A stretch of 64,000 bases of DNA from Escherichia phage PBM-2, in the sequence record PV029541. One strand, given 5' to 3'. How positions within the stretch are numbered: position 1 is the stretch's first letter; each line of letters starts with the position of its first letter. The notes below the pieces were generated by a model that ran no database searches, was not told where the DNA came from, and worked only from the letters and a program-made list of their open reading frames with translations. Of this stretch, positions 1-64,000 are shown one piece after another. A program made the position numbers and the translations under genes.

Positions 1-138
1 GGTTCTGCCACCAGTAACCGTAATAACAAAACCGCACAGTCTCTTAAGAAGCTGGGCTTAGTGCAGTTTAATGCTGGTCTTGGGTGGTCATTAACCCCTA
101 CCGGAGTACTTCAACTCAACGAATTAAAAGGTAACTAA
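1..138 (+). CDS. 3' end of an upstream gene, 5'-truncated at the window edge; hypothetical protein
   Basis: Open frame from position 1 (frame 1) to TAA at 136-138; no start codon inside the window. Confidence 0.3.
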   Translation, partial: GSATSNRNNKTAQSLKKLGLVQFNAGLGWSLTPTGVLQLNELKGN

Positions 139-465
139 ATGAAAACTTTAATTGCTGTTGCTGTAGTAGCTTTATCAGCTCTGTCATTCAATGCTCAAGC
201 ATCCAGCCGTGAAACCTTGTTGGAAGCTGCTGCTGATTACAAAGCCAATAATGCAAACTTTGTGAACCAGGGTTACTTCATGGGCATGGTTACTATGGGT
301 GTAGAAGCGGGAAAGAACTGCGTACCAGATAGTTTGAAGTTAGGAAATGTCTTTGACAAAGTAGCCACTATTATCCTGTACGACCGAAAGGTTAATGCAG
401 TAAAAGTGCCATCAGACATGGTTCTAATGGCAATTGATACAGCCTACCCATGTATTAAATCTTAA
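139..465 (+). CDS. small secreted protein with N-terminal signal peptide, function unknown
   Basis: N-terminus MKTLIAVAVVALSALSFNAQASS has a charged n-region, hydrophobic core and AQA-type cleavage site; two Cys in the mature part. Confidence 0.5.
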   Translation: MKTLIAVAVVALSALSFNAQASSRETLLEAAADYKANNANFVNQGYFMGMVTMGVEAGKNCVPDSLKLGNVFDKVATIILYDRKVNAVKVPSDMVLMAIDTAYPCIKS

Positions 466-499
466 TTAGTAATTCCATTAACTTTAGGAGAGTAAGTAA

Positions 500-1552
500 A
501 TGGCGAGCATTGACTCACTGACCGTATGTAATACACGTCAGGCCCGTAACTTTATTATTCGTGCCCTGCAAGCAGGTAACGTACCATTCCTGACTTCATC
601 ACCAGGCATGGGTAAATCTGCAATTATTCGTTCTGTTGCAGAAGAATTTGGTATGAAGCTGATAGACCATCGTCTGTCTACTTCTGCCCCGGAAGACTTA
701 TCTGGTTTACCATTCCGTAATGGTGACCGTGCAGAGTTTATCCCATTCGCTGATTTATTCCCTATTGAGGGGGATGAAATACCAGAAGGATATAATGGTT
801 GGCTCTTGTTCCTTGATGAGTTCCCATCTGCTCGCAAAGAAGTAATAGCTGCTGCATATAAACTGATTCTAGACCGTATGACTGGTCAGAAAAAACTCCA
901 TCCTAATGTGATGATTATCTGCGCTGGTAACAAGGCTACTGACCGTGCCATTGTTAACCCACTGGGTACTGCAATGCAGTCTCGTGTTGTCCACTTCGAA
1001 ATGGAACTTAACTTCGACATCTTTGTTGAAGACGTAATGATTCCACAACAATGGGATGAACGCCTGGTTGCATTCCTACATGCTAATCCAGGTTATCTGC
1101 ATGACTTTGACCCAGCCCATAAGAACAAAACGTTCTGTTGTCCTCGTACCTGGGACTTTGTTAATAAAGACCTCAAGAACCGTCCTGAAGGTGCTCTGCC
1201 TGACGAAGATTCTATCTACTATGCAGGACACGTTACTGCTGGTAAGGCTACAGAATTTGTTCAGTTTACTCAGGTATACAATCGTATGATTACGATTGAG
1301 AAGGTAGTAAAAGACCCTTTGGGCTGTGCACTACCAGAAGATAACAACCTGTGCTGGGCTACCGTTAACCATCTGGCTAACAAAACCACTGAGGAAAACT
1401 TCGCTGATGTTCTTCAGTACATCGAACGCTTTAAAACGTTCACCCATAAGATTCTGTACTTCCGTACAGTAGGCAGAGCATTACCAGAACTTCAGGCTAC
1501 CCCTGAATGGCGTAAGGCTGCTGCTAATATCTCTCGTTACCTTCACGGATAA
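500..1552 (+). CDS. AAA+ ATPase, MoxR/AAA_5-like
   Basis: Walker A SPGMGKS, Walker B LLFLDEF, sensor-1-like CAGNKATDR; RBS GGAGAG upstream; followed 4 nt later by a vWA-type partner gene. Confidence 0.75.
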   Translation: MASIDSLTVCNTRQARNFIIRALQAGNVPFLTSSPGMGKSAIIRSVAEEFGMKLIDHRLSTSAPEDLSGLPFRNGDRAEFIPFADLFPIEGDEIPEGYNGWLLFLDEFPSARKEVIAAAYKLILDRMTGQKKLHPNVMIICAGNKATDRAIVNPLGTAMQSRVVHFEMELNFDIFVEDVMIPQQWDERLVAFLHANPGYLHDFDPAHKNKTFCCPRTWDFVNKDLKNRPEGALPDEDSIYYAGHVTAGKATEFVQFTQVYNRMITIEKVVKDPLGCALPEDNNLCWATVNHLANKTTEENFADVLQYIERFKTFTHKILYFRTVGRALPELQATPEWRKAAANISRYLHG

Positions 1553-1556
1553 AATA

Positions 1557-2732
1557 ATGAACCAATTTCCTCAGCACTCCCTTAGTGATGAACAACTCAT
1601 GCGTGAATATGATCGTATTCAGGCTCAGACTTTCCTAGGCAAGTCTGCTGCGTTCTTTGGTTCATTACTATGTAGCCTTAAGTTCTCATGGAAACGTGAG
1701 GATTGTCCCACCGCATGTACTGATGGGATAGAACTACACTTCAACCCGGATTTCTTTATCTGGATGTGTCCAGACGCAAGAGAAACAGTGTTAATGCACG
1801 AACTCTGGCATGTAGCATATCTGCATGACATCCGTCGTGGAAGCCGTGACCCAGAAATCTGGAACCAGGCATGTGACCACTTCATTAACCTCCAGTTAGA
1901 AGAAGATGGTTACAAGTTCACTGGTATTGATGAAGGTATTTGCAAAGACCCTCAATATAAAGGATGGGTTGAAGAAGACATCTACGATGACCTGATGAAG
2001 AACCCTCAGAAAAGGCAGAAGCCGTCAGGGGGTGCTGGAGCAGGTCTTGCTGGCGACATGAAATCCCCCTCTTCGGGGCAGTCCCAGGGTGCTGTTGTCA
2101 ACAACGTAGTACGTGCAATGCAGAGCCAGAAAATGGCTGGTGGAACAATGCCTGGTAAGGGTGCTGGTCGTATGGAAGAGGTTATTACCCAATTCCTCAA
2201 ACCAGTGGTTCCATGGCAGGAAGTTCTGATGAACTTCTTTACCGACATTGACGATACTCATTATACGTGGGCCAGACCTAACCGTCGTTACACTGACATC
2301 TATCTACCTTCCATGGAAGATGATGAAGGACGTCTACGACACTTAGCCTACTTTGAGGATGTATCTGGTTCCATTAGTAGTGCTGACTCTCTGCGATTTA
2401 ACTCAGAAGTTGCCTATGTCAAGAGCCAGTTCAATCCTAAGAAGATGTCCTTAATTACCTTCGACGATATTATCCAAGAAGAGATAGACATCACTGAAGA
2501 AGATACTTTTGAAGAGATTAAGATTACTGGTCGTGGTGGTACAAGCCTTGTGCCAGTACGAGATTGGATTATTAAGAATAAGCCAACTGCTGCAATCATA
2601 TTCTCCGATATGTATGTTCATCCAATGGAAGAATTACCATTTGATATTCCTATCATCTGGTGTGTTCTGAATAATCCCAATGCTACCGTACCTTTTGGGG
2701 AGGTAGTTCATATCCCTAAAGGAATGAAATAA
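1557..2732 (+). CDS. vWA/DUF2201-like protein with HExxH metallopeptidase-like motif (partner of the MoxR-like ATPase)
   Basis: LMHELWHVAYLHD motif in the N-terminal half, vWA-like C-terminal region; tight spacing after the ATPase gene suggests an operon. Confidence 0.6.
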   Translation: MNQFPQHSLSDEQLMREYDRIQAQTFLGKSAAFFGSLLCSLKFSWKREDCPTACTDGIELHFNPDFFIWMCPDARETVLMHELWHVAYLHDIRRGSRDPEIWNQACDHFINLQLEEDGYKFTGIDEGICKDPQYKGWVEEDIYDDLMKNPQKRQKPSGGAGAGLAGDMKSPSSGQSQGAVVNNVVRAMQSQKMAGGTMPGKGAGRMEEVITQFLKPVVPWQEVLMNFFTDIDDTHYTWARPNRRYTDIYLPSMEDDEGRLRHLAYFEDVSGSISSADSLRFNSEVAYVKSQFNPKKMSLITFDDIIQEEIDITEEDTFEEIKITGRGGTSLVPVRDWIIKNKPTAAIIFSDMYVHPMEELPFDIPIIWCVLNNPNATVPFGEVVHIPKGMK

Positions 2733-3238
2733 TGGTTGTTAATGGTAATTCTCTATACCGTTCATCTCAGTTGCTGGATGTCCCAGACCGTAAGATATCA
2801 GAGCATGGTGTAAGCTATGGATTAGGTGAAGCTGGTTATGATATTCGTATCAAACAAGACATTACCTTCTATCGCTTATTTGGGTTGATTCCAATGGTGA
2901 AAGTCGTTGATGGAAATCAAGTATCACGCCATCTCGGTAAGTTCACCTTGGCTTCAGCAATTGAGAAGTTCAACATGTCTCCATCCTGTGTAGCTATCGT
3001 TCACGATAAGTCTACGTGGGCAAGACGTGCATTATCAGTGTTCAATACCGTGATTGAGCCAGGTTGGAAAGGGTATCTTACCCTTGAACTGGTCTATCAT
3101 GGTCGTAAGAAACTACATATCCCGGCTGGTGCTGGGATAGCTCAAGTATTATTTCATCTGGTTCAGGAACCTGCTAATTACAATGGCAAGTATCAGAACC
3201 AGGAAAACCAACCAGTAGCTGCTAGACCTTCAAAATAA
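2732..3238 (+). CDS. dCTP deaminase-like protein (dUTPase superfamily)
   Basis: GYDIRI and STWARRALSVFNTVIEPGWKGYLTLELVYHG segments resemble Dcd/dUTPase-fold motifs; ATG overlaps the upstream stop (ATAATGG). Confidence 0.55.
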   Translation: MVVNGNSLYRSSQLLDVPDRKISEHGVSYGLGEAGYDIRIKQDITFYRLFGLIPMVKVVDGNQVSRHLGKFTLASAIEKFNMSPSCVAIVHDKSTWARRALSVFNTVIEPGWKGYLTLELVYHGRKKLHIPAGAGIAQVLFHLVQEPANYNGKYQNQENQPVAARPSK

Positions 3239-3268
3239 AAGGCTATCCAGCTTAATTAAGGAAACAAC

Positions 3269-3469
3269 ATGTCAGTATTTCAAGTAACTCCTGTTGGCAG
3301 TACCGTGCGTAAAACTATTGTTGCAACTAACGTAGTAGATGTAGATGAGACATCAGTCGGTGCTGTAATTCATCTGATTGATGGGCGAACAGTATCTGTA
3401 AAAGAAAGTTACCGTTCTGTGCGTGGTTACGTTCGTAAAGCTTTAACTGCTGTCTCTGACGCAGAGTAA
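3269..3469 (+). CDS. hypothetical protein
   Basis: 66-aa ORF with RBS AAGGAAA upstream; followed by a hairpin. Confidence 0.4.
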   Translation: MSVFQVTPVGSTVRKTIVATNVVDVDETSVGAVIHLIDGRTVSVKESYRSVRGYVRKALTAVSDAE

Positions 3470-3481
3470 GTAGCTGCCTAA

Positions 3482-3506
3482 ATAGCCCAGCATAGTTGGG
3501 CTATTT
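3482..3506 (+). terminator. stem-loop, possible weak intrinsic terminator
   Basis: ATAGCCCA-GCATAG-TTGGGCTAT inverted repeat followed by TTTGTG; U-tract is weak. Confidence 0.3.
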
Positions 3507-3542
3507 GTGAAGAAACTAACTCAACCCCACATAGGAACCATC

Positions 3543-3785
3543 ATGGAATCTTTAGCAGCAATCCTTGTTTTCTTATTCATACTAGCTGTATACCTCATCC
3601 CTACTATCATTGCTTTTGCACGAGGCCATGCCTCCAAGTGGGGTATTGGTGTACTCAATATTGTATTAGGCTGGTCACTGGTATTCTGGGTAGTAGCACT
3701 GATTTGGGCACTGTCCAACAAAGGGCAAAGCCAAGTTACAAACGTAACTGTTGTTCAAACCAATGGCGGTAGTAAAGCAGAGTAA
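3543..3785 (+). CDS. small two-TM membrane protein, superinfection-immunity (Imm)-like
   Basis: ATG at 3543 preceded by AGGA; two hydrophobic helices (LAAILVFLFILAVYLIPTIIAF and IGVLNIVLGWSLVFWVVALIWAL) with a GW...W..AL.WA pattern recalled from Imm-type proteins. Confidence 0.4.
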   Translation: MESLAAILVFLFILAVYLIPTIIAFARGHASKWGIGVLNIVLGWSLVFWVVALIWALSNKGQSQVTNVTVVQTNGGSKAE

Positions 3786-3859
3786 CTAACCTAAGCATCA
3801 TTACATAGTGGTGCTTGTGGAAGTTACTTCCAGCTCATTGCTTATCCATCTCCTAACCC

Positions 3860-3890
3860 AAGCCCACCTAACCAGTGGGCTTTTTTATTT
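3860..3890 (+). terminator. rho-independent terminator
   Basis: AGCCCAC-CTAACCA-GTGGGCT stem-loop followed by TTTTTTATTT. Confidence 0.6.
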
Positions 3891-3902
3891 ACAGGTACTC
3901 TT

Positions 3903-4289
3903 ATGTCAAACAGACGAAATGGTAAGTCTATCCTGCAAGGACTGGACTTCGGTAAGCTGGAACAAACTGCAATGCTTGCTTTAGGTAAAGCTGTACATGA
4001 TCAAGTAGATAATGAAATTGAATTAGATCTTTACACAGCAATGCAGGCTATTGTTCAGAAAGGATGGACTACTAGCAGACCATTTTATGCCACTTCATAC
4101 ACTCCACCGGAACCCCATCTGAAATCTAAGGTAGACCGAATCATAGACAAGTTCTGGCTTAGTCCGTGTTATGACGAAATGCATCTTTACTTGGCTCAAA
4201 TACAAAAGAATCCCCGTACTAAGGATGTATTCAAAGGTAAAAGTACTACTCATCATTATCCCTGGTATAGAAGAGGTAGTAAATACTAA
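3903..4289 (+). CDS. hypothetical protein
   Basis: 128-aa ORF starting right after the terminator; no recognised motif. Confidence 0.45.
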   Translation: MSNRRNGKSILQGLDFGKLEQTAMLALGKAVHDQVDNEIELDLYTAMQAIVQKGWTTSRPFYATSYTPPEPHLKSKVDRIIDKFWLSPCYDEMHLYLAQIQKNPRTKDVFKGKSTTHHYPWYRRGSKY

Positions 4290-4732
4290 TGCGTATCCCA
4301 TTCCTACGGAAAAGGGAACGAAATCCTGTTCTTTACAATAAAGGCATAGAGGATGAGTATGAACTCAACCGTAAAGCTCGTTCCTACACAACAAAATTAT
4401 TTATGGGGACTAACAATCCTGATAGATTACTGGACTTTGTTTTTGAACAAGTCTTTATCATATACAGCTTAGCTATGTCTGCTGGTTCACAAGAAGTAAG
4501 TGATAAGGCAAGAGATGCTCTCTGTATGCTCCGTAAAGAGTATGAAGCCCTCATGTATGAAGACTTATACTCCTTTAAAAAAGAAACCGCTGTAGCGTGT
4601 TCTGTGGCCCTTACTGAAGGTATAGCAGTATTGCAAGAGCTACCCCGTAGTGAGTTTAAGCTGGTATATGTTCAGGTTAAGAAAATTACAGAAAACCGTA
4701 GTGGTATCACCAACTATCTAAGGTCATTCTAA
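4289..4732 (+). CDS. hypothetical protein
   Basis: 147-aa ORF, start overlaps the upstream stop (TAATG). Confidence 0.45.
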   Translation: MRIPFLRKRERNPVLYNKGIEDEYELNRKARSYTTKLFMGTNNPDRLLDFVFEQVFIIYSLAMSAGSQEVSDKARDALCMLRKEYEALMYEDLYSFKKETAVACSVALTEGIAVLQELPRSEFKLVYVQVKKITENRSGITNYLRSF

Positions 4733-5676
4733 TGATTAAGGCAACTGTCATTGCAGATTCCGTTCACCCAGAAACAGGAACTCGTATTACTACCTTTGAA
4801 TTGGTTTATCCCCGATTCATTCACAGTGAGTTTATGACCCACCGTGTATTTAACCGTAATGCTTCAAGCAGTCGTGCTATTCCTACATCTAAGTTAATTG
4901 AACAGGTTCGTAATGAACCAGTGATGCCAAGTCACTGGGGCAAGAACCAGAAAGGTATGCAAGCAGATGAAGAACTCACTCCTGCTGAGATTGAAGATGC
5001 TAAGTTTATCTGGGATAACGCTGCATCTGCTGCTGCTGTGTATGCTGAACAGCTACGACGTGGACAAGTACATAAGCAGATTGTTAACCGTATCCTGGAA
5101 CCATTCACGCATATTCGTGTAGTGGTAACTTCAACTAGCTGGGCTAATTTCTATGGACTGCGTGACCACAAAGATGCACAACCAGAGATTCGTGAACTGG
5201 CTCAAGCAATGCGTAAGGCACATGAAGAAAGTACACCAAGAGCACTACCGTATGGGCAATGGCATCTGCCTTATATTGCTCATATTGACCGTGTTGGGGC
5301 TTATAATTTCTGCAAACGTAATCGAATTACACGCGATGAACCAAGTGATGCAGAAGTGCATGGGCTACTTCTCAAAGTAAGTGCTGCACGCTGTGCCCGT
5401 GCTTCTTATAACAACTTTGAAGGACGTCCTTCTACTATTGAGGAAGACCTTAGCTTATTTGCTAAGTTAGTGGAAAACCAACCTATTCATGCTTCCCCAA
5501 CAGAGCATCAAGCTACACCTATGAATCTTGGTGAGAAGTACGTGAATAACATGAACCCAGTTACATGGGAACAAGGTGTTACATCCATGGATAAAGAAGG
5601 GAACCTGTACTCAGGTAACCTGCTTCACTTTATCCAATTCCGTAAGTTAATCCCAGGTGAGACAATTACTGAATGA
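4732..5676 (+). CDS. thyX: flavin-dependent thymidylate synthase (ThyX-like)
   Basis: THRVFNRNASSSR matches the ThyX signature (R/T)HR-x7-S-x-R; size typical; sits in a nucleotide-metabolism cluster. Confidence 0.6.
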   Translation: MIKATVIADSVHPETGTRITTFELVYPRFIHSEFMTHRVFNRNASSSRAIPTSKLIEQVRNEPVMPSHWGKNQKGMQADEELTPAEIEDAKFIWDNAASAAAVYAEQLRRGQVHKQIVNRILEPFTHIRVVVTSTSWANFYGLRDHKDAQPEIRELAQAMRKAHEESTPRALPYGQWHLPYIAHIDRVGAYNFCKRNRITRDEPSDAEVHGLLLKVSAARCARASYNNFEGRPSTIEEDLSLFAKLVENQPIHASPTEHQATPMNLGEKYVNNMNPVTWEQGVTSMDKEGNLYSGNLLHFIQFRKLIPGETITE

Positions 5677-5909
5677 AAAAACTAGCTATCCAGGCAATGA
5701 TTATAAATATCATCCTGGTTCTGGAATTTGTATTTTCATTACACAATGTTCAGAGCCTAGAAGAGATGTTCTTCGTAGTGGCCCGTTTCTCTGCATGTAT
5801 TATTGGCCTATGGTGTGCATATTACTATGCACGAGATTATGTAGCCATTAAAGAGCAGGATGAAGCAAAGGAGCGTGTGATACGCTTCTTTGGAGGAAAT
5901 CGTAAGTAA
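5673..5909 (+). CDS. small membrane protein
   Basis: 78 aa with two hydrophobic segments (AIQAMIINIILVLEFVF and ARFSACIIGLWCAYYY); ATGA overlap with thyX stop. Confidence 0.4.
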   Translation: MKKLAIQAMIINIILVLEFVFSLHNVQSLEEMFFVVARFSACIIGLWCAYYYARDYVAIKEQDEAKERVIRFFGGNRK

Positions 5910-5915
5910 ACCTAA

Positions 5916-5940
5916 GACCTCCTCCGGGAGGTCTTTTTTT
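5916..5940 (+). terminator. rho-independent terminator
   Basis: GACCTCC-TCCG-GGAGGTC perfect 7-bp stem followed by a 7-T run. Confidence 0.7.
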
Positions 5941-5969
5941 GGTTTCAATTAACTCTTTTAGGAGGGCAT

Positions 5970-6182
5970 ATGCCTGCTAAATACCGTATCAAAGATACAC
6001 CCGTAATGTGTGAGGGTGAGAAAGGTGACATTGTATATGCCTGTATCCAGGATGATTTCAATGCTGCTCTGATGCTAACTCAGATGACAAATACACTGCA
6101 TGTATCAGTGACACTGGACCCTACCGGTGACTATCCATGCTTCCCTATTCCTGCCCATAACCTGGAGCAAATCCATGATTAA
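5970..6182 (+). CDS. hypothetical protein
   Basis: 70-aa ORF with RBS AGGAGGG 6 nt upstream. Confidence 0.45.
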   Translation: MPAKYRIKDTPVMCEGEKGDIVYACIQDDFNAALMLTQMTNTLHVSVTLDPTGDYPCFPIPAHNLEQIHD

Positions 6183-6489
6183 CCCTGAAGTAATTCATAG
6201 CAAAACTGGTAAAACTGTTCCTCTTAGTGAAATTGCGGTAACTGGTGATATTGCTGCTTGCCCAGCTAACATCGCTTCTATATGTATGTGCATTGCTGCA
6301 CTGGCAGAGGAACGTAAGTTATGGTTGGAACCAAGCAAGGAAATGGTACTGGCTGGCATGTCTGAACTGAATGCACTTCTGAAAGAAATGTATGACGAGG
6401 ATGGGCAACTAGTTGAACCAACTGATGACCAAATATCAGATGCTGTCGTATTCATCCTTCAAGCAATGGCAGGTAAACGCAATGGCTAA
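6175..6489 (+). CDS. hypothetical protein
   Basis: ATG at 6175 overlaps the upstream stop; GGAG 8 nt upstream; the longer ORF start at 6127 lies inside the previous gene. Confidence 0.4.
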   Translation: MINPEVIHSKTGKTVPLSEIAVTGDIAACPANIASICMCIAALAEERKLWLEPSKEMVLAGMSELNALLKEMYDEDGQLVEPTDDQISDAVVFILQAMAGKRNG

Positions 6490-6673
6490 TGTAAATATCG
6501 CCTCAGAGAAAACGTATAGCATTCAGATAAATGGATTAACCGAGTATCAGGTCTTATTCCTAATGAATGCTTTTCAAAATAGTCCCGTGGGTCACCATCC
6601 TAATGATGAACCACAGGAAGAAGCTGAACTTCGTAAAGCTATTTTTGATAAGTGCAAACAAGTCCTACTATAA
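6482..6673 (+). CDS. hypothetical protein
   Basis: ATG at 6482 overlaps the upstream stop (AATGG); start uncertain. Confidence 0.3.
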   Translation: MANVNIASEKTYSIQINGLTEYQVLFLMNAFQNSPVGHHPNDEPQEEAELRKAIFDKCKQVLL

Positions 6674-6700
6674 GCAACATTTAAACTGGAGAGTAAATAA

Positions 6701-9268
6701 ATGTTAGTTGCAGATACCAATGAAGTAGCTACCTCAGCGACACTGGGTGGCAAAGAAACGATTGCCTTTGGCATCTCTGATGACCCGACATTCTTTCACG
6801 TATTAAGTACTTCCCTGTACAACAACCCCACTCTGGCAGTAGTCCGTGAGACTATCTGTAACAGTTGGGATGCTCATATTGAAGCAGGTAAGACTGATAC
6901 CCCTATTCGTATCACTATTGATACAGACAACTTTATTACCTTCCGTGACTTTGGTAATGGCATCCCCGATGAACTCATTGGTTCCATTTATGGTGTCTAT
7001 GGTGCATCTACTAAGAAAGCCAACAGTAGTGTTACTGGTGGTTTTGGTCTGGGATGTAAATCCCCGTTCGCTTATACAGATAGCTTCCAGGTTACTTCAT
7101 GGAACCAGGGAAAGATGTCGGTATATAACGTAGCTAAAGCTGCGATTGAGAATGACGGTAAACCAGGCATTGTTCCTATTGTTACTAATATTCCTACTGA
7201 GGAATCTGGGCTGGAAGTTAAATTCCAGTTAGGCAAGCATGATTTAAATACCTTTGTACATTACATCACATCAATAGTATTTAACGGTGAGATTAAAGCT
7301 GAACTTAGTATCCCTAAACTCGTTAAAACAGAAGAAGGTAATAGTATTCAGCAAGGTGACTACACTCTACTGAATACACTAGGAATGTCATTTGAACCTG
7401 GTTCATACGATATGTCTGATAGATGGTATCAAGGCTATATGGGTAACAGTAACATATTCGTTCGTTACGGTAACGTAATGTACCCAATTGTATCCAGCCC
7501 AGCTAGTGAAGAGGCTGTAGGTCTTATCCTCAACTTTATGAATATCATTGGTGCTTCTAATCTGGTGGTTCAGGCTGCACCTGATACTCTAGCTATTTCT
7601 CCTAGTCGAGAAACACTGTCTAACCAGAAGTTAACTGACGATGGTATTACTACTCTGTGTGTAGATTTAGTAGACCGTATGGAGAAAGAGATTAGGGCTA
7701 AAATTCCTGAAGCTATTAAGCAGATTGAAGAATATGCCGCTAAAGCATCTACCCGCTTCTGGACCTATCCATCTTTCTTGATTGCTGTCACAGACCCTAT
7801 TGTTCAACGCTATATGTCCTCTAGTTTGTGGGCTAAGCAACGTAAACATCACATCAAGCACTGGCGTAACTTATCTAATAAGGCATTATTAGCCCGGCCA
7901 GAATATGCTGGTCTTAAGAAGTTGTATGGTAAGGCTATGCGTGCTCTTAAAGATACTCGTGAAGAAGGTGCATACTCTCCATTTCAGGAATTAGTATATC
8001 GCCATCTGCACTTACCACAACTCGCTGCTTTAAAAACCTCTGGTATTAAGTGGTCTGGTTACATAATGAACCAGGGTAACCATGTTGACCTGGTGAAAGG
8101 TAAACTTACTGACTACTTTAGGATATTCTATAACTCCCATCAGAGTATTGGCATATTCACTACTAAAAATGTTGTAATTACCCGACGTTTATCTGATTGT
8201 GCAGACTCTTTCTCATATTTCCCAGAGTACAATCGTGGTGACCTGGAACGTACAGCTTTTGTTCACGTCGTTAGTCCTAAAAAGGGTGCAGCAGAAGAAG
8301 CTGTAGCTAAGTTCACTGCTATGGGTTATCGGGTAATTGACCTCACTCAATATAATGAGTGGGACAAACCAACTAACTACCGCAGAGAACAAGCTAAGAT
8401 AGCTGCTGAGAAACGAGCTAAGACGATAGCTGCCAATAAAACCAAAGCAGGGGGTAAAACTAATGCTCTGATTTCGTTGAATGCAGTTCTCGGTACTACT
8501 TCTGTACGAAATAAAAGTGGGGATTGGGATTCTAAGCCGTACATTGACAAGGATTTTACTGACCCAAGCTTCCATGAGAAGTACGGTTTCGTTGAAGTGG
8601 AACAGCCTAAGTACTACGTACTAGCCAATCAGGTTAGTTCTGGTAGTCCTGTAACTGCTCGGATTGGAACCATGTGGAAATGGTATGAGTTATCTGACGA
8701 GATGAAAGCAGAGACTGTTGTCTGTCGCAATCAAATTGAAGCTAACAAAGCTAAACGACGTGGTGCTATTCACATTGATGACGTTCGTTTTATGGAGCTG
8801 ATGCCAGTTATTACCAGCAAAGGCTTCAAGAAATATGTTACTGAACACCGTATTGGTATTCTGGAATATGTAGGATTAGATGACAGGGAATACTGGGAAA
8901 TCCTCGATATTCTTGGTCTAACATTCAAACCATTACAGAATCTGATTTTTAAACCAGAGTATGAATGGGCATATGACTTTCTACGGAATCGACCACATAA
9001 CAACAAAGAAAAACTTGTTGAAATGGGTTGTATTAAGTCAGTTGATGACTTAGAGCCATATACAATGATGGTTAATCCGCGTAATCATAAGTACTTTGAA
9101 ATACTTAATCAGTACAAGGGGTTATTCAGCTATAGCTTGAGTGCTGGTGACATACTACAGAGTCTGGACTTGGGGAGTTTAGTTAAACACCTCAAGAAAA
9201 ATCCAGAGGATATTCCTGGGTTTAAGTCCCTCTACCGTAATCGTCTAAATAAACTGAAAGGTAACTAA
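6701..9268 (+). CDS. rIIA: rIIA-like protein (histidine-kinase-like ATPase fold at N-terminus)
   Basis: N-terminus AFGISDDPTFFHVLSTSLYNNPTLAVVRETICNSWDAHIEAG resembles the HATPase_c region of rIIA; size 855 aa; immediately followed by an rIIB-sized gene, as in N4-like phages. Confidence 0.65.
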   Translation: MLVADTNEVATSATLGGKETIAFGISDDPTFFHVLSTSLYNNPTLAVVRETICNSWDAHIEAGKTDTPIRITIDTDNFITFRDFGNGIPDELIGSIYGVYGASTKKANSSVTGGFGLGCKSPFAYTDSFQVTSWNQGKMSVYNVAKAAIENDGKPGIVPIVTNIPTEESGLEVKFQLGKHDLNTFVHYITSIVFNGEIKAELSIPKLVKTEEGNSIQQGDYTLLNTLGMSFEPGSYDMSDRWYQGYMGNSNIFVRYGNVMYPIVSSPASEEAVGLILNFMNIIGASNLVVQAAPDTLAISPSRETLSNQKLTDDGITTLCVDLVDRMEKEIRAKIPEAIKQIEEYAAKASTRFWTYPSFLIAVTDPIVQRYMSSSLWAKQRKHHIKHWRNLSNKALLARPEYAGLKKLYGKAMRALKDTREEGAYSPFQELVYRHLHLPQLAALKTSGIKWSGYIMNQGNHVDLVKGKLTDYFRIFYNSHQSIGIFTTKNVVITRRLSDCADSFSYFPEYNRGDLERTAFVHVVSPKKGAAEEAVAKFTAMGYRVIDLTQYNEWDKPTNYRREQAKIAAEKRAKTIAANKTKAGGKTNALISLNAVLGTTSVRNKSGDWDSKPYIDKDFTDPSFHEKYGFVEVEQPKYYVLANQVSSGSPVTARIGTMWKWYELSDEMKAETVVCRNQIEANKAKRRGAIHIDDVRFMELMPVITSKGFKKYVTEHRIGILEYVGLDDREYWEILDILGLTFKPLQNLIFKPEYEWAYDFLRNRPHNNKEKLVEMGCIKSVDDLEPYTMMVNPRNHKYFEILNQYKGLFSYSLSAGDILQSLDLGSLVKHLKKNPEDIPGFKSLYRNRLNKLKGN

Positions 9269-9272
9269 TCTG

Positions 9273-11333
9273 ATGAAAATCGAACTGATTTCTATCATCG
9301 CACTGGCAGTTGACAGTCGAAACTTAACATTGTGGAAGCCTGATGGCTCCACAATTGTATATCCACAGAGCGACCCACGGGTTGCTCGTATCGTATCTGA
9401 AGCACAAACCAAAGGCTTGGGAATTACCAAAGACCTGATAGAAGTAAACATTGCACCAGAAGTATCACTGCGTAATGAGTATCTGGAAGCAGAGAAGAAC
9501 ACTAATGGATTCGTCCGTTTCTTCAAGGTAGCTAAAGCTAAACTCAAAGAGTTCTTCCAGGATGGTACAGATGTTCAACCTACCCAAGCCGTTTCTGATA
9601 TTAAGCTAGGCAATCCCACCAAGACATTAGTATCTAAAGCTATGGATACATTCCTGGCTGTACAAGCTAATGAACCAGAAGTAACAGTATCAGATGGTTG
9701 CTACGACAGACGTGACAATCTGATGTGGATTACTGGCTGGGATAAGGACTATAACTATCCTGCACTGGTTCGTTTTATTAACGACGTAATGGGTTGGGGG
9801 TATGAACAAACCAACACCATGCTCAGACAGGAATGGCCTGTTGCAGTTCGTGCAGTATCCGATGATGAAATGGGTGAGTTTGCTAAACAAGCCAAGCACA
9901 TCAAAGGTGTACATATTGTATTTACCAGCCGTAAACATACCCCACCACCTTACATTGAAGTAGCTAAAACTACGAACCAGGATAAGCTGGCTGCTGCATC
10001 CGAGAAATTAGCTGCATTAGGTGCTATTAGTACTGATAACGCTAACTTTCACACTGATGTGAAGGAAGATGAAGTGGTTGTTGCTGTTACCAACGATGGG
10101 GTTATCCCTGGAGTTGAGAACCTGCAACGTCACTTACGTCAGTCTGCCAAGTTGAAAGACTACAAGGGCTTCACTAAGTTCCTTGAGCGTCTGGCTCCGG
10201 TTATTAAAGACCGTCTGCACTCAGTAGAAGACCTGATGAAGTTCATGGAAACTGCTGAATTGCCTATCGCTGATGATGGTTCAATCCTGTTCCTTAAACG
10301 CCTTCAGTATAAAGGGAAAGAAGATGGTAAACGTGTATTCGTTGACTGTCACTCAGGTAACATCAAACAGTGGGTAGGCTGTAAAGTGCAGGTACGGGAA
10401 GACCTGGTAGATCCTGACCGTCGTCAGGACTGTTCTAACGGTCTGCATGTAGCATCCATGAGCTATATTCGTAGCTTCGGTGGTAACGTAACTATCCTTG
10501 GTAAAGTAGCACCAGAAGATGTATTTGCTGTTCCTCAGTACAGCACTAATAAGATGCGTGTATCTGCGTATCACATTATTGCTGAACTGCCGGAAGAGGA
10601 ACGTAATAACGTTAACAGTGGTATCTATTTGTCTAAAACTGAAGTAGGTAAGAAACTACTTAATGATGCCATCGTTGGGAACCATAGTTCACCTACCACA
10701 CTTATTATGGTTGGTGGACATCGTGGTACTAACCTCAAATACACCAATCTCACATCTGGTTCTGTAGAACAATTCCGTACAGTTGCTAGCAAAGAAGCAC
10801 TGGACATGGAAGAGTCACTGAATGAAGCTGTAGCTGCTGAACCAGTGAAGGCTACTGACCTTAAACCCGTTATTAAGAAGGCTCCTACTGTGAAAGAACA
10901 AATCCAGGAACTGGTTAAAGAGTTCCTTAATGCAACAACACCAGAAGATAAGTTAGCTGCTGCTGACCTTCTGGTAGAACTGCGTTCCAAAGCTCGTAAG
11001 CCTTGGGCTGCATTTGATGTAGGTAGTGACGTGGTAGCTAAGATTGCTGATGTACGTGCTACCTATACAATTAAGCCTATTGGTAAACCTAAAGCTGTTA
11101 AGCAGGATAAGACAGTTAAACCTACACGTTCTGCTGCTGCTTCTAAAGTAGCTCCTTCTGGTAAACACGTTGATAATCTGCGTAGCATCCTGAACGATAC
11201 GTCATATTCTGACTATCAGAAAGGCCATGCTCTGCAAGACTATAAACGTCATGCTAAGAAGTCATTCACTGCAATGGGTCTGACTGAAGAAGAAGCTAAA
11301 TTAGCTACCAAGCTGGTTAAAGCAGTTAAGTAA
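9273..11333 (+). CDS. rIIB: rIIB-like protein
   Basis: 686-aa ORF directly downstream of the rIIA-like gene; assignment by position and size, no specific motif. Confidence 0.5.
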   Translation: MKIELISIIALAVDSRNLTLWKPDGSTIVYPQSDPRVARIVSEAQTKGLGITKDLIEVNIAPEVSLRNEYLEAEKNTNGFVRFFKVAKAKLKEFFQDGTDVQPTQAVSDIKLGNPTKTLVSKAMDTFLAVQANEPEVTVSDGCYDRRDNLMWITGWDKDYNYPALVRFINDVMGWGYEQTNTMLRQEWPVAVRAVSDDEMGEFAKQAKHIKGVHIVFTSRKHTPPPYIEVAKTTNQDKLAAASEKLAALGAISTDNANFHTDVKEDEVVVAVTNDGVIPGVENLQRHLRQSAKLKDYKGFTKFLERLAPVIKDRLHSVEDLMKFMETAELPIADDGSILFLKRLQYKGKEDGKRVFVDCHSGNIKQWVGCKVQVREDLVDPDRRQDCSNGLHVASMSYIRSFGGNVTILGKVAPEDVFAVPQYSTNKMRVSAYHIIAELPEEERNNVNSGIYLSKTEVGKKLLNDAIVGNHSSPTTLIMVGGHRGTNLKYTNLTSGSVEQFRTVASKEALDMEESLNEAVAAEPVKATDLKPVIKKAPTVKEQIQELVKEFLNATTPEDKLAAADLLVELRSKARKPWAAFDVGSDVVAKIADVRATYTIKPIGKPKAVKQDKTVKPTRSAAASKVAPSGKHVDNLRSILNDTSYSDYQKGHALQDYKRHAKKSFTAMGLTEEEAKLATKLVKAVK

Positions 11334-11348
11334 TAGCCTGTTCAAATG

Positions 11349-11372
11349 CCCTCACTTGTAATAAAGTGAGGG
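11349..11372 (+). terminator. stem-loop downstream of rIIB-like gene
   Basis: CCCTCACTT-GTAATA-AAGTGAGGG perfect 9-bp inverted repeat; weak U-tract (TAAATTTG). Confidence 0.4.
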
Positions 11373-11395
11373 TAAATTTGAAGAGGAATTGTACT

Positions 11396-11791
11396 ATGAG
11401 TAAAGTATTCAGAAGTAATCGCAAAGCAACTGATGAAGACATCATTCGTATGAATGCTGTTGGGCTATCCCTCGCAACTATCGCTAAGACGTTGGGGGTT
11501 CACCCCACTACGGTTACTTTGCGATTGCGTTCTTTAAACATTGAACCAGCCGACACACGTCGGACGTTCATGGAAAACGTATTACGTCCTTTACCAACCC
11601 ATGTGGCTGATTGGCTATCAGAACAAGTTGGTCCTGCTTATGAAATTCGTTCATATGTAAGGGACTTGATTCTGGAGGCATATAATAATCGCCACCTTAA
11701 CCAAGAGAGTGAGCATGACAAGTTCATCCGTTTGTACGCTGGCAAATACGGAAGCCTGGTTCCGGAAAGCAGTACCAAATCCGACGAGTAA
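11396..11791 (+). CDS. helix-turn-helix DNA-binding protein
   Basis: ATG at 11396 preceded by AAGAGGAA; HTH-like segment LSLATIAKTLGVHPTTVTLRL. Confidence 0.45.
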   Translation: MSKVFRSNRKATDEDIIRMNAVGLSLATIAKTLGVHPTTVTLRLRSLNIEPADTRRTFMENVLRPLPTHVADWLSEQVGPAYEIRSYVRDLILEAYNNRHLNQESEHDKFIRLYAGKYGSLVPESSTKSDE

Positions 11792-11837
11792 GAATATTAG
11801 TACCCAGATTGGTTGTCATCTGGAAGAAGTAGTAGAG

Positions 11838-12176
11838 ATGCTAGACGAGTTATACGCTAACTCAGAAGATGCTTACGATATTCTTCACAATGCCATTGCA
11901 GCATTAACCGAATTGTCTGATTTAATGAAAAAAGATGACAAAGAGGTATATGCACCGAACAGCCATCGTTTAGCTATCCTTGATAGTCTTGCTGACCAGA
12001 TTGTTACAGCAACCGGCGTCGGTACTTTCCTTGGGATGAATGTCCCTGGAGCATTGAATGAAGTCAATCGCTCTAACTATTCTAAGTTTGAAGATGGGGA
12101 ACCTGTCTTCAATGAGAATAAGAAAGTTATGAAAGGGAAAGACTACACTCCCCCGGATTTAACCCCATACATCTAA
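11838..12176 (+). CDS. possible all-alpha NTP pyrophosphohydrolase (MazG/HisE-like); start uncertain
   Basis: Helical acidic region EMLDELYANSEDAYDILHNAIAALTELSDLMKKDDKE and ALNEVNRSNYSKF; the longer ORF from 11709 overlaps the previous gene in another frame, so start set at ATG 11838. Confidence 0.3.
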   Translation: MLDELYANSEDAYDILHNAIAALTELSDLMKKDDKEVYAPNSHRLAILDSLADQIVTATGVGTFLGMNVPGALNEVNRSNYSKFEDGEPVFNENKKVMKGKDYTPPDLTPYI

Positions 12177-12197
12177 CCCTCTACAGAGGGTTTTTTA
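12177..12197 (+). terminator. rho-independent terminator
   Basis: CCCTCT-ACAG-AGGG stem followed by TTTTTTA. Confidence 0.6.
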
Positions 12198-12209
12198 CTG
12201 GAGATTTAA

Positions 12210-13520
12210 ATGTTTTCCAAACCTACCAAAGCCCCACTGAACCAGGGGCAAGAAGCGGTTGCGAAGGAGTTCTTCGACTTCCTGCTCGACCCTAATGCTA
12301 CCGAATTCAATATTAGTGGCCCAGGGGGAACTGGTAAGACATTCCTGATGTCGCACCTCATTGATGACACTATGCCTGCATACATGGAAACTTGTTCTCT
12401 CATGGGAACCAAGCCCCTGTATAACGAAGTCGTCATGACTGCGACCACGAACAAAGCTGCTGAAGTTCTGGCTCAAGCTACAGGACGTCCAACATCTACC
12501 TATCACTCCTTCCAGGGTCTGATTGTTAAGAATGATTTTAAGACTGGCGAGGCTAATGTCGTACCATCTAAATCATTCAATATTAAGAAGAACAAAATCA
12601 TCTTCGTAGACGAAGCATCCATGATTGACCGTCAGTTACTTAAGTATGCTCGTGAAGGTACTCACCAGTGCAAACTGGTATTTGTAGGTGATGCTTCTCA
12701 GCTTTTGCCTGTTAAAGAGAATAAGTCTCCGGTATACGCAGGTAATATCCCAACACACTATCTGACTGAACAGATGCGTACTGATGCACCGGAACTTAAA
12801 GCATTGCACCAGCAATTGCGTGATACGGTGGAAGGTAAGACAGGCTTCCTGCCAATTAAATGTATCCCAGGTATCATTGACTGGGTACAGGAGGAAGAGA
12901 TGGAGAAATTGGTTCTCAGTCACTTCACTCAACCTACCAACAGCCGTATTGTTGCTTACACAAATGACCAGGTTATTAATTACAATAACTACATTCGTGA
13001 AGCTAACGGTTATGTGGGTGAATACTCCATCGGTGAACAGTTAGTTTCTAACTCTGCTGTTCGCTTGGGTGTGGATAATCGTTTATCTATTGAACAGGAC
13101 GTAAAACTCATTGACCAGGATAGTAGTACTCGCATGATTAAGGTTACAGGTGACCTGGAACTGGAAGTTCGTGATAGTACTCTTGACCTAGGCTATGGTG
13201 GCATTGTAAGTGAAGTTCCAGTACCTACTGACCCAGACTACTTCAACCGTTTGGTTAAGTGGTTAGGTAAGGAGAAGAACTGGGAACCTTACTTCCGTCT
13301 TAAAGAAACCATTCCAGACCTGCGTGCTACTCATGCATGTACTGTCCATAAATCACAAGGCTCTACTTACGACACAATCTTCATTGATGCAAATGACCTC
13401 TCAAGCTGTCGCCAACCAGATATGGTTGCCCGTCTGCTTTACGTCGCTGTGTCTCGTGCCCGTAAGCGAGTAGTGTTCTATGGCAATCTTGCCAGTAAGT
13501 ACGGTGGTCTAACTTTCTAA
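12210..13520 (+). CDS. SF1 DNA helicase, Dda/RecD-like
   Basis: Walker A GPGGTGKT, motif II VFVGDASQLLPV, C-terminal VHKSQGSTYDTIFID and YVAVSRARKRVVF motifs. Confidence 0.8.
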   Translation: MFSKPTKAPLNQGQEAVAKEFFDFLLDPNATEFNISGPGGTGKTFLMSHLIDDTMPAYMETCSLMGTKPLYNEVVMTATTNKAAEVLAQATGRPTSTYHSFQGLIVKNDFKTGEANVVPSKSFNIKKNKIIFVDEASMIDRQLLKYAREGTHQCKLVFVGDASQLLPVKENKSPVYAGNIPTHYLTEQMRTDAPELKALHQQLRDTVEGKTGFLPIKCIPGIIDWVQEEEMEKLVLSHFTQPTNSRIVAYTNDQVINYNNYIREANGYVGEYSIGEQLVSNSAVRLGVDNRLSIEQDVKLIDQDSSTRMIKVTGDLELEVRDSTLDLGYGGIVSEVPVPTDPDYFNRLVKWLGKEKNWEPYFRLKETIPDLRATHACTVHKSQGSTYDTIFIDANDLSSCRQPDMVARLLYVAVSRARKRVVFYGNLASKYGGLTF

Positions 13521-13530
13521 GGGAGGATAT

Positions 13531-14061
13531 ATGCCTCAGATTGGTTCAGCGACTATTGGTCAGGTTGCCAATAGTAGCGAGATGGTCAAGCATCTGTTCT
13601 TAGCAGAACTGGTTCGTCTTGATGGTGTGTTAAACAGTATTATTGATAAGAATGACCGTATTAACGGTGTAGATGTATCGGCTGGATTCCTTCACCAGGG
13701 AGAGTTCTATCAGCGTTCTAATGCTACCAGACCTCCCACCTACGGTGAGCGATTAACGCTTAATCCAGAACTATGGCCTTCAATGGACAAGTATCTGAAA
13801 GCCTCCAGTCGTTTGATTATGGAAGTACACCTTGTGAACCAGACTGTATATCGTCTGGTTCGCGGTTGTATGTCCTATCAGGATGTACGTGATGCTCTGC
13901 CTGAGTGTCTGGTAGCACAAGACCAGACGGGTCAGTACAAAGGTCTGCCTCGTAATCGTGAAGCAGCCTGGACACTTGCTGGTGATGCTATGGCAATCAA
14001 GCAGTATGAGAAGATTCTGCCCTCTATTGAGTATTATGCAGCTTCCCATCTGATTTTCTAA
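13531..14061 (+). CDS. hypothetical protein
   Basis: 176-aa ORF with RBS GGGAGGA upstream. Confidence 0.45.
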   Translation: MPQIGSATIGQVANSSEMVKHLFLAELVRLDGVLNSIIDKNDRINGVDVSAGFLHQGEFYQRSNATRPPTYGERLTLNPELWPSMDKYLKASSRLIMEVHLVNQTVYRLVRGCMSYQDVRDALPECLVAQDQTGQYKGLPRNREAAWTLAGDAMAIKQYEKILPSIEYYAASHLIF

Positions 14062-14070
14062 GGTAAAGCT

Positions 14071-16650
14071 ATGCGTTACATCACCTCTCAAGATACTGGT
14101 AAGTATCCTATTGCTATCCTCGGTCATCAAATCCGAAGGGAGGAGATGATTAAAACCTACCTGCTGCCTTATGACCTAAGCATGGAAGACTTCATCTTCA
14201 TTGAACTTCATTCTGCTCCAGGCAAGAAGAAGACTCCTGCAAGGGAGATTAAGGAGTTCATACAGCAGGAACTGCAACAAGTACTGGATGATGCGGAAAC
14301 TCAATACATTATCTGTACCGATTCTGACTACTTTAAAATACTGACTAAGGAAGCTAAAGCAGAGGCTAACCTCGGCTATGTTTGTGATTCAGTATGGGGT
14401 AAGCAGAAGGTTATCTATACGCCTAGTTACAGACAGGTATTTTATGACCCACCTGTAGTGAAATCCAAGATTGCTCAGGGTATGGATGCATTACTCAACC
14501 ATATACGTGGGCAGTATGCTGAACCAGGTCAGGGAATCATTGAGTTTGAAGCCTATCCAGATACTCCTGAGAAGATTAAAGCCTGGTTAGACCAGTTGCT
14601 TGAGATGAATAAGCCTTTGGCTATAGACATCGAAGCATTCGGTTTAAAGCACTATAACGCCGGTATAGGAACAATTACATTCTGTTGGAGTAAGACACAG
14701 GGCATAGCCTTTAATGTGGACTACGAGCCAATTGAGGGGGCTACTGAAGCACCTTATGGACGTATCAACAGAAATGATATTGTTCGAAATCTTCTGCGCG
14801 AGTTCTTCATTAAGTACACCCAACGGCAGATGTATCACAACATTAGCTATGACGTGTATGTGCTTATCTATCAGCTGTTCATGGGTAACCTGATTGATAC
14901 AGAAGGACTACTGCATGGCATGGACATCATGCTGCGTAACTGGGACTGTACTAAATTAATTACTTACCTGGCTACTAACAGTTGTGCTGGCAATCATCTT
15001 AGCCTAAAAGAGCAGGCTCAGGAGTATGCTGGTAACTATGCTCAGGATGATATTAAAGACATTCGCCTTATTCCTAATGAGCAGCTGTTACGCTACAACC
15101 TCATAGATGGCTTGTGTACTTGGTACACCTATGAGAAGCACTGGGATACTCTCATTGCTGATGACCAATTAGATGTTTACAACAACATCTTTAAGCCAGC
15201 TTGCGAAGACATCATTCAGATGCAGTTAACCGGTATGCCCATGAATATGGAAACCGTTAACCAGGTAGCTGAAGAAATGGAAACTGACAGGAACCAGGCA
15301 CTGAAAACTATTCGTGAGTCTAACCTCATGAAGAACTTTACCCTGATGCTTCGTCAGGAATGGGTAGACGATAAGAATGCTAAGTTGAAAAAGAAACAGG
15401 TAACACTGGCTGATTGTGACATCGAGTTTAATCCTAACTCTGGTCCACAACTACAGAAGTTGTTATTTGATTATATCGGCTTACCGGTTCTTGGTCTTAC
15501 TAAGAGCAAGCAACCTGCTACTGACGGTGACACTATTAAAGCACTGCGTACACATACGCAGAGTGAAGATGTTAAGGAACTGCTCAATGCACTTATCGAC
15601 TATAAGCTCGTGGATAAGATTATCACTAGCTTTATACCAGCTTTCAGGAATGCCCAACCGGGACCAGATGGCTGGCACTACCTGTTCGGTAACCTCAATC
15701 TGGGAGGCACAGTCTCCGGTAGGTTATCGGCTTCAGAGCCAAATCTACAAACAATTCCATCCGGCTCTAAATATGCCAAGAAGATTAAGAAATGCTTCGA
15801 AGCTCCTCCAGGCTGGATATTTTGCGGCTTGGATTTCGCCTCGCTGGAAGACAGAATCTCTGCACTGACGACTAAAGACCCACAGAAGCTTAAGGTATAT
15901 ACCGATGGTTATGACGGTCATAGTCTTCGCGCATATGCTTATTTTGGTGAGCAGATGCCAGACATTGAAGACACAGTAGAATCCATTAACTCCATTCAGC
16001 ATAAGTACAAATCATTGCGTAGTGACTCGAAGGCTCCAACCTTCTTACTTACCTATGGTGGTACTTATATGGGCTTAATGAAAAACTGTGGCTTCTCCGA
16101 AGAGAAGGCTAAGACTACAGAGAAACGTTATCACGATCTCTATGTAGTTAGTGATATGTGGGTTCAGGCTAAGCTAGATGAAGCTGCTAAGACTGGTTAT
16201 GTAACTGCTGCATTTGGTTTGAGAGTGCGTACTCCTTTACTGGCTCAGGTATTACGTGGGACATGTAAGACTCCATATGAAGCAGAAGCAGAAGGCAGAA
16301 CTGCTGGTAACGCATTAGGTCAAAGCTGGTGTCTACTGAATAACCGTGCTGGCTCAGAGTTTATGCGTAAAGTCAGAACCAGTGAGTTCAGGTTAGATAT
16401 ACGCCCTTGTATTCACATTCATGATGCCCAATACTTCATGATTCGCGATAACATGGACACCTTGCAGTATACGAACAAGCACTTGGTTGAAGCCGTTAAC
16501 TGGCAGGATCATCCTGATATTGCTCATCCAGAAGTTGGTTTGGGTGGGGAACTATCCTTGTTTTACCCAACGTGGGCTAACGAGATTGAAATTCCAAATC
16601 ACGCTACCCCAGAAGAAGTTCATCAAATAATTCAAAAGGCATTCGCATGA
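14071..16650 (+). CDS. DNA polymerase, family A, with 3'-5' exonuclease domain
   Basis: Exo I-like AIDIEAFGL, motif A DFASLEDRISALT, motif B KAPTFLLTYGG, motif C HIHDAQY. Confidence 0.85.
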   Translation: MRYITSQDTGKYPIAILGHQIRREEMIKTYLLPYDLSMEDFIFIELHSAPGKKKTPAREIKEFIQQELQQVLDDAETQYIICTDSDYFKILTKEAKAEANLGYVCDSVWGKQKVIYTPSYRQVFYDPPVVKSKIAQGMDALLNHIRGQYAEPGQGIIEFEAYPDTPEKIKAWLDQLLEMNKPLAIDIEAFGLKHYNAGIGTITFCWSKTQGIAFNVDYEPIEGATEAPYGRINRNDIVRNLLREFFIKYTQRQMYHNISYDVYVLIYQLFMGNLIDTEGLLHGMDIMLRNWDCTKLITYLATNSCAGNHLSLKEQAQEYAGNYAQDDIKDIRLIPNEQLLRYNLIDGLCTWYTYEKHWDTLIADDQLDVYNNIFKPACEDIIQMQLTGMPMNMETVNQVAEEMETDRNQALKTIRESNLMKNFTLMLRQEWVDDKNAKLKKKQVTLADCDIEFNPNSGPQLQKLLFDYIGLPVLGLTKSKQPATDGDTIKALRTHTQSEDVKELLNALIDYKLVDKIITSFIPAFRNAQPGPDGWHYLFGNLNLGGTVSGRLSASEPNLQTIPSGSKYAKKIKKCFEAPPGWIFCGLDFASLEDRISALTTKDPQKLKVYTDGYDGHSLRAYAYFGEQMPDIEDTVESINSIQHKYKSLRSDSKAPTFLLTYGGTYMGLMKNCGFSEEKAKTTEKRYHDLYVVSDMWVQAKLDEAAKTGYVTAAFGLRVRTPLLAQVLRGTCKTPYEAEAEGRTAGNALGQSWCLLNNRAGSEFMRKVRTSEFRLDIRPCIHIHDAQYFMIRDNMDTLQYTNKHLVEAVNWQDHPDIAHPEVGLGGELSLFYPTWANEIEIPNHATPEEVHQIIQKAFA

Positions 16651-16952
16651 CCAAAAGTACTAAAGAAACTGTAGTCAAAAAGTATCATTGGATGGTGGCA
16701 GCACAGGTAATCTTCCAGCTTCCTAAAGCTGATGATGGCTCCCTGCTTACCATGAACACAATGCTGCTCACTGACGAACCTCATGTGACCTATAAAGATT
16801 TGGCTCGTGCCAATCACTCACTGAAGATTAGTCTGGACCAGCGTTTTGATACCTCGGTTGACTTGAAAGACATCGTTTATCTATCTATTAACAACCTGGG
16901 CCTGATGTCTGAACCAGAGTTCCAGGCAAACATGATTCCCAAGGGGGAATAA
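16647..16952 (+). CDS. hypothetical protein
   Basis: 101-aa ORF; ATGA overlap with the polymerase stop. Confidence 0.4.
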   Translation: MTKSTKETVVKKYHWMVAAQVIFQLPKADDGSLLTMNTMLLTDEPHVTYKDLARANHSLKISLDQRFDTSVDLKDIVYLSINNLGLMSEPEFQANMIPKGE

Positions 16953-17419
16953 TGACTAAGCTCTCCGGTGGTCTTAATAACTACTATGTAGTTACAATTA
17001 AGAATCCCCAACGGAAAGAGCAAGAGCCATACCAAGCAGAGTGTGAGGATATTATCCAAGCACTAGGCATGACCTTCGATGAAGGTTGTGCCTTTAAAGC
17101 TCTATGGCGAAATGCTGCTGCCCGTATGGGTAATGGTAAACCTGGAAACACTTCAGTTTATGACTGTGAGAAATTGGTTCATTACGCTAATCGTATTCTT
17201 ACTAAAGAGAAGTTAGTAGATGAATTACCTGCCACAGATATCACTGCTACTGGGAGATGCTGGCATTACCCGGGGAATGGAAATCCTTATCTAACAGTGA
17301 ACTTTCAGTTCATTGAGGTAGCGTACAAAGGTGAACTAGATAACATAGTCAGCTATAGCTTCGATGAGGTAGAGAGTATTCGTTGGAACCAGGTGCATAG
17401 ATACAGGATTACTTACTGA
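16952..17419 (+). CDS. hypothetical protein
   Basis: 155-aa ORF; TAATG overlap with the upstream stop. Confidence 0.4.
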   Translation: MTKLSGGLNNYYVVTIKNPQRKEQEPYQAECEDIIQALGMTFDEGCAFKALWRNAAARMGNGKPGNTSVYDCEKLVHYANRILTKEKLVDELPATDITATGRCWHYPGNGNPYLTVNFQFIEVAYKGELDNIVSYSFDEVESIRWNQVHRYRITY

Positions 17420-18399
17420 TGAAGATAACCAACAACCATGATGTCTCGCTGGCCCTGGCTGTATGGCTATTACATGACGAGTATGATTATGTAGACAATC
17501 CTAAGTATCTGTCTGTAACCACACTGCTTAAGCCACTTAAGCAAATCGTCATGAAGCATCGTGTAGACCTCAGTGACCAGTCAATTGATGTTATGGATTT
17601 TGTCTCCACATCAATGGGTACTGGCTTACACGATTCTATTGAGAAAGCCTGGAAGTTAGGCCATAAGACTGCATTGAAAAAGTTGGGTTATCCTCAGCGA
17701 GTAATTGATGCAGTAGTCATTAACCCAACCAAAGCAGACTTTGATGCTAACCCTGACCTTATCCCAATCTACATTGAACAACGTGGAACCAGGGTAGTTA
17801 AGGGTTGGACTATCGGAGGTAAGTTCGACATCGTAACAGAAGGTCTATTGCAAGACTTTAAGTCTACCTCAACCTATTCCTGGGTTGCTGGTTCCCGTGA
17901 TGATGAACACAAGATGCAAGGTAGCTTGTACCGTTGGATTCACAACGACATCATTACCGAGGATGTAATCCGTATTAACTACATCTTCACTGACTTCATG
18001 AAACACATGGCTAATAGCAATCCGAACTATCCTGCTAATCGTATTATGCATAAGGATATTCCGTTGTTATCTGTCGATAAGACTGAACGTTGGGTAGAAG
18101 AGAAGATACATCTCATCGAAAAGTACTGGGATGCTCCTGAAGAGGAAATTCCTGAATGTACTGACGAGGAGTTGTGGCGAACAGAGCCACAGTTCAAATA
18201 CTTCTCTGATGCTTCTAAGGTAGATATGCCTGGAGCCAGAAGTACCAAAAACTTTGACGATATGGCATCTGCCCGTATCTTCATGGCTGAAAAAGGTGGC
18301 AAGGGTGCTATCAAGGTCGTGGAGGGGCAGGTTAAGCGTTGCTTATACTGCCCTGTCGCAACCATTTGCAAACAAAGAGAGAGATATTTTCCATCATGA
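17419..18399 (+). CDS. PD-(D/E)xK nuclease with C-terminal Cys cluster (Cas4/RecB-like exonuclease)
   Basis: GKFDIVTEG (motif II Asp) and LQDFKST (E/D-x-K) segments; C-terminal cysteines at PEC, RC, LYC and ICK suggest an Fe-S or Zn site. Confidence 0.45.
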   Translation: MKITNNHDVSLALAVWLLHDEYDYVDNPKYLSVTTLLKPLKQIVMKHRVDLSDQSIDVMDFVSTSMGTGLHDSIEKAWKLGHKTALKKLGYPQRVIDAVVINPTKADFDANPDLIPIYIEQRGTRVVKGWTIGGKFDIVTEGLLQDFKSTSTYSWVAGSRDDEHKMQGSLYRWIHNDIITEDVIRINYIFTDFMKHMANSNPNYPANRIMHKDIPLLSVDKTERWVEEKIHLIEKYWDAPEEEIPECTDEELWRTEPQFKYFSDASKVDMPGARSTKNFDDMASARIFMAEKGGKGAIKVVEGQVKRCLYCPVATICKQRERYFPS

Positions 18400-18911
18400 T
18401 TAAGCTGACTCAGCAACGGCTAAAAGAGTTGCTGCATTATGACCCACTTACTGGGATATTTACTCGCCGCATCTCCCTCAGTAACCGAACACCTGTCGGT
18501 AGTGTTGCTGGGTCGCTCAATAACAGTGACGGTTATCTCTACATAACAGTTGATGCCAAACGGGAAGCTGCCCATAGGTTAGCTTGGTTGTACGTGTACG
18601 GTATGTGGCCTACTGGTTTAATAGACCATAAAGACACCATACGTCACCACAACTGGATAGACAATCTAAGGGAAGCGGATAAAAGCACCAATGGTGCTAA
18701 CCGTGGACTGAATAAAAACAACACCAGTGGTTTTATGGGTGTTACTAAGTTCAGGGGTAACTACTTAGCCAAAATCAAAGTAAACCGTAAATCAATTCAT
18801 TTAGGTGTATTCCTGGAAGCAATTGAAGCTGCCAAAGTATACGACTTAGCTGCCGTAAAATACTTCGGAGAATATGCCGTCACTAATAAGAGCATAGGAT
18901 TAATCAAATGA
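18396..18911 (+). CDS. HNH homing endonuclease with AP2-type DNA-binding domain
   Basis: HNH core LIDHKDTIRHHNWIDNLREA and AP2-like GFMGVTKFRGNYLAKIKVNRKSIHLGVFLEAIEAAKVYDLAAVKYFG; start ATG 18396 overlaps the upstream stop. Confidence 0.7.
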   Translation: MIKLTQQRLKELLHYDPLTGIFTRRISLSNRTPVGSVAGSLNNSDGYLYITVDAKREAAHRLAWLYVYGMWPTGLIDHKDTIRHHNWIDNLREADKSTNGANRGLNKNNTSGFMGVTKFRGNYLAKIKVNRKSIHLGVFLEAIEAAKVYDLAAVKYFGEYAVTNKSIGLIK

Positions 18912-21061
18912 GTATCGACCTTACTGGCATCAGTCACCATCCAGCGATTGAAGAAATCGTAGATGTGCTCTGCAATAAAACCCAGAATAATGACCGGGGA
19001 TTCTTCCGTGTCGAAGTAGCCTACTTCTTGGCTAAAATGGCATCCTGCATGGGTGCAACCATTGTAACTAAAGACCGTGGTGACCTGCCGGTAAACATCT
19101 ACGCTATAGCGTTGGCTACATCTGGTTTCGGTAAAGGTCACTCAGTAAATATCATTGAAGACGGGTTCATGTCTGGCTTCCGTAAACGCTTTATGGAAGA
19201 CACCATGCCCGTCATTGCAAATGATCGTCTATGGAAGATTGCTAACGAACGTTCTGCTCGTCAGGGTACTGACCAGCAGGAAGAGTTTGATAAAGTTGAA
19301 GCAGAGTATAAACGTGCCGGGGCATATCCGTTTACGTTTGACTCTGGTACTCCACCAGCAGTTAAACAGCTACGGCATAAGCTGTTAATGGCTGGGTGTG
19401 GTTCAATCAATCTTCAGATTGATGAAATTGGTTCGAACCTGTTGGCTAACATGGATGTACTAACCCTATTCCTGGAGTTATATGACCAGGGAAAAGTAAA
19501 ACAGAAGCTAACCAAGAATACTGCTGAAAGCGTTCGTGGTGAAGAATTGGATGGAAAAACTCCAACTAACCTGCTGCTGTTCGGTACTCCGAGTAAGCTG
19601 CTGGATGGTGGTCAGACTGAAGACCAGTTCTATGGCTTTCTCGATATAGGGTATGCACGTCGCTGTCTGTTTGCTACTGGTCACTTAGACAAGAGAGCAC
19701 ATGCAACACTAACCCCGGAAGAAATCTACCGTAACCTGATTAAACAAGATAACGTACAGACTCTTGGTAAGTGGGCTAACCATTTCCATAGTCTGGCTGA
19801 CCCAAACCTGTTTGGTTTTAAGATGGTTGTAGAAGATGCCGTGGGTATTGCTCTGATTGCTTACAAAATTGATTGTGAGAAGCAAGCAGAAGCTATGGCT
19901 GACCATGAAGATATTCGTAAAGCTGAAATTTCTCACCGTTATTTCAAAGCACTTAAGCTGGCAGGTGCACTGGCGTTTGTTGACCAAAGTTCATTCATTG
20001 AGATGACCCACCTTAAACAAGCAATTCTGCTTGTAGAAGAATCTGGAGCAGCATTTCAGACAATCCTCAATCGTGAGAAGGCTTATGTGAAGCTGGCTAA
20101 GTACATTGCTTCTGTAGGTAAAGAAGTAACCCATGCTGATTTGGTGGAGTCTTTACCATTCTATAAGAGTGGTAATGCAGCTCGTAATGAGATGATGACT
20201 CTTGCTACAGCATGGGGTTACAAGCAGCACATCATCATTAAGAAGACCTTCAATGAAGGTATTGAGTTCTTCCGTGGTGAAACTCTTAAAGAGACAGACA
20301 TCAATGAGATGATTGTGGCGTATAGTGATAGCTTTGCTTATGACTACATTGGTGAACGTGTACCGTTCGACCAGTTGCATGTATTAACCCAAGCTCCCGG
20401 TATGCACTGGGTAAACCATCACATGAAGAATGGGCATCGTTCTGAAGAAAATGTTATCCCAGGATTTAACATGATTGTTATTGACTGTGATGGTGGAGTA
20501 CCCCTGCATACGTGCCATGAACTAATGAAGGAATATAAGTTCATGACCTATACCACCAAGCGTCATACTGATGAAGAGAACCGCTTCCGTCTGATTATTC
20601 CAATGAACTATGAGTTACACCTCGACACTGAGGAATACAAAGAGTTCATGAATAACGTTATGGCTTGGCTACCATTTGAAACAGATGAGTCTGCTAACCA
20701 ACGAGCCAAGAAGTGGATGTCCTGTGAGACTGGTTCCTATCATTACAATCTTGATGCGAATCTGTTAGATGTGCGTGACTTTATTCCTCGTACTAGTAAG
20801 AACGAGCAGTTCCAGAACCAGATGAAGGAAGTACAGTCGTTGGATAATCTGGAGCGTTGGTTCGCTAGTCGTATTGCCTCCGGTAATCGTAATAATCAAA
20901 TGATTAAGTACGCACTGGCATTGGTTGACAGTGGTTGGGACTTTGCTCAAGTACAGCAAGCCGTCCACACATTCAATAAGAAACTGGCTAATCCATTACC
21001 AGATGATGAATTGAATGCAACCGTAATGGTCACCGTGGCTAAACGCTACGCTGGCAAATAA
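18908..21061 (+). CDS. putative DNA primase / replication protein
   Basis: 717-aa ORF in the position of the primase gene of N4-like phages; degenerate P-loop-like ATSGFGKGHS; assignment mostly by size and synteny. Confidence 0.45.
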   Translation: MSIDLTGISHHPAIEEIVDVLCNKTQNNDRGFFRVEVAYFLAKMASCMGATIVTKDRGDLPVNIYAIALATSGFGKGHSVNIIEDGFMSGFRKRFMEDTMPVIANDRLWKIANERSARQGTDQQEEFDKVEAEYKRAGAYPFTFDSGTPPAVKQLRHKLLMAGCGSINLQIDEIGSNLLANMDVLTLFLELYDQGKVKQKLTKNTAESVRGEELDGKTPTNLLLFGTPSKLLDGGQTEDQFYGFLDIGYARRCLFATGHLDKRAHATLTPEEIYRNLIKQDNVQTLGKWANHFHSLADPNLFGFKMVVEDAVGIALIAYKIDCEKQAEAMADHEDIRKAEISHRYFKALKLAGALAFVDQSSFIEMTHLKQAILLVEESGAAFQTILNREKAYVKLAKYIASVGKEVTHADLVESLPFYKSGNAARNEMMTLATAWGYKQHIIIKKTFNEGIEFFRGETLKETDINEMIVAYSDSFAYDYIGERVPFDQLHVLTQAPGMHWVNHHMKNGHRSEENVIPGFNMIVIDCDGGVPLHTCHELMKEYKFMTYTTKRHTDEENRFRLIIPMNYELHLDTEEYKEFMNNVMAWLPFETDESANQRAKKWMSCETGSYHYNLDANLLDVRDFIPRTSKNEQFQNQMKEVQSLDNLERWFASRIASGNRNNQMIKYALALVDSGWDFAQVQQAVHTFNKKLANPLPDDELNATVMVTVAKRYAGK

Positions 21062-21117
21062 GTAAACAGGAGTCTTTCTTTGGTTTGAAGGACTCCTAAA
21101 TTAAACGAGGAAAAATA

Positions 21118-21870
21118 ATGTCCGAAGAAATCTCCAATGATATGAACACTCAGCTAATCCTGATTGCAGGATTCTCAGCGAGTGGTAAATCAGCATCACT
21201 GCGTAACATCAGGAACCAGGAACGCTGGCTCTATCTGAATACTGAAGCAGGTAAACGTCTACCTTTCCGTAACAAGTTTAATACCTACAACATTGAAGAC
21301 CCATATCAGATTTGGGAAGCATTTGATGTTGCATCCCCAGGTGGTGAAATGGCAGACGATGTTGATGGAATCATTATCGACTCTGCTACCTTCATGATGG
21401 ATATGCTGGAATCTCAGTATGTACTGCCATCTGCTAATACTCAGAAGGCATGGGGAGATTTTGCACAGTTCTTTAAAATACTGCTGCAACAGAAAGTTGT
21501 TAAATTTGGTAAGCCAGTAATTATTACTGCCCATGCCAAAGATGAACTCGACGAAGCTGCTGGTGTGATTAAAACATTCATCCCAGTGAAAGGTTCTCTG
21601 AAGAACAATGGTCTTGAGGCTTACTTCTCTACAGTGGTTTACGCAGAGCGTGTAGACATTAAAGAGCTGGAGAAGTATGGCAACAAGATGCTTGAAATTA
21701 CCGAAGAAGAACGTGACTTAGGTTATAAGCACGTATTCCAGACTCGCCCAACCAAGAAGTCTGTTGGTAAACGTCTACGTTCCCCAATGGGTATGTTCGA
21801 TAAGTCTGAGACTTACATTGATAATGATGCCCAGAAACTCTTAGACCATCTGGCTGAATACTACGCTTAA
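21118..21870 (+). CDS. P-loop ATPase (RecA-fold, AAA_24/Sak4-like)
   Basis: Walker A GFSASGKS, Walker B-like GIIIDSATFMMDM; size 250 aa. Confidence 0.45.
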   Translation: MSEEISNDMNTQLILIAGFSASGKSASLRNIRNQERWLYLNTEAGKRLPFRNKFNTYNIEDPYQIWEAFDVASPGGEMADDVDGIIIDSATFMMDMLESQYVLPSANTQKAWGDFAQFFKILLQQKVVKFGKPVIITAHAKDELDEAAGVIKTFIPVKGSLKNNGLEAYFSTVVYAERVDIKELEKYGNKMLEITEEERDLGYKHVFQTRPTKKSVGKRLRSPMGMFDKSETYIDNDAQKLLDHLAEYYA

Positions 21871-21910
21871 GCGTTTGCCTGGTTGTTAATCACTTATTAG
21901 GAAAAATATT

Positions 21911-22708
21911 ATGTCACTGTTCAGTAACTTGAAAGAAAAAACCAAAAACGTTGAAGCTGTAAAAGACTCCCTTGGTGGTGGTGGCTTCGGTGCAAAGGAG
22001 TCAGATATCTACACCGGTACTGTAAAAGTAGCTTACGTAGGTAAAGCTGACTCTGGTGCAGACTGGATGCAGTTAATCATTGAAAACCTGAAAGGTTCTG
22101 ATGGTAATGATGCTGGCGAGTTCCGTTCACAGGTGTACTTCACTTCTGGTAATTCTAAAGGCAATAAGCCTACTTACGAGAAGAATGGTAAAGAATACTT
22201 CCTGCCAGGTTATACCGTCATCAATGACATGATGCTGATGGCTACCGGTACAGAACTGCCTGAAGCTGACTTCGAAGAGAAGATTGTTAAAGTCTATGAC
22301 TTCGATGCTAAAGCAGAAGTTAATAAATCTGTCATGGTTCCAGTTGACCTGGTTGGTCAGACTGTTACCTTTGCTCTGGAAAAAGTTCTGGAATCCAAGC
22401 AGGTTAAGGGTGACAACGGTTACGTTGATTCCGGTGAAACCCGTGAAGTAAACGAGATTCAGAAAGTGTTTCACCCGGAACTGCTGGTCACAGTCGTCGA
22501 GGCTCAGGAAGCAGAGAAGGCTGAGAAAGAACTGACCCCAGAACTGGCTGTATTTTATGCAGCATGGTTAGAAAAGAACAAGGGTAAAACCCGTGATAAG
22601 ACCAAGGGTTCTGCTGGTGGTAATGGCAAAGGTGGCTTGCCTCCTAAACCAAGTGCTGGCACGGGTACTGCTCCTGCTGGTGGTAAATCACTGTTCGGTA
22701 AACGTTAA
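21911..22708 (+). CDS. single-stranded DNA-binding protein, N4 SSB-like
   Basis: 265 aa, the size recalled for N4 SSB; Gly-rich disordered C-terminal tail (SAGGNGKGGLPPKPSAGTGTAPAGG); position after primase/ATPase genes. Confidence 0.5.
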   Translation: MSLFSNLKEKTKNVEAVKDSLGGGGFGAKESDIYTGTVKVAYVGKADSGADWMQLIIENLKGSDGNDAGEFRSQVYFTSGNSKGNKPTYEKNGKEYFLPGYTVINDMMLMATGTELPEADFEEKIVKVYDFDAKAEVNKSVMVPVDLVGQTVTFALEKVLESKQVKGDNGYVDSGETREVNEIQKVFHPELLVTVVEAQEAEKAEKELTPELAVFYAAWLEKNKGKTRDKTKGSAGGNGKGGLPPKPSAGTGTAPAGGKSLFGKR

Positions 22709-23262
22709 TGAAAATCCCAATTGTTGGTGCAGACATTAGTCTCCGCAATTGGGGTTTAGCTCGTGGGATGCTGGACATTGAGTCCGGCGTCTTCGAGCAG
22801 GTCGAACTTAAACTGGTTCAAACTGAAGTTGACCACAACAAACAAGTTCGAACCAACTCCAAAGATATACAAGCCGCTCACGATTTGTTTCTTGGTTGTG
22901 AAGAATGGTTACGGTCTGCTAAAGCAGTATTCGTAGAAGTACCAGTAGGCTCTCAGTCTGCTAACGGTATGAAATCCTATGGCGTATGCGTAGGATTAAT
23001 TGGTGCATTTCGTGCATTGGGTTGTCCAATCTTTGAAGTATCCCCAATTGAAAACAAACTTGCACTGGTCGGCGATAAAACTGCATCTAAAGACACGATG
23101 ATTCGTGCTGCTCATGCCATCTATCCCGAAGCCAACTGGCTCACAGATAAGAAAGGCAAACTTCTGAATAAGAATGAGCACTTAGCAGATGCAATCGGTG
23201 CAATCCACGCTGGAGTAAATCTACCAGCTTTCCAGAACCTCATTAAATTAATAAAGGCATAA
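22708..23262 (+). CDS. RuvC-like Holliday junction resolvase
   Basis: N-terminal IVGADISLRNWGLA (RuvC motif I Asp), central VFVEVP Glu, C-terminal HLADAIGAIHAG resembling the RuvC DAxDAxAIA motif. Confidence 0.5.
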   Translation: MKIPIVGADISLRNWGLARGMLDIESGVFEQVELKLVQTEVDHNKQVRTNSKDIQAAHDLFLGCEEWLRSAKAVFVEVPVGSQSANGMKSYGVCVGLIGAFRALGCPIFEVSPIENKLALVGDKTASKDTMIRAAHAIYPEANWLTDKKGKLLNKNEHLADAIGAIHAGVNLPAFQNLIKLIKA

Positions 23263-23263
23263 T

Positions 23264-23707
23264 ATGCAAATCATTTTGAACCAGTCCGAAGTAGAAGCTG
23301 CTGTACAAGCTTATGTCGATGATCAAATCAATCTTGCTGGTGACATTAATATTGTCATCAATGCAGATGGTACAGCCTCCGTTGGTATCAACGAAGAGGT
23401 AAGTCATAACGATGATACTCCACCCTTGGTAGAGAAGAAGACGCGTCGTTCTCGTAAGAACCCTCAGGAAGCTAAACACCGTCCGGTAGAACCGGAACCG
23501 GAAGAAGTGGTTGAAGAGGTAAAGGAAGAAGAAACCCAGACCTCTACTGGTGGACAGAACGAGAGTTCTACGCCGGAACCTGAAGAAGAAGCAGTAGCTG
23601 AACCAGAAGCACAAGAAGAAGTTGTGCAGGAAGAGGTTAAGGCTGAAGAACCAGCAGAGAAACCTGCTACTAAGCCTTCACTGTTCGCTGGCCTTAAACG
23701 TAGTTAA
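23264..23707 (+). CDS. acidic Glu/Pro-rich protein, function unknown
   Basis: C-terminal half is strongly acidic and low-complexity (EPEPEEVVEEVKEEETQ...EPEEEAVAEPEAQEEVVQEEVKAEEP). Confidence 0.5.
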   Translation: MQIILNQSEVEAAVQAYVDDQINLAGDINIVINADGTASVGINEEVSHNDDTPPLVEKKTRRSRKNPQEAKHRPVEPEPEEVVEEVKEEETQTSTGGQNESSTPEPEEEAVAEPEAQEEVVQEEVKAEEPAEKPATKPSLFAGLKRS

Positions 23708-23938
23708 TCTGGTAGGTGGCTCAGAAGCTGCTGCTAGGTGTGGTAGTGTTTATAGTCCTGATGCTACTACTGGTCAGGATTATAGACGTGTCGGCTCCAT
23801 ACATAGCTTTTATCATCACTGTCATTATCCTGTGGAAATGCAGTGGTAAACACGGTGGTGACAAGCCGCCAGAGTAACAACAACCGAACCAGTCCCCTTT
23901 AATACTCTCCGAAGGGGATTGGTTCAAACGAGGTTAAC

Positions 23939-24109
23939 ATGAACAAATTTACTATTCACTGGCTCAATGGAAAGGTTAGTTCTTTCGTGGGTGGAGAACC
24001 TGTTGAAGGGAACAAAGCATTCCACATTGATTCAGAAGGTTGCAAAATCTTAATACCATATGCTTGGTATAAAGATGGTGAAGTAAAGGCATTAAAAAAG
24101 AGTAGTTAA
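23939..24109 (+). CDS. small hypothetical protein (56 aa)
   Basis: ATG at 23939 with GAGG 8 nt upstream; below the length cutoff of the supplied ORF track. Confidence 0.35.
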   Translation: MNKFTIHWLNGKVSSFVGGEPVEGNKAFHIDSEGCKILIPYAWYKDGEVKALKKSS

Positions 24110-24789
24110 TATCGTGAAGGGTTCTGTTAGAATCCTTTGAGATAGGAACTCCTATCATAACCTTTCTTAACTTAATCTTTGCCGTATGGCACTGACGCTA
24201 GGGGTGGACCCCCATCCGTCAGACAGACTATTTTAAGAATTGGTTATCACAGCAAATGTAAAGCAACATTCGGGTTAATCAATGGCCTCTCCCTATAGGG
24301 GCCATTTCTGAATCTTAGGCTATATCCCAAAGGTTAGTATCTTTAGGATAAGGCTTCAGATCCCTTATCAAACTAACCGCTCAATGTTGAGCATTCTAAT
24401 CACATAAGCCCCTATATGGGCTGGGTTAAATGTCGGATAGCCTAGCTACCTACAACATCGAACTGTTAGATCTTACATGCAATATAGGGTATAAAGGGAG
24501 GATTCGTCCCCTCCCCCCTATTATGGGCTATCAGTGAGTGCATTAGTTGATTAGCTGTGGAAGGTAGGCCGATGTCCACAAGCGTGGCCCAGAGCTAGTG
24601 TACTCTTTGATAGTTTTCGTAAGCGATTATGCGGTTTTTTAGAAACGAACCAATAACATAAATGCAAACGATGATGTTGTTCTGATGGCAGCCTAATAAG
24701 CCAAGCGTCAGTCAGGAGTGAGTCGTCCTGATTATCAAACGACCGTGGAGTGTCCCCGTCCATGTATTAGAAACGGGGAGTTAATCAAT

Positions 24790-24867
24790 GGTATGTGATA
24801 GCTCAAATAGGTAGAGCGTGAGGCTACAGTGCTGAATGGTTTGTGGGTTCGATTCCCACCCATGCCT
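24790..24867 (+). tRNA. tRNA-like gene, isotype unassigned (possibly degenerate)
   Basis: Canonical 5' half (U8 A9, D arm GCTC-AAATAGGTA-GAGC) and T arm GTGGG-TTCGATT-CCCAC, but acceptor pairing is imperfect and the anticodon stem is weak when folded by hand. Confidence 0.35.
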
Positions 24868-24933
24868 ACAGTCCAGACGATATCTGAGTGACTATAAAAA
24901 CAGATGGAGCCAGGTGGAATCCCTGGCAATTAA

Positions 24934-25000
24934 TTCCGGTGTAGGTACTAGTGTCGTGCACGGCATGAGTGTTCTGGTTCGAGTCCAGACGCCGGAACCA
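24934..25000 (+). tRNA. tRNA-like element with encoded CCA, shortened
   Basis: T arm TCTGG-TTCGAGT-CCAGA, acceptor TCCGGTG/CGCCGGA, discriminator A then CCA; only about 63 nt between acceptor strands, so D and anticodon arms cannot both be canonical. Confidence 0.35.
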
Positions 25001-25002
25001 AT

Positions 25003-25126
25003 TATCAGTTGCACGAGATGGCTTGACATGTTCAAGTTTGGACTAAGTGTGACACCGCTAGATTGGAGGGCTGCTGCGGTAAGCTATAGACTCCAACCGG
25101 AGGTTCGAATCCTTCACTGATAACCA
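25003..25126 (+). tRNA. tRNA-like element with encoded CCA, elongated
   Basis: Perfect 7-bp acceptor pairing TATCAGT (25003-25009) / ACTGATA (25116-25122), T arm GGAGG-TTCGAAT-CCTTC, A + CCA; the 121-nt span is too long for a standard tRNA. Confidence 0.3.
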
Positions 25127-25573
25127 ATTCAAAGTAGCATTGTATATTTAAATGTTTCCCGGCATTTAAAGCACCCACCGTGACAGTGCTACTCTAAATT
25201 GGAAGAATTATGGGGGTAAGTCGTAACCATACGACGGCGTAAGTACCAGATGAGACTTCTGGACGCCCCTACCATATTTGAGGTGTAACAGTTAAATCCA
25301 GTTGCCGGAAGTGCAATTCTAGATACGCTGCCAATGTGTGAACGGTAAGGCTGTACAGGACTCGGACTCCCACCTCAAACCAAAGTCGCCAGGTACTTAT
25401 GGCAAACGGGTAGTAACGAACTAGTCATTCGTCAAACGCCCAACCCAATTATGAGTCAGCAAGAACGCCTTCACTTAAACTTAAACAAAAAAGCTTAACG
25501 CAATAATTATGTAGGGGTATGTAAGGATTGCGAAGAAGGAGCCAGTTAGAGTCTGGCATGACTCACCTATTAA

Positions 25574-25649
25574 TACCCGGTAGGCTTAGTGGTAAAGCCC
25601 CACTAGTAAACCAACTAGGACGCAGGTTCGAATCCTGTCCGGGTAACCA
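25574..25649 (+). tRNA. tRNA gene with encoded CCA, anticodon arm irregular
   Basis: Acceptor TACCCGG/CCGGGTA, D arm GGCT-TAGTGGTAA-AGCC, T arm GCAGG-TTCGAAT-CCTGT, A + CCA, 73 nt + CCA; anticodon arm pairs only as CTAG(T)/(A)CTAG, leaving a 6- or 8-nt loop. Confidence 0.5.
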
Positions 25650-25655
25650 TATTAT

Positions 25656-25729
25656 GTCCGCTTAGCTTAGACTGGGAAAGCAACCGACTAATAATCGGAA
25701 AGTCACTGGTTCAAATCCAGTAGTGGACA
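25656..25729 (+). tRNA. tRNA gene, apparent anticodon AAU (Ile-type) if the hand fold is right
   Basis: Full cloverleaf, 74 nt: acceptor GTCCGCT/AGTGGAC, D arm GCTT-AGACTGGGA-AAGC, anticodon arm ACCGA-CTAATAA-TCGGA, T arm ACTGG-TTCAAAT-CCAGT; no encoded CCA. Confidence 0.6.
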
Positions 25730-25974
25730 CCCATTTAGCAGTAACATAGTCCTGATTGCATCGCACTCTAAAGACAACACTGGTAAGACAGTCCAGTGGC
25801 TGCTATTGTATTGTTATTCCCTTCGACGGGAATTTCGCTGGAGAATAGGAACTCCTTAAATCCTAGCCTGAGTAATTACCACAGGAACGGGACTATCAAT
25901 CCCAAGCCTGGTCAGCGTGGACTGTCTTCGTGGTAAGAACCAAAAGCCTCCCAGCTATGGGTAAATAGTACTAA

Positions 25975-26008
25975 GTCCCCTGGAGCCGTCACTCTGGGGG
26001 ACTTTTTT
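25975..26008 (+). terminator. rho-independent terminator closing the tRNA cluster
   Basis: GTCCCC...GGGGGAC stem followed by TTTTTTATTT. Confidence 0.55.
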
Positions 26009-26037
26009 ATTTGAGTATTAATAATTGGATAATCAAT

Positions 26038-26196
26038 ATGATTGACCTAATCTCAACCCCGTATGCCTATGAGGTAACGGATAATCGAGGACGCAAGTCT
26101 TTGGTGTTTGCAGGTAGCGTAGCCTATAACAACGCAGTCATGTTTAAGTACAAACTCAAACCACTCTATGAGGCTAATAATGGCAACAGTAAGTAA
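26038..26196 (+). CDS. small hypothetical protein
   Basis: ATG at 26038 (the ORF-track start at 26011 is TTG inside the terminator T-run); no clear RBS. Confidence 0.3.
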   Translation: MIDLISTPYAYEVTDNRGRKSLVFAGSVAYNNAVMFKYKLKPLYEANNGNSK

Positions 26197-26560
26197 AGAA
26201 GCAATCGAAGCTAAGATTAAGAGCGTCTACTATTTTAATGGAGCTGATGCAGTGAAGTCTGCATTTGTTGATCCATCTGCACTCCCGGCAGATGATTTGG
26301 CTAACCTGGGTCTGATAACCTATTGCATTATCATCTTGGAAAATGGCTTCAAAGTTGAAGGTGTATCTGCCTGTGTTGACCCAGCTATCTATGATGAGCA
26401 AAAAGGCCGTCAGTATGCATATGAAAATGCATTCAATAAGATTTGGGAATTAGAAGGTTACCTGCTACGTCAGGCACTGCATGAGAAAGAAGAGACTGCT
26501 AAAGCTCTGGCTTCCTTTGCAGAAAACAACACCTGTGATGGTGGTGGTTGTACAATCTGA
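26180..26560 (+). CDS. hypothetical protein
   Basis: ATG at 26180 with GAGG 6 nt upstream; conserved-looking core GVSACVDPAIYDEQKGRQYAYENAFNKIWELEGY; no family recognised. Confidence 0.45.
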   Translation: MATVSKEAIEAKIKSVYYFNGADAVKSAFVDPSALPADDLANLGLITYCIIILENGFKVEGVSACVDPAIYDEQKGRQYAYENAFNKIWELEGYLLRQALHEKEETAKALASFAENNTCDGGGCTI

Positions 26561-26641
26561 TTCAAAAGTGTAAGGTAGTTTTTACCGAAAGGTACTGAAC
26601 TACCCGACATGTGGTAAGGCTCATGAAGCCAAAACAAAACA

Positions 26642-26669
26642 AGCCCTCCTAGTGAGGGCTTTCTCATTT
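26642..26669 (+). terminator. stem-loop, possible terminator or attenuator
   Basis: AGCCCTC-CTAGT-GAGGGCT stem followed by TTCTCATTT; lies between two + strand genes. Confidence 0.4.
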
Positions 26670-26678
26670 GAGGTAGTT

Positions 26679-27179
26679 ATGTCAGAAGAAATTAAAGTCC
26701 ATTTTACCAATTATATCGGAACCAAGTGTGTAAATGGTTTCCGAATGAACAAAGAAACATACTGCAAACTTCGTGGCTGGGATGTACCTGCTAATGAAGA
26801 CCCATTAGAAGAAGGTTACTTAGTAGAGTACCCAGACTCTAAGTCTAACCATCCTCAGTTCCGTGGCTATATTAGCTGGTCACCTAAATCTGCATTTGAA
26901 ACTGCGTACCATGACGTAGAAAAAGGTTGCACCTTTGGTCATGCAGTAGAGCTTCTCAAATCCGGCTTCAAACTAGCCCGTAAAGGCTGGAATGGTAAAG
27001 GAATGTACATTGAGTACGTTGCTGCTCAAGAATGGAATAGCAGTAGCTTAGAGCGTCCAGGACTTGCTGATGAATTGAAACCTCGTCCATGGTTAGGAAT
27101 CAAAACTGTTGATGACCAGTTTATGCCTTGGGTCCCATCCCAATCAGATATATTAGCTGAAGACTGGGTGTTAGTTTAG
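26679..27179 (+). CDS. two-domain protein with C-terminal DUF2829 (Tad2-like) domain
   Basis: C-terminal FGHAVELLKSGFKLARKGWNGKGMYIEYV...PWLGIKTVDDQFMPWVPSQSDILAEDWVLV matches the DUF2829 pattern as recalled (KGWNGKG ... PW..SQ.D.LAEDW); ATG 26679 with GAGGT upstream. Confidence 0.5.
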   Translation: MSEEIKVHFTNYIGTKCVNGFRMNKETYCKLRGWDVPANEDPLEEGYLVEYPDSKSNHPQFRGYISWSPKSAFETAYHDVEKGCTFGHAVELLKSGFKLARKGWNGKGMYIEYVAAQEWNSSSLERPGLADELKPRPWLGIKTVDDQFMPWVPSQSDILAEDWVLV

Positions 27180-27187
27180 TAAAAATT

Positions 27188-27214
27188 AAAGCCCCTCTAA
27201 TGAGGGGCTTTTTC
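27188..27214. terminator. bidirectional rho-independent terminator between convergent modules
   Basis: AGCCCCTC-TAAT-GAGGGGCT stem flanked by an A-run on the left and T-run on the right; between the + gene ending 27179 and the - gene ending 27217. Confidence 0.65.
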
Positions 27215-27216
27215 AT

Positions 27217-30200
27217 TTAGTTAGCTAGATTGAGCCAAGGGTTAAGGTTATGGGCACGAAGTCCCTGACCGAAGCCCCAGGAGTAACCGAGATTGCCTTG
27301 TGCAGCAATACTGAAGATGTTGTCCTGAATAGGTAAACCAACATTACCAAACATGGTAGGAGTTGGAGCCAACATAGCCATAGCTGCGTGTACCGGGTTG
27401 TTACGAATCATGGATACTGCAATTTTTGCAGAACGAATCTTAAAATTATAGAACCACATAAGACCAACACTTTCCATATACCCACGGAAGCGACCAGGCA
27501 GACGGTCATAGTTAATGAACTCTTCCGTTACACGTCCAAGTGCTTCTTCACGAGTCTTACCTTTACGCTGAGTCAAATCATCATAGATGATTGCTTTAGC
27601 AATAAAGTCAGAGTACTCAACCGTCTTCTGGATACCCTGGAATAAAGCAGTATCCTTGGTGATAAGGGCATAACGTCCAGCATTACGTACAGACTTAGGT
27701 AACTTATCAGCCAGTTTATCCATGTATTCGTGAAGTTTACCTTCAGTAATCAGGATGTCATCTCGTCCAATACCAGCATCTGCAATTGAAGAAAACTCAC
27801 CAGCTTCTAACAGAGGCCAGATACTCATACGCTTATGACTATCAGTGATGGACTGAATTTCAGCCTTAAGCTTACGAATCTGGTTCGGGTTAGTAGCTGC
27901 ACGTAATTCTGCTTCTGCATCTACCTGACGCAGACGAGATTTCAGGTACTGGTTAATCTCAGCAGTCTTCTGTGGAATGCTCTTAGCAATGTTCTTAACA
28001 GGTACACCACGACCAACCATCTGGTAAAGGTTAGCCAGGAAGTTAACAGCAGGAACAACTACTGATTTAACTACAATCAGAGTCTTAGCTTCTTTAACTA
28101 AGTTTTGAACCAGGTTCTCACCACCCATTACATACTTATAAGCACGGTTGCCGAATACACCCAACATAGCTTTCTTGAAGGTATCCAGTGTTTCTGGTGA
28201 CCAACGAGAATTGCCAGACCAGGCATCACCTACGGAAGCTGCACGATAGCCCAGTGCATCATTCAGCATGTCACGACGTACCCACAACTCACCAGGACCA
28301 AACAGACTTTCTGCTTTCTGACGAGTTTCACTGTTCATCAGCTTAAGGGCATCAGCAGTTACTGGGTCCAGTTTAGAACCAAGAAGGTTAACGTACTGTG
28401 ACTTGTTAGAGGCAGACATTTTAATGTCGTTTTCATACATGCTATGCAGGTTCTCAATCAGCATATCGTTAAAACGCTGAGCCTTAGCTTCCTCTACCTG
28501 ACGACCACGCCATACACCGATTGCACGAGCGAGATGGTTCTCACCCTCAATGTGCTTCAGCATGTTAGGGTCAATAGATTGCTCATAAGCAACCACATTG
28601 CCTTTATCATCATATACAGGCAGCAGTGGTTCATTACCACGTTCACCGCGAGCCAGTGCTTTAGTGATACGGTCTACAGAAGGCTTGTCAGTGATACGAC
28701 CAGCTACCATTGTACCCATCGTAAAGCCTGTACCAAGGTCTACACCACCAGCAGTATTGCGAACGTTCTGTAAGATACCTTGCGAGAATGGAGCCTGTGC
28801 CTGTACCGGTGCAAAGTAGTAGCTACGTGCTGGACCACGATTAGCAGAGCTACCCTGATAAGTACCCAGACGTACATAGGACTTCTCAATCAAATCAGCA
28901 AACTGACTATCTTCAGCAACAATCAAGTTAACACCCTGTTTAGTCTCACCAGGAATATACCCTTTGTACTGGTTCAGAGTTGCACGAGTATCAGATTTGG
29001 CTTTAGCCATTTCATCTTTACGCTGACCAACCAGATAAGAAGTAGCGAAGTCCATGCCTTCAATCTCTGTCTGAGCCAGTGAAGATAACATCTCACGGTC
29101 AGTCTTACTCATTGCTTCCAGTGCATACAGAGTAATCAGTTTATCCAGTTGAGCTACATCTACAGTAGAACGTGCAGCCTGTCGTTCACCCAGCATACGA
29201 GAGATTGCAGTAGCATTACGCAGCAAGTTATTACCAACTGTGCCATTAATCATGTACTGAGCCAGTTGCTTAGATTTACGGCTAATCAAAGGCCAGTTAC
29301 GTCCTGCTTGTTTCTGCAAATCTGCTTCCAGCTTATTCACTTCACGGTCAACAATCTTTTGGTCAGTCAGCAAGTCACGAATTTCACCCAGAGACATAGT
29401 GTCACGCAGAACAGCTAAGTCGGTTTTACCCATACCGGTATGCATTGCTTTCCACTCATCATTAGTAAGCTTACGGCTGAACTTAGATGCAATAGTGGTA
29501 GGCAAATGTTCACGGAACTGCTGACGGTCAGCCTGTACCTGTGCACGCACTGCTTTAATCAAATCATATACAGAAGCATTGCTCTTAGTACGACCAGTTA
29601 AGTCATTAACCAGGTCATGGAAAGGTTGCCATACCTTACCCTGGTTCATTGCAGCCATAACACCCTCAGCTACGATTGCACCATTTTTCTCTGTAGCAAT
29701 AGCAGCTATTAGTTGTGCAGCATGAGCAGCACCTTTAACCAACGGGTTCTTGGTATTAGCTGCAACTTCACGAGCACCCTCTAAAGCACGGGTAGACAGT
29801 ACATCAATAGAATCCACCAGATACTGGTTAGCACGGTCGATAGCATTACCACTAGGAGTAGCAATGGAATCATAGAAGGACTGCGCATTGAGACTCGTCT
29901 GCATGATTGTCTGAGCCAGTGCATCCATACCTTCCTGTACGTTGGTAGCTTTAGTATCTCCTGCTACACGAGCATTCAGACTAGCCATTGCAGCAGTACC
30001 GATGTTAGTCAGCATTGCATCAGCGGTATTGCCAGATTTCTTGTCTACTTTCATAACAGGAATGTCAGCCAGTACTTTACGCACTTCTTCACTTACCATT
30101 GCCAGACCAACAAAGGTAGGCAGTAAGGAAGAACGGCCTTGTGCATCAAACTCAATGTTGTTAGCACCCATGATGGTATCGAACTTCTGCTGTGCATAGT

Positions 30201-33200
30201 AACGGTCAGCAGGGTTAGTACTATCTGGGTCAGCCATGAATGACTCAACGGTCAGGTTCTTAGTAACATGTGTGTAGTATTCCTGTGCACGAGCCAGAGC
30301 AGCAGGATTAATAGCAGCTTCAGTAGCCAGTGCAGCAACAATGTTAGTAAAGAGACGTTGTTCCTGCATATTCATAGTGAAGCCATGAGCCTGAACATCA
30401 CGAGTTACTTTAGTCGCATTAACCACTGCATCAGAGAACTTACCTTTACGAATTACTTGCTGTACTGGTTCAGAACCAATGTAGTCAGTAATCAGTTTAT
30501 CGAAGGTTTTCCCTAGCTCTTCCAGACGAGTATTGTCACCATACGTTTTGTTATGGAACAGAGTAGTATCTTTGGCTACAGCAGCAGTAGGAGCTTGCCC
30601 ACGCATAACTACGGACGAGTTAAACAGTAAGCCAGAGAACATATCATCTGCATTAGCTGGTGCTTTCTTACGCCCAAATACCAGACGCTTGATTGCTTCA
30701 TATACAGCCTGAACCATAGTCTTCAGTGCAGTGGTTTTCTTCTGCTTACTAATCAGTTCACGGTTAGTTAAACCCCATGCCATGTACTCATTCAGTGCAG
30801 CAGCTTTAGCCATTGCTGGCTCAATGAAGCCATTAGATAGATGACCGTTAATAGTATTAAGAGCATCTGCATATGCTTCCCGAACTGCCGGGGATTCATC
30901 CTTAACATCCAGAGCACGGAACTGGTTCATCAGGTCTTCAATGTTCTGGACCGCTTCATTAGGAGTACCCTCATAGTGAGCCAGTACAGATTCAAAAGTA
31001 GAAGCATGCACCAATTCATGAACCAGAGTCTCTAAGGAAGGGGTAACTAAGTAGATGGTCTTATCTTCAAAGTTAGTCCAACCATACGCATTACCAGCTT
31101 CAGCAGCTTCAATATCTTCTGGTGCTGGGCGAGTAATATTCTTCTCAATAGCATAAGCATCCAGTTGGGAAGGTGTACCGTAAACAACCTTATAATCTTT
31201 AGCAGCAAGGGATTTCTGTACTTCTTTCAGTACTGCTTGCTGTTCCGGAGACATCTCTTTAGCCAGCTTAGAGATAGCAGTATTAGACAGTAGGCGTACA
31301 CCAGACTTCAGTACACGACCAACCTGTTCCATTGCTGGCACTTCTTTCACTGGTTCTACTTTAGCAGCACGTACTGCATCACGACGTTTGTTTAATTCAG
31401 CATCGAACAGTTCATTTAGCTTAGCTACTTGTTGGTCTACGGTCAGACCTTCCAGAGAGATTTTACCGTTGTTCACATAAGGAGCACCAACAGCAGCCAT
31501 CTGGTCAACAGTAGTCTGTACCTGGTTCATTACTTTGTGACGAATATCTACACCCAGAGCAATATTACGCAGGTTACGTTCAATCTGTTCAGCACCAACA
31601 CGTAACAGGTCATCGGTAGCACCTTCACGCTGGTCATATTCCAGAGCAGATTTAGCGATAGCCTGTTTGGTTTCATCAGATAGTTTGCTGAAGTCTACGT
31701 TCTTCATGAACTTAGTAAAAGACTCATAAACATTCTTGATAGGGTTACCCTGCCAGGAAGTGTATACAGCCTCGTTAGCTTTACGACTTGCATCAGTGAT
31801 GTTGTCGATACCAATGTTCATACCATCAAAGATTTTCAGGGTATTCTTCGGAGCACCTTTCATAGTAGAAAGGGTCTGCATCATCATGCCATCACCAGTG
31901 CCAATGGTCATAAATGGAATACCTGCAACGCCTGCCTGAGAAGGAGCATAGATGCTCATTGGCACACGCATACGGTCATCTAAGTTGGTAGCCAGTACCT
32001 GGTTAGCAACATCAGTATTCTCACTACCAGCAATATAGAAAGTCTGTGAACCAGTCTCAATCATTGGAGCCAGTGGAGACAATGATTCCTGAATTTCATT
32101 CAGTTCTTTCTGTGTTAAGAAATCACCCTTCTTCCAGGTTGGGTCTTTTTCTTTTTCTGCCAGCTTAGCCTGTACTGCTTGTTGGAACATGTCTTGTAGA
32201 ACCAAAGACTGAATCTGGGTAGCCTTCTGCAAGTTCTCAGTAGAATGCATCAGACCTTCCCCAACAGTATTCCGGATACCAGTACGCATTGGTTCAACGA
32301 ACAGGTGAAGCATGTTCTCTTGTAAGTTCTTCAGGGCATTACCCGATACGGTAAACTTCTGAGGGTCTAACTTACCAGTCAGAGCACCTTCTACCTGTTG
32401 AATAGACAATTCACCTTTACGCATAACTGGAACATTACCAGTCAGTGCTTCCATAGAAGTAAGGAAAGTATCCAGCATAGCCTGAGCATCAGCCTCAGAC
32501 GCAGCCTCCTTACCAAACATTGCCATAGCTGGGGAAATACTAGGGTCAGCAGCACGAGCTTGCAGAACATCACTGAAGCGTTCATAGATGGTATCAGTAA
32601 TTGCACTAACCATCTTGCCAGCAATACCACGAGCACCTGAACCATAGATGGTAATGGTCAGTGGGTTTTTAGCGATACCACGTTTTAGGTCCAGAGTACC
32701 GTCTTCATTCAGGTTAAAGTCTTTAATAAACAGGTCCATTAACTTCTGAAGATGATTCATTTGGTTCATAACCGGAACGTTGTTACGGTAAGTAGTACGT
32801 AACTCATTAAGTGCTTGTTGCAGACCATTGGTAGATGCTTCATACAGGTCAACACTGTCATCCTGTGAACGATGCTCATTCATAGTCTTACCAGCTTTAC
32901 CGAAGAACAGACCACCTTTAGCAGTATTCTTAATCCAGTCTGAAGTGAACTTACCACCTGTCATTAATATCATTGCGTTGATTGGTCCGTTGGTTACACC
33001 ATCGGCTTCAACGTACAGTGGGGTATTAAAGTTGGCACGGTCATCACTGTTCAGGTAACGGGCATATTCCATAAGAGCCATGAGAGCTACGAATGATTTA
33101 TCGCCACCCAAAGAAGTCTTCAGAATATCTACTGCATCAGCTGGTAAGTGGCCAGACTTATCAAACTCAACCATCATATCAACAGCAGGTTTCAGATTAC

Positions 33201-36200
33201 CTTCCAGAGCTTTGGTCAGCTTTTCAGACATAGCTTCACGGGACATATTATGTACCTTGATACCCAATGCCTGAGCCAGTCCTAGCTGGAAGTCAGAGAA
33301 TGTTTGGCTGTTTTCATTACTCAAGTCAATAGTAGAGAAGGTTGGCAGAATTGCTTCACGAACCAGTTTACTGGATTGTGGGTTGTTCTTACCTAACATC
33401 TGCATACGACCTACACGGGTCATGTTGTAACCATAGTGAATAGGCGTATCCAGACCATTCTCCTGTTCCTGTAACTGGTTGATTACACCGAACAGGGAAT
33501 CATATGCCATAGACACTGACAGGTTTTTACCCTCCAGTGACTTAGCAGTGTTCACGTTCAGCAGTTCAGGATTAAGAGTACCAGCACCCATCAGTTCCAG
33601 AATGTTGTCACGACCTAATGCTTCATAGAAGTTAACCATCGGCATGTGTACACGGAACTCGGTAGCCTGTTCTGCTTTAAGAGCAGCTTTCTGCTCTGGG
33701 GTATTCTTAACAGCAGGGTTACGTAACTGAGTTTGAGCCACGGAAGGAATATCATCACCAAAGTACATTTTCTCTTCTGGTTCTACGAGAACAGCTTCCT
33801 CGATAGCAGTAGGGAACTTGTTAATGGCATCGTTATCATCCAGCTTCTCAATGGTATACAGACCGACGGTCTTATTAGAGTCTGGGTCAATCTCAGACAC
33901 ATCAAGCATAGACTCTTTAACTTCACCCATCTCAATGAGAGAAGACAGAATCTCTGTAGCCATTGCCATTGGAATACCTTTGGTATAACCCAGTGGTGCA
34001 TTAGGATTACGATTCAATCCCCAGTAAGATTCAATCTTTTGAGCCAGTGAGTTAGTAGCTTCAACCAGAGTCTGAGCATTCTCAAATTCAGCCAGGATAC
34101 CTTCAGGTAACAAGGATGCTTCTACTCCAGTAATAGCAGCTACATCTTTCATGTCTTTAACAGCAGCATTCTGTGTAGCAGTCAGTCGCCATTGCAGACC
34201 AGCAAGTACAGCAGTCTCTAACAACTGGTCATTGAACTTAAAGGTGTCTCCGTCTTTCTCTACGATATTAAGTAACTTACCACCTACCCAACGGTTAGCC
34301 TCTGTGCCTTCTGCAAAGCGTTTACCAACGTTCTTATTAGCAAGAAACTTAGCCAGACGATCAGACAGAGTAGTCTTCAGAGTTTCACCAAAGCCCATTA
34401 AGTCCTGATAACGCTTAATCACATCACTTGTGAGAGCGTTATTTTCTTTTTGAGTGAATGCTTCAAAGCGTGCAGTAGAAGACAGTGCTTGCTTAATATC
34501 AGTCAAAGGGGATTCAGAACCAATGGTGCGAGACTTAGGTTCTTCCGGCAGGGTAAATGATTTCAGGAACTGGTTCGGTGTCTTGTCATTGTTATAGACA
34601 GGGAAAACTGTTTCCATTTCCGTTTTAGTTTCAGCTACTTTTTGAGTGGTATCCTCATTGGTGAGGGTAGCATCTACTGTTTCAGACTTAGTAGTAGAGA
34701 CTTCTTCTGCTTTTGAACTAGCCTCTTTAACAGGAACAGTCTTATTTTCTACCACTGGTTTAGCTTTAGGCTGTACAGTAGTAGTAGTAGTCTCTTGCGC
34801 TGGTGCAGGAGTTTCATCAACCTGATTCACTGGTTCATTGGTCTGTTGAGACTGAGTGGCATCAAGACCACCTTGACGGAACTCTTTAACTACCTGGGCA
34901 GCAGGCTTGTCCAGACGTGAATCTAATGGAGTAACCTTCACATGAGAAACATTAAGCTCCGGGTAAGCCGTAGCAAGTGCGTTAGCAATATCAGCTACGG
35001 TTTTGGCCTCCAGTCCTACTTGCTGGGCAAACTTAACCGACTTGGTATCATACGGATTGACACCAAGACCAGTACGACTACGTACCCATTCACGGGAGGG
35101 AGTAAGAGCCTGATAATGGACAGACTTATTCTTATCCGCATTCCCAGAAATCAGATGCTCATTCAACGCTCCGACCTTATTCTGCATGTGCTGGGCGAAC
35201 TTCATAAAGTCGTCGAGGTAAGCGGAAGCCAAATCGAAGTTACCAGAGTTGTACGCAGAACGAATGCGTTTAGCATGTTGCAACGCAGAGTACTGACCTT
35301 CATTAGAACGAGACTCGTCGGTTTTAATCTGTTTACTAACAATGTCTTGAGGACGTAAGCCTAGTTCTTCTGCTTTAGCGTCAAATTCTCGTGCTCCTTG
35401 CAATAGAGCAGCAGCAGATTGCAGGGCAGCACGCTGACGATTCCCCAGTGTAATCTTACCTTCACTTGCATGTTTCAGAACCATGTTCACTGAGTCTGCA
35501 TCCAGTACTTCTGGAGACATATCAGCAGCCATAGCAATGTTGTTTGCTTGGGCTTGGTTAGCTTCTTCGGTAGCTTTCAGTTTACCTGCTTCAGCCTGTT
35601 CCTGAATCATAGAATGGATGGCACGGAATGCACGAAGTACCTTTGGTGTATTCTGAACGTTAGCCATCAGGCCGGAGAACTGGTCAACAATATTAGCAGC
35701 AGGAGAACCCTGTTCCAGATTAGCTAAAGCACCAGGATCACGGTTAATGAAGCTATCCATAGACATGATGTTGTCATACATCTGGATTGCAGCTTCCATT
35801 TGAACGTTAGGGTCTTCAGTAGTATTAACCAGGTCTGCCATCTTCTGAATAGCTTCCACACGGTTAGTGGAACCAGAAACAGCTTCACGGATTGTAGGAC
35901 TAGCTTGCTCCAGTTCTACTGGGTCAAACTTCATTGCCTGAGTTAAGTCAGCAGCATACTGAGTAGCAGCAGCTTTCTCTTCAGGAGAAATGTCCATTGC
36001 ATCTACTGCTTCCTGTACAGTTGCTTGTGCTTGTTCTGCTTGAGCAGTAGCTTCTTGTGCAGCAGCATTAACCGTAGCATCTGATACAGGGGATGCTTGC
36101 TCATTACGCTTAGCAACTTCTTCGCCACGCTGAACCAGGATGTTAGTAATAGGAGAGGCAGCTTTTGCTAATGCACTACCAACCAGAGAAGCACCAGCCA

Positions 36201-37572
36201 GAGTAGTACGTAAAGCAGGCCCAGCAGAAGCACCAACAGCTTTAACAGTTGTACCTGGAGCCTGAGCAACACCAGCACTACCGAAGCCGTAGAGTGCACC
36301 AAGACCTGCTTGCTCACCGACACCTTTAAGCAAATCACGCTTAGCATCTACATTACCCTGAATTGCCTTGTTCTGTGCAAACTGACTTGTACCAGACTGA
36401 ATACCTTCTTCTACTGTTTCACGTAGCATGTTAGAACCAGCACCAGCCAGCGAACCTACCTTAAGTGGGTTAAGTTCAAATTTGGATACCAGAGGACCAG
36501 TAGCAGCAGCAACCGGAGCAGTTAAGCCAGCAGCAATGATACCCGTTTCAGATGCAGTTTGGCGACGTGCTTCATCAGGAGATAAACCATCAGCGATATG
36601 CTGTTGATAAACAGGAGACTTACTTGCCAATTCTTGATGGGACATCTTCATGATTTCGGAAGCAGTCTGTTGGTATGCACCACCAGCTTCCATACCACCA
36701 ATTGCAATAGCAGGTGCAGCAACACGACCAGCAGACAATGCAACCTGTGCAGGACGTGAACCTAACTCAGCAGCTAAGGTAATACCCTTAACAGCTTTAT
36801 CACCACCTACCATTACTTTACCGAGTGCAGATACACCACGAATTAATGGACCACCGGTAAAGAGAGAACCAACACCTTCACTCAGCCCATCAGTAGCAGC
36901 CATACCATTATCAAGCGTATTAGCAACAGAATCAAAAGCATCACGACCAATACGAGACAGAGAGGCAACCAAACTGCTCTCTCCATTTTTAATGTCTTCT
37001 TCGTAGAGTTTCTGGTTCTTTTGTGCAGAAATCTGGTTCTGATTCTGAACAACCTTACGGGTAGCATTCAGTGCGTCAGACTGTAGATTGTGTACCCCTT
37101 CATTCAGCCAATCCATCCCGGAAGCAATGGATGCCCCGGCATTATCATTGACCAAACCCGTACCAAGAGCAGCAATGCCCCCAAGGGTATTAGCAACACC
37201 AAGACCAACACCAGAAAGAGTATCACCAAATGCTTCTGCGTTAGTACGTTGCTTAGATAAGTCCTGACGTACAACATCAGCAGCATTAGCTCGGCTATTA
37301 AGAATCTGTAGACCTTGCTCATTACCGTATTTATTAAGAATTTCTAATGGGGAGGCTTGAGTGAAATCTGCCTGAAGTGAACCTGGTTCGAATGCACCGA
37401 TTCCAAGATTACCTACACGACCAGTTTGGAGATTGTAAGCATTCTCTGGGGTTAATTGGAAAGGGCTTTGCCCTTGTGCAGCTTGCTTCTGAGAGGTTGC
37501 AGTAGAGACATCGACTTGCTTAGCATTAGTGATGCTGTCTGCGAAACCTGCCAGACGGTCAAATGTTGACAT
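27217..37572 (-). CDS. virion-encapsidated RNA polymerase (N4 vRNAP-like giant protein)
   Basis: About 3450-aa single ORF, the hallmark of N4-like phages; ATG at 37572 with AGGA upstream (ORF-track start at 37590 is TTG). Confidence 0.9.
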   Translation of the reverse strand: MSTFDRLAGFADSITNAKQVDVSTATSQKQAAQGQSPFQLTPENAYNLQTGRVGNLGIGAFEPGSLQADFTQASPLEILNKYGNEQGLQILNSRANAADVVRQDLSKQRTNAEAFGDTLSGVGLGVANTLGGIAALGTGLVNDNAGASIASGMDWLNEGVHNLQSDALNATRKVVQNQNQISAQKNQKLYEEDIKNGESSLVASLSRIGRDAFDSVANTLDNGMAATDGLSEGVGSLFTGGPLIRGVSALGKVMVGGDKAVKGITLAAELGSRPAQVALSAGRVAAPAIAIGGMEAGGAYQQTASEIMKMSHQELASKSPVYQQHIADGLSPDEARRQTASETGIIAAGLTAPVAAATGPLVSKFELNPLKVGSLAGAGSNMLRETVEEGIQSGTSQFAQNKAIQGNVDAKRDLLKGVGEQAGLGALYGFGSAGVAQAPGTTVKAVGASAGPALRTTLAGASLVGSALAKAASPITNILVQRGEEVAKRNEQASPVSDATVNAAAQEATAQAEQAQATVQEAVDAMDISPEEKAAATQYAADLTQAMKFDPVELEQASPTIREAVSGSTNRVEAIQKMADLVNTTEDPNVQMEAAIQMYDNIMSMDSFINRDPGALANLEQGSPAANIVDQFSGLMANVQNTPKVLRAFRAIHSMIQEQAEAGKLKATEEANQAQANNIAMAADMSPEVLDADSVNMVLKHASEGKITLGNRQRAALQSAAALLQGAREFDAKAEELGLRPQDIVSKQIKTDESRSNEGQYSALQHAKRIRSAYNSGNFDLASAYLDDFMKFAQHMQNKVGALNEHLISGNADKNKSVHYQALTPSREWVRSRTGLGVNPYDTKSVKFAQQVGLEAKTVADIANALATAYPELNVSHVKVTPLDSRLDKPAAQVVKEFRQGGLDATQSQQTNEPVNQVDETPAPAQETTTTTVQPKAKPVVENKTVPVKEASSKAEEVSTTKSETVDATLTNEDTTQKVAETKTEMETVFPVYNNDKTPNQFLKSFTLPEEPKSRTIGSESPLTDIKQALSSTARFEAFTQKENNALTSDVIKRYQDLMGFGETLKTTLSDRLAKFLANKNVGKRFAEGTEANRWVGGKLLNIVEKDGDTFKFNDQLLETAVLAGLQWRLTATQNAAVKDMKDVAAITGVEASLLPEGILAEFENAQTLVEATNSLAQKIESYWGLNRNPNAPLGYTKGIPMAMATEILSSLIEMGEVKESMLDVSEIDPDSNKTVGLYTIEKLDDNDAINKFPTAIEEAVLVEPEEKMYFGDDIPSVAQTQLRNPAVKNTPEQKAALKAEQATEFRVHMPMVNFYEALGRDNILELMGAGTLNPELLNVNTAKSLEGKNLSVSMAYDSLFGVINQLQEQENGLDTPIHYGYNMTRVGRMQMLGKNNPQSSKLVREAILPTFSTIDLSNENSQTFSDFQLGLAQALGIKVHNMSREAMSEKLTKALEGNLKPAVDMMVEFDKSGHLPADAVDILKTSLGGDKSFVALMALMEYARYLNSDDRANFNTPLYVEADGVTNGPINAMILMTGGKFTSDWIKNTAKGGLFFGKAGKTMNEHRSQDDSVDLYEASTNGLQQALNELRTTYRNNVPVMNQMNHLQKLMDLFIKDFNLNEDGTLDLKRGIAKNPLTITIYGSGARGIAGKMVSAITDTIYERFSDVLQARAADPSISPAMAMFGKEAASEADAQAMLDTFLTSMEALTGNVPVMRKGELSIQQVEGALTGKLDPQKFTVSGNALKNLQENMLHLFVEPMRTGIRNTVGEGLMHSTENLQKATQIQSLVLQDMFQQAVQAKLAEKEKDPTWKKGDFLTQKELNEIQESLSPLAPMIETGSQTFYIAGSENTDVANQVLATNLDDRMRVPMSIYAPSQAGVAGIPFMTIGTGDGMMMQTLSTMKGAPKNTLKIFDGMNIGIDNITDASRKANEAVYTSWQGNPIKNVYESFTKFMKNVDFSKLSDETKQAIAKSALEYDQREGATDDLLRVGAEQIERNLRNIALGVDIRHKVMNQVQTTVDQMAAVGAPYVNNGKISLEGLTVDQQVAKLNELFDAELNKRRDAVRAAKVEPVKEVPAMEQVGRVLKSGVRLLSNTAISKLAKEMSPEQQAVLKEVQKSLAAKDYKVVYGTPSQLDAYAIEKNITRPAPEDIEAAEAGNAYGWTNFEDKTIYLVTPSLETLVHELVHASTFESVLAHYEGTPNEAVQNIEDLMNQFRALDVKDESPAVREAYADALNTINGHLSNGFIEPAMAKAAALNEYMAWGLTNRELISKQKKTTALKTMVQAVYEAIKRLVFGRKKAPANADDMFSGLLFNSSVVMRGQAPTAAVAKDTTLFHNKTYGDNTRLEELGKTFDKLITDYIGSEPVQQVIRKGKFSDAVVNATKVTRDVQAHGFTMNMQEQRLFTNIVAALATEAAINPAALARAQEYYTHVTKNLTVESFMADPDSTNPADRYYAQQKFDTIMGANNIEFDAQGRSSLLPTFVGLAMVSEEVRKVLADIPVMKVDKKSGNTADAMLTNIGTAAMASLNARVAGDTKATNVQEGMDALAQTIMQTSLNAQSFYDSIATPSGNAIDRANQYLVDSIDVLSTRALEGAREVAANTKNPLVKGAAHAAQLIAAIATEKNGAIVAEGVMAAMNQGKVWQPFHDLVNDLTGRTKSNASVYDLIKAVRAQVQADRQQFREHLPTTIASKFSRKLTNDEWKAMHTGMGKTDLAVLRDTMSLGEIRDLLTDQKIVDREVNKLEADLQKQAGRNWPLISRKSKQLAQYMINGTVGNNLLRNATAISRMLGERQAARSTVDVAQLDKLITLYALEAMSKTDREMLSSLAQTEIEGMDFATSYLVGQRKDEMAKAKSDTRATLNQYKGYIPGETKQGVNLIVAEDSQFADLIEKSYVRLGTYQGSSANRGPARSYYFAPVQAQAPFSQGILQNVRNTAGGVDLGTGFTMGTMVAGRITDKPSVDRITKALARGERGNEPLLPVYDDKGNVVAYEQSIDPNMLKHIEGENHLARAIGVWRGRQVEEAKAQRFNDMLIENLHSMYENDIKMSASNKSQYVNLLGSKLDPVTADALKLMNSETRQKAESLFGPGELWVRRDMLNDALGYRAASVGDAWSGNSRWSPETLDTFKKAMLGVFGNRAYKYVMGGENLVQNLVKEAKTLIVVKSVVVPAVNFLANLYQMVGRGVPVKNIAKSIPQKTAEINQYLKSRLRQVDAEAELRAATNPNQIRKLKAEIQSITDSHKRMSIWPLLEAGEFSSIADAGIGRDDILITEGKLHEYMDKLADKLPKSVRNAGRYALITKDTALFQGIQKTVEYSDFIAKAIIYDDLTQRKGKTREEALGRVTEEFINYDRLPGRFRGYMESVGLMWFYNFKIRSAKIAVSMIRNNPVHAAMAMLAPTPTMFGNVGLPIQDNIFSIAAQGNLGYSWGFGQGLRAHNLNPWLNLAN

Positions 37573-37636
37573 AGCATGTTTCCTGTTCAAACTTATATCG
37601 TATATAGAAAGCTTACTCTACAGTAAGCCAGTGTAA

Positions 37637-37660
37637 GAAAAAAGCCCCGAAGGGCTTTTG
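37637..37660 (-). terminator. rho-independent terminator (bidirectional-looking)
   Basis: AGCCC-CGAA-GGGCT stem with A-run upstream and T-run downstream on the + strand; gives a U-tract in either orientation. Confidence 0.55.
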
Positions 37661-37666
37661 TTAGTA

Positions 37667-39631
37667 TTACCGATTTTGTCTTGGTTGCATATACTCAGGC
37701 AAACCCTGTGCCTGACGTAAATACCGTGCAGCACGTTCTTCATCTTCCTTGGCTCGTGCTCTGTCCATACTAGCCTGTGACCGGAAACCTCTTGGAGCCA
37801 GGTTAGATGGGTCTGCTTGAACTTGTGCTTGAGCAGCTTGTAGCATTGCAGCAGCTTTAGTAACAGCTTCCTGACGAGCAGGCAACAATGCAGTAAGTCC
37901 TGTTTGTCCGGTGTTAATCTTGTTCTGGGTATTTGTCAGTGCAGCTACAGCAGCATCATAAGCAGTCTGTGCTGCCTGAATATTCTGCATGGCTTGAGCA
38001 CGACCAAGGTTACGCACACTGCCTTCCAGTGGTTCACCACGTTGTACACCCTCAATTAACTGATCTACCAGACGGTCATTAAGACGCATACCATTACCAG
38101 CTTCATTGGTAATGAATGGGTTAACCGCATCAATAGCACGGCTAATGTAACCTTCAGGTACACCAGTCTGTGCACGTTGCATAACAGCAGCAGCCATAGC
38201 TGGAGACATATTCCCACGTTGAGAAATATCAGTTAATCGGTTAAGTACCCAGTTACGGTCAGCACCCTTAAAGTCACCATCCAGTAGACGATTAGCAATC
38301 TCACCTACTGGAGTATTATCGGTGACAGTACCCAGGAAATCGGTATTAAGGCTACCGGTATTATCCTGCATAGAGCGAGTACCAATCATACCCTGAGCCA
38401 AGGTAGATACTGCCTGATTTCCCTGATTATTCTGAAGCAGAGAGAATGGGTCAGCCCCTACTTCAGCTTGGGCAATAACAGGTTTAATCTGTTCCCAAGT
38501 CATATCCTTATAAGCACCTGGGGTAGAGTTAGGTAAAGCAGCCCAGGTATCTTTAAGGTTACCATTCTTACGAGCCTCAAAAATAGCCTTACCAATCTTC
38601 TCCTGGTTCTCAGGGGAAAGAGGTTGGTTCTGCCAATCTGAACCAAGAACTTTGGGGGCAAAGTCTTTCAAGGTAGCTTGGTTAATCTGAAATGCACCAA
38701 CAGGGGAAGCACCCTGGTTCGATTTCATACCATCCTGGTGTTTAATTACATCACCAATACTCATTTGAGTAATAGGAGTAGATGTACCAGCAAACTGATA
38801 AGTAACATCGTAAGGTGAACCCTGACGAGTACCAGCAGTACCAGGAGCAGACGTAGCACCTACACCATTACCGTAAACACCCGGGTAAGCATTAGCCAGT
38901 AATCCCTGCAAGCGTGCCTGTGCAACTGGAGACAGGTTCTTACTGTATGCTTCTGCCAACAGACGGGCATCATTAGGGTTCTCAGCACCACGGGTAATCT
39001 GTGCCATTACACCCATAGCTGCCTGACTATCGGCATCATTACGTTGAGCAACACCCAAATCAAAACGATTGCTCGCCTGATTAATAGCAGCACTACCCTG
39101 TCCTTGTAAACTACCTAACAATTCTAACTGTTGGTCAGCTGGGAGCGTAGATAATGCCTCACGAGTCTGACCCAATGCAGTATTAATACGATTCTGGTCA
39201 CCAGACTGATAAGCCTCAGACAATAAACGAATAGCCGGAGAAGCATTATCTAGTGCTGAGTTAATATCCTTTAAGCGACCAAAGCGATATGCAATGTAGT
39301 CATTGGTTCCCTGCTGTCCTTGTTGAGTCAGCAGTGTACCTGCTCGCTCATCCAGATTCTGGAGAGTACGCTGGTTTACCAATGAAGGGTCAACCCCCTG
39401 AAACAGTGCACCTGATGCCAAAGCATTACGGTACTCAGTAGGATCTTGATACTGCATAGCATTCATCATGACGGCATTGCCAGCCTCCTGCTTGGCAGCG
39501 TTCTGGAAATTACCCAGTGCATCACTTAAGCCAGAGGTGGCGTTACCAATCATGTTGCCAAATGTGCGAATGCTGTCACCTACTCCAGAGAAGTTAGGTG
39601 CATCAACATTACGCCATGTAATTTGAGCCAT
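37667..39631 (-). CDS. virion structural protein, possibly with a peptidoglycan-hydrolase-like segment
   Basis: 654-aa ORF upstream of vRNAP in the structural operon; segment KSNQGASPVGAFQINQATLKD loosely resembles a lytic-transglycosylase-type motif. Confidence 0.5.
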   Translation of the reverse strand: MAQITWRNVDAPNFSGVGDSIRTFGNMIGNATSGLSDALGNFQNAAKQEAGNAVMMNAMQYQDPTEYRNALASGALFQGVDPSLVNQRTLQNLDERAGTLLTQQGQQGTNDYIAYRFGRLKDINSALDNASPAIRLLSEAYQSGDQNRINTALGQTREALSTLPADQQLELLGSLQGQGSAAINQASNRFDLGVAQRNDADSQAAMGVMAQITRGAENPNDARLLAEAYSKNLSPVAQARLQGLLANAYPGVYGNGVGATSAPGTAGTRQGSPYDVTYQFAGTSTPITQMSIGDVIKHQDGMKSNQGASPVGAFQINQATLKDFAPKVLGSDWQNQPLSPENQEKIGKAIFEARKNGNLKDTWAALPNSTPGAYKDMTWEQIKPVIAQAEVGADPFSLLQNNQGNQAVSTLAQGMIGTRSMQDNTGSLNTDFLGTVTDNTPVGEIANRLLDGDFKGADRNWVLNRLTDISQRGNMSPAMAAAVMQRAQTGVPEGYISRAIDAVNPFITNEAGNGMRLNDRLVDQLIEGVQRGEPLEGSVRNLGRAQAMQNIQAAQTAYDAAVAALTNTQNKINTGQTGLTALLPARQEAVTKAAAMLQAAQAQVQADPSNLAPRGFRSQASMDRARAKEDEERAARYLRQAQGLPEYMQPRQNR

Positions 39632-39643
39632 GATGGTTTCCTA

Positions 39644-40108
39644 TTAACGGGTTAATTTATTAGCTGCAATATAAGCATCAGCAGTAGACTGGTCACGGTT
39701 CTCTGCTGTAGCACGACTACGAGCACGATCTTCCAGTGCAGTGTTATAAGACTTAATCTGGTTATTCAGGTTAGTGTTAGTAACACTCTTAGTAAAGTTC
39801 AACTGGTCTTTGGCTAACTTATTAGCCTGGAAACCACTGTAGATATTAGCTAATGAACCAAGTGCACCCAGTCCTAATTGGAAGGTAGGTACATTCAATC
39901 CCAACTGATCAGCTGAACCAGACAGGAAAGAAGTAGGGGAGGCTACTCCTGTATTTGCCCCCATACCAATAGTTGCACCTGGGTTATAGTTCATAGCCGG
40001 GGTATTAAAGTTCTGATTGTTATTAGACATCCAAGACATAGCAGCTGGCTGTGGAGTTGGGTTGCCTGTTAAGAATGACAAATCCATGGGGATTCTCCTG
40101 TTAAACAA
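39644..40108 (-). CDS. virion structural protein (small)
   Basis: 154-aa ORF in the structural operon, overlapping the upstream gene by 8 nt. Confidence 0.45.
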   Translation of the reverse strand: MFNRRIPMDLSFLTGNPTPQPAAMSWMSNNNQNFNTPAMNYNPGATIGMGANTGVASPTSFLSGSADQLGLNVPTFQLGLGALGSLANIYSGFQANKLAKDQLNFTKSVTNTNLNNQIKSYNTALEDRARSRATAENRDQSTADAYIAANKLTR

Positions 40109-42755
40109 GGTCAGTATTAAGAGTCATATCAGAGTAGTTGCCAACCATGTCTAAAGACAAGTCAGCTATATCTGAACCAGTCATGAGAGTACGTGACAAG
40201 AATGAATCCAACGACTCCATTGACACGAATTGCATGGGGTCAATCACACCCTGTCCAGCAGTACCGAACATCTCTTCATACTGCTTATTGATTGCCATCA
40301 TATCAGTATTGTACTGCTGCATTACACTCTCTGCTTTCTGAATAGTAGCAGCCGTGGATGCATTAATATACTGACTAATGCCATTACCCACTGAACTGGT
40401 AAGTTGCATGATGTTTTGAGCATTCATCATTTCACCAGCTAAAGAGGATAAGGATGTACCAGTAGACAAAGCAGTACCAACGTTCATGGCTACCATTGAG
40501 GCAATAGCAGCAATGATAAAACCTAGCTTATCACCGAACAGTGAAGTAGATACTTTAGTAATAATGGATACCAGAATCATTGCAGCTATGGCGTTTGCTA
40601 CAGCACCAACTATTACAGCAGCTAATCCAACAAAACCAAGTGATGCACCGACTGCACCGTATGCCCCAAGTATACCTGCACCACCAGCACCTGCTGTAAA
40701 TACAGAGACAACTACAGCTACCACTACAACAACAATTTTAAATGCCCCAGTCTGATACCACTTCTGCTTAACCTTCTTATATGAGTTCATCACTAAGTAG
40801 GAGCAGGCAGTGGATAACTGAGTGCTACGAACCAGTGACATTGAACGGTAGATATTGGTGTGCAGTGGAATAATGAATCCACTCTCCTCTGCATCACCCA
40901 TTGCTTCGGCAACATCAATGTGCACTGACTTATTTTTATATACCCTGTTGTTGTGATTTAGACCCAGTACCCTAAGTTTACGATAGGTATTATTACCATC
41001 CTGCCAAAGCAACTCGTATTCCTGCATTGAATAGAATGTGTATGTTACCTCAAGTTTCTTAGCAGAACCGGAGTTGGAAGCTGTCCTTATGTTCTTACGA
41101 GTAAGGGTTATATCTCCTGCATACCTGGCTCGAAGTTGCCCCTGCTTAGCACCAGACCATGCTTGACCTGAATGGGTAGTTTCAGATACATAGTTCCAGC
41201 CAATAGTCATGTCGTACTTGTACTGCTTATTACTATGCACCCTAAACTCTCGCTTAGGTATAACTGGGTATTCTGGCAGTGGTGGAGGTGTTCCAATAAT
41301 ATGCCCTTCAGTCCTGTTCCACCATTCCACATATGCGTCAACTGCATCATTTGCTGCCTGATAGCCTGCAATCACTGCTTCCAGTGTTGGGTAGGTTGGG
41401 TCAGGTGGGAATGCTTCAGTAGCCATCTGAAAGAAACGATAGATGTATTCCTTAGCACTATCCTCGGGGGTATTAAGGGATACACCAAATGAACCATAGA
41501 TGTACTGAATATCACCTATGTCATCATTCTTCTTAAGCTCTGTGACTACTTTATCAATTTTTCCACCAGTAGCTTTATAAAGGGCTTTCTTACAGTGTGG
41601 GTAGATTGGGTCATTCTCTACCCATTGCTTATCATTTCTGATTGGAATGAATGGGTAGAATCGGTTATCAGTAGCTTCAGTCTCGAACAAAGAATCCAGT
41701 GCAACGTTACCGGAGTTCTGCTTATAAATAAGCATTTTAGGTGTACTAACAGCAGTCATCTCGGTATCAGTACGGGTAGTCTGGGATGAGTACTTACGAA
41801 CCAGTGTCTCTGTGGTTGTAGTGATTGTATCTGTACGAGTAACACCTCCACCTATATCAACCACATTAGTAGTTACAGAAGTACTGGATTGAATCTCACC
41901 AAATTTTGTATGAGTCATTACCCTGTCAGATACAACTACAGTCACATCATCAGGTTTCTCAGTGAATCCTCTACGATAAACTTTAACGTAAGAGTTCCAG
42001 TTATCCACACTTGGTTCTGTGACAGTACTGTCTTCATCCGGTCTGCCATCAGAGTAAACAGAATGAGTATGTATAGTCTTAGTAAGATTGGTTGTGTTAG
42101 CCGTCGTATCACTTGAGACGGTAGTCCATAACAAAGTGGAAGGTAAGTCATCCTCATCATCATAGACAGTAGTCGGTCCTACTACCGGAGGATTAGTAGA
42201 AGGGGACTTATAGAATGAGTAATCAGCATAGAGATATAAAGCACCTGGTTCAAAGTTAGTAGGTGTGAATGTAATAGTAGAGCCCCCATCTAAGGAGGTC
42301 ATAGTGATTTCATTAGTATCTTCATCAATATCTATGTCGAATCGTTCCATGATTCGACTTGGAGCATTCTCATAAAGATACTGGTCACACCATTGCTCAA
42401 AGTCAGCAAAGCCAATCTCTGCTGCCTGAACATAGACTGATTCACCAGCAGGGGGTGTAATTTGACCCTCTATAACGGTAGGGTCAATCTTAGCCAATAC
42501 ACCCAATGAAGAACCAGCCATACCAACTACTGAATCATAGTGGTTCTTACTCCAGCTGGAGAACAGTCGCATACGAATACCTGGCCCATTCAGATAACTA
42601 TCAGAGATAGTATCTGCCATAGTGAATCCTGTATTGGAAACAATATTACCTATAACTACAGTCTTCATATAGTTAGGGCGTTTATGTATATCCCCTGCCA
42701 TGTTATAGACAGAGGATGCTACGTATACTTTGGTCTTCCCACTGAATAAGCCCAT
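40101..42755 (-). CDS. large virion protein with Gly/Ala-rich hydrophobic region (candidate ejection/channel protein)
   Basis: 884 aa; about 120 residues of hydrophobic Gly/Ala/Val-rich sequence (KIVVVVVAVVVSVFTAGAGGAGILGAYGAVGASLGFVGLAAVIVGAVANAIAAMILVSII...) near the C-terminus. Confidence 0.55.
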   Translation of the reverse strand: MGLFSGKTKVYVASSVYNMAGDIHKRPNYMKTVVIGNIVSNTGFTMADTISDSYLNGPGIRMRLFSSWSKNHYDSVVGMAGSSLGVLAKIDPTVIEGQITPPAGESVYVQAAEIGFADFEQWCDQYLYENAPSRIMERFDIDIDEDTNEITMTSLDGGSTITFTPTNFEPGALYLYADYSFYKSPSTNPPVVGPTTVYDDEDDLPSTLLWTTVSSDTTANTTNLTKTIHTHSVYSDGRPDEDSTVTEPSVDNWNSYVKVYRRGFTEKPDDVTVVVSDRVMTHTKFGEIQSSTSVTTNVVDIGGGVTRTDTITTTTETLVRKYSSQTTRTDTEMTAVSTPKMLIYKQNSGNVALDSLFETEATDNRFYPFIPIRNDKQWVENDPIYPHCKKALYKATGGKIDKVVTELKKNDDIGDIQYIYGSFGVSLNTPEDSAKEYIYRFFQMATEAFPPDPTYPTLEAVIAGYQAANDAVDAYVEWWNRTEGHIIGTPPPLPEYPVIPKREFRVHSNKQYKYDMTIGWNYVSETTHSGQAWSGAKQGQLRARYAGDITLTRKNIRTASNSGSAKKLEVTYTFYSMQEYELLWQDGNNTYRKLRVLGLNHNNRVYKNKSVHIDVAEAMGDAEESGFIIPLHTNIYRSMSLVRSTQLSTACSYLVMNSYKKVKQKWYQTGAFKIVVVVVAVVVSVFTAGAGGAGILGAYGAVGASLGFVGLAAVIVGAVANAIAAMILVSIITKVSTSLFGDKLGFIIAAIASMVAMNVGTALSTGTSLSSLAGEMMNAQNIMQLTSSVGNGISQYINASTAATIQKAESVMQQYNTDMMAINKQYEEMFGTAGQGVIDPMQFVSMESLDSFLSRTLMTGSDIADLSLDMVGNYSDMTLNTDLV

Positions 42756-42756
42756 A

Positions 42757-43599
42757 TTAGTTCAGCCCGTTGTTAGACTTCAGCTTGGTCAGAATGGTGT
42801 CAATACTTGCGTTAGTGAAACCATTTGGTGGATTCAAGCCTTCATCAATAGTCTTCTGAGTAATCCATGCATCAGTAAACAGCTTAGATGCTTTAACCTC
42901 TGCATCACGTTGATAAGAAGTAATCTGTTGTGAGTACAACTCTTTCTGTTTACCTACAGAACCAGTAACAGTAGCTCCATCACTACGGGTATCAAGTGTC
43001 TGTGCACGTTGTGCTTCAGTCTGCTCAGTAAGCAATTTAAGCTGTTGAGGTAACATCTGACTAACATTAAACAATGCAGCACAGTATGTTTCAGACTCAG
43101 TAGCAATCTTCATCTTAGTAAGAGCATACTCACTCTTAGCAGACAGTGCCTGAATCTTAGCCAGCACAAACTGTGCTTTAGACGTTGCCAGTTGAACACG
43201 AGCAGTAACTGCCTGAATCTGTGCCATAGCAGCAGCCCAGTATGCCTGGTCACGACCAAGTAAGAACTGAACAGCATTGCTCATGCAAGATTCCATCATA
43301 GCAATGTATGCTTTGGTATATTCACCACCGGTAATACGGTTAGCTTTAAACTCAGCTTTCAGATGATTGTGTGCAGATTCCATTAATGCATCAAACGTAC
43401 CACTACCACCAACTTCACGGGTAGTGAGTGATTCATTGGATATTTTATCAATAGCACCAAAGATTGGGGAAGCATCCCCACCAGGGATATCCCATTCGGG
43501 GCCAGTCATATCAACATCAGGAAGGGTAAAGTCATCACCCTTAGTTAACTCTTCTAGGAGTCGGTTAGCTTCTACCTCAGCAGAACAAGACATAATCAT
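42757..43599 (-). CDS. virion structural protein
   Basis: 280-aa ORF in the structural operon; coiled-coil-like central region. Confidence 0.5.
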
Positions 43600-43669
43600 T
43601 CCTCTTGGTTCAAAAAGAAACGGCCCACGGAGTTACCCCAGTGAGCCGTGTTGAACTGTAGCTTATACG

Positions 43670-44311
43670 TTAATCGTTCAGGCTACCAGCAGCAATCTGT
43701 GCCTGAGCTAGTTGAGCTAATTCAGCTTCAGTCAACGGAGGCAGTACCTCAATGGAGAACTCTCGTGCTTCAGTTGCACGAATATCCGGTAAGCCATTCT
43801 TACCTTTACGGGTCGTAATGTTGATGAACTTACGCTCTTTAAGGAACTCGTAGATACAATACGGAATGTGATAACCATTGTCGGTTACTTCACCGAATGG
43901 AACAAACTTACGCACAGTACCCATATATTCGTTAGCTACGGTGATAATCTCACCTGGCAGGTCTTTCTTCTTAGGGTCAAGGTTCTGGATACGTACACGA
44001 ATCAGTCGAGTCTGTTCTGCACGAATCTTTTGACCAAGAGTCATCTTCTTAACACCAGCTTCCTGTTTTTCACCCAGCGGATTAACGGCAGCTTCTTCTA
44101 CTACTGGTTCATCTTTTACTTGTGCAGCTTCAATCTTCTCACGAAGCTTTTCAACGGAAATGTTGTTAGAGAACTTGATATTCATCAACGTTGCACGTTG
44201 CTTAAGAACTTCAAGTTCGCTAGGCATTGCAATATCGTTAACGGTATCTTCGTTGCCCTGTACGTTCACTTCTACGTCAGTGGTCGGTTTATCGTTAATG
44301 CTCATGTTCAT
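43670..44311 (-). CDS. virion/head-associated protein
   Basis: 213-aa ORF immediately downstream of the major capsid gene. Confidence 0.45.
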   Translation of the reverse strand: MNMSINDKPTTDVEVNVQGNEDTVNDIAMPSELEVLKQRATLMNIKFSNNISVEKLREKIEAAQVKDEPVVEEAAVNPLGEKQEAGVKKMTLGQKIRAEQTRLIRVRIQNLDPKKKDLPGEIITVANEYMGTVRKFVPFGEVTDNGYHIPYCIYEFLKERKFINITTRKGKNGLPDIRATEAREFSIEVLPPLTEAELAQLAQAQIAAGSLND

Positions 44312-44341
44312 ATTTCCTGTGGTTCATTCAGTTTTATTAAG

Positions 44342-44370
44342 AGGGGGACATTAGTCCCCCTTGTTTTATT
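44342..44370. terminator. strong stem-loop downstream of the major capsid gene
   Basis: AGGGGGAC-ATTA-GTCCCCCT perfect 8-bp stem; T-run (TGTTTTATTT) is on the + strand although flanking genes are on the - strand. Confidence 0.4.
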
Positions 44371-44378
44371 TCGGACTA

Positions 44379-45581
44379 TTACAGAGGAGCAACAGTCTTA
44401 ATCATAGCCAGACGTTCTGGGCGTTTAACCAGGATACCGTAGTACCACTTGATAGAACTGAAGCCAGTTTCACCATACGGGTCATTACGGTCAGCAGTTT
44501 CTTTACCAGGCATCTTAGTCATGATGGAGAACTTAACAGACTTACCATCAGTCTGGAAGCCAATGGTAGAGAAGGAGTCATCACCAACTACCAGCATCGG
44601 GAATACGTCGTAGTGTTCCTGACCACCAACCATAGTAGAACGATAGCCTGGGTTAGAAGTAGCCTGAGCACCAGCACCTGCCCAATGCAGCATCTCAGGA
44701 ACCTGGATAATACGGAACTTGTCGATACAACCAACTTCACCATTCATCAGAGTACCGGCATCAGCATAGTGCTGAATTTCGATGAATGCTTTGTTACCGA
44801 ACAGATCTTTCATCGCTTTCAGTTCTGGAACCAATTCAGAACCAACGTACATTACACGAGTACCACCAAGTACTTTGGTATCAGTCAGTTTAGAACCAGT
44901 GATAATAGTAGTCTGAGTCGGGGTACGGTTCTCAGTAAGAATCTGGTCAAGACGCATCAGGTTCTTATAAGAAACTACAGACGGAGTAGAACCATCACCG
45001 GTGATGGTAGCATCAGAAGTAGCAGCACCTGCATACAATACAGTACCAGCAGCAGCAAGCAGGTCTTTCTGGAGAACAGCTTCAGTCAACTGTACAGCAC
45101 CGTTCATCAGTTCACGAGACAGGTGTTCTTTCAGCTGGTCATCAGAATCAAAGTCCAGAGACTCTTGAGTAAATTCATAGAAGAAACCGAACTTATGGAT
45201 GGAGCCTTCACGAGACAGACGGGTAAAGCCTACACGGTTAACACGACCACCATTCTCTGTCAGCAGAGGCAGTTTGGAAGTGATGTTACCTACGTCTTTA
45301 GAAGAACCATACAGGTTCCCATTAACAATGGTAGCACCATTAGCATCAATGCCCTGGTCGTTAATGTTCTTATCGTCGAGCAGTGGAACGTACTCATACA
45401 CCTTAACAGTCTTACCATAGTTCTTAGGCATGTTAATGGTGTTAGCCAGTGGCATGAAGTACTGGTCTTTACGAGACTGAATAATAGCTTTCTTCAGCCA
45501 GTAAAAGGTATTCATCTGATCGGAACCAGCACCATCAATGCTAGATTTCTGACCGTCAATTGGAGCGTTATAGTTTAACAT
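44379..45581 (-). CDS. major capsid protein
   Basis: 400 aa, matching the size recalled for N4 major capsid protein (about 401 aa); position after portal and scaffold-like genes. Confidence 0.75.
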
Positions 45582-45597
45582 ATCGTATTATTCCTGT

Positions 45598-46818
45598 TTA
45601 AAGACTACCCGGTACTGGGAGTTTAGCGAAATCTTCATCACTCATAGCGAGTGGGTTTACAATAGGTGTTGCTTTGCGTGTAGCAGCCCGATTAAGGGAA
45701 GCTGCTTTAGCTTGCTCACTGTTAGCCAGAGTCTGCTTAGGTTGTGCTACACGCACTACCGGCTGAACTGCTGGTTTAACTGCTTGTACCGGCTCAGGCT
45801 TAGCTACTTGGTTAAATGCTCCCTGTTGTGCAAGGAGGTTGCCAACGTAGTTATAAGCCTGAATGAACGGAGTACCTACCGGAATCTGACCTAACATCTG
45901 AAGACGATTCACTTCGTTAGCAATGGTGTCATAAATACCATTCTCACGCTGTTCGTGAATCGTATGGAGTAAGCCACGATTCTGATAAAGAGCATCTTTA
46001 CTGGCAGCATCCCATGTCGAGCCAATAACACCTAATGTAGCTTGTCCTTCTTGAGTAGACTTTAAGTCGTCAATTTCGGTTGCAAAATCTGCTTCGGTGT
46101 CGGTAACACGGTGATTGCCACCCTGGTAGTTAATTTCCTCATCTGGGTTAAAGTCCAGAGGGTCTGTACCAGAGTCTTTGAGCAACTTCTTAATGGCCTC
46201 AGGATTCTTCTTATCCAGGTCAATCAGGAAAGAGAGTTTGTCCTCATCCATTAAACCGTTGTTCTGTAACATCAGCATTACCTTACGGTATGGCTGTAGT
46301 TCTTGCATTTTGCGAGTATAGTTAGCACCCATCTGCATCAGGCTAATGGCCTCCTCCGGTGAACGGGGAGTAATCATTTTGCCGTTAGCTTTAAAAGGAG
46401 CCATCAACTTCTCGTAACCTTCCTTATAGTTGAAGTCAGCAGGCAGACCTTCAGACTGTTTGCCTTCTTCTTTCTGTTCCTGGCCGGGTTCAGCAGTAGA
46501 AGGTTCAGCTTTAGTAATCGGCTTACCGTTACTATCAACTTCTGTGTCAACAACTTTATCATCAACTTTATCAGAAGTTAAAGAATTTGCTGCATCTTCT
46601 TCAACTGGTTCGGTTTCAGGGGAGGTTTCTTCGGTTGGTAGGTCTTCAACAGCAGAGGTGTCAACTTCTTCATCAGGAGTCTGTACGCCGTTGGTTTCTG
46701 GGTTGTTCTGAGTGGAAGTATCTTCCTCAGCGATAACTGCTGGGGCTTCCATATTCAGAATCTCATCATCCGACATTGCGAGAATGTCGGAAGCTGTGGT
46801 TGCAGCTTCCGTAGTCAT
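45598..46818 (-). CDS. putative scaffolding protein
   Basis: 406 aa with a highly acidic, low-complexity N-terminal third; located between portal and capsid genes. Confidence 0.45.
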   Translation of the reverse strand: MTTEAATTASDILAMSDDEILNMEAPAVIAEEDTSTQNNPETNGVQTPDEEVDTSAVEDLPTEETSPETEPVEEDAANSLTSDKVDDKVVDTEVDSNGKPITKAEPSTAEPGQEQKEEGKQSEGLPADFNYKEGYEKLMAPFKANGKMITPRSPEEAISLMQMGANYTRKMQELQPYRKVMLMLQNNGLMDEDKLSFLIDLDKKNPEAIKKLLKDSGTDPLDFNPDEEINYQGGNHRVTDTEADFATEIDDLKSTQEGQATLGVIGSTWDAASKDALYQNRGLLHTIHEQRENGIYDTIANEVNRLQMLGQIPVGTPFIQAYNYVGNLLAQQGAFNQVAKPEPVQAVKPAVQPVVRVAQPKQTLANSEQAKAASLNRAATRKATPIVNPLAMSDEDFAKLPVPGSL

Positions 46819-46837
46819 AGGAAATATCTCCGGTTAA

Positions 46838-47182
46838 TTATTCATCTTCAGGTTCAGCACGAACTGCATCGAGTTCTTCTTCTACCTGAAGAATAACGTC
46901 AGCTTCGTTTTCGCCCATACGAATGGCGAGGTCGAGCCAACGACGTAAGTGACCAGCAGCTTGAGCCATGTTCAATGCATCTGCACGGTTATTAGGTTCA
47001 AGCAGTGGGTCACCAGACTCCTGCACGTAACGTGCACAATCTTCCACACAGAACTGACGAAGAATTACTTTACGGAACAGTGGATACTCCAAAAGTTTAC
47101 GTACATCTTCTGCGTGTGCAACTGCACCTTTAGCAGCTTCCAGTCGATGTTCCAGTCCTGCGATTGTTGATTCTTTACTCAT
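46838..47182 (-). CDS. hypothetical head-morphogenesis protein
   Basis: 114-aa ORF between portal and scaffold-like genes. Confidence 0.4.
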   Translation of the reverse strand: MSKESTIAGLEHRLEAAKGAVAHAEDVRKLLEYPLFRKVILRQFCVEDCARYVQESGDPLLEPNNRADALNMAQAAGHLRRWLDLAIRMGENEADVILQVEEELDAVRAEPEDE

Positions 47183-47195
47183 GTGAAGGTCTGCC

Positions 47196-49466
47196 TTACA
47201 AGTTCATGCCAAGAGCCGATGCTGGGTCTTGGCTAGGGTCATAGAATTGGGAACTAAGTGAATAAGCTGGGTCTTGTTGTGCAGCTAAGTCACGTTCTGG
47301 TATAGAGTTCCCATTAGTCAAAGCGTTATATCCAACAGCAGCAGATATGTTGGGGGTAGTTTCACCTTCTTTAGTAGGTGTTGTCAACGCCTTAGTTATC
47401 TGAAGATTCTGGTTTCCTTGAGATTGTGCTTTTTGTTTTTCCATGTCACGAGCATGTTTAGTACCAGATTCCTGTTCCAGATAATCCAGATCTTTAAGGT
47501 CACCACTAGAAGCAGCCTCTTTAGCCTTAGCCATATTGAGTGCAATCTTACTTTGCAGCTCTTCGTTCTCAAGCTGTGCTTTCTGAATTGCCAATTGCTT
47601 AAGCTGTTCTTCCATAGGGTCTGGTTGTGGTTGCCATGTACGTAACTCATGAGCAAGGTCTGGCATACGTTTAAGTTCTGCAATCTTAGCTACAAGAGAT
47701 AACGTAATAGTCTGGTCAACCGTATTACCTAACGTTTGAACCATGAAGCTCAAGTCCTGGGATTTCTGGTTATCAATCTCAGCAGTATTAATATCAACTT
47801 CAATGTCGAAATTACCTTTAAGGTCTTCACGGTTAATCTCTACGTACTGCTCGTTAGTAATACGTACTACTTCTTTCTCAGATAAGAACACAGCATTCAT
47901 TGCACAAATCTTAGTACCAATGTCTGCCATACCCTTAGCTAATCGACGAAGGATTGCCATCTCACGTTTGGATGCTGCATCTAGTACACCACGAATACCA
48001 GCAGCTACATCTCCGTAAGCTTCACCAGTTACACCACCCGAGAATGCTTTAACACCCGTTAGTGCTTCTGCTTCCTGGTTTTGCATCTGAGTCATTACTA
48101 TTGCCGACTGGGGTAACTCAGGGAACTTGTGTTCCATAATGGCCTGACTAGGATTGCCCTGCATTGGGTTATATTCGTAGTCTTGTCCATCATCGTATCG
48201 ACGACGGTTCAAGGTATCTAACATCCCTTTAGGATAACCACGTTGACCATTTGCACTTCGGCCCAACAGGTCAATCATCCCACGCATGGTTGCACCAAGA
48301 ATTGCTTGGTTATCTCCTAGCAATTCAGCATCAGCTTCACCATAGAGTTCACGTTTACGAGGCATATAAGGAACAACTACCAATGGTAACTTACCATCTG
48401 GGAATGGGTTCTTCTCCATACGAATAAGAGTAGAACCAATCCAGGTAGCAACAATTGGTTCCAGTGAACCATCATCATTGATGTCGTAGAATCCCCAGTA
48501 CTCATAAGCAACTACCTTCTTACGAAGTGCATCCTTAAACTGGAAATCGCTAGGGGTTTTACTTTCATGGTCTGGGTCAGTAATGGGGCTGGAACTCTCC
48601 CAGTCAATTTTATCTAGGTTGTGATAACGGTCTTTGTTTTTCATAAGGTCTGCTTTGCAAGTCTCAAAGGAAATGACTGCATACAGAGCCTTATCCAAAT
48701 CACCATTGCAGCTCGGGTCAATAACTACGTTATTAGGATTAAGCATTTCAACGGTAGGTCTGTTAACCAGTGCTTTTTCTACTTCTACTTCAGTGACCCC
48801 TGTCTGAATTGCATAAGTAGCTTCTCCAGTTTCATTGAAGTAGTTAACAGCTTCTTTGATATCTTCTGGCATTGTTTCGTCATACTCACGGGGATTCTCT
48901 GCCTGAAGCTGCAAAGCCTGTTGGAGAACATCTGCTTGTTCCTGGTTCTCAATTGGATACAACTGGAAGACTGGAGTTTCTGTTTTAATCTTAATAGTCT
49001 TACGTTCCCAACCGATACGAGCAATACCAGTACCGTCATCTACGACACTATGCACGTAATCATCTACCAGTTTTACTTTATTAAGCTGAGTACGGAATTG
49101 GTAGTTAAGAACTAGCTCATTCTGGCGTGCAGCTAACTCATCTTCAAAAGTAACCGGAGTTACCTTAAATAGTTTGTTAGACGAGAGGAATGGTTCAGAC
49201 AATGGAGCATAACGCCACTCTGCCTGACGGCGAACCAGTCTAGGCTGGACTTGCGAGCGTCCCTTAACCTTTGGGGGTTTAGCCTTACCCTTTACTTCCA
49301 TTAAATCATTCCACTCACGAATCTGTGCCATGATTGCATCGTGAGCAGGTTTAGCAGATTCCAAATCACCCTTCAGTAATTGGATACTTGGTTCCTTCTT
49401 CCAGTCCGTTAACTTCTCTGATTGAGCCGGGTCTGGTAAAGGCTTAAAAGTGTCTTGGTGTTCCAT
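47196..49466 (-). CDS. portal protein
   Basis: 756 aa, size and position consistent with the N4 portal (about 760 aa); upstream of scaffold and capsid genes. Confidence 0.7.
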
Positions 49467-49468
49467 AG

Positions 49469-49975
49469 TTATTCCTGTTCAAAAAGTTTACGGTCAGCCT
49501 GAATCTGTTTACCCAACTCAATTAGTTGGCTGTCACGGAGTCTAACAGTTGCCCGGAGTTCTTCAACCAAACGTCTGCCTTCTTCAAGACTATTGTCGAG
49601 TCTGGCTGCATGGCTTGCAAGACTTCTGCACTCAAGGGTTCCGGCTTCGGCTTGACGTTTATATACCGATGCTCGTCTTTCAGACTGTTGCATCCGGCTG
49701 TCGTAATCACTGCTAACGCGAGCAAGCTCGCTTGCGTAATTACTCTCAGCCGTCTGCAACCGGGAAGTGAGTAACCCGACTTCATAACTATGGTTTCTTT
49801 GGAGAGCATTGTATTTGTCCTGTAATTTTTGCGTTGCCTTTTGGTCTTCGACCTTTTGGGCATCCCATTTCTTTTGAACAGTAGACTGCCCATTGGAATT
49901 GCCCCAAAAGTAAATGGTGGCCCCAAGGACCACCACCAGAAGATAAGGCCAACCTTTAGAGATTAGCATCTTCAT
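49469..49975 (-). CDS. i-spanin (Rz-like)
   Basis: N-terminal TM ([22 protein letters not shown]) followed by coiled-coil-rich periplasmic domain; start set at ATG 49975; contains an embedded lipoprotein ORF. Confidence 0.55.
49522..49785 (-). CDS. o-spanin (Rz1-like) embedded in the Rz gene in another frame
   Basis: [32 protein letters not shown]: signal peptide with lipobox (TAGC); Pro-rich mature part; lies wholly inside the Rz ORF in a different frame. Confidence 0.5.
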   Translation of the reverse strand: MKSGYSLPGCRRLRVITQASLLALAVITTAGCNSLKDEHRYINVKPKPEPLSAEVLQAMQPDSTIVLKKADVWLKNSGQLLDSVTAN

Positions 49976-50591
49976 TACATGCCTCCAGTGGCACATTGCC
50001 TATTCGGTTAGCTACCCAACCATACGTAAAGTCTGGCATGTTTAATGAGGTATAGTGGTTCAGTTGTTTAGCATCAAGCAGCTTAATCATTACCTGACAT
50101 GCTGCAACTTTGCCCCGTTTTTTCTGTAATGCTTTATATGCATTAACAGTACTTGTACCGACTTTACCATCAACCTGTATTTTAGGGTAGTCTTTGCCAT
50201 TACGTGACATTTCATTAAGAGACATCTGCAACCACTTAGCAGGACGGGTTACACCAGTATTAACACCAGCATCTACTAGCTTATGCGTTACAGCAGGAGA
50301 TATATCAGCGAAGGCTACGAAGTTAGGTTTAAGTACATAGTCATCAATGTATATCTCAGCAGCCATCTCTTTAGATAAACCCTTCATAGAACCATCCCAA
50401 CCATACTCAGTAGCCAGAACTTCTTTATGAGTCTTAGCTACTGATTGGGTAATACCATGATTAGTTTCCCCACCTGGGTCACGAGGATTGTTTACGTAAC
50501 CCCCTTCCATATAGAACACTGCCCCCAGAATAGCAGCGACAACCCCTCCCACTGCACCACCTTTCGCAGCAAGTTTCTGTTTAGCTTTCAT
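49956..50591 (-). CDS. endolysin, GH108-type N-acetylmuramidase with N-terminal signal-anchor (SAR-like)
   Basis: EGGYVNNPRDPGGETNHGITQ matches the GH108 catalytic motif; hydrophobic N-terminus AAKGGAVGGVVAAILGAVFY; C-terminal peptidoglycan-binding-like region. Confidence 0.75.
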   Translation of the reverse strand: MKAKQKLAAKGGAVGGVVAAILGAVFYMEGGYVNNPRDPGGETNHGITQSVAKTHKEVLATEYGWDGSMKGLSKEMAAEIYIDDYVLKPNFVAFADISPAVTHKLVDAGVNTGVTRPAKWLQMSLNEMSRNGKDYPKIQVDGKVGTSTVNAYKALQKKRGKVAACQVMIKLLDAKQLNHYTSLNMPDFTYGWVANRIGNVPLEACNEDANL

Positions 50592-50841
50592 GAGAATTTT
50601 CCTTTGGACGGAATCGTACTAACCTGCCTATGATATTTAAGGCAAACAGTACGATTGCAATATTGGAACCATGTGGAATATCTTCCAGGATGTGACGAGG
50701 TAACCCTGTCATCATTGGTTGGATAACATCTATAGCGGAAAATAAAACTAAACCAAGTGTACTAATCTGAATGGATGCCCACTTCCAACATCTTTTCCAG
50801 TTAGGTACTAACTCTACTTTTCTTTTTAGCCTGCGAACCAT
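50581..50841 (-). CDS. holin candidate (two TM segments)
   Basis: Start at ATG 50841; two hydrophobic segments (WASIQISTLGLVLFSAIDVI and SNIAIVLFALNIIG); directly upstream of the endolysin. Confidence 0.45.
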   Translation of the reverse strand: MVRRLKRKVELVPNWKRCWKWASIQISTLGLVLFSAIDVIQPMMTGLPRHILEDIPHGSNIAIVLFALNIIGRLVRFRPKENSHES

Positions 50842-51155
50842 GCGAATATCTCCCGTCTTGCAGCAGCCAATACACCAATAATTGCACCTGCCCCAGCCCA
50901 CACCCACTTACCAAAAATTCCAGCACCAACGACTTTATGCTTAATGGTGATGAACTCTTCAATAGTAGGTTCATTCTTAGCTAAGCTATCCTCCACATTT
51001 TTCAGTCTATTACCTATGTCATTGATTGAATCCCGTAGTTCTCCCAGAGTTTCCTCCAGTTTCTCACGGTCCTGTCTGTCCCTTGTCTGGTTCTCAAACA
51101 GAGTCTTCAATCGTTCCTCCAGTCTGACTAGAAGCAGTTCACCCGATTCATTCAT
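50826..51155 (-). CDS. coiled-coil protein with C-terminal TM segment (lysis-cassette associated)
   Basis: N-terminal charged coiled-coil, C-terminal GAGIFGKWVWAGAGAIIGVLAAA hydrophobic segment. Confidence 0.4.
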   Translation of the reverse strand: MNESGELLLVRLEERLKTLFENQTRDRQDREKLEETLGELRDSINDIGNRLKNVEDSLAKNEPTIEEFITIKHKVVGAGIFGKWVWAGAGAIIGVLAAARREIFAWFAG

Positions 51156-51339
51156 AAGATTACCGTAGTTATGTAGTTAGGAACCCCAATAGGGTCATAT
51201 CATAAGATGACCATTAGATAATACTTAATATAATTAAAGGCATCCAGGTATAGAATGTAGTCCTACCAAATCCTCAAAACCCACAAGGAGGTAATGAGCC
51301 TCCGATGGACTTCGATGACGATATTCCGTTTTGATGATA

Positions 51340-51365
51340 AAACTAACCCCGCCGAAGCGGGGTTT
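51340..51365 (-). terminator. stem-loop/terminator downstream of the tailspike gene
   Basis: CCCCGC-CGAA-GCGGGG perfect 6-bp stem; on the - strand it is followed by TTAGTTTTATC. Confidence 0.45.
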
Positions 51366-51592
51366 AGTGATTATTGTTAGGAAATATAAGCCGTAATAAC
51401 CCAAACTACAGTATATGCTAACACTGGTACTAACTAATCCAATAGACTAGGTAAGTCCCATGCTCGCCAGTCGAATCCACCCCACCAAGGTATATTGGCG
51501 CGCCTCCTGCACCCCACATACCTAACACAATGCCAATTCCGCTTTGGATAATGACAGCGGCCCCCGCATGTAATAATGGGGAAAATCATGCA

Positions 51593-54271
51593 TTACTTAG
51601 CCTCCAGTTTTTTTAATCGCTCTTCAATACGATCACAGCGGCGTCGCTGATAAGCGGCCTCCAACCAGAAACACTGATCGGGACGAATGCCCCAGCGATT
51701 ACCGGCAGCTCTAGTAAGTAGGGTATTACCGGTTTCCACTTGACGGGTAACTTCGGTATCGACACCATCAATATTAACAGTAACAATCTCATCAACGAAC
51801 TCAGGTTCATATTCATCTTCCCACTCGTCGTAACAAAGCAGGCCAAAGGCAGTACCATCCAATCCATGCTTGATGAACGTGTCACGAACCTGTTGGGCAA
51901 TTACCCCAAAATGCCAACGAGCAGAGTCCTCCCCTTTAGATGCGATAGAAGCTAACCACTTATAAGTGATCACCTGTACATCGCCCCAGGCATCAAGGAT
52001 ATCATCCGATATTTCAGAAGGATCAGTTTTTTCACGGGAATCAGACGTATTAATAGTACCAATTGCCGCGAATACTTGAGCCACACGTAATGATGGATTA
52101 CCTAAATTGTAAGCATTATCTGTGTATGGACGTAGAGATGTATCATCTAAACGCCATCGAATAGTGCCACCTAGGGTTGCGGGCGACGGATTAGTAGCAA
52201 AACTAATAGTCGTAGCACTCTTAAATAATGAAGAGCCGCCACCTAAAATAAGAGAATGTGCAGATGCGGAACTTTGTTGATCGAGGACAAGAATCTGTTC
52301 TGCTTCGGTTAAAGTTGTGTTACCGAAAGCTCTGGCAGCGATACGCCCCTGAGTTAAAGACCCAGAGTCAGTATTGTTTAAAGTTAAACGGTAAGTCTCC
52401 AAACCAGTAGCCGCAGTAACTACTGTGTAACCGGAGGTGTCATAAGTAACACGAACAGTTTTACGGGTAGTTGGCCCGGTCTGATCTATAGAGAAGCTCT
52501 GGTTATTCAGGTTGCTAATATGAAGCTCTATCCCGATTGGGTAGGCAACTCCAGCCAGGTCTGTAAGACCGGTGCTTGATGTATAGATAGTAACTGCCTT
52601 CTGCCCGGACAACCGCATAAAGTCCAATACTGCTGACAATGAAGTCATGGCAATACCGGTCAGAGGGTTATAGAGTACGTCGCCTGCGAGTATTCGTGGA
52701 TAAACCCCAGAAGCCATCCGAATGGTATCGTAACCTGGGGATACCGTTGTCACCGCAGAAAAATCCAAGTCCGGGAAATTGGAATACTCTTTGGTAATTA
52801 GGATTCCATGCGTATACGCATTCGAGGTGGTTCGGTCGTTATAGATCCATAAGGTGAACACTTCACCATTTGAATAGCAGATGCCCTCATTCTCTATACG
52901 AGAAGTCGTTAAGCCTTTAGCATCCAGGACACTAATAAAACCAGTAGGAGGAATTACTGCCTCTACCATTTTGTGCCCATCGGTGCTGAACGCTTTTACC
53001 CCCTGATAATTAGTAGGCGCTTCTACAGTTGTTCCTGTAATGTACACACCACCGAATGCCATAATCAAAACACCAGGAGCTAAACAGATTGCTTGTCGCT
53101 TAGTTTGAAGTGACCCATAATCAGTAGTAGTTGCCGTGATGTATCCAGCGTCATACGGAGAAAATTCCGTGAAGCCAGTTAATGCAAATGCGGAGTTGAA
53201 GTACGCAATAGCATTACGTTGGCGGTTAATGCCCAACGCTGGGATGGCCTGTTCAACTGCCCACATTCCATTGTGGAAGGAGAACTGGTTATACAGACCT
53301 ACCTGATGCAAGGCTGTATAGCTAATCGTGGTGCCGTAGGTCACCGCTGAGATATCAAACTCAGCTAAGTTACCATCGTAAGACCCCAGGAATAACTTAA
53401 GTGAACCATAGTAATTGGTTACGATAATCCCTTCGGATACCGCAGAACCATTTACCCCAGTGCCTCCATTATTAGTCTGGAGATACCCTAAGTATTCACC
53501 TTCCCCTGAGTAAACTACAACGAAACGTTCCGTCGCTGCGTTATTACTTGGGCCGTATGCAATATAGATTTTGCCATCATCCCCGATACAGAATGACCCT
53601 GGATAAATAAACGTCCAGTCAGGGTGTGCCGCCAGAATCGCATCGTAATCTGGGAATAGTAATGGCAGGTCAAAACGAATTTCTTTTTTATCTGCGCCCG
53701 AATTAGCCCAACGACTACCCAGGACTGTAGACAGTGTTTCCCCGTTTTTTGCGCCAATTAAATTTGTTCCGGTTGGTTTTGCAATATCGGCGCGCAATGA
53801 CGCATCACCAACACTAACCCACGCTCCTAATTTAACCTCACCCGTGCTGTCTGGAGTTGAACCAGCGGGCACTACTTTAGGCAGCTCGCCATCCCAGCGA
53901 TACTTACCATCGGTAAAGACAACTAATTCATTCTTAGTATTAACTGTTACACCGGTATCAAATGAACCAGGCAAGGTCACATACTCTTCACGAGTAACAG
54001 CCAATGCACCTAAGTCCACATTACCAGCAGAGTGGACCAATACCCCAGCAGTACTAAGACTTACAGCAGTAACCTCAGAACCAAGGTTAGCTGGTAAGGA
54101 ATATGCTCGCTGAGTTACCTTGTCATAAATAACTTTGTAGCCATCGAGTAATGCACCAACTGAGAAGTAAACAACCTCATTCTGCTTAACACCAAACTTA
54201 CGGGCAATGGCTTGTTTGTTGGTAAGAATACCAGTGGAGCCTTTACCACCTTGTGAGAACATTTCGTTCAT
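51593..54271 (-). CDS. tailspike/tail fibre protein with C-terminal intramolecular chaperone (peptidase S74-like) domain
   Basis: C-terminus DDILDAWGDVQVITYKWL...RWHFGVIAQQVRDTFIKHGLDGTAFGLLCYD...EAAYQRRRCDRIEERLKKLE matches the auto-cleaving chaperone domain of endosialidase-type tailspikes; RBS GAGG upstream. Confidence 0.7.
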   Translation of the reverse strand: MNEMFSQGGKGSTGILTNKQAIARKFGVKQNEVVYFSVGALLDGYKVIYDKVTQRAYSLPANLGSEVTAVSLSTAGVLVHSAGNVDLGALAVTREEYVTLPGSFDTGVTVNTKNELVVFTDGKYRWDGELPKVVPAGSTPDSTGEVKLGAWVSVGDASLRADIAKPTGTNLIGAKNGETLSTVLGSRWANSGADKKEIRFDLPLLFPDYDAILAAHPDWTFIYPGSFCIGDDGKIYIAYGPSNNAATERFVVVYSGEGEYLGYLQTNNGGTGVNGSAVSEGIIVTNYYGSLKLFLGSYDGNLAEFDISAVTYGTTISYTALHQVGLYNQFSFHNGMWAVEQAIPALGINRQRNAIAYFNSAFALTGFTEFSPYDAGYITATTTDYGSLQTKRQAICLAPGVLIMAFGGVYITGTTVEAPTNYQGVKAFSTDGHKMVEAVIPPTGFISVLDAKGLTTSRIENEGICYSNGEVFTLWIYNDRTTSNAYTHGILITKEYSNFPDLDFSAVTTVSPGYDTIRMASGVYPRILAGDVLYNPLTGIAMTSLSAVLDFMRLSGQKAVTIYTSSTGLTDLAGVAYPIGIELHISNLNNQSFSIDQTGPTTRKTVRVTYDTSGYTVVTAATGLETYRLTLNNTDSGSLTQGRIAARAFGNTTLTEAEQILVLDQQSSASAHSLILGGGSSLFKSATTISFATNPSPATLGGTIRWRLDDTSLRPYTDNAYNLGNPSLRVAQVFAAIGTINTSDSREKTDPSEISDDILDAWGDVQVITYKWLASIASKGEDSARWHFGVIAQQVRDTFIKHGLDGTAFGLLCYDEWEDEYEPEFVDEIVTVNIDGVDTEVTRQVETGNTLLTRAAGNRWGIRPDQCFWLEAAYQRRRCDRIEERLKKLEAK

Positions 54272-54455
54272 AAGAACCTCTTTGTTTTTCTGGTTAATGG
54301 CGTCCTTGCCGAATATATCCTTATGTACACATTGGAAGATTATTTAAATTTTTCCAATTGCCGACGAAGAAATGCACACTTAAGTACGGGAGATTTCTCA
54401 TAACTAATACCGTATCCACCCCTCCACCAACTTAATGGCAAAATGGTTTTGTTTA

Positions 54456-56483
54456 TTACTTCTGTTCAAGAGCAGAAAGTCTGGCTTCGATTCTTTCCAG
54501 TTTTCTTCTCTGATAAGCGGCTTCAGCAAAGAAAATTCCGTCAGGCCGAACACCCCACTCCTCACCCTCTTCATGAATAACCACCTCGGTGTATACAGGT
54601 TCTTCCGTAGTAGTGACATTACCCTCCTCGTCAGTATGTTCAACGATTTCATTGTGTGAAAATACCGTATCGGTCATCCGTGGATACTTGTCATAGCACA
54701 GAACAGCATAACGACAATTCGTACTGTTTTCATCCATCAGACCATGTGCAATGAATACATCACGAATTTGTTGAGCAATAACCCCGAAGTGAATACGAGC
54801 ATCATTACCTTTCAGTTGAACAGCATCTAACCACTGGTACATGATGTAGTGAACGTCACCCCAGGCATCCAGGAAAGCATCATCAAAAACTACCGGCTCT
54901 GTTTTCTTCTCCCCGTTAGAAGTAACAATAGGGTTACTTCCGAGGTATGCAGTGGTGAAACGGTTTCTTGGTCCACCAAGCGCAATGACGTTATCGTTAT
55001 AAGGCTTAACATCAGCACCCTGAAACAGATGTTCATTTCCGTTGTAAACTATCCTGCGAGAAGCTGTGTTGCTCGCACCGTAAAGCGTAATCTGTGCACC
55101 AGTAGAAGAACTGGTTCCGTCTCCCCCGCAAAATATGATGCGCTGCCCTGCTGGGTTATTAGTCGGTACAGATTTCCCGATAAACCCATACTCACCTTCC
55201 ATTAAAACTTCAGAGCGAATGTTACTACTGGTGCTGGCTCTAAGGGTCACATGACCTAAACCCAAATCTCCTGTAAATTCCATTGGAGCAGGAACAGTGC
55301 GAATCCCATTTGTATCAAAAAACACGGGGACAGCTCTGTCAGGTACAGCACCATATCTGAAATCCCTGGAAACACGATTGTCTGAACCAATCTTCATTTT
55401 GTAGCAATACAAATCTGATGGATGACCATCTGATTTGAATGGGTCTTTCGATGAGTTATCTCCATATGTCCAGGGGTTCAGATGGTCTTCCCCACCGAAC
55501 ATGTAATAGATATAACTATCCTTAACAACCACTGAGCCAACACCAACGCCAGAGTTGACAATGCCACCCTGATATATCTGGTCAGTGATATTCACCCACT
55601 GAGTATTATCCAGATTCCAGGTGTCTAAGTTCACTCGTGTGTAAAACGTTCGCGGGTAAGAACTGAAATATCGCTGGTCGGGTGCGTTTGCTTCCCACTC
55701 GTTGTCCGCACGTTCTGTTCCAAAAAGAATGAGTTCGTTTCCTACCTTAGCGAATGGCAGGGTGGAGTGGTGGACATTATTCGGGAACCTCAATGATTGC
55801 CAGGATATACCCAAATCGTTACTACGATGTAGTGAACTACCCAGACGATCCGACCGAGTTCCACGGGTTACAACATAAAGAACACCGTCAAAATATTTAA
55901 CACAGGGTTCTGCCGCATCTGGCTCATATTCAGCAGGGATACGTCGTTTTATATAATGCCCAGGATTGTTAAATGCATCCGGGAAATACAGCATACCAAC
56001 TTCACGTGGAGCAGCATCACCCTGGTGATATCCCATCATAAATGAATCATTATTGATGGCGGTAAAACTGTGAACCTCGGTAACCATGGGAATCAGTCCA
56101 AGGTTGGTTTTACGCCAAGGTGACTGGTGGAACGATGTCCCCATATGCCAGACTTTGGTAGAGTTATTTTGGTCAGATTCCTGTTGATTTGGCGTGGTGA
56201 CAGTAAATGTGTTGCGGTCAATAACTGAAGTTACAGTCATATTCCCCGAAACACCAGTCACCCCAGAGTTCGAGAAGTTAACAAAATCTCCGGCAAACAA
56301 TCCATGGTCAGGAATAGTAATTACAGCCACAGGCTGATTAGCGGCTTTTGTGATACCACCTGTCGGATGGTAATTACGGGACATAGGACGGTCCCATATC
56401 TCACAGGTCACCAGTGCGTTAGATGCTAAAGTACGTGTCTCAATCATCGCAAAGAGACGATTACGCATCACCCCCATACTCAT
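54456..56483 (-). CDS. sialidase-like (Asp-box) tailspike with C-terminal intramolecular chaperone domain; start uncertain
   Basis: Asp-box SNDLGISW; C-terminus DDAFLDAWGDVHYIMYQWL...RIHFGVIAQQIRDVFIAHGL...EAAYQRRKLERIEARLSALE paralogous to the neighbouring tailspike; frame is open up to 56672, no good RBS at any in-frame ATG. Confidence 0.6.
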   Translation of the reverse strand: MSMGVMRNRLFAMIETRTLASNALVTCEIWDRPMSRNYHPTGGITKAANQPVAVITIPDHGLFAGDFVNFSNSGVTGVSGNMTVTSVIDRNTFTVTTPNQQESDQNNSTKVWHMGTSFHQSPWRKTNLGLIPMVTEVHSFTAINNDSFMMGYHQGDAAPREVGMLYFPDAFNNPGHYIKRRIPAEYEPDAAEPCVKYFDGVLYVVTRGTRSDRLGSSLHRSNDLGISWQSLRFPNNVHHSTLPFAKVGNELILFGTERADNEWEANAPDQRYFSSYPRTFYTRVNLDTWNLDNTQWVNITDQIYQGGIVNSGVGVGSVVVKDSYIYYMFGGEDHLNPWTYGDNSSKDPFKSDGHPSDLYCYKMKIGSDNRVSRDFRYGAVPDRAVPVFFDTNGIRTVPAPMEFTGDLGLGHVTLRASTSSNIRSEVLMEGEYGFIGKSVPTNNPAGQRIIFCGGDGTSSSTGAQITLYGASNTASRRIVYNGNEHLFQGADVKPYNDNVIALGGPRNRFTTAYLGSNPIVTSNGEKKTEPVVFDDAFLDAWGDVHYIMYQWLDAVQLKGNDARIHFGVIAQQIRDVFIAHGLMDENSTNCRYAVLCYDKYPRMTDTVFSHNEIVEHTDEEGNVTTTEEPVYTEVVIHEEGEEWGVRPDGIFFAEAAYQRRKLERIEARLSALEQK

Positions 56484-56508
56484 ACAGTGGTAGTTAACTG
56501 TCGGGTAA

Positions 56509-58101
56509 TCAGGATGTAGGTCGGTTAACCATTCCGGCGTTGCAGGTCTGTCCGTCATCCCCTGAACGAACCCAGGATACATGCAGCCTGCTGACCCCAT
56601 GTCTATCACTAGCCATGAACGGGCAGTAAATAACATCATCGTAAACGAACGCTTTATCCTGTGGCCACGCATTGTAATAAGGGGTGTCCGTTATTTTGAA
56701 AAGCTCGCCCTGAACAAATTCTTCAGAGGCATAATAAAGCGGCTGACCAGGAATACGCTCATAAACAAAACGAGTGTTGACGAATCGACTAATATCAGGC
56801 AAGGATGTGACCTTATATGTCTTCCCATTGCCATTAATCTTTTGTCCAACTGGTGTGTCGTTTAATACGTTCGTTAATGCTACTGTATCATCATGCACAG
56901 CGTCCCCTTTAACACCCCAACCACGGACATCTCCCTGATTACGCCATAGGGTATTTTGGTCAGTTTCTTTTTTGGTTAGTAACTCAACCTGAATGTTACC
57001 TGGAGTATATGTAAGGATATTACCAACTACGCTGGATATATACGCATTAGTTGGTAATTCTGGAATAACGTAAATCTGCTGATTATCGGGATTATAAATA
57101 ACTTTTTTGTTATTTAAGGATTGTACTGTATTAGTACTGAGAATAACCTCAGAATCTTTTACATTAGCCGCACGAGCCACTTCCTGTAGAGTACGATCTG
57201 TTGCTTCCAATACTCGTGCTTCACCACCAATCTGTACTATCAAACGATCATTGGTTGTCAGTGGTTCGGTAAGAAAAATACGTTGGTTATCTGGGTCAGC
57301 AGTATAAGACTCAGTAGTTAATCCTTTATACAAACGAAGACCATTCTTATACACAGCCGGAATAGACTGGAAGGTATACGGAATAGCAATAACCTGCTCA
57401 CCCCCTACAGCAGCACCATTGTTGTACAACCAATTGATCTGAATCCAGTCATTAATGTTAGGATTATCCGGTACAGCAGGAACACCAGTCAGAAGGAATA
57501 CTACTTCATCTCCTTCCTCTAAAGGTTGGGCCAGAGTTACGGACAGGCTGTCTACGTTGAACTCAAATCCACGACCTACATACTGCATGTCGCCATTAAC
57601 AATAATGAAAGGTACACCCACCGTACCATCTGGTACGTTGATTGTGGTTTCCCCACCAGTAGCAGAACCATTGCTGTATACCCAAGGAATATAAGCACCT
57701 TCACTGGAAGAAGTACCACCACCATTGGAACCAGAAGTAGCAACAGTAATCCACGAACCAGTTGCTTCTGAGTCATCTGGGATGATGCCAGTACGATCAC
57801 CTTCTACGTACAAGTAATCAGTTACCTGCCGGTCACCTGCACGGGAGAAACCGTAGATACGGGAATATTTAACCTGCGTGGATAATGCCTTCAATTCCTC
57901 TTCAGAGTTTACACCGATGACCATCCCATACTGGTTCAGGAAATCATACAGGAGTTTAAGATTACCCAGGTTGCAGTACACAGTACGAACCACATGGTAA
58001 GCATTACCAAGCAGTGCATCCACCATTTGGTCATTGGAACTGTTATGACAATATGGATTGGTCCAATCCTGATTTGCATCAAAGGGGGTATGTGCGTTCA
58101 T
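56509..58101 (-). CDS. tail fibre/tailspike N-terminal (particle-binding) protein, possibly the 5' part of a split tailspike gene
   Basis: Start at ATG 58101 (GAGG 6 nt upstream, ATGA overlap with upstream stop); C-terminal 50 aa read like the start of a propeller domain and the next gene is open in another frame across the junction. Confidence 0.5.
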   Translation of the reverse strand: MNAHTPFDANQDWTNPYCHNSSNDQMVDALLGNAYHVVRTVYCNLGNLKLLYDFLNQYGMVIGVNSEEELKALSTQVKYSRIYGFSRAGDRQVTDYLYVEGDRTGIIPDDSEATGSWITVATSGSNGGGTSSSEGAYIPWVYSNGSATGGETTINVPDGTVGVPFIIVNGDMQYVGRGFEFNVDSLSVTLAQPLEEGDEVVFLLTGVPAVPDNPNINDWIQINWLYNNGAAVGGEQVIAIPYTFQSIPAVYKNGLRLYKGLTTESYTADPDNQRIFLTEPLTTNDRLIVQIGGEARVLEATDRTLQEVARAANVKDSEVILSTNTVQSLNNKKVIYNPDNQQIYVIPELPTNAYISSVVGNILTYTPGNIQVELLTKKETDQNTLWRNQGDVRGWGVKGDAVHDDTVALTNVLNDTPVGQKINGNGKTYKVTSLPDISRFVNTRFVYERIPGQPLYYASEEFVQGELFKITDTPYYNAWPQDKAFVYDDVIYCPFMASDRHGVSRLHVSWVRSGDDGQTCNAGMVNRPTS

Positions 58102-58808
58102 CGCCATCCTCGTTGTTCAAATTTAGTTTCGGTAATTGAAATACTTCCATTAGCCAGGTCGTAATCAACAACCTCACCACAGATGCTTTCATATGTTTGC
58201 AGATGCTCTGCTGCTTTAGCGTTAGCTTCCGGAGTATTCAAACCGGTGTGGTAACGATAACCCACCCAGTTATGAAGTGCCGTCATTAGCGTATCAGCTA
58301 AATCAACTTCCTGTTCTTCATCACCCGTAAGCACTGGGTGCTTGGCTTGATACATTACGTTAAGTGCCTCAAAGTGTCGAGGACGCATACACTGAATAGT
58401 ATCAGGCCGTGGAGTGAAGATAGCACGAGGGTCCGAATCATCGTTCAGTCTACGTCGGTTCCCTGAGTTATCAAATACATTTAAGATTTTAATAACATCA
58501 TCCTGGAAAGGTTTCATGAACCCATCCATGATGTATGGATACTGAACCTCAAGAGTGGGCTTAGTAAATCTGGAGTAAGCATATCTGGATTGAAGAGGAT
58601 AATCGGTACGCCCTTCTTTCATCTCCACAATACAACTATTAGTTCTGAGAGGGAAACGACTATGCAGTCGAACCAATCCTTCATTAATAGCTGCCAGTAT
58701 CTCAGGCTTACTATCAGGCTCAATACCCAATCTGTCATCCGTGACTGCACCAGTACCCTTCAAGGTACTTAGTGCCAAGCCACGGTATACTTCCGATAAT
58801 TTTTGCAT
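58098..58808 (-). CDS. hypothetical structural protein
   Basis: 236-aa ORF between large terminase and tail genes; GAGGA upstream. Confidence 0.45.
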   Translation of the reverse strand: MQKLSEVYRGLALSTLKGTGAVTDDRLGIEPDSKPEILAAINEGLVRLHSRFPLRTNSCIVEMKEGRTDYPLQSRYAYSRFTKPTLEVQYPYIMDGFMKPFQDDVIKILNVFDNSGNRRRLNDDSDPRAIFTPRPDTIQCMRPRHFEALNVMYQAKHPVLTGDEEQEVDLADTLMTALHNWVGYRYHTGLNTPEANAKAAEHLQTYESICGEVVDYDLANGSISITETKFEQRGWR

Positions 58809-58814
58809 GGTTCC

Positions 58815-60404
58815 TCACACAATATATGAACGTAGGGGGTTAACACTATCTTCTTCTTCATCGTCCCACATCGGGTCACCCTTGTTATCCACCATAGTCA
58901 TACCTGCCTGTGGTTTCCAGGGATTGAGATAACCCAGCATAGAGATAGTATCAATACAGTCATCCTTACCTTTGATTCCATTAATGGTAGCTAATTTAAT
59001 CTGGTCCATGAACAAACCCATAATAGTTGAATCTCTCAACTCTTCCGGGAAGTACATCTTACCAGCTTTGAACCATGGAACTACCAGGTTAAAGCGTGAC
59101 AGCTTAGAGGTTACAGGACGTATGCCTGGCTTACCACCTTCAGAGGATGCAAAGTTAAAGAAGACATTACGGTTAATCATTTCTTTTTGAAGGAGTGAGA
59201 TGAATCCACCTTGTTGACCTGTGGTTTCGACCCCAACATTTTGTGGTTGGTATTCCTGAACCAGACGGAATAAGTCATCAAAGTTTTTATCCATAAGCTG
59301 ACGATTAGCCACACCATCAACCCAGAACCAATCTCCATTAGAACTATAAGCCCAAACTGAAATGACACTGTAGTCACTGGTCTGTTTCTCCGAAGTAGCA
59401 AAGTCAGTTGTAATGTAATAGTTGTAGCAGGACTTCATCCTTAATAGTTGTTGTCTGCTATACCACCTAATTTCACTATCCTGAACCAGTCTCTCATCTT
59501 CAGAACTAATACGAAGCATAAGTTCCTGATAGAAGCCTGCCAGCTTACCCGTCTTAACTGCCATATCGTATTGGGCTTTGATATAGTCATAAGAGAAACG
59601 GTCATCCCATGCACCCTGAAATTCTTCCCTGCTACAGGGGAACTTCTCGCATACAGGCCATACGTTGACATCCCATGCACCAGACTCAACTGCTTCAATG
59701 ATAATGTCTTCCTTATTAAAGGGAGTACCATTGAAAATTACTTTACGACGGGTTGGGTCAAGAGCATGGTTCACACCTTTATAGACGGTATCCTTAATAG
59801 CTTCCATGCTTGTCTTGGAGTTAGCATCACCATCGCTAATCAAGTCATCCAGTACACAGAGTGTTGGACGTTTACCATATATCTTCGTACCACGAAGACC
59901 TGTCTTAGCACCAAACAACTTAACACCAAGTCGATGTCCTTCTACATTACGGAACTCCAGAAGGTTATCTGTAAATGTAGCCTCAGGTATCCATTGCTGA
60001 AGGAACTCACTATTCTTGTAACGGAACTCAATGTTCTTACGTGCAGACTTAGCACCGTTATCCATTGAGTCAGATACGTAAATCATTCCTTCTACCTTAC
60101 CCAGGCTTGGTAAATGACCAAACACTGCCAGGAACAAAGTAAAGTACTCCATGAACACAGCAGTTTTACCTGCACCACGGAAACACAGGTTAACTACATA
60201 CTGGTTCGGGCTAATCATCTTATCCAACATCTTCAAGTGAACTGGAGGTGTTTTGTTGGATTCACCTTCTTTGCCATTAACCAACTTAATAAAGTTGGCA
60301 AAGGTAAGAGCAAACTGACTAGGAACATAGTTAGATGAATTAAGGTGGGAGTAGTCCACCTGGTCCAGCCATTCATCCAGTTCCTGTTTAATTAACTCAG
60401 ACAT
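58815..60404 (-). CDS. terL: terminase large subunit
   Basis: Walker A CFRGAGKT, Walker B LCVLDD, nuclease-domain acidic residues (YYITTDFA, DDCIDT); ATG 60404 with GAGGA upstream overlaps the upstream stop. Confidence 0.85.
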   Translation of the reverse strand: MSELIKQELDEWLDQVDYSHLNSSNYVPSQFALTFANFIKLVNGKEGESNKTPPVHLKMLDKMISPNQYVVNLCFRGAGKTAVFMEYFTLFLAVFGHLPSLGKVEGMIYVSDSMDNGAKSARKNIEFRYKNSEFLQQWIPEATFTDNLLEFRNVEGHRLGVKLFGAKTGLRGTKIYGKRPTLCVLDDLISDGDANSKTSMEAIKDTVYKGVNHALDPTRRKVIFNGTPFNKEDIIIEAVESGAWDVNVWPVCEKFPCSREEFQGAWDDRFSYDYIKAQYDMAVKTGKLAGFYQELMLRISSEDERLVQDSEIRWYSRQQLLRMKSCYNYYITTDFATSEKQTSDYSVISVWAYSSNGDWFWVDGVANRQLMDKNFDDLFRLVQEYQPQNVGVETTGQQGGFISLLQKEMINRNVFFNFASSEGGKPGIRPVTSKLSRFNLVVPWFKAGKMYFPEELRDSTIMGLFMDQIKLATINGIKGKDDCIDTISMLGYLNPWKPQAGMTMVDNKGDPMWDDEEEDSVNPLRSYIV

Positions 60405-61086
60405 CTGTAATGTCCTCATCTGCACGTACTAGTTTAGAACCAGCAACCTCTTTAGTAGGTACTCCACTATTGATTGCATTAATCTGCTGTTCAGCCAATG
60501 CAGCAAGTGTTGCCTTGAGGTCAGTTAATCCGGAGTTCTCTCTCAAGTCCAGATTGATGTTCGTTACCTGGTCTTTCGGTTTAGCTAAGTGAGTAAGGAT
60601 AGAGTTAGCTGCATCACATCTTACCTTCTCACTTGCTGCTGTAGTCATAAGTTCAACCTGAACGTTGATAGCCTTCTGATAGTTGTCCTGGTTCACAATC
60701 CACACTGGAACCAAACTTTGTTCCATGATGAGGTTAACTAGCTTGCCTCTGTGGTAAGCAGATACATAAGCACTGATATCTTTCTCACTGGTTCCTCGTG
60801 CTACAAGTTCTGCTTGTCGGTTAGGGAATGTCTTAAAGTAGGCTTCCTTATTTGAGTAGCCCATGTGTTTGTAAGTCACATACTGAACTGCATTCATGTA
60901 GTCCTGTGTCTTAAACTTACCTTCCTTCATAACTCCAGAGTAAGAGATGAAGTTTTCACGGAATGCTTCAGCAACCAGTTGGTCTTGGGTAATGTTGTTA
61001 ATTGTGTCCACCAACTCCTGGGTTACACTGTTCTTGAAGTTAGCAGGTAGGGCATTAACAATCTGCTGCTTAGTTAGTTCACTCAT
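60397..61086 (-). CDS. putative terminase small subunit
   Basis: 229-aa ORF immediately upstream of and overlapping terL; assignment by position only. Confidence 0.4.
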   Translation of the reverse strand: MSELTKQQIVNALPANFKNSVTQELVDTINNITQDQLVAEAFRENFISYSGVMKEGKFKTQDYMNAVQYVTYKHMGYSNKEAYFKTFPNRQAELVARGTSEKDISAYVSAYHRGKLVNLIMEQSLVPVWIVNQDNYQKAINVQVELMTTAASEKVRCDAANSILTHLAKPKDQVTNINLDLRENSGLTDLKATLAALAEQQINAINSGVPTKEVAGSKLVRADEDITDV

Positions 61087-61257
61087 ACTTATCTCGCTAC
61101 AAAGTTATGTCTATTAAAGAAGATTCTTTTCTTGGGGTGAGTTACCCCTTGAAGAAACCATACCATACAGTTACACTTTAGTCATGATATAGAAAAAGTT
61201 CATGATACTAAATAGTATGTAATGTTCCGATGACCCTATTCCTAAAAGGAGTAACAT

Positions 61258-61548
61258 TTGAGAATCTATATGAGAGTCCACGACTCCAAAGATGAATACA
61301 AAGAACTAGACCATACCAAGGCTGGTATTCTTTCAGATGATATTATCATTACACATGATGAAGATTCCTACCATGAATTAGCTGGGATGATGCTATTAGA
61401 GAATCGTCCAGGCATTAAGATCTTAGAACCAAGAGAAAGTTACTCTTTAGAAAAGAGACTTTCAGCTCTTGTGTTCTTCACAAAATTACCTCATAGTGTC
61501 TCCGTCAGGCGAAGCAAAGACAGTGTTCGGATGACGGTGATGATGTGA
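61258..61548 (+). CDS. hypothetical early protein
   Basis: 96-aa ORF, TTG start with AAAGGAG 7 nt upstream (alternative ATG at 61270); first + strand gene after the divergent intergenic region. Confidence 0.35.
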   Translation: MRIYMRVHDSKDEYKELDHTKAGILSDDIIITHDEDSYHELAGMMLLENRPGIKILEPRESYSLEKRLSALVFFTKLPHSVSVRRSKDSVRMTVMM

Positions 61549-61696
61549 TTAGTCATGCCGCCTAGTAGACAGTGGCGGTACTCGTAAAGAGTTAATAACT
61601 TCTACAGTCAGAGTTACCCGGCTCCTTTCCTACCTAGTAGGCTAATGATACACATGTATCTAGGGTGATGAACTGACCCGTGATTGAAAACGGTAA

Positions 61697-61732
61697 GGGG
61701 TAGAGTCGAGAGGCTCTACCCCATTTCTTTTT
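61697..61732 (+). terminator. rho-independent terminator
   Basis: GGGGTAGAGTC-GAGAG-GCTCTACCCC 10-bp stem followed by ATTTCTTTTTC. Confidence 0.65.
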
Positions 61733-61748
61733 CAGGAGGTATGCAAAT

Positions 61749-62147
61749 ATGAGCATCTACGCTTTTGATATTGATATTACTGGGATACTTCGTAATCAAG
61801 AACCTTATTACCTTGGGGAACCAGAAGTAGTAAGTAAGTTCATTACCCCATGGCAAACAGTATTCTTACCTGACTGTGAAGAGTCACACGAGGTTATTGG
61901 TTCTCTTTTCCTATCCAACCTGCAACTCAATACTAAGATACTCACTGAACCAAAGGTGTATGACCTCTCCTTTTACAGCGACTTTAGTATGATTTTCCCT
62001 GGTGTTAGGTTCTATAAAATACCTGGTTGGGAATTGATAGCTGACCATAATGTCTTTAATAAAACACTTTCCATTTACTTCAGACCTATTCCTAAAGGAA
62101 GGAAAATTAATCATGAAATTCATAATGACCATCCCCAGTTTTGCTGA
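61749..62147 (+). CDS. hypothetical early protein (paralogue family)
   Basis: 132 aa; shares the motif HEV-G-LFL with the next gene. Confidence 0.45.
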   Translation: MSIYAFDIDITGILRNQEPYYLGEPEVVSKFITPWQTVFLPDCEESHEVIGSLFLSNLQLNTKILTEPKVYDLSFYSDFSMIFPGVRFYKIPGWELIADHNVFNKTLSIYFRPIPKGRKINHEIHNDHPQFC

Positions 62148-62427
62148 AAGGGAATCTATGTATACAACTGACTTCTCTTTAGAAGAAGTAATGAACAGCA
62201 ACCCCCAGCAAGTAATCCTGGTTCCTACCTTAGAGGACTACCATGAAGTAAGGGGACAACTATTCTTAGCAGGTAATGATCGTAAGGTTGTATGTATTAT
62301 TCCACCCTCTGTCTATACCAACTACAGTGCAGGTGACCCTATCCCATATATGTTGGTATCTAATGACTACCAATGGGATAGTCGGTATGTAAATGATGAA
62401 TACTGTTACTACTATATAAGGAAGTAA
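62113..62427 (+). CDS. hypothetical early protein (paralogue family)
   Basis: ATG at 62113 with AGGAAGGAAA upstream; motif YHEVRGQLFLAG parallels SHEVIGSLFLSN in the upstream gene. Confidence 0.45.
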   Translation: MKFIMTIPSFAERESMYTTDFSLEEVMNSNPQQVILVPTLEDYHEVRGQLFLAGNDRKVVCIIPPSVYTNYSAGDPIPYMLVSNDYQWDSRYVNDEYCYYYIRK

Positions 62428-62430
62428 GAT

Positions 62431-62751
62431 ATGCATCTGTATTGCCTTAGTAGCTTTGCTACTACTTGCTATTTGTCTCCATATACATTGGATAATATCC
62501 TGGCAGGTAAGGGGAGAGTTACCACCATCCTGTATGAGCCAAGTGAAGATGCAGATGTGCTCATAGGTACTTGCTTAATGTTGGGGCAACCTATCCAATT
62601 CATTAAGATAGTAGATTCCGTAGAAATACCGGAACACACCAGTGTGTACATATTGTCAGAGAGTGAACCTATGGTAGTAACTACCCTTACTGGTAGACTT
62701 ATTACCCTCTATCCTTCTACCTCATATTTATCTAGCGACGAGAGTCTCTAA
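62431..62751 (+). CDS. hypothetical early protein
   Basis: 106-aa ORF, tightly packed with neighbours. Confidence 0.4.
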   Translation: MHLYCLSSFATTCYLSPYTLDNILAGKGRVTTILYEPSEDADVLIGTCLMLGQPIQFIKIVDSVEIPEHTSVYILSESEPMVVTTLTGRLITLYPSTSYLSSDESL

Positions 62752-63080
62752 TGAAACTAAACACATCACCCTACCCGGTACAGTTAGAAGTAGTATTCGA
62801 CCAGGATACCTTCATTAAAAAGTATAAGAAACTTAAAGGGCATGAGCCAGACTTGGATGGTTGTAAGGGGTATACTTCTTATTCTGGCAATCGAGTATTG
62901 ATTGGTATCTTTAGGGAACCTTTACATACACTCATCCACGAACTCAACCATTTCTGTTTGTGGGCGTTTGACTACATAGGTATGCCTATAAACTCTGCCA
63001 ATAGTGAAGCATATTGCTATTACTATGACCACATCCTCTCCCAGATTCCTTCCTCCTATTTAACTGCTTATAAGGATTAG
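62751..63080 (+). CDS. small HExxH-motif protein (putative mini zinc metallopeptidase)
   Basis: TLIHELNHFCLW contains a HExxH motif in a helix-like context; 109 aa; ATGA overlap with the upstream gene. Confidence 0.4.
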   Translation: MKLNTSPYPVQLEVVFDQDTFIKKYKKLKGHEPDLDGCKGYTSYSGNRVLIGIFREPLHTLIHELNHFCLWAFDYIGMPINSANSEAYCYYYDHILSQIPSSYLTAYKD

Positions 63081-63081
63081 C

Positions 63082-63354
63082 ATGAGATTATATTTCCTAT
63101 CAGATATGGGAAGGTTACATGTAGGAGAGGGTATACTATGGAATTGGATATGTAACAATATTCCCAATGTACCTGTATATGTTCACTCCGATATAGACTA
63201 TCACTGGTTAAGAGGCGAGTGCTTACTTAGAAATATGATAGTTAACTTCATAAAACTAGAACCATGGGATAGGGTATCCGATGTATCTGGCCCATGCTAC
63301 TTCTTAGCAGTTAATGGGCATAGAGCAGAGAAGATGTTATATAGAACTAAATAG
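63082..63354 (+). CDS. hypothetical early protein
   Basis: 90-aa ORF 1 nt after the previous stop. Confidence 0.4.
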   Translation: MRLYFLSDMGRLHVGEGILWNWICNNIPNVPVYVHSDIDYHWLRGECLLRNMIVNFIKLEPWDRVSDVSGPCYFLAVNGHRAEKMLYRTK

Positions 63355-63742
63355 AGGGTAGATAGATACCTTCTCATAATATTTATAAATAAGGCAGAAC
63401 CGGTGACAAGAGTACAATACCTATGAATCCTATAGCGAAGGCACAGGCAATAAAGTGAAGCCAGTTCTCAGGGTCTGTAGGATTGTAATTACCCCAACCA
63501 TCTTTCATGTTAGTACCTCAAAGTTATCTGCTTATAGAGATAGTGCCTATAATATTTTTGTATGTCAAAATTGTGATAGCTATATACAGCAGCAGTGTTG
63601 TGGCTGGGGCTACACCCTTACACTCAACCATCCCCCCCGGTATGTTGACGGTGTAGCCACTACCCTACCCCACCTTACACGTTACACATGCTCCGCATGT
63701 TATGGACATGTCGTCCTATCATCAACTATTGGAGCTATCATC

Positions 63743-64000
63743 ATGACTACTACCGCTACTGTACGTATGACCGCAGGAACTTTACTTGGTACTGTTAACT
63801 CAGCTGCTACTACTGTTGCAGATACATTTGGTACAGCAACTAAAGCAGTAGGTATGCTTAATTCATATGTAAGTACTATGGCAGAGAAACAAGCCATCCG
63901 TACTAAATTAGAAATGCATACCTTTGTTAATAAACTGGCAGAGGAGACAGCTATGACTGAGACTCTGCGTAAGAAAAGTATTGAAGAATTCTGTAAGGAT
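63743..64000 (+). CDS. hypothetical protein, 3'-truncated at window edge
   Basis: ATG at 63743 with GGAG 8 nt upstream; frame remains open to the end of the window. Confidence 0.35.
   Translation, partial: MTTTATVRMTAGTLLGTVNSAATTVADTFGTATKAVGMLNSYVSTMAEKQAIRTKLEMHTFVNKLAEETAMTETLRKKSIEEFCKD

Follow-up and report, generated by a model that had tools for sequence, protein, structure and literature searches.

A conserved AAA+ ATPase and metallopeptidase-vWA gene pair of the N4-like phage PBM-2: a proposed two-part ATP-dependent remodeller and protease

Introduction

What do two adjacent and strictly conserved genes of the N4-like phages do during infection? These phages (Schitoviridae) form a large, therapy-relevant family with N4 as its classic model, and only about 14 genes are common to all of them, including gp24 and gp25, which are listed as core genes (PMC4193335; PMC7650795). 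The pair is not new: it has been on such lists for more than 10 years, with its function unassigned, and its architecture was described by Iyer et al. (2021) as a MoxR and metallopeptidase-vWA pair in the group 2.2 jumbo phages (PMC7824862). We analysed its counterpart in Escherichia phage PBM-2 (record PV029541), a Gamaleyavirus, i.e. an N4-like coliphage, which is 100% identical to phage PBM-3 in this region; "the window" refers hereafter to the whole stretch of 64,000 nucleotides that was analysed. The initial annotation, made from the sequence alone, had proposed here a two-gene module consisting of a MoxR-like ATPase and a vWA/HExxH partner, and regarded its role in infection as not established. 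The latter statement still holds, as neither an experimental paper nor a functional study of the pair came out of our literature search (DUF2201, PF13203, COG3864, MoxR in Schitoviridae, N4 essential-gene screens).

Organisation of the locus

Both open reading frames of the module were confirmed. The features of the locus at the gene level are the following:

486..490, + strand: Shine-Dalgarno sequence AGGAG, 9 nt 5' of the ATPase ATG, read from the sequence
500..1552, + strand: AAA+ ATPase gene, product of 350 aa, orthologue of N4 gp24
1553..1556, + strand: spacer AATA, 4 nt, between the ATPase and partner genes
1557..2732, + strand: partner gene, product of 391 aa, orthologue of N4 gp25 (domain matches, AF2 model, 61% identity)
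2732..3238, + strand: dCTP deaminase gene (dcd), whose start overlaps the partner stop (TAATG)
3860..3882, + strand: first strong terminator-like hairpin and T-run downstream (consensus scan)

The ATPase stop codon TAA ends at 1552 and the partner ATG lies at 1557, so the 4-nt interval initially noted is exact. One strong ribosome-binding site precedes the ATPase gene, and the hairpin at 3860..3882 is, from its sequence, the likely end of the transcription unit. The consensus scan also gave a weak 5-bp match within the ATPase gene (1140-1156). The neighbours of the pair in the window are a gene for a small secreted protein and dcd.

N4 gp24 and gp25 are full-length orthologues of the two proteins (62% identity for the ATPase and 61% for the partner), and their gene order is that of the window (gp24-gp25-dCTP deaminase-...-ThyX-rIIA-rIIB); the two N4 genes are 167 nt apart, as compared with 4 in the window, and otherwise nothing notable differs. 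This orthology bears out the placement of the module in a middle region, the N4 genes being cited as middle transcripts by Chan et al. (PMC4193335). In the N4-like gene order, the pair is flanked by the RNAP II genes on one side and by dcd/ThyX/rIIAB on the other, about 25 kb from the vRNAP and structural block, which is on the opposite strand. The association with dcd is limited to some lineages: dcd is immediately beside the pair in 20 of 76 viral loci and nearby in 13 more, but absent from the flank in the other 43. Although in the same operon as the pair, it is thus probably not a functional part of the module.

The ATPase

Three segments of the ATPase are used below:

602..619, + strand: Walker A, P35-G-M-G38-K39-S40 (homologue alignment)
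665..799, + strand: insert (residues 56-100) that follows strand 2 and precedes the Walker B strand, with the invariant DHRLSTSAPEDLSGLP
803..820, + strand: Walker B, LLFLD106E107 (homologue alignment)

The Walker and sensor motifs attributed to this protein are all present. Walker A reads SSPGMGKS, with G38 and K39 in 74/74 aligned homologues and residue 40 a serine in 72 and a threonine in 2; Walker B reads LLFLDE, with D106 and E107 in 77/77; and sensor 1 is N144. R162 is a candidate arginine finger, judging from the alignment. K39, D106, E107, N144, R162 and R216 are invariant among the 74-77 homologues aligned.

In the insert, D56, H57, R58, T61, S62, P64, D66, G69 and P71 are invariant among 44 sequences, and the P-D/E-G-P part of the motif recurs in the plasmid and jumbo-phage relatives. 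In the structural model, a 40-residue insert separates the strand at 53-58 from the Walker B strand at 101-106, mostly as coil and with low pLDDT (~53-73), so that its modelled shape is unreliable; short strands at 127 and 132-133 precede the strand at 137-144. By analogy with NorQ-NorD, in which the VWA domain extends a finger into the pore of the ATPase, where it touches the helix-2 inserts (PMC13036017), the segment carrying DHRLSTSAPEDLSGLP is presumed to be a helix-2 insert that would contact the partner. The C-terminal part (residues ~200-350) is helical and family-specific.

The assignment as MoxR-like needs to be qualified. Alone, the ATPase matches just the generic AAA Pfam profile: AAA_5 gives 14.9 bits (E 0.028), under the cutoff of 22, bpMoxR 13.3 bits, under the cutoff of 27, and AAA_3 no match, and a search of NCBIfam returned nothing. 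AAA_5 is matched at E<=0.01 by 19/44 close homologues, and when plasmid and phage relatives were scanned with Pfam, five members of the family passed its cutoff (22.3-27.9 bits), the same five matching the gp24 family profile at E 1e-35 to 1e-50. A profile search of a representative library gave 14,135 clusters at 50% identity for the family; all of the 150 matches listed are full-length orthologues (E<1e-90), with no bridge to canonical MoxR among them. By sequence, the name therefore stands at the level of the clade, through these intermediates only, and fails for membership of canonical MoxR (AAA_3); likewise, AAA_5 recognises the five relatives and not the ATPase of the window. In structure comparison, the best fold neighbours include NorQ, CbbQ and midasin, and the modelled core is of the midasin/dynein/CbbQ/NorQ type (AAA_5-like).

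The partner

The partner consists of an N-terminal putative zinc metallopeptidase, a flexible Gly/Ser-rich linker and a C-terminal vWA/MIDAS domain:

1605..2315, + strand: DUF2201_N putative metallopeptidase domain, residues 17-253 (Pfam, model)
1797..1811, + strand: HExxH, H81 E82 L W H85 (homologue alignment)
2268..2288, + strand: W-x-R-P-N-R-R motif, residues 238-244, just N-terminal of the vWA domain
2343..2714, + strand: vWA-like domain (DUF2201), residues 263-386, with a complete MIDAS

Both halves claimed for this protein, an HExxH-like motif and a vWA-like C-terminus, were recovered with strong profile support: PF13203 (putative metallopeptidase) matches at 4.4e-56 (190.9 bits, cutoff 23.2) and PF09967 (VWA-like) at 4.7e-34 (117.6 bits, cutoff 26.4), and DUF2201_N and DUF2201 occur together in every one of the 120 homologues listed.

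The HExxH motif (H81-E82-x-x-H85) lies within LMHELWHVAYLHD, residues 79-91. H81, E82 and H85 are present in 87/87 aligned homologues and H90 in 85/87, while D107 and N111 are present in 88/88. The AF2 model (pLDDT 79.6; residues 158-164 and 230-256 are of low confidence) has strands at 42-45, 53-55 and 59-62, followed by the HExxH helix (72-87) and a helix (99-116) bearing D107 and N111. This is the zincin-type layout, i.e. a small sheet, the HExxH helix and then a helix with a further candidate ligand; H90 and D107 are the candidates for the third zinc ligand.

The C-terminal half has the vWA alpha/beta fold in structure comparison, its neighbours including the NorD VWA domain and the midasin MIDAS domain. 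The MIDAS is complete (D268-x-S270-x-S272, T329, D351), and all five residues are found in 89/89 homologues, down to ~22-30% identity.

Just ahead of the vWA domain, pLDDT falls below 50 at 230-242 and 244-256, and here lies a conserved motif: among 43 sequences, W238, R243 and R244 never vary, while conservation of R240, P241 and N242 is at least 90%. Its P-x-R-R core is kept in 10/12 distant relatives; the Wroclawvirus protein reads P-S-R-K and that of pSYSA is without the core. The WxRPNRR segment is a candidate for contacting the ATPase.

Conservation and distribution

At E<=1e-3 the ATPase and the partner have over 1,200 homologues each, and the open reading frames and their motifs cannot be due to chance. 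Mean column identity of the pair is 55-58% across N4-like phages of many hosts. The ATPase gene is upstream and on the same strand in all 67 informative viral loci, i.e. those in which both genes were detected, with a gap of at most 30 nt in 27 of them. Tight co-translation is nevertheless not required, since the gap exceeds 1 kb in 10 viral loci, and the Vequintavirus genes lie on opposite strands, separated by 3.6 kb.

The module is also present in four other phage groups. The jumbo coliphage WPEC3 (384 kb) has homologues of both genes side by side (E 1e-38 and 1e-42 with the family profiles), which keep the catalytic residues in longer proteins (442 and 469 aa) that are ~25% identical to those of the window. 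In Vequintavirus and Wroclawvirus, the module lies among non-structural genes. Homologues of the partner were found in 107 plasmid records, of which 30 are conjugative, 32 mobilizable and 45 non-mobilizable, and each of the 6 plasmid contexts examined had an ATPase of the same family encoded on that strand, either directly upstream of the partner or one to two genes further up (E 1e-40 to 1e-44 in five of them, and 6.5e-17 in a Rhodococcus plasmid). On plasmid pSYSA of Synechocystis, the pair is in a conflict-type neighbourhood, amid toxin-antitoxin and DUF262 genes. The hits of a genome-collection scan were mostly N4-like phage contigs binned into MAGs, and not cellular homologues.

We compared 12 distant relatives, consisting of jumbo-phage, Vequintavirus, cyanophage, archaeal-MAG and plasmid sequences. 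K39, N144, R162 and R216 of the ATPase are kept in 12/12, as are, in the partner, the HExxH motif, H90, D107, N111 and MIDAS residues D268, S270, S272 and T329; two plasmids have D in place of the Walker B residue E107, and in two of the 12 the last MIDAS aspartate is unaligned. This invariance of the active-site residues suggests that ATP hydrolysis, zinc chemistry and MIDAS binding are all under selection, and the pair is probably enzymatically active.

Comparison with known systems

NorQ-NorD, CbbQ-CbbO and RavA-ViaA are bacterial MoxR-vWA chaperone pairs. Their sequence similarity to the pair is at noise level, their partner proteins have no peptidase domain, and the ATPase of the window has an additional helical C-terminal region of ~130 aa as compared with theirs. 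Sequence searches of solved structures, with the single proteins and with profiles, gave noise only (midasin 0.0036 and 0.014; integrin I-domain 0.15), leaving the pair without a relative of solved structure. Midasin/Rea1 combines a AAA ring and a MIDAS domain in one polypeptide, but is a eukaryotic protein of ~4,700-4,900 residues; it contains six fused AAA modules and no protease, and has a role in ribosome assembly. FtsH joins a AAA+ motor and an HExxH metallopeptidase (an M41 peptidase) in a single membrane-anchored polypeptide. It belongs to a different AAA clade and has no vWA/MIDAS; no homology was detected, and the resemblance to the pair is an analogy of function.

A related arrangement is a three-gene cassette, ATPase - DUF3150-like - DUF2201 vWA, in which the ATPase and partner are of the same families and keep the catalytic residues. 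It was found on plasmids of Burkholderia, Cupriavidus and Rhodovastum and in Synechococcus phage MinM2. The third gene encodes a DUF3150-like protein of ~300 aa, and the Burkholderia version adds a beta-clamp-like gene. The window contains no DUF3150 homologue. Some distant N4-like contigs carry genes inserted between the pair, and we rejected these as DUF3150-like third components; one family of 17 among the inserted genes has sub-threshold Nmad5 matches only and was set aside for that reason.

Proposed mechanism and alternatives

The domains and folds of the two proteins, the invariance of their active-site residues, the strict order of the genes and their distribution were all observed, and we propose that the pair acts as an ATP-dependent remodeller and protease in two parts, working in the middle phase on a cytoplasmic client, a reading that we consider to have an even chance of being correct. 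The gp24-like ATPase would form a AAA+ ring of the MoxR/midasin type, on which the vWA domain of the gp25-like partner would dock as NorD does on NorQ. The MIDAS metal site of the partner may grip an acidic residue of the client protein; ATP hydrolysis would then pull or twist the partner, and thereby remodel the client and deliver it to the HExxH zinc-peptidase domain of the partner, which would cut it. In its domain logic, such a device would be an FtsH-like machine split in two polypeptides, with a MIDAS adaptor added. We think that the client is a cytoplasmic protein, from the host or a non-structural one from the phage, and not a part of the virion, because the module occurs on plasmids, which have no virion, and because in several phage lineages it is located in an early or middle part of the genome, among non-structural genes; the encounter with the client would take place during establishment of the incoming element and replication of its genome. 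Strict conservation of the ATPase, zinc site and MIDAS, taken with the plasmid occurrences, restricts the steps to be considered to cytoplasmic ones that are driven by an enzyme.

One might further speculate that the module is not a factor of the phage particle but serves mobile DNA in general, being shared by N4-like phages, several jumbo and large myophages, cyanophages and conjugative plasmids. In this extension, which we put forward tentatively, a metalloprotease dependent on ATP and split in two would remove, when the element enters a new cell, a protein that is associated with DNA or blocks replication. Such a protein might come from the host, belong to a defence or be a covalent adduct, and the DUF3150-like and sometimes beta-clamp-like parts of the plasmid and cyanophage version hint at a link with DNA.

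One alternative is a counter-defence or host-takeover protease, which would recognise and destroy a host protein, of defence or of housekeeping, and so allow the phage or plasmid to become established. Phages and conjugative plasmids, both of which carry the module, need to survive entry, the placement in the genome is early or middle, the surroundings of the pSYSA pair are of the conflict type, and MoxR-vWA cores do serve in bacterial conflict systems (PMC7159879). However, neither a third component of the ternary systems of Kaur et al. (2020) (VMAP, FtsH-like or beta-propeller) nor an effector domain was found beside the pair, and the match in PADLOC is no better than noise. The very high conservation and the core-gene status are, moreover, not those of typical anti-defence genes, and would be unusual for a module whose client is a rapidly evolving defence protein of the host. 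We thus regard this role as unlikely.

To an equal degree, we doubt a role in virion assembly, as a chaperone and maturation protease that would fold, assemble or trim a structural protein. The MoxR/vWA pair p618/p892 acts in the tail growth of Acidianus two-tailed virus. Such a role was proposed by analogy for the jumbo-phage pair (Iyer et al. 2021, PMC7824862), and it would be in line with the WPEC3 genes, which come after three genes annotated as 'virion structural protein', and with the listing of the pair alongside structural core genes (PMC4193335; PMC7650795). In the N4-like phages, on the contrary, the pair belongs to a middle-gene block with RNAP II, dcd, ThyX and rIIAB, far from the structural genes, and the surroundings in Vequintavirus and Wroclawvirus are non-structural as well. 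It is the plasmid homologues that argue against virion assembly as the general role, since conjugative and non-mobilizable plasmids, which build no virions, carry the module with intact catalytic residues.

The characterised MoxR-vWA pairs (NorQD, CbbQO, RavA-ViaA) remodel proteins or insert metals and degrade nothing (PMC13036017; PMC7159879), which is a counterpoint to a protease and the model, together with the CobST/BchID chelatases and CoxDE, for a non-proteolytic maturation factor that would insert metal into, or re-activate, a phage or host enzyme, e.g. of nucleotide metabolism, with the HExxH domain as a metal-binding or docking domain; the overlap of the partner stop with the dCTP deaminase start and the genes downstream (ThyX in the N4-like phages, thymidylate synthase and DprA in WPEC3) would agree with this, but the HExxH glutamate, a catalytic base and not a ligand, is invariant and so argues for catalysis, and we consider this the least probable of the alternatives and a poor candidate. 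The client in nucleotide metabolism, suggested by the dcd overlap, was itself downgraded, as dcd linkage is confined to the closer relatives, and dcd is missing from more than half of the viral flanks and from the plasmid contexts.

Annotation of gp25

Annotation is where the present analysis is of practical use for now. The partner family is widely named 'HNH endonuclease', a label carried by phrog_1314 and by many RefSeq records, including that of N4 gp25. No HNH family is among the Pfam matches of the protein even at E<=10, and the name is wrong; 'metallopeptidase/vWA domain protein, partner of MoxR-like ATPase' should take its place.

The gene pair and its place in N4-like phages

The initial annotation had described a MoxR-like AAA ATPase gene followed at 4 nt by a gene combining a HExxH motif with a vWA domain, and the feature is real and this reading of it correct: both open reading frames lie on one strand at the coordinates it gave, AATA lies between TAA and ATG, and the partner peptide it quoted, LMHELWHVAYLHD, occupies residues 79-91.

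Features of the locus (window coordinates)
9 nt 5' of the ATPase ATG, +: AGGAG, strong ribosome-binding site
500-1552, +: ATPase, 350 aa, stop TAA at 1550-1552
1557-2732, +: partner, 391 aa, ATG after a 4-base AATA spacer
3860-3882, +: terminator-like hairpin downstream of the pair, the first strong one on this strand

The start of the dCTP deaminase gene (dcd) overlaps the stop codon of the partner (TAATG). Positions 400-2800 are 100% identical to Escherichia phage PBM-3 (Gamaleyavirus, Enquatrovirinae, Schitoviridae). Of the 59 other coliphage records that match, G7C-type phages and three named Gamaleyavirus among them, most are 91-95% identical. Over their full length, the ATPase is 62% identical to N4 gp24 and the partner 61% identical to gp25, and the gene order in N4 is identical: gp24, gp25, dCTP deaminase, then gp30/ThyX, rIIA and rIIB.

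The gene pair is thus already on record as N4 gp24/gp25, a catalogued core pair. Both genes are among the 14 core genes of N4-like phages of Chan et al. 2014, where they are labelled "unknown" (gp24) and "vWFA domain" (gp25) and cited as middle transcripts (PMC4193335), and both recur in the pan-proteome table that Wittmann et al. 2020 give for the Schitoviridae (PMC7650795). The N4 record itself (NC_008720) notes them as "similar to S. coel. protein 1/2". The MoxR-vWA-peptidase architecture is also already in print for jumbo phages. We found no experimental study of any gp24/gp25 family member in the literature, in line with the earlier statement that the role in phage infection is not established. 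Our analysis adds a clade for the ATPase, reached through intermediates, strictly invariant active-site residues, a quantified synteny, the plasmid homologues with their three-gene variant, and the weak, lineage-limited nature of the dcd link.

A divergent ATPase of the midasin/dynein/MoxR branch

The ATPase matches only the generic AAA family of Pfam (E 1.2e-5). The AAA_5 profile suggested at the outset (the dynein-related family, which also contains the CbbQ/NorQ-type MoxR proteins) gives the window protein itself 14.9 bits, below its cutoff of 22. Five relatives of the same family, one each from a Wroclawvirus jumbo phage, a cyanophage and an archaeal-MAG contig and two from plasmids, have E 1e-35 to 1e-50 against the family profile, and all five pass the AAA_5 cutoff. 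Because of these intermediates, we conclude that the ATPase belongs to the midasin/dynein/MoxR branch of AAA+ as a divergent family of its own, and is not a canonical MoxR. Its AlphaFold model is confident (pLDDT 87.8), with a helical region of some 130 C-terminal residues that has no family match in Pfam. Across 44 aligned homologues (49-82% identity), G38-K39-S40 (Walker A), D106-E107 (Walker B), N144 (sensor 1), R162 and R216 are invariant, as is the long motif DHRLSTSAPEDLSGLP right after strand 2.

A putative metallopeptidase joined to a vWA domain

The DUF2201/vWA profiles, also suggested initially, match the partner strongly: PF13203 (DUF2201_N, "putative metallopeptidase domain") at E 4.4e-56 and PF09967 (DUF2201, "VWA-like domain") at E 4.7e-34. 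In its model (pLDDT 79.6), the N-terminal domain is helical with a small sheet, and a Gly/Ser-rich linker of low confidence connects it to an alpha/beta domain at the C-terminus. The modelled N-terminal domain follows the zincin order, three short strands, the H81-E82-x-x-H85 helix, then a helix bearing D107 and N111. The fold hit lists, dominated by the vWA half, contained no solved zincin, so that the domain is assigned as a putative metallopeptidase from its Pfam family, from the motif and from how well the motif is conserved. Within a low-confidence segment N-terminal to the vWA domain lies a conserved W-x-R-P-N-R-R (residues 238-244), whose P-x-R-R core is retained in 10 of 12 distant relatives.

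Many RefSeq and Pharokka-style records, including N4 gp25 (NC_008720; 3165-4307 of our N4 locus, L101) and PBM3_57c, carry the label "HNH endonuclease" copied from phrog_1314. This label is unsupported, since no HNH profile of Pfam matches the partner (1557-2732) even at E<=10. Some coliphages (U1G, UE-S5a, G7C) do have genuine HNH homing endonuclease genes inserted next to the two genes or between them, from which the wrong name may derive.

Catalytic residues were counted in 80 viral contigs encoding partner relatives and in loci from other sources. Among aligned partner sequences, all 87 have H81, E82 and H85, all 88 have D107 and N111, 85 of 87 have H90, and all 89 have the MIDAS residues D268, S270, S272, T329 and D351; no aligned ATPase sequence lacks K39, D106, E107, N144, R162 or R216. 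All 12 members of a distant set (22-30% identity; four other phage groups, one archaeal-MAG contig and six plasmids) keep the Walker A Lys, the sensor 1 Asn and both Arg of the ATPase, and HExxH, H90, D107, N111 and MIDAS D268, S270, S272 and T329 of the partner. The sole departures are a conservative change of Walker B E107 to Asp in two plasmids and a last MIDAS Asp unaligned in two plasmids. As the active-site residues are kept across near and distant relatives, ATP hydrolysis, zinc chemistry and MIDAS binding all look to be under selection.

The two genes travel together, in phages and on plasmids

By tblastn over phage records, the partner is found in 730 and the ATPase in 823. The non-N4-like phage loci examined come from WPEC3, a jumbo coliphage of ~384 kb (with similar matches in other phages of 326-384 kb), Wroclawvirus, Vequintavirus (rV5) and the cyanophage Synechococcus phage MinM2. 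The ATPase lies upstream of the partner on the same strand in all 67 viral loci where both are detectable, with a gap of 30 nt or less in 27, 31-300 nt in 7, 301-1000 nt in 23 and above 1 kb in 10; the loci without a detected ATPase have less than 1.3 kb of upstream sequence (eleven) or 3.1 kb (one). The dCTP deaminase gene is directly downstream in only 20 of 76 loci and nearby in 13; the flank lacks it in the remaining 43, which are all more distant relatives. The ATPase and its partner are the unit, and the dcd link is a lineage feature.

Seventeen distant N4-like environmental contigs (~30% identity) have a conserved ~220-aa gene between the two (L065:3144-3797 and 16 similar ORFs in loci L066-L092); three of four scanned members have sub-threshold matches to Nmad5, "nucleotide modification associated domain 5" (E 0.005-0.03). 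Six ORFs of ~300 aa form a second family at this position in other contigs. Two very large bacterial contigs, from a Roseococcus MAG (L005, 297 kb) and from Mesorhizobium yinganensis CN2-181 (L006, contig2, 727 kb), show the N4-type order ATPase, DUF2201 protein, dCTP deaminase and, further on, ThyX, at 44-59% identity to the window proteins. Either an N4-like element is integrated or carried here in Alphaproteobacteria, which would be a surprise in a family considered strictly lytic, or the contigs are chimeras of the assembly. In Klebsiella phage vB_Kpl_K57alpha1.2 (OY979416.1), the sole feature listed under the ATPase/partner match (47434-49834) is "virion RNA polymerase", which looks like an annotation error.

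Partner homologues occur on 107 plasmid records (30 conjugative, 32 mobilizable, 45 non-mobilizable), and in all six contexts examined an ATPase of the same family lies 5' on the same strand, directly or one to two genes away.

Position of the ATPase gene relative to the partner on plasmids
Synechocystis pSYSA: directly upstream, named "MoxR family ATPase" by NCBI, genes overlapping by 4 nt
Sphaerospermopsis: directly upstream
Rhodococcus: directly upstream, ORF missing from the plasmid gene table
Burkholderia: two genes upstream, a beta-clamp-like and a DUF3150-like gene (~300 aa) between
Cupriavidus: one gene upstream, DUF3150-like gene between
Rhodovastum: one gene upstream, DUF3150-like gene between

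The three-gene variant, with a DUF3150-like protein of ~300 aa between the ATPase and vWA genes, is found on proteobacterial plasmids, in Synechococcus phage MinM2 and in one viral contig (locus sequences L095:4078-8179, L098:3913-7143, L099:3945-7170, L003:1629-6086 and L088:13-1898); the window has no DUF3150 homologue. The Burkholderia beta-clamp-like gene matches PF02767 (3.9e-9), and the cassette there adjoins type IV secretion genes. The pSYSA_M pair of Synechocystis sp. PCC 6803 (23953-26231), a MoxR family ATPase and a VWA-like protein, neighbours toxin-antitoxin genes (DUF433/PIN-like, HepT, DUF1778/GNAT) and a DUF262 gene, a setting of the conflict-island type.

A possible mechanism and its client

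NorQ-NorD is the nearest mechanistic model. In that system, the AAA+ hexamer takes a finger of the VWA domain into its pore, the finger touching the helix-2 inserts, and ATP-driven rotation strains the NorD linker, whereby the client is remodelled; similar arrangements in CbbQO and midasin were noted in the same paper (PMC13036017). On this analogy, the gp24-like ring would hold the vWA domain of the gp25-like partner, the MIDAS site would bind an acidic residue of the client, and ATP hydrolysis would deform the client or feed it to the HExxH domain at the far end of the flexible linker. The pair would in this way be a split ATP-dependent metalloprotease. For the contact between the two proteins, we infer two candidates: in the ATPase, the invariant insert (…APEDLSGLP), which is acidic, and in the partner, the segment WxRPNRR, which is basic.

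We favour a cytoplasmic, non-virion client, because the pair sits in the middle-gene block of N4-like phages, because the module lies among non-structural genes in rV5 and Wroclawvirus, and because it is also carried by plasmids, which make no particles. A role in virion assembly or maturation, such as Iyer et al. proposed with proteolytic processing for the jumbo-phage pair on the model of the chaperones that serve tail growth in Acidianus two-tailed virus (PMC7824862), is to our mind unlikely. A dedicated counter-defence or host-takeover role appears just as doubtful. Non-proteolytic cofactor insertion is the least probable of all, as the invariant HExxH glutamate argues for catalysis over mere metal binding. 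To a split ATP-dependent metalloprotease with a cytoplasmic, non-virion client we would give roughly an even chance.

Other genes in the window

Directly 5' of the ATPase, 139-465 (+) encodes a protein of 108 aa whose N-terminus has a signal-like hydrophobic stretch, annotated as "tai4 protein" in PBM-3, a periplasmic immunity-like protein in a lytic phage; it has a weak, sub-threshold match (E 0.002, 19.1 bits against a cutoff of 27.7; phrog_11132) to Rap1a, an immunity protein against type VI amidase effectors. Just 5' of the terminator at 3860-3882, 3507-3785 (+) encodes a small two-helix membrane protein, "immunity protein" in PBM-3, possibly a superinfection-exclusion gene within the transcription unit of the pair. 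Two ORFs of ~400 aa, 44361-45578 (+) and 44379-45581 (-), overlap almost completely on opposite strands; presumably one of them is a genuine late gene, and the other is an antisense shadow of it.

Follow-up and report, generated by a model that had tools for sequence, protein, structure and literature searches.

A conserved tag-template RNA, probably translated as a tmRNA-type frame, in the RNA-gene array of an N4-like phage

An RNA gene that is annotated in none of the 491 phage records carrying it, and that has no Rfam family, was found on the + strand of the window (the whole stretch of 64,000 nucleotides analysed) at 24611-24788. This tag-template RNA, hereafter tag RNA, resembles the mRNA domain of tmRNA without the tRNA-like domain, and very probably this conserved RNA gene is real and its tmRNA-type frame is translated. 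The 5' arm has complementarity to host tmRNA. In the reading as a whole, to which we assign a probability of roughly one half, the tag RNA would dock on host tmRNA, mask the host template and supply its own, and many phages of enterobacteria may use it to reprogram ribosome rescue or to block it. The undescribed element of the interval is an RNA, and it lies within a stretch which the sequence-only reading had described as about 0.7 kb of non-coding hairpins. That reading correctly expected an undescribed system here but looked for it among the small proteins; in place of plain hairpins, the stretch holds conserved structured RNA modules, the tag RNA among them.

The RNA-gene array and the small genes

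The window genome is an N4-like Gamaleyavirus, and the window matches Escherichia phage PBM-3 (PV053165.1) at 100% identity. The + strand replication block has its last position at 23707, and the - strand gene for the virion RNA polymerase (3457 aa) begins at 27217. Between them, an RNA-gene array of the phage precedes conserved small genes, one of which is Tad2-like; the interval holds two tiny ORFs, the 1.9-kb array and three small genes:

23716-23877, + strand: 53-aa hydrophobic ORF from the ORF list, without annotation in the PBM-3 record
23939-24109, + strand: 56-aa ORF matching phrog_14773 (E 1.6e-41)
24106-24133, + strand: promoter-like site (TTAATA, 16 nt, TG-TAGAAT) from a consensus scan, heading the RNA array
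24464-24610, + strand: upstream modules, a GGGAGG/CCUCCC hairpin and then a long helix (24529-24612) around a pseudoknot-like insert (fold z -2.4)
24611-24788, + strand: tag RNA (covariance model 136 bits)
24790-24867, + strand: tRNA-like 1, annotated 'tRNA-Cys(ACA)' in GenBank, its anticodon stem interrupted by two G.G mismatches (relaxed ARAGORN)
24923-24999, + strand: tRNA-like 2, with a 7-bp acceptor stem, a T-arm, one extra hairpin and an encoded ACCA
25003-25126, + strand: tRNA-like 3, 124 nt, with acceptor stem UAUCAGU/ACUGAUA, a T-arm and an encoded ACCA
25574-25733, + strand: tandem tRNA genes (ARAGORN), 25574-25649 with a 6-nt anticodon loop and 25655-25733, tRNA-Ile (AAU)
25973-26010, + strand: intrinsic terminator closing the RNA array, a 13-bp stem (25973-26004) and then a T run
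26038-26196, + strand: 52-aa ORF matching phrog_34266
26180-26560, + strand: 126-aa protein of the Phage_gp49_66 family (PF13876, E 1.2e-25), N4 gp48 homologue (PhAPEC5 annotation)
26679-27179, + strand: 166-aa protein with a C-terminal Tad2-like domain (PF11195, E 2.8e-24), N4 gp49 homologue

The block limits, the 56-aa ORF and the three small genes had been placed correctly from the letters alone, the latter four ORFs agreeing with the GenBank annotation, but the tRNAs and hairpins had been partly misread. The 53-aa ORF matches phrog_19025, of unknown function (E 5e-9), and has a homologue in the Mimir124 annotation; the 56-aa ORF had no match in Pfam or PADLOC. Between 24110 and 26010 no ORF with family support was present in the ORF list and the Pfam and phrog matches. 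Promoter scanning returned 7 sites against 6.1 expected, which is not above chance, so that the site at 24106-24133 is suggestive by position only. Terminators were above chance (13 found, 2.8 expected).

With respect to the tRNA-like genes, all five proposed elements with T-arms exist, but only those at 25574-25649 and 25655-25733 were accepted by default ARAGORN and the Rfam tRNA model (40.7 and 61.6 bits); PhAPEC5 has one copy in place of this tandem pair. The other three (24790-24867, 24923-24996 and 25003/25031-25126) were called at the relaxed ARAGORN threshold only and are non-canonical. tRNA-like 1, for which no Rfam tRNA match was found, is about 90% identical to sequences of Klebsiella T4-like phages and RaK2, and the acceptor stem of tRNA-like 3 covaries in Mimir124 (UACCAGU/ACUGGUA). 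The RNA part is mosaic among close relatives, with 24779-24869 and 25143-25382 missing from PhAPEC5, and 24779-24993 and 25211-25382 missing from Mimir124. The upstream modules are shared further afield: the segment 24464-24618 is common to Kuravirus phages and 24546-24593 to Ackermannviridae, the module lies directly 5' of a protein-coding gene in Kuravirus ES17, and counterparts of its helices in other phages carry compensatory changes.

The three small genes are about 85% identical in relatives, where two are annotated as N4 gp48 and gp49 homologues; they are conserved and not variable cargo, which goes some way towards refuting the sequence-only reading, although no core function has been assigned to them. 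For the 126-aa protein no relative with a solved structure was found. The expectation of anti-defence-type cargo was borne out by the 166-aa protein: the profile search proposed for the small proteins gave PF11195 on this gene and no PADLOC matches for any of them. Residues 84-166 align to the solved Tad2 structures 9eib and 8v3e (E 1.7e-20) and also to SPO1 Gp34.65 and AcrIIA7. Judged by sequence, the protein resembles Tad2 (Thoeris anti-defence 2, formerly DUF2829), scoring above the Pfam gathering cut-off over a full-domain alignment. Unlike Tad2, it carries 83 additional residues at the N terminus, which are related to the gp49_66-type protein encoded next to it (both match phrog_9467), and, in contrast to variable cargo, the gene is conserved among N4-like phages.

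Frame, fold and distribution of the tag RNA

Four structured or coding parts follow the 5' arm of the tag RNA:

24611-24651, + strand: 5' arm, antisense to nucleotides 57-106 of host tmRNA (36 predicted pairs)
24659-24699, + strand: U(-5)A(-4) signal, resume codon GCA (24664), tag ANDDVVLMAA (24664-24693) and TAA TAA (24694-24699), from sequence and family alignment
24682-24711, + strand: helix 5 analogue, tag codons 7-9 paired with post-stop sequence (covariation)
24712-24731, + strand: hairpin UCAGGA/UCCUGA (98.6% paired, compensatory changes at 5 of 5 pairs)
24745-24779, + strand: H-type pseudoknot with stem A GUGGA/UCCAU and stem B UCCCCG/CGGGGA (covariation)

The tag frame, of degradation-tag type, is under coding-type selection. 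Exactly 10 codons and then a stop were present in 137/137 full-length covariance-model copies and in 126/126 pattern-matched copies; between them, the copies of both sets specify 19 different peptides that fit AN[DE]x..[AV]A. Synonymous and non-synonymous differences stood at 503:609 in the tag frame, the two alternative frames giving 48:1192 and 285:908, and in phages PC3 and STP07 a synonymous change falls in tag codons 1-2 (GCT AAT). The frame has no in-frame start codon and is preceded by a conserved in-frame TAG 8 codons upstream. The U-A at -5/-4 is invariant among the copies and equivalent to E. coli U85/A86, and it is chiefly A86 that sets the frame in the tmRNA of E. coli (PMC2481249).

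The fold is maintained as well. As tag codons 7-9 pair with post-stop sequence, the stop codons lie in a loop; the outer helix of this helix 5 analogue is 100% paired with 3/4 pairs changed on both sides, and the inner helix is 63% paired in the same alignment. Compensatory variants of the pseudoknot include CGCAC/GUGUG, GCAGA/UCUGU, CCCUGA/UCAGGG and GGCGGGAG/CUCCCGCC. Across the tag RNA helices 89.8% of cells were paired, versus 38-49% with partners slid, and both-sided changes were seen in 15 of 21 pairs; none of 500 shuffles reached the observed values.

The covariance model recovered 138 copies across the loci searched, and the 491 carrier records come from no fewer than six unrelated groups of phages, P1, HK620, Felix O1-like and Vi1-like phages among them. 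The block of about 180-185 nt, with sharp boundaries, is the sole part common to unrelated phage contexts. Its best Rfam match, tmRNA_permuted, scored 32.7 bits and so fell short of the gathering score (47), and default ARAGORN and Rfam detected no tRNA-like domain in it. Sigma-70 promoters lie immediately 5' of the tag RNA in siphoviruses and in Sf16; in Sf16 it sits within a tRNA array, and in P1 it follows an annotated dicF-like antisense RNA, 3' of the C1-controlled ban promoters.

Complementarity to host tmRNA, proposed mechanism and alternatives

The 5' arm is complementary to host tmRNA over a span (57-106) that covers the 3' half of PK1, U85/A86, the resume codon and tag codons 1-6. 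Segment UAGUUUUCGU is predicted to pair with host nucleotides 97-106, GCGAUUA with 85-91 (U85, A86, the -1 triplet and the GC of the resume codon) and UGCGGUUUUUUA with 68-79, arms overall having 36-40 predicted pairs. Against composition-matched shuffles the window arm gave z -5.9 and the three main arm types z -4.7 to -5.9, and the duplex statistic was not significant for the Sf16 arm (z -1.4). Aligned to the reverse complement of ssrA, arms gave z 4-9. Scores in an empirical null had a mean of 14.8 and a maximum of 29, compared with a median of 33 and a maximum of 43 for the arms, and 42/55 distinct arms exceeded the null maximum; the window arm belongs to the weakest class and did not exceed it, the as-high fraction among windows of the same phage being 0.0012. 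By raw duplex energy versus whole tmRNA, the arm was not separable from GC-rich windows of the same phage. In minimum-energy folds it can also pair back onto its own resume region, but pairing with host averaged -21.0 kcal/mol versus -9.2 with its own template, and host was favoured in 43/43 combinations. About half of the arm target, namely PK1, is structured in native tmRNA, so that only about 29 nt would be freely accessible.

The seed and the resume-codon complement are kept in all lineages whose arms differ elsewhere. Escherichia, Pantoea, Hafnia and Mixta all conserve the target, which Proteus does not, in agreement with the host genera of carrier phages; a search for a Proteus-adapted seed found none. 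The 5' arm probably targets host tmRNA, through pairing that would take place in vivo. We infer that the tag RNA is expressed in PBM-3 and that ribosomes use the phage frame. A discrete transcript is predicted to start near UAGUUUUCG. In the proposed sequence of events, the 5' seed UAGUUUUCGU of the tag RNA would pair with host tmRNA where the latter encodes its tag and is single-stranded. The duplex would extend over the host resume codon and hide the host template, with the phage template tethered to the alanine-charged tRNA-like domain of host tmRNA solely through an extended, imperfect duplex that takes the position of PK1. Ribosomes rescued by host tmRNA and SmpB could then resume on the phage frame, and a tag, here A-ANDDVVLMAA, would be added. 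That the template is replaced rather than simply blocked is put forward tentatively.

It is rather unlikely that the tag RNA acts purely as an antisense inhibitor, binding host tmRNA and either stopping tagging or ribosome rescue or triggering RNase III cleavage, with a tag-like 3' part that is never translated and only mimics a structure or lends stability (for example by binding SmpB, S1 or RNase R). The complementarity does span the host resume codon and A86, the P1 element comes after a dicF-like antisense RNA, and a CDS-less tmRNA variant of mycobacteriophage DS6A is reported to inhibit host tmRNA (PMC11915505). Mimicry alone, however, predicts neither the constant 10 codons nor the excess of third-position and synonymous changes nor the synonymous variants at codons 1-2, although helix 5 constraint could explain part of the third-position pattern. 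Improbable, too, is a coding piece of a phage-encoded one- or two-piece tmRNA, with a neighbouring tRNA-like gene, here tRNA-like 1, as acceptor. Relaxed ARAGORN calls a tmRNA at 24581-24867 by using the T-arm of tRNA-like 1 and pairing 5' GCGUGG with 3' CCAUGC, which gives G3.U70; N4-like phages always have a tRNA-like gene directly 3' of the pseudoknot, and the tag RNA lies within tRNA arrays in several families. Yet the acceptor pairing is not conserved, a 6-bp match with G.U at position 3 in about 250 nt has an estimated chance of about 1 in 10, and the tRNA-like gene that follows differs between relatives. Mimir124 and PhAPEC5 keep the tag RNA without tRNA-like 1, no flanking block was found to co-occur with it across contexts, and numerous loci lack any T-arm up to 1 kb away.

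That the tag RNA is a functionless remnant, left to decay after capture of a piece of ssrA or of such a piece duplicated in inverted orientation, is very improbable: the arm and tag frame do look as if one stretch of ssrA had been copied in antisense and in sense, but the spread over 491 records and at least six unrelated groups with sharp boundaries, the compensatory changes that maintain the helices and a frame intact in every copy all speak against decay. At the nucleotide level, only GCAAACGA is directly similar to E. coli ssrA, which indicates that the tag RNA is old and has been kept. Just as little credence is given to an ordinary small ORF or leader peptide that is initiated in the usual way, for instance in the overlapping AUG frame (MQTMMLF*); its AUG overlaps the resume codon (AAAUGCAA) behind a weak purine run, but this frame varies from 4 to 8 codons, shows the 48:1192 ratio given above, and the frame that is conserved has no start codon. 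The sequence-only view of the interval as mainly a variable, protein-coding host-interaction island, whose RNA part is only tRNAs and terminators, is also improbable. A Tad2-like gene is present and content is mosaic among relatives, but the variability lies in the RNA modules, as in PhAPEC5 and Mimir124, while the protein genes are the conserved part and the tag RNA is the most widely shared element.

Comparison with known systems

The tag RNA shares with one-piece tmRNA (SsrA) a GCA resume codon without a start codon and U-A at -5/-4 (PMC2481249), a tag of 10 codons with AND(D/E) at its start and small hydrophobic residues at its end, stop codons in the loop of a helix made with the frame end, and an H-type pseudoknot downstream. 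It differs in having no acceptor stem, T-arm or CCA end of its own, in its length of about 180 nt with a single downstream pseudoknot, in similarity to E. coli ssrA confined to the one stretch named above, and in a 5' part that is antisense to tmRNA rather than homologous. In two-piece tmRNA (permuted ssrA of Alpha- and Betaproteobacteria and Cyanobacteria), template and tRNA-like domain are separate, base-paired RNAs (PMC11915505). The proposal likewise places them on separate RNAs held by pairing, and tmRNA_permuted was the best sub-threshold match, with the whole tRNA domain deleted in the alignment. However, the partner would be complete host tmRNA rather than a co-encoded acceptor piece, and pairing would span PK1 and the host template rather than the acceptor and P2 helices.

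Among phage RNAs, the CDS-less mini-tmRNA of mycobacteriophage DS6A is a partial tmRNA reported to interfere with host tmRNA (PMC11915505), and the two are mirror images, in that the DS6A RNA retains the tRNA-like domain without the template and the tag RNA the template without the tRNA-like domain. DicF and the P1 dicF-like antisense RNAs are, like the tag RNA, short phage RNAs with a conserved 5' seed complementary to a host RNA, and in P1 the tag RNA comes directly after the dicF-like region in the same C1-controlled leader. In contrast to RNAs of the DicF type, its target would be tmRNA rather than an mRNA or sRNA, and it also carries a template under coding-type selection.

Protein genes and layout of the interval

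The interval at 23708-27215 was 100% identical to Escherichia phage PBM-3 (PV053165.1; Schitoviridae, Gamaleyavirus), the name used below, and more than 200 phage records matched it. Replication genes on the + strand finish at 23707, and the features which follow are listed here.

Features of the interval and its right-hand border
23716-23877, + strand, 53-aa hydrophobic ORF, without annotation in PBM-3
23939-24109, + strand, 56-aa ORF (ORF list, GenBank record)
24106-24133, + strand, promoter-like site heading the ORF-free stretch (consensus scan)
24110-26010, + strand, 1.9-kb RNA array with no supported ORF (ORF list)
24611-24788, + strand, the tag RNA (~180 nt), with its 5' arm at 24611-24651
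25973-26004, + strand, strong terminator with T run, closing the ORF-free stretch (terminator scan)
26038-26196, 26180-26560 and 26679-27179, + strand, three small genes (GenBank record)
27217-37590, - strand, virion RNA polymerase of 3457 aa, bordering the interval on the - strand

The 3457-aa virion RNA polymerase is wrongly labelled 'DNA polymerase' in the PBM-3 GenBank record. Terminator-like sites were enriched in the interval (13 versus 2.8 expected), and promoter-like sites showed no enrichment over expectation.

The sequence-only reading had taken the interval for a place where lytic phages typically keep host-interaction and anti-defence cargo and had suggested profile searches for defence functions on the three small proteins. 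PADLOC gave no match for the small proteins of the interval. The Pfam search placed a Tad2-like domain at the C-terminus of the 166-aa product of 26679-27179 (PF11195, E 2.8e-24, 85.9 bits versus a cut-off of 25). Residues 84-166, which form this domain, were aligned to the solved Tad2 proteins 9eib and 8v3e (E 1.7e-20) and also to SPO1 Gp34.65 and AcrIIA7; by the curated cut-off and by similarity to solved members, the protein is thus predicted to belong to the Tad2 family. The 126-aa protein (26180-26560) matched Pfam Phage_gp49_66 (E 1.2e-25), and the remaining small ORFs matched only PHROGs of unknown function. Both the 126-aa and 166-aa genes are annotated in the close N4-like relative PhAPEC5 as homologues of N4 gp48 and gp49 and are kept in relatives at ~85% identity, and are therefore conserved N4-like phage genes. 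One member of a known anti-defence family is therefore present, but the variability expected of cargo was not borne out. Matches to phrog_9467 were given both by the first 83 residues of the Tad2-like protein and by the middle of the adjoining gp49_66-family protein, so these two genes share a domain.

The tag RNA and its neighbours in the array

When the array was scanned against Rfam at a relaxed E-value, a sub-threshold match to tmRNA_permuted was obtained at 24594-24696 (32.7 bits versus a gathering score of 47). The 3' end of this match reads AUAAAU GCA AAC GAU GAU GUU GUU CUG AUG GCA GCC UAA UAA, that is, a frame for ANDDVVLMAA followed by two stops. A copy in the siphovirus S192, with its own TTGACA-17-TAGATT promoter, encodes the same peptide with GCG GCG replacing GCA GCC, and also scored below the tmRNA_permuted gathering score (27.3 bits). 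With other tmRNA models the scores were 15-21 bits. The HK620 copy lies between pR'/qut and the holin gene and carries the tag ANEEMYLAVA, and P1-like phages have a copy with the tag ANDDLMMVAA upstream of tRNA-Asn and tRNA-Thr. Scanning IMG/VR for the pattern yielded at least 120 loci. Among the matches listed, all 126 pattern-matched copies had a 10-codon frame, and in the 29 distinct 33-nt versions the stop was always codon 11. Single-nucleotide codon differences among these 29 versions were 503 synonymous versus 609 non-synonymous in the tag frame, as compared with synonymous to non-synonymous ratios of 48:1192 and 285:908 in the other two frames. A covariance model recovered 138 copies from the collected loci, with divergent members such as PC3 (GCT AAT GAT TCG GAA GTT CTG ATG GCG GCG, ANDSEVLMAA), STP07 (ANDNTFLAVA), Sf16 (ANDNVFLAVA) and Farigoule (ANDNEMRAAA); codons 1-2 were changed synonymously in some of these. 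With respect to the host tag, the phage tags retain the AND(D/E) start, have a hydrophobic middle, and end in MAA, VAA or AVA instead of LAA.

The six bases preceding the GCN frame were N-U-A-A-N-N in 34 of 34 distinct versions, and the conserved U and A correspond to U85 and A86 of E. coli. Nearly all tmRNAs have A86, which is the chief determinant of the reading frame (PMC2481249). The tag frame contained no start codon, and an in-frame UAG is conserved eight codons upstream. The tag RNA thus resembles a tmRNA in that U-A precedes its resume codon and there is no start codon; judged from the aligned copies, it also appears to have a short coding-selected frame, a degron-like C-terminus and a stop in the loop of helix 5.

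The end of the frame pairs with sequence past the stop codon, which places the stop in a loop, and is followed by a hairpin and then by an H-type pseudoknot. In the covariance-model alignment of 70 distinct rows, 89.8% of cells were paired versus 38-49% with slid partners and both-side changes occurred at 15 of 21 pairs, counts which are underestimates because the N4-like and P1-like pseudoknot stems are shifted by one column; these stems were not placed correctly by MAFFT or by the covariance model. The observed pairing values were reached by none of 500 shuffles, and the hairpin had compensatory changes at all five of its pairs. By eye, covariation was evident in pseudoknot stem 1 (GUGGA/UCCAU, GCAGA/UCUGU, CGCAC/GUGUG, CGCAG/CUGUG) and in stem 2 (CCCCG/CGGGG, CCCUGA/UCAGGG, GGCGGGAG/CUCCCGCC). 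There is a possible PK1 analogue, GUUUU/GAAAC with CUUUG/CAAAG, which varied very little across copies; the 5' domain likewise offered very little variation from which to read covariation, and its long arms are truncated in the covariance-model alignment. In one locus (L042, 1273-1378) a second, partial covariance-model match consisted of the pseudoknot module alone after unrelated sequence, which suggests that the pseudoknot may also move as a separate module.

The tag RNA lacks an acceptor stem with a G3.U70 pair, a T-arm and a 3' CCA, and it falls below the Rfam gathering thresholds (RF00023 / RF04321). ARAGORN at default settings called a tmRNA in none of 13 contexts, and the Rfam search for a tRNA-like domain returned only sub-threshold matches at the tag, with the tRNA domain deleted in the alignment. 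T-arm motifs were found at variable distances from the tag RNA, or not within 1 kb. In an all-against-all comparison of flanks, 123 of 125 distinct loci had just one block in common, ~185 nt long and reaching from -60 to +125 as counted from the frame start, and the same comparison yielded no universally co-occurring partner module. The 5' boundary of the element is sharp and always at (U)AGUUUUCG, and what precedes it varies between a sigma-70 promoter, a terminator, a long helix module and a tRNA.

Three tmRNA-based readings of the element were considered and rejected. ARAGORN at -ps80 proposes a tmRNA at 24581-24867, with GCGUGG and CCAUGC providing a G3.U70 pair and a T-arm borrowed from tRNA-like 1. 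In relatives neither this pairing nor this neighbour is conserved, and because relatives which keep the element lack or replace tRNA-like 1, the relaxed call was treated as a chance match. A permuted tmRNA with its acceptor piece upstream was set aside since the 'H module' found there is a long helix complete in itself, with inserts that vary; the compensatory changes in this helix connect its own strands to each other, and in Kuravirus the module comes before a protein-coding gene. Recent capture from E. coli ssrA was rejected since sense similarity to E. coli K-12 ssrA was limited to GCAAACGA.

H modules are recurrent long helices, CACAAC-AGGU-AAGAGCA ... UGCUCUU-UCC-GUUGUG, around variable inserts and sometimes a T-arm. 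They were observed in the window at 24529-24612 and in other phage loci (L004 2420-2515 and 2660-2790; L012; L053), with a fully compensated variant CAAUGAGAGCAC/GUGCUCUCAUU. In many phages they flank tag RNAs and tRNAs, and they are possibly processing or stabilising elements. The hairpin and helix upstream of the tag RNA (24464-24618) are ~83% identical in Kuravirus ES17, MN05 and KM01 (L139 900-1055), where the module directly precedes a transcriptional-regulator gene and the tag RNA is absent; the 47 nt at the core of the module (24546-24593) are shared with Vi1-like Ackermannviridae as well. Another shared motif, AUUAUGUA(UA)GGGGUAUG.A.GGAUU.CG.AG, lies just upstream of the tRNA pair in PBM-3 (25505-25560) and recurs downstream of the tag RNA in siphovirus loci (L005 2855-2910; L114). 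A 120-nt part of the array (25268-25387) is 84% identical to Enterobacter phage ENT3 (49 kb) and is missing from PhAPEC5 and from Mimir124, another close relative.

Five tRNA-like genes had been counted in the array from sequence alone. Two of these were accepted by both ARAGORN default and the Rfam tRNA model, and three were called only at ARAGORN -ps80, as listed below.

tRNA-like genes of the array
24790-24867, + strand, tRNA-like 1, 'Cys(ACA)', anticodon stem containing two G.G mismatches, plus a U3.G70 pair
24923-24996, + strand, tRNA-like 2, one arm missing
25003-25126, + strand, tRNA-like 3, 124 nt
25574-25649, + strand, accepted, with a 6-nt anticodon loop and no amino-acid identity assigned
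25655-25733, + strand, accepted, tRNA-Ile (AAU), the sole fully canonical tRNA of the five

In the 124-nt element the acceptor stem shows covariation, with UAUCAGU/ACUGAUA in PBM-3 and UACCAGU/ACUGGUA in Mimir124. Modules of this kind are gained and lost between close relatives, and tRNA-like 1 is ~90% identical to unannotated segments of Klebsiella/Raoultella T4-like phages (~167 kb) and of RaK2-like jumbo phages. Three non-canonical tRNA-like RNAs (24923-25126, 25574-25649), among them the one with the 6-nt loop, encode a 3' ACCA and are possibly decoys or specialised RNAs and not decoding tRNAs. Both tRNA genes of the tandem pair (25574-25733) align to a single PhAPEC5 copy (L002 3867-3937) and look like a duplication. 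The N4-like 'tRNA cluster' is therefore largely a set of non-canonical tRNA-like and structured RNA modules exchanged among unrelated phages.

Complementarity of the 5' arm to host tmRNA

The 5' domain of the tag RNA is complementary to nucleotides 57-106 of E. coli K-12 tmRNA (ssrA). Three helices are predicted for the arm in PBM-3: UAGUUUUCGU pairs with host 97-106 (tag codons 3-6), GCGAUUA with host 85-91 (U85, A86, the -1 triplet and the GC of the resume codon) and UGCGGUUUUUUA with host 68-79 (the PK1 3' strand and loop). Lambdoid and P1 arms are nearly contiguous antisense copies, as in AGUUUUCGUCACGUUAGCGACUUUGCGG versus the reverse complement AGUUUUCGUCGUUUGCGACUAUUUUUUGCGG. Raw RNAduplex energy against the whole tmRNA did not separate the arm from GC-rich windows of the same phage, and was replaced by composition-matched shuffles and by an alignment score with an empirical null. 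The shuffles gave z values of -5.9 (window), -5.1 (S192) and -4.7 (P1), and for the Sf16 arm this test was not significant. Global alignment of arms to the ssrA reverse complement gave z values of 4-9. Against a null of 18,238 55-nt windows of this phage (mean 14.8, sd 2.2, maximum 29), the 55 distinct arms had a median score of 33 and a maximum of 43, with 42 of them above the null maximum. The window's own arm scored 26 (z 5.0, null fraction 0.0012); N4-like arms are the shortest class.

An internal partner for the arm was also considered. Pairing with host tmRNA was favoured over pairing with the equivalent part of the element's own template in 43 of 43 combinations (means of -21.0 versus -9.2 kcal/mol), and a search for a complementary partner inside the window returned only 7-8-nt matches. 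The seed GUUUUCG hardly changes between copies, in contrast to codons 3-6 of the element itself, and this points to a target outside the RNA which does not vary. Escherichia, Pantoea, Hafnia and Mixta tmRNAs have the same or almost the same target segment, and that of Proteus (tag ANDNQYKALAA) differs. This pattern fits the genera infected by phages with the element, namely Salmonella, Klebsiella, Escherichia, Shigella, Erwinia, Citrobacter, Enterobacter and Cronobacter. No seed variant adapted to Proteus was found when one was searched for. Taken on complementarity to host tmRNA beyond chance and on a conserved seed independent of the RNA's own variable parts, the arm is a candidate trans-acting antisense sequence.

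Distribution and possible function

The element was present in 491 of 50,697 phage records, or ~1% of sequenced phage genomes, among them 46-kb siphoviruses, N4-like phages, Ackermannviridae, Ounavirinae, P1 and P7, lambdoid phages and Chaseviridae. Feature annotation at the element across these 491 records was 'none' or 'hypothetical protein' throughout. Matches to some portion of the 1.9-kb query occurred in approximately 670 of 5,426 complete E. coli genomes; they mostly covered the tag-RNA segment and lay within P1-like plasmids and lambdoid prophages. The exact pattern was found in only four species-representative bacterial genomes, three Enterobacterales and one metagenome-assembled genome labelled Bacillota; the latter match is on a 5.9-kb contig (L131) which is probably a mis-binned enterobacterial phage contig. 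In Sf16 the element, with its own promoter upstream, lies within a tRNA array between tRNA-Ile and tRNA-Arg; its site in lambdoid prophages is flanked by Q and the holin gene. The copy of the curated P1 genome extends from 68886 to ~69070, unannotated, downstream of the C1-controlled ban promoters and immediately after the annotated dicF-like region. The order in this ban-operon leader (noted at L140 16792-16893, P1 68791-68892) is dicF-like region, tag RNA, helix module, tRNA-Asn and tRNA-Thr, a series of putative trans-acting RNAs controlled by C1.

These data show a mobile, conserved, structured RNA gene in which an arm antisense to host tmRNA is joined to a template of the tmRNA type that is under coding-type selection. 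That the RNA is expressed in this phage, pairs with its target in vivo and has its frame translated is inferred. The simplest mechanism to account for all of these features together would be docking on host tmRNA. The tag RNA would hybridise to host tmRNA, masking the host resume signal and first codons and so silencing the host tag template, and would present the phage template beside the host's charged tRNA-like domain as a chimeric two-piece tmRNA; products of stalled ribosomes would then receive phage-specified tags. The main alternative is that the RNA is purely an inhibitor of trans-translation, which accounts for the antisense arm but leaves the codon-level conservation of the frame unexplained. 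Template replacement, in which a widespread class of phage RNAs would hijack host ribosome rescue in trans, is given a probability of about 0.4. Possible benefits of an altered tag are that proteolysis is redirected or tuned, that rescue is kept despite damaged host tmRNA, or that tmRNA is shielded from nucleases.

Trans-translation is the main bacterial ribosome-rescue pathway, and several phages need it. If a portable RNA of ~180 nt docks on host tmRNA and blocks it or rewrites the tag, this would constitute a new layer of host takeover. Were template replacement true, the element would represent the first tmRNA template that lacks a tRNA-like domain, the first template replacement in trans-translation and a natural example of tmRNA re-templating in trans, found in the model phages P1 and HK620 and in Felix O1-like, Vi1-like and N4-like phages. 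It opens questions on phage dependence on tmRNA, on template loading after transpeptidation and on tag-steered proteolysis during infection, and the RNA could serve as a programmable tagging tool. The element carries no annotation anywhere and is absent from every RNA family library, and annotation pipelines systematically miss it. In the literature library searched, no paper contained the tag peptides or reported such an element or a tmRNA-directed antisense RNA from a phage. The nearest precedent is in DS6A, a phage whose tmRNA is mentioned as CDS-less in PMC11915505.

Follow-up and report, generated by a model that had tools for sequence, protein, structure and literature searches.

A conserved array of tRNA-like RNAs beside a tmRNA-like module in an N4-like Escherichia phage

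Introduction

What are the tRNA-shaped elements that crowd one stretch of an Escherichia phage genome, and do they decode? The phage, PBM-3 (the name used here), is an N4-like member of Gamaleyavirus, and the window that we analyzed is a stretch of 64,000 nucleotides of its DNA. A first-pass annotation of this window had described a tRNA cluster in which most members are non-canonical, and had offered tRNA pseudogenes, tRNA-derived regulatory elements and decoding-modifying tRNAs as readings. That phage tRNA clusters can harbor tRNA-like stable RNAs has been known for fifty years, from T4 RNAC and RNAD. Our preferred reading, to which we assign a probability of roughly 60%, is that the flagged stretch is the core of a ~1.9-kb non-coding array whose tRNA-like members are selected, do not decode, and are processed as stable RNAs of the T4 RNAC/RNAD type.

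Results

Extent and content of the array

The array occupies approximately positions 24134-26012 of the plus strand (roughly 1.9 kb), is protein-free, and is made of tRNA-sized structured RNA modules, with one normal tRNA and several conserved tRNA look-alikes among its contents. Right after the last upstream ORF sits a candidate sigma-70-type promoter (24106..24133, plus strand; TTAATA-16-TAGAAT with TG), a pattern match only, from a consensus scan by a tool without N4-type middle promoters, which is a possible start of the non-coding transcription unit. A strong intrinsic terminator (25973..26012, plus strand; 13-bp stem followed by a U run, z −5.4) closes the array. A 94-aa ORF at 24836-25120 was rejected as a gene, with its start lying inside the first tRNA-like unit (U1, described below), itself absent from Bas96, KP8 and N4.

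Five copies of the T-loop motif GGTTCRANTCC lie on the plus strand (at 24846, 24976, 25102, 25625 and 25708), a clustering far above chance: shuffles of the whole 64-kb window contained a mean of 0.22 copies, and 0 of 100 reached six, the count in the whole window. ARAGORN with default settings called two genes only (25574-25649 and 25655-25733), so that the tools returned neither five standard tRNAs nor none, and the description of a mostly non-canonical cluster holds up. Five T-arm/acceptor units had been counted previously, and the five motifs bear that out, with the qualification that the array holds more units, including module F (25277-25382), which that count had missed, module G (25209-25276) and others, which are tRNA-sized and have multi-helix folds. 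All five motif-bearing units (U1-U5) combine a 7-bp acceptor stem, in U1 with a conserved U7.C66 mismatch, with a T arm containing the motif, whereas a 5-bp anticodon stem, a 7-nt loop, U33 and a conserved anticodon occur together in U5 only. At least four units, U1, U2, U3 and F, keep the acceptor stem and T arm and have the anticodon half replaced or degraded; none of these four received a default ARAGORN call, nor was an RF00005 match listed for any of them even at E ≤ 10, and for U1-U3 relaxed thresholds brought out aberrant anticodon arms. Sub-threshold matches to the Rfam families Plastid-ycf2, His_leader, YrlA, snoR113 and U2 were discarded as reverse-strand tRNA or chance matches.

One decoder and one tRNA with a six-nucleotide loop

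U5 (25656..25729, plus strand) is a canonical tRNA-Ile(AAU), supported by an Rfam tRNA score of 61.6 bits and by the ARAGORN call of tRNA-Ile(AAT) at 25655-25733, and the textbook cloverleaf with anticodon AAU that had been read by eye is therefore upheld. Position 34 (A34) is the sole difference between its anticodon stem-loop, CGACU-AAU-AAUCG, and that of the tRNA-Ile2/Met (CAU) type. An AAU tRNA is also present in the T1-like phage HC6, and the related loci together yielded 9 AAU and 57 CAU calls. Functionally, U5 is a normal decoder whose anticodon matches the Ile codon preferred by the phage, with AUU making up 58-66% of Ile codons in the suggested codon-usage check. U5 does not encode CCA, ending instead in A-CCC. 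Encoded CCA is normal for E. coli tRNA genes and for many coliphage tRNA genes, and here it is the canonical tRNA that lacks it, so its earlier listing as a non-canonical trait has to be dropped.

U4 (25574..25649, plus strand) has canonical acceptor, D and T arms, A73, an encoded CCA, and a 5-bp anticodon stem closed by a 6-nt loop, AAACCA. ARAGORN reported it as 'tRNA-???' with a 2-base 'anticodon', i.e., a 6-nt loop, and Rfam matched it to tRNA at 40.7 bits (25574-25646) with the anticodon arm left unaligned; the arms, the CCA and the 6-nt loop of the initial hand fold were recovered. In the U4 homologues of IME11 and KP8 the 6-nt loop is kept with a different sequence and the acceptor changes are compensatory, the KP8 loop reading AGGCAU at unchanged length on a retained stem. 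A 14-mer scan for further U4 relatives returned mostly chance matches.

tRNA-like units without a usable anticodon

U1 (24790..24867, plus strand) consists of a 6-bp acceptor with the U7.C66 mismatch, a D arm and a T arm, has no encoded CCA, and has a degenerate anticodon arm with two conserved G.G mismatches in the stem and a variable loop. ARAGORN named it 'tRNA-Cys(ACA)' only at 95% thresholds, and the GenBank annotation is identical. Klebsiella T4-like phages and jumbo phage RaK2 have homologues of it, with 90-91% identity in other phage families, and the acceptor and T stems carry compensatory changes across PBM-3, a Klebsiella T4-like phage and RaK2. In the same three phages the anticodon-loop pentamer reads UACAG, CCUGG and CAAAG, without retention of U33, and of the roughly 9 differences between the PBM-3 and Klebsiella phage copies at least 4 fall in the anticodon loop. 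A pattern scan for more U1 relatives found mostly unrelated Thr-type tRNAs of other phages.

U2 (24935..25000, plus strand; 66 nt) has a 7-bp acceptor (UCCGGUG/CGCCGGA), a T arm, A73 and an encoded CCA, and a single 5-bp hairpin replaces the D and anticodon arms (MFE fold z −2.24). U3 (25003..25126, plus strand; 124 nt) likewise has a 7-bp acceptor (UAUCAGU/ACUGAUA), a T arm, A73 and an encoded CCA around an interior of three helices, namely GCAC/GUGU enclosing a 7-bp hairpin, plus a hairpin of 6 bp whose 22-nt loop is nearly invariant. The acceptors, T arms and A-CCA ends that had been noted for this pair were confirmed by reading the sequence and by folding. Module F (25277..25382, plus strand; ~105 nt) has a 9-bp acceptor-like stem, UUUGAGGUG/CACCUCAAA, followed by CCA; its closing stem covaries across six variants, including AGGUG/CACCU, GGGUG/CGCCU, AGAUG/CAUCU and GGAUG/CAUCC, with a 3' tail that is not always CCA, and the module is present in N4.

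Evolutionarily, the stems are maintained by compensatory changes. In covariation sets of 3-8 distinct sequences for U1-U4, which are 82-99% identical and give modest statistical power, U2 has 100% of cells paired (7 sequences; 4 pairs changed on both sides) and U3 99.6% (8 sequences; 5 such pairs, including 3 in the acceptor). This bears on whether the units are decaying tRNA pseudogenes, that is, functionless drifting remnants of a larger phage tRNA set. At this locus, N4 and KP8 have ordinary tRNA genes (tRNA-Asn, Ser, Thr, Pro and Gln), which makes such genes the likely ancestors, and the T arm of U2, as we read it, resembles that of tRNA-Asn. We nevertheless regard decay as very unlikely: compensatory changes keep the stems paired, PBM-3 and N4 share a 100% identical U2 despite the different contents of their arrays, U1 is highly conserved in phages of other families, and long unpaired segments, such as the 22-nt loop of U3 and GAGGC...UGCUGAAUGG in U1, are nearly invariant. 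The pseudogene suggestion of the first-pass annotation is accordingly not borne out.

Its suggestion of decoding-modifying tRNAs fares no better. On this account, the units would be unconventional decoders whose 6- or 8-nt anticodon loops or long inserts lead to frameshifting, suppression or recoding when phage genes are translated. Frameshift suppression by tRNAs whose anticodon loop has 8 nt is well known, U4 is, its loop apart, a perfect tRNA ending in A73-CCA, and '???' tRNAs recur in several N4-like phages. However, the loops of the U4 homologues differ in sequence and have no U33, the U1 loop varies above a mismatched stem, and U2 is without any anticodon arm; moreover, the long ORFs of the window are intact under the standard code, and therefore no requirement for recoding is apparent. 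We consider this explanation extremely improbable. Because the helices are compensated, the 'anticodons' are unconserved and the cassettes are discrete, we take U1-U4 and F to be selected and non-decoding, neither pseudogenes nor special decoders. What the data leave standing of the three original options is that of tRNA-derived elements, with their regulatory part putative.

Structured modules without a tRNA call

The remainder of the array is filled by structured modules, all on the plus strand. Modules Z and A (24134..24522), structured by folds, are conserved blockwise in Gamaleyavirus relatives, with 24341-24522 also matching Kuravirus-like phages, and the 3' end of module A is a minihelix, AUAGGG / GGGAGG-AUUCGUCC-CCUCCC / CCCUAU (24484-24521). 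Module B (24536..24605), as read from the sequence, is a hairpin inside an 11-bp 'frame' helix, GAGUGCAUUAG...CUAGUGUACUC, whose loop could possibly pair with a downstream segment (GGCC/GGCC); its core has 87-92% identity with Ackermannviridae phages. Module E (24869..24933) comprises two hairpins, the second being CCAGG-UGGAAUC-CCUGG, and always lies 5' of U2, with its first ~60 nt also found in Kuravirus-like, T1-like and Klebsiella phages. The framed module FR (25133..25196) has a helix, AGUAGCAUUG...CAGUGCUACU, around two hairpins and an MFE z of −3.95 (equally stable shuffles, 0/200); in Bas96 the frame is kept around a different insert. Module G (25209..25276), a closing stem with two hairpins (MFE z −3.16), is either there or missing as a block among relatives. 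Module H (25386..25573) includes the motif AUGUAGGGGUAUGUA (25509-25523), which also occurs 5' of the terminal tRNA in T1-like phages, and module I (25734..25972), the array tail, is structured by its fold and conserved in N4, KP8 and SP-058.

A tmRNA-like coding module upstream of U1

Immediately upstream of U1, just beyond the flagged coordinates, lies a tmRNA-like module (24609..24779, plus strand) composed of a pseudoknot (PK1: AGUUUUC/GAAAC and UUAUG/CAUAA), a resume codon, a tag, a helix-5-like hairpin, and two further pseudoknots, PK2 (24712-24743) and PK3 (24745-24778). The resume codon GCA at 24664 opens the tag ANDDVVLMAA (24664-24693), and the stops UAAUAA (24694-24699) fall in the helix-5-like hairpin. 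The likeness to tmRNA (RF00023, RF04321, RF01849-51) extends to the pseudoknot before the resume codon, an upstream AUAAAU, the GCA resume codon, the later pseudoknots and the stop codons in a helix-5-like hairpin, as well as to a 10-codon tag of the form AN[DE]..[LM].[AV]A like the E. coli ANDENYALAA. Unlike tmRNA, it has no attached tRNA-like domain or G3:U70, and it has two downstream pseudoknots against three in E. coli tmRNA. At the nucleotide level, the array shares with E. coli ssrA short resume and tag-end words and generic T-arm similarity only. Rfam scored the module as tmRNA_permuted at 32.7 bits (E 3e-4), short of the gathering score of 47 (RF04321); it is likewise sub-threshold in HC6, VLCpiS13a and P1, and none of the 19 loci searched gave a tmRNA-family match at the gathering score. 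ARAGORN made no default call and reported it only at 85-95% thresholds.

The tag is exactly 10 codons long in 131 of 131 instances, with 19 peptide variants and with ANDDVVLMAA alone encoded by 6 synonymous DNA versions, whereas the other frames vary in length. It is degron-like, lacks a start codon and has hydrophobic/Ala residues at its end; the P1 form reads ANDDLMMVAA. A +1-frame AUG ORF (MQTMMLF) in the tag region was rejected, being 4-12 codons long and having lost its AUG in VLCpiS13a. Structurally, PK1, PK2 and PK3 covary, with 87.6% of cells paired versus 38-46% when slid, and 17 of 33 pairs changed on both sides, a value as high being reached in 0 of 500 shuffles. We counted the module in 547 phage records and, mostly on P1-like plasmids, in 657 (~12%) of the 5426 complete E. 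coli genomes, and it spans at least five unrelated enterobacterial phage groups, namely N4-like phages, P1-like phage-plasmids, P22-like, T1-like and Ackermannviridae phages. It is almost never annotated as RNA; our literature searches, the P1 genome paper aside, turned up no account of such an element for P1, N4-like, T1-like or P22-like phages, and the text of the tmRNA database supplements has no phage entries.

How could a tag be delivered without an acceptor end? One explanation is a split form of trans-translation, in which one or more tRNA-like RNAs of the array serve as the acceptor partner of the adjacent coding module and bring ANDDVVLMAA to stalled ribosomes. The coding module does lie directly upstream of U1, conservation of the tag frame would imply a translated tag, and in KP8 the tRNA cluster that lies upstream of the coding module includes a tRNA-like unit combining G3:U70, A73 and CCA with an anticodon loop of 6 nt. 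In addition, ARAGORN at 85% builds a 'tmRNA' (24581-24867) by joining AGCGUGG, as 5' strand, to the T arm and 3' strand of U1. We rejected that construct: U1 is self-contained, the partner with which its 3' strand covaries is the local 5' strand of U1 and not AGCGUGG, and the Klebsiella T4-like phage and RaK2 have U1 without the coding module. Nor is the neighbor 3' of PK3 constant, since the position approximately +127 nt from the resume codon holds U1 in PBM-3 and Bp4, tRNA-Asn in L061 and U3 in KP8. No tRNA-like domain attached to the module was found, and no G3:U70 acceptor exists in the PBM-3 array, the KP8 unit being the only one among all related loci; a search for G3:U70/A73 acceptors near the coding module gave that unit and chance matches in ordinary tRNA-Arg genes. 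A G3:U70 pairing of a GGGUAYG motif with the 3' strand of the terminal tRNA was confined to closely related T1-like loci, is absent in PBM-3, and was treated as coincidence. Because promoters adjoin PK1, lying directly upstream of it in T1-like phages and close upstream in Ackermannviridae phages, the transcript of the module includes no 5' acceptor strand. Its 5' end has no conserved complement that we could find, and predicted duplexes of the coding module with E. coli tmRNA did not exceed those of shuffled sequences. We therefore consider a split system of this kind quite unlikely.

As to the function of the module, which we can only infer, a broader idea is that it is really translated on stalled ribosomes via a novel delivery route, with the odd tRNA-like units as parts of a phage-run ribosome-rescue or protein-tagging system; we hold this to be rather unlikely. 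The tag could possibly be delivered by a separate non-decoding tRNA-like RNA of the same arrays, or by taking over the host tmRNA-SmpB entry step. Partial tmRNA derivatives are known from mycobacteriophage DS6A (a TLD-only tmRNA) and from plastids (~65-nt CDS-less tmRNAs) (PMC4131195, PMC11915505), and U2, with its acceptor, T arm and one hairpin in 66 nt, shares their size and layout. However, those RNAs retain homology to the tRNA-like domain of tmRNA, whereas U2 has C3:G70 and not G3:U70, and it occurs in N4, a phage without the coding module.

Spread of the cassettes among phages

Cassettes are present, absent or reordered among 14 N4-like loci. Modules are common to unrelated phages, mostly in DNA without an annotated feature, and individual cassettes turn up in Klebsiella T4-like, jumbo, T1-like, Kuravirus-like and Ackermannviridae phages. 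Some of this sharing may reflect recent horizontal transfer and not long-term selection.

Discussion

The closest precedent for the array units is T4 RNAC (species 1) and RNAD (species 2), which also lie inside a phage tRNA cluster, do not decode, and are ~120-140 nt long, with RNAC ending in a canonical T arm, CCGGGUUCGAAUCCCGG. Their roles are stated as unknown (PMC3014915, PMC9697503). Sequence similarity between T4 rnaC/rnaD and the array is limited to T-arm-length blastn matches, and the PBM-3 array differs in having many more modules, exchanged across phage families, and a tmRNA-like coding module.

Mechanistically, we propose that the array would be transcribed as one or few precursors, from which host tRNA-maturation enzymes would excise the tRNA-like bodies, with RNase P acting at the 5' ends, followed by 3' trimming with CCA repair, and that RNase III may cut at the long 'frame' helices that surround other modules; processing by either enzyme is predicted from shape. 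Excision would free stable tRNA-like RNAs of the T4 RNAC/RNAD kind, and the same cuts would set the ends of neighboring modules, notably the 3' end of the tmRNA-like RNA, ~10 nt before U1. tRNA-shaped elements that recruit RNase P/Z, and so define neighboring RNA ends, are familiar from mitochondrial tRNA punctuation and from the MALAT1 mascRNA. The fixed spacing of a tRNA or tRNA-like unit 3' of the tmRNA-like module in several phages resembles such punctuation, although those examples are eukaryotic or organellar and the processing here is predicted. If the units were processing signals only, their near-invariant long unpaired segments would be left unexplained. The most likely role of the released tRNA-like RNAs would be to occupy host factors that read the tRNA acceptor and elbow, not the anticodon.

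A more specific version of that role is that the units are anti-defense decoys, whose mimicry of the tRNA body (acceptor, elbow, CCA) soaks up or blocks host immune effectors that attack tRNAs, while the canonical phage tRNA keeps translation running; it is a functional refinement of our preferred reading, not its opposite. Proposed targets are anticodon nucleases, the anticodon-arm-amputating OLD, the CCA-tail-cleaving Cas12a3, Schlafen-type nucleases and CCA-modifying toxins. Both tRNA-targeting defenses and phage tRNAs acting against them have been described (PMC11464382, PMC11555353, PMC12445682, PMC12851939, PMC13056530), the units keep precisely the parts that are recognized independently of the anticodon and concentrate their changes in the anticodon loop, and the cassettes have spread among unrelated phages of one host family. 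Defense-evading tRNAs such as the T5 tRNA-Lys variant that acts against PARIS and the retron-evading tRNAs (PMC11464382, PMC11555353) also resemble the array units in being phage-encoded and tRNA-shaped, with altered anticodon-loop regions, in phages of Enterobacteriaceae. However, those known counter-defense tRNAs have 7-nt loops, are functional in decoding and stand in for a host tRNA that has been cleaved, whereas U1-U4 cannot decode, and the loops of the array units mimic no particular host anticodon loop and differ between homologues. We thus see decoys as possible but with the odds clearly against them, and the only candidate here for the defense-evading type of tRNA is tRNA-Ile(AAU).

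Returning to selected, non-decoding stable RNAs as our preferred reading, the array indicates that non-decoding tRNA-like RNAs are no oddity of T4, but a pool of cassettes that are under selection and pass between N4-like phages, and that genome annotation mislabels ('tRNA-Cys', 'tRNA-OTHER', 'hypothetical protein') or ignores. The more novel item is the tmRNA-like module at 24609-24779. If it is translated, phages would have a previously undescribed means of manipulating ribosome rescue or proteolytic tagging; if not, its strict 10-codon frame has to be explained differently. In both cases, it offers a concrete, testable handle on the role of non-decoding tRNA-like phage RNAs.

Selected tRNA-like units and a single decoder

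At the level of sequence, the array of PBM-3, an N4-like phage (Schitoviridae, Gamaleyavirus), is shown to combine selected, putatively non-decoding tRNA-like RNAs with one predicted decoder and one tmRNA-like coding RNA. The window is the reverse complement of the Escherichia phage PBM-3 record PV053165.1. In it the array occupies ~1.9 kb poor in ORFs, between gp46-like genes and the gp45 homologue for ssDNA-binding protein on one side and, on the other, gp48/gp49 homologues and the gene for the virion RNA polymerase, which has 3457 aa and is encoded on the opposite strand; a candidate sigma-70-type promoter lies at 24106–24133, and a strong intrinsic terminator (25973–26004) ends the ORF-poor stretch. 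GenBank records of several relatives annotate short ‘hypothetical protein’ ORFs across the array, including eight small CDS on both strands in Bas96 (L003 1580–3076). These overlap structured RNA modules, as also at window 24836–25120 (+), and are probably spurious.

The T-loop motif GGTTCRANTCC occurs in five + strand copies (24846–25718) against a chance expectation of 0.22 in the whole window, bearing out the first-pass annotation of a tRNA cluster with mostly aberrant members. Only two genes, U5 and U4, are returned by ARAGORN (default) and by Rfam (gathering threshold), and only one has a canonical anticodon loop: U5 (25656–25729, +) is a tRNA-Ile with an AAU anticodon (Rfam 61.6 bits), and in U4 (25574–25649, +) the acceptor, D and T arms are canonical and the anticodon loop is abnormal at 6 nt, both genes much as annotated. 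Likewise, the sequences and folds of U2 (24935–25000, +, 66 nt) and U3 (25003–25126, +, 124 nt) hold the described 7-bp acceptor stems, T arms and encoded A-CCA. U1 (24790–24867, +), labelled ‘tRNA-Cys(ACA)’ in GenBank, receives that call from ARAGORN at relaxed thresholds only, and its anticodon stem holds two G.G mismatches. Two earlier statements need correction: encoded CCA is not a non-canonical trait, since its presence is ordinary in tRNA genes of E. coli and its phages, and tRNA-sized folds exceed five, notably module F (25277–25382, +), with a 9-bp acceptor-like closing stem followed by CCA.

Three readings of the odd units had been offered, as tRNA pseudogenes, tRNA-derived elements or decoding-modifying tRNAs, and only the second survives. 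The pseudogene reading is disfavoured because the stems of U1–U4 and F stay paired through sequence change; the covariation sets are small and the statistics accordingly modest, and the pattern is uniform across units. Among N4-like phages, U2 (identical in PBM-3 and phage N4) has 100% paired cells over seven distinct sequences, with both partners replaced in four pairs of its hairpin and T stem; U3 has 99.6% over eight, and five of its pairs differ on both sides, the acceptor stem accounting for three (UAUCAGU/ACUGAUA, UACCAGU/ACUGGUA, UACUGGU/ACCAGUA). Homologues of U1 at ~90% identity occur in jumbo phage RaK2 and in a Klebsiella T4-like phage, in the latter directly after tRNA-Thr, and across three phages both its acceptor (GGUAUGU/CCAUGCC, GGUAUGU/CCAUACC, AUAAUGU/CCAUUAU) and its T stem (GUGGG/CCCAC, GUAGG/CCUAC, GUGAG/CUCAC) vary; closing stems of U4 and F likewise change with pairing kept.

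A decoding role for U1–U4, conventional or frameshifting, is very unlikely given their anticodon regions. In three phages the central five loop bases of U1 read UACAG, CCUGG and CAAAG, with U33 not kept and the anticodon-stem mismatches conserved; the U4 loop, AAACCA in both PBM-3 and IME11, reads AGGCAU in KP8-type phages, its length and paired stem being retained despite the sequence change; U2 has no anticodon arm, and in U3 a 6-bp stem closes a 22-nt loop that hardly varies. U5 is the sole predicted decoder among U1–U5, and its anticodon stem-loop is of the Ile2/Met (CAU) type save for A34. Codon usage, an earlier suggested check, is consistent with its AAU anticodon, with AUU accounting for 58% of Ile codons in + strand ORFs and 66% in − strand ORFs. 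Bacterial A34 is rare except in tRNA-Arg(ACG); A34 tRNAs recur in these phage arrays as Leu(AAG), Pro(AGG) and Ile(AAU) (Bas96, L003 3225–3314; phiMAM1, L005 3082–3155; window 25656–25729).

A tmRNA-like cassette

Directly upstream of U1 lies a tmRNA-like module (24609–24779, +) that matches the Rfam permuted-tmRNA model below threshold (32.7 bits, E 3e-4) across ...AUAAAU GCA AAC GAU GAU GUU GUU CUG AUG GCA GCC UAA UAA, encoding ANDDVVLMAA, with GCA as resume codon; the E. coli tmRNA tag is ANDENYALAA. The tag is exactly 10 codons in all 131 instances (from a pattern scan and the phage loci fetched), and its 19 peptide variants fit AN[DE][DEN]xx[LM]x[AV]A; the two other frames vary in length. 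ANDDVVLMAA itself has six DNA versions differing at third positions only, and an AUG overlapping the tag is lost in one phage with the tag frame intact. Structurally, an alignment of 26 sequences supports a pseudoknot (PK1), the tag, a helix-5-like hairpin with the stop codon, and two H-type pseudoknots (PK2 and PK3): 87.6% of cells pair versus 38–46% in slid controls, both bases have changed in 17 of the 33 pairs, and the observed score was reached in 0/500 shuffles.

The module is widespread in enterobacterial phages and P1-like plasmids and almost never annotated as RNA. It occurs in 547 phage records (N4-like, P1/P7/D6, HK620, T1-like siphoviruses, Ackermannviridae and others) and 657 of 5426 complete E. 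coli genomes, 555 places being on plasmids; among the E. coli places listed, almost all have no annotated feature. Equivalent modules of HC6, VLCpiS13a and P1 give sub-threshold tmRNA matches, none of the 19 loci searched reaching the gathering score. Earlier surveys placed phage tmRNAs in mycobacteriophages and Bacillus phage G only, and we found no description of this module in the literature searched.

Could an odd unit be the module's missing tRNA-like domain? This appears unlikely. Covariation within U1, and the occurrence of U1 without the module, conflict with the join of the module to the 3′ half of U1 proposed by ARAGORN. What follows PK3 varies between phages, being U1, U3, a further tRNA-like, tRNA-Asn or a frame helix. 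A G3:U70 acceptor is absent from PBM-3; among all related loci only KP8 has one, in a tRNA body with an alanine identity set (G3:U70, A73, CCA) and a 6-nt anticodon loop (L007 866–940), within a tRNA cluster ~470 nt upstream of its module. Neither a conserved complement to the module's 5′ end nor special pairing with host tmRNA was found when looked for. From these tests and the promoter positions described next, the module appears to be a self-standing cassette that lacks a tRNA-like domain.

Promoter positions, too, speak against an odd unit supplying that domain. T1-like phages have a consensus promoter, TTGACA-17-TAGATT, upstream of the module (HC6, L010 963–1000; VLCpiS13a, L011 964–1000) that puts the predicted transcript start at PK1, and Ackermannviridae have TTGTCA-16-TATAGT ~75 nt upstream (phiMAM1, L005 ~1371–1400); such near-consensus sigma-70 promoters therefore predict host-RNAP transcripts starting at or just before PK1. 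In P22-like HK620 (L006 1286–1951), the late leader harbours the module between pR′/qut and the annotated tQ terminator, and a lysogen might therefore express it constitutively, by analogy with lambda 6S RNA, which is made in lysogens; a tRNA-like element ending CACCACA-G-CCA follows this copy. STnc100 (Rfam RF02076), a prophage-associated sRNA, scores 48.7 bits on an Ackermannviridae-like contig (L123 1118–1331, −), where it shares the module's strand and lies ~1.1 kb downstream of it, and is sub-threshold in P1 (L004 2878–2998), downstream of the tRNAs.

Mosaic organization and possible function

By BLAST against phage genomes, the 2-kb region is a mosaic whose segments separately match unrelated phages, mostly in unannotated DNA and beside tRNA genes in every locus examined. 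Across 14 N4-like loci, blocks Z, A, B, C (the tmRNA-like module), U1, E, U2, U3, FR, G, F, H, U4, U5 and I are present, absent or reordered: KP8 reads U4-B-C-U3-E-U2, and in phage N4, E-U2 and F adjoin ordinary tRNA-Asn, Ser, Thr and Pro genes. Long ‘frame’ helices enclose several modules, including GAGUGCAUUAG...CUAGUGUACUC around module B (24536–24605) and AGUAGCAUUG...CAGUGCUACU at 25133–25196. A recurrent frame, CAACAGGUAAGAGCAUUG...CAGUGCUCUUUCCGUUGUG, encloses variable inserts in P1 (L004 1666–1760), HK620 (L006 1676–1790), T1-like phages (HC6, L010 1176–1270) and many prophages, and some inserts contain T arms. The frame helices could serve as stalks for RNase III processing or mark recombination joints. 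Elsewhere, a CACAACAGGUAAG motif lies directly 3′ of the tRNA-Thr CCA end in P1, and PBM-3 and T1-like phages share AUGUAGGGGUAYGUA (window 25509–25523; L010 1427–1441) as a conserved motif ahead of their last tRNAs; in T1-like phages, pairing of its GGGUAYG with the terminal tRNA's 3′ acceptor strand could create G3:U70, a pairing not conserved in PBM-3.

We posit that the array is transcribed as a precursor, in which tRNA-shaped bodies would attract RNase P together with the enzymes of 3′ maturation and CCA addition, with frame helices as plausible RNase III stalks; processing would release stable tRNA-like RNAs and simultaneously fix the ends of their neighbours. In PBM-3, Bp4 and a metagenomic relative, the start of a tRNA or tRNA-like lies ~10 nt beyond PK3, at +127/128 nt relative to the resume codon. 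Since the tRNA-like units keep the tRNA parts recognized without an anticodon, they might, speculatively, serve as decoys or competitors that engage tRNA-binding host factors, among them tRNA-targeting defences, many of which have been described recently.

The closest classical parallel is RNAC and RNAD of T4, stable RNAs inside its tRNA cluster to which the literature still assigns no role; the RNAC 3′ end is a canonical T arm, and its start, UCGAUUCGAGG (L133 1909–2047, −), is reminiscent of GGAUUCGAC in the tmRNA 5′ tRNA-like domain. Judged by sequence, the odd units are probably new members of the phage tRNA-like stable RNAs, a kind long known yet unexplained, and the tmRNA-like cassette, a new tmRNA variant by its predicted structure and tag, merits study in its own right.
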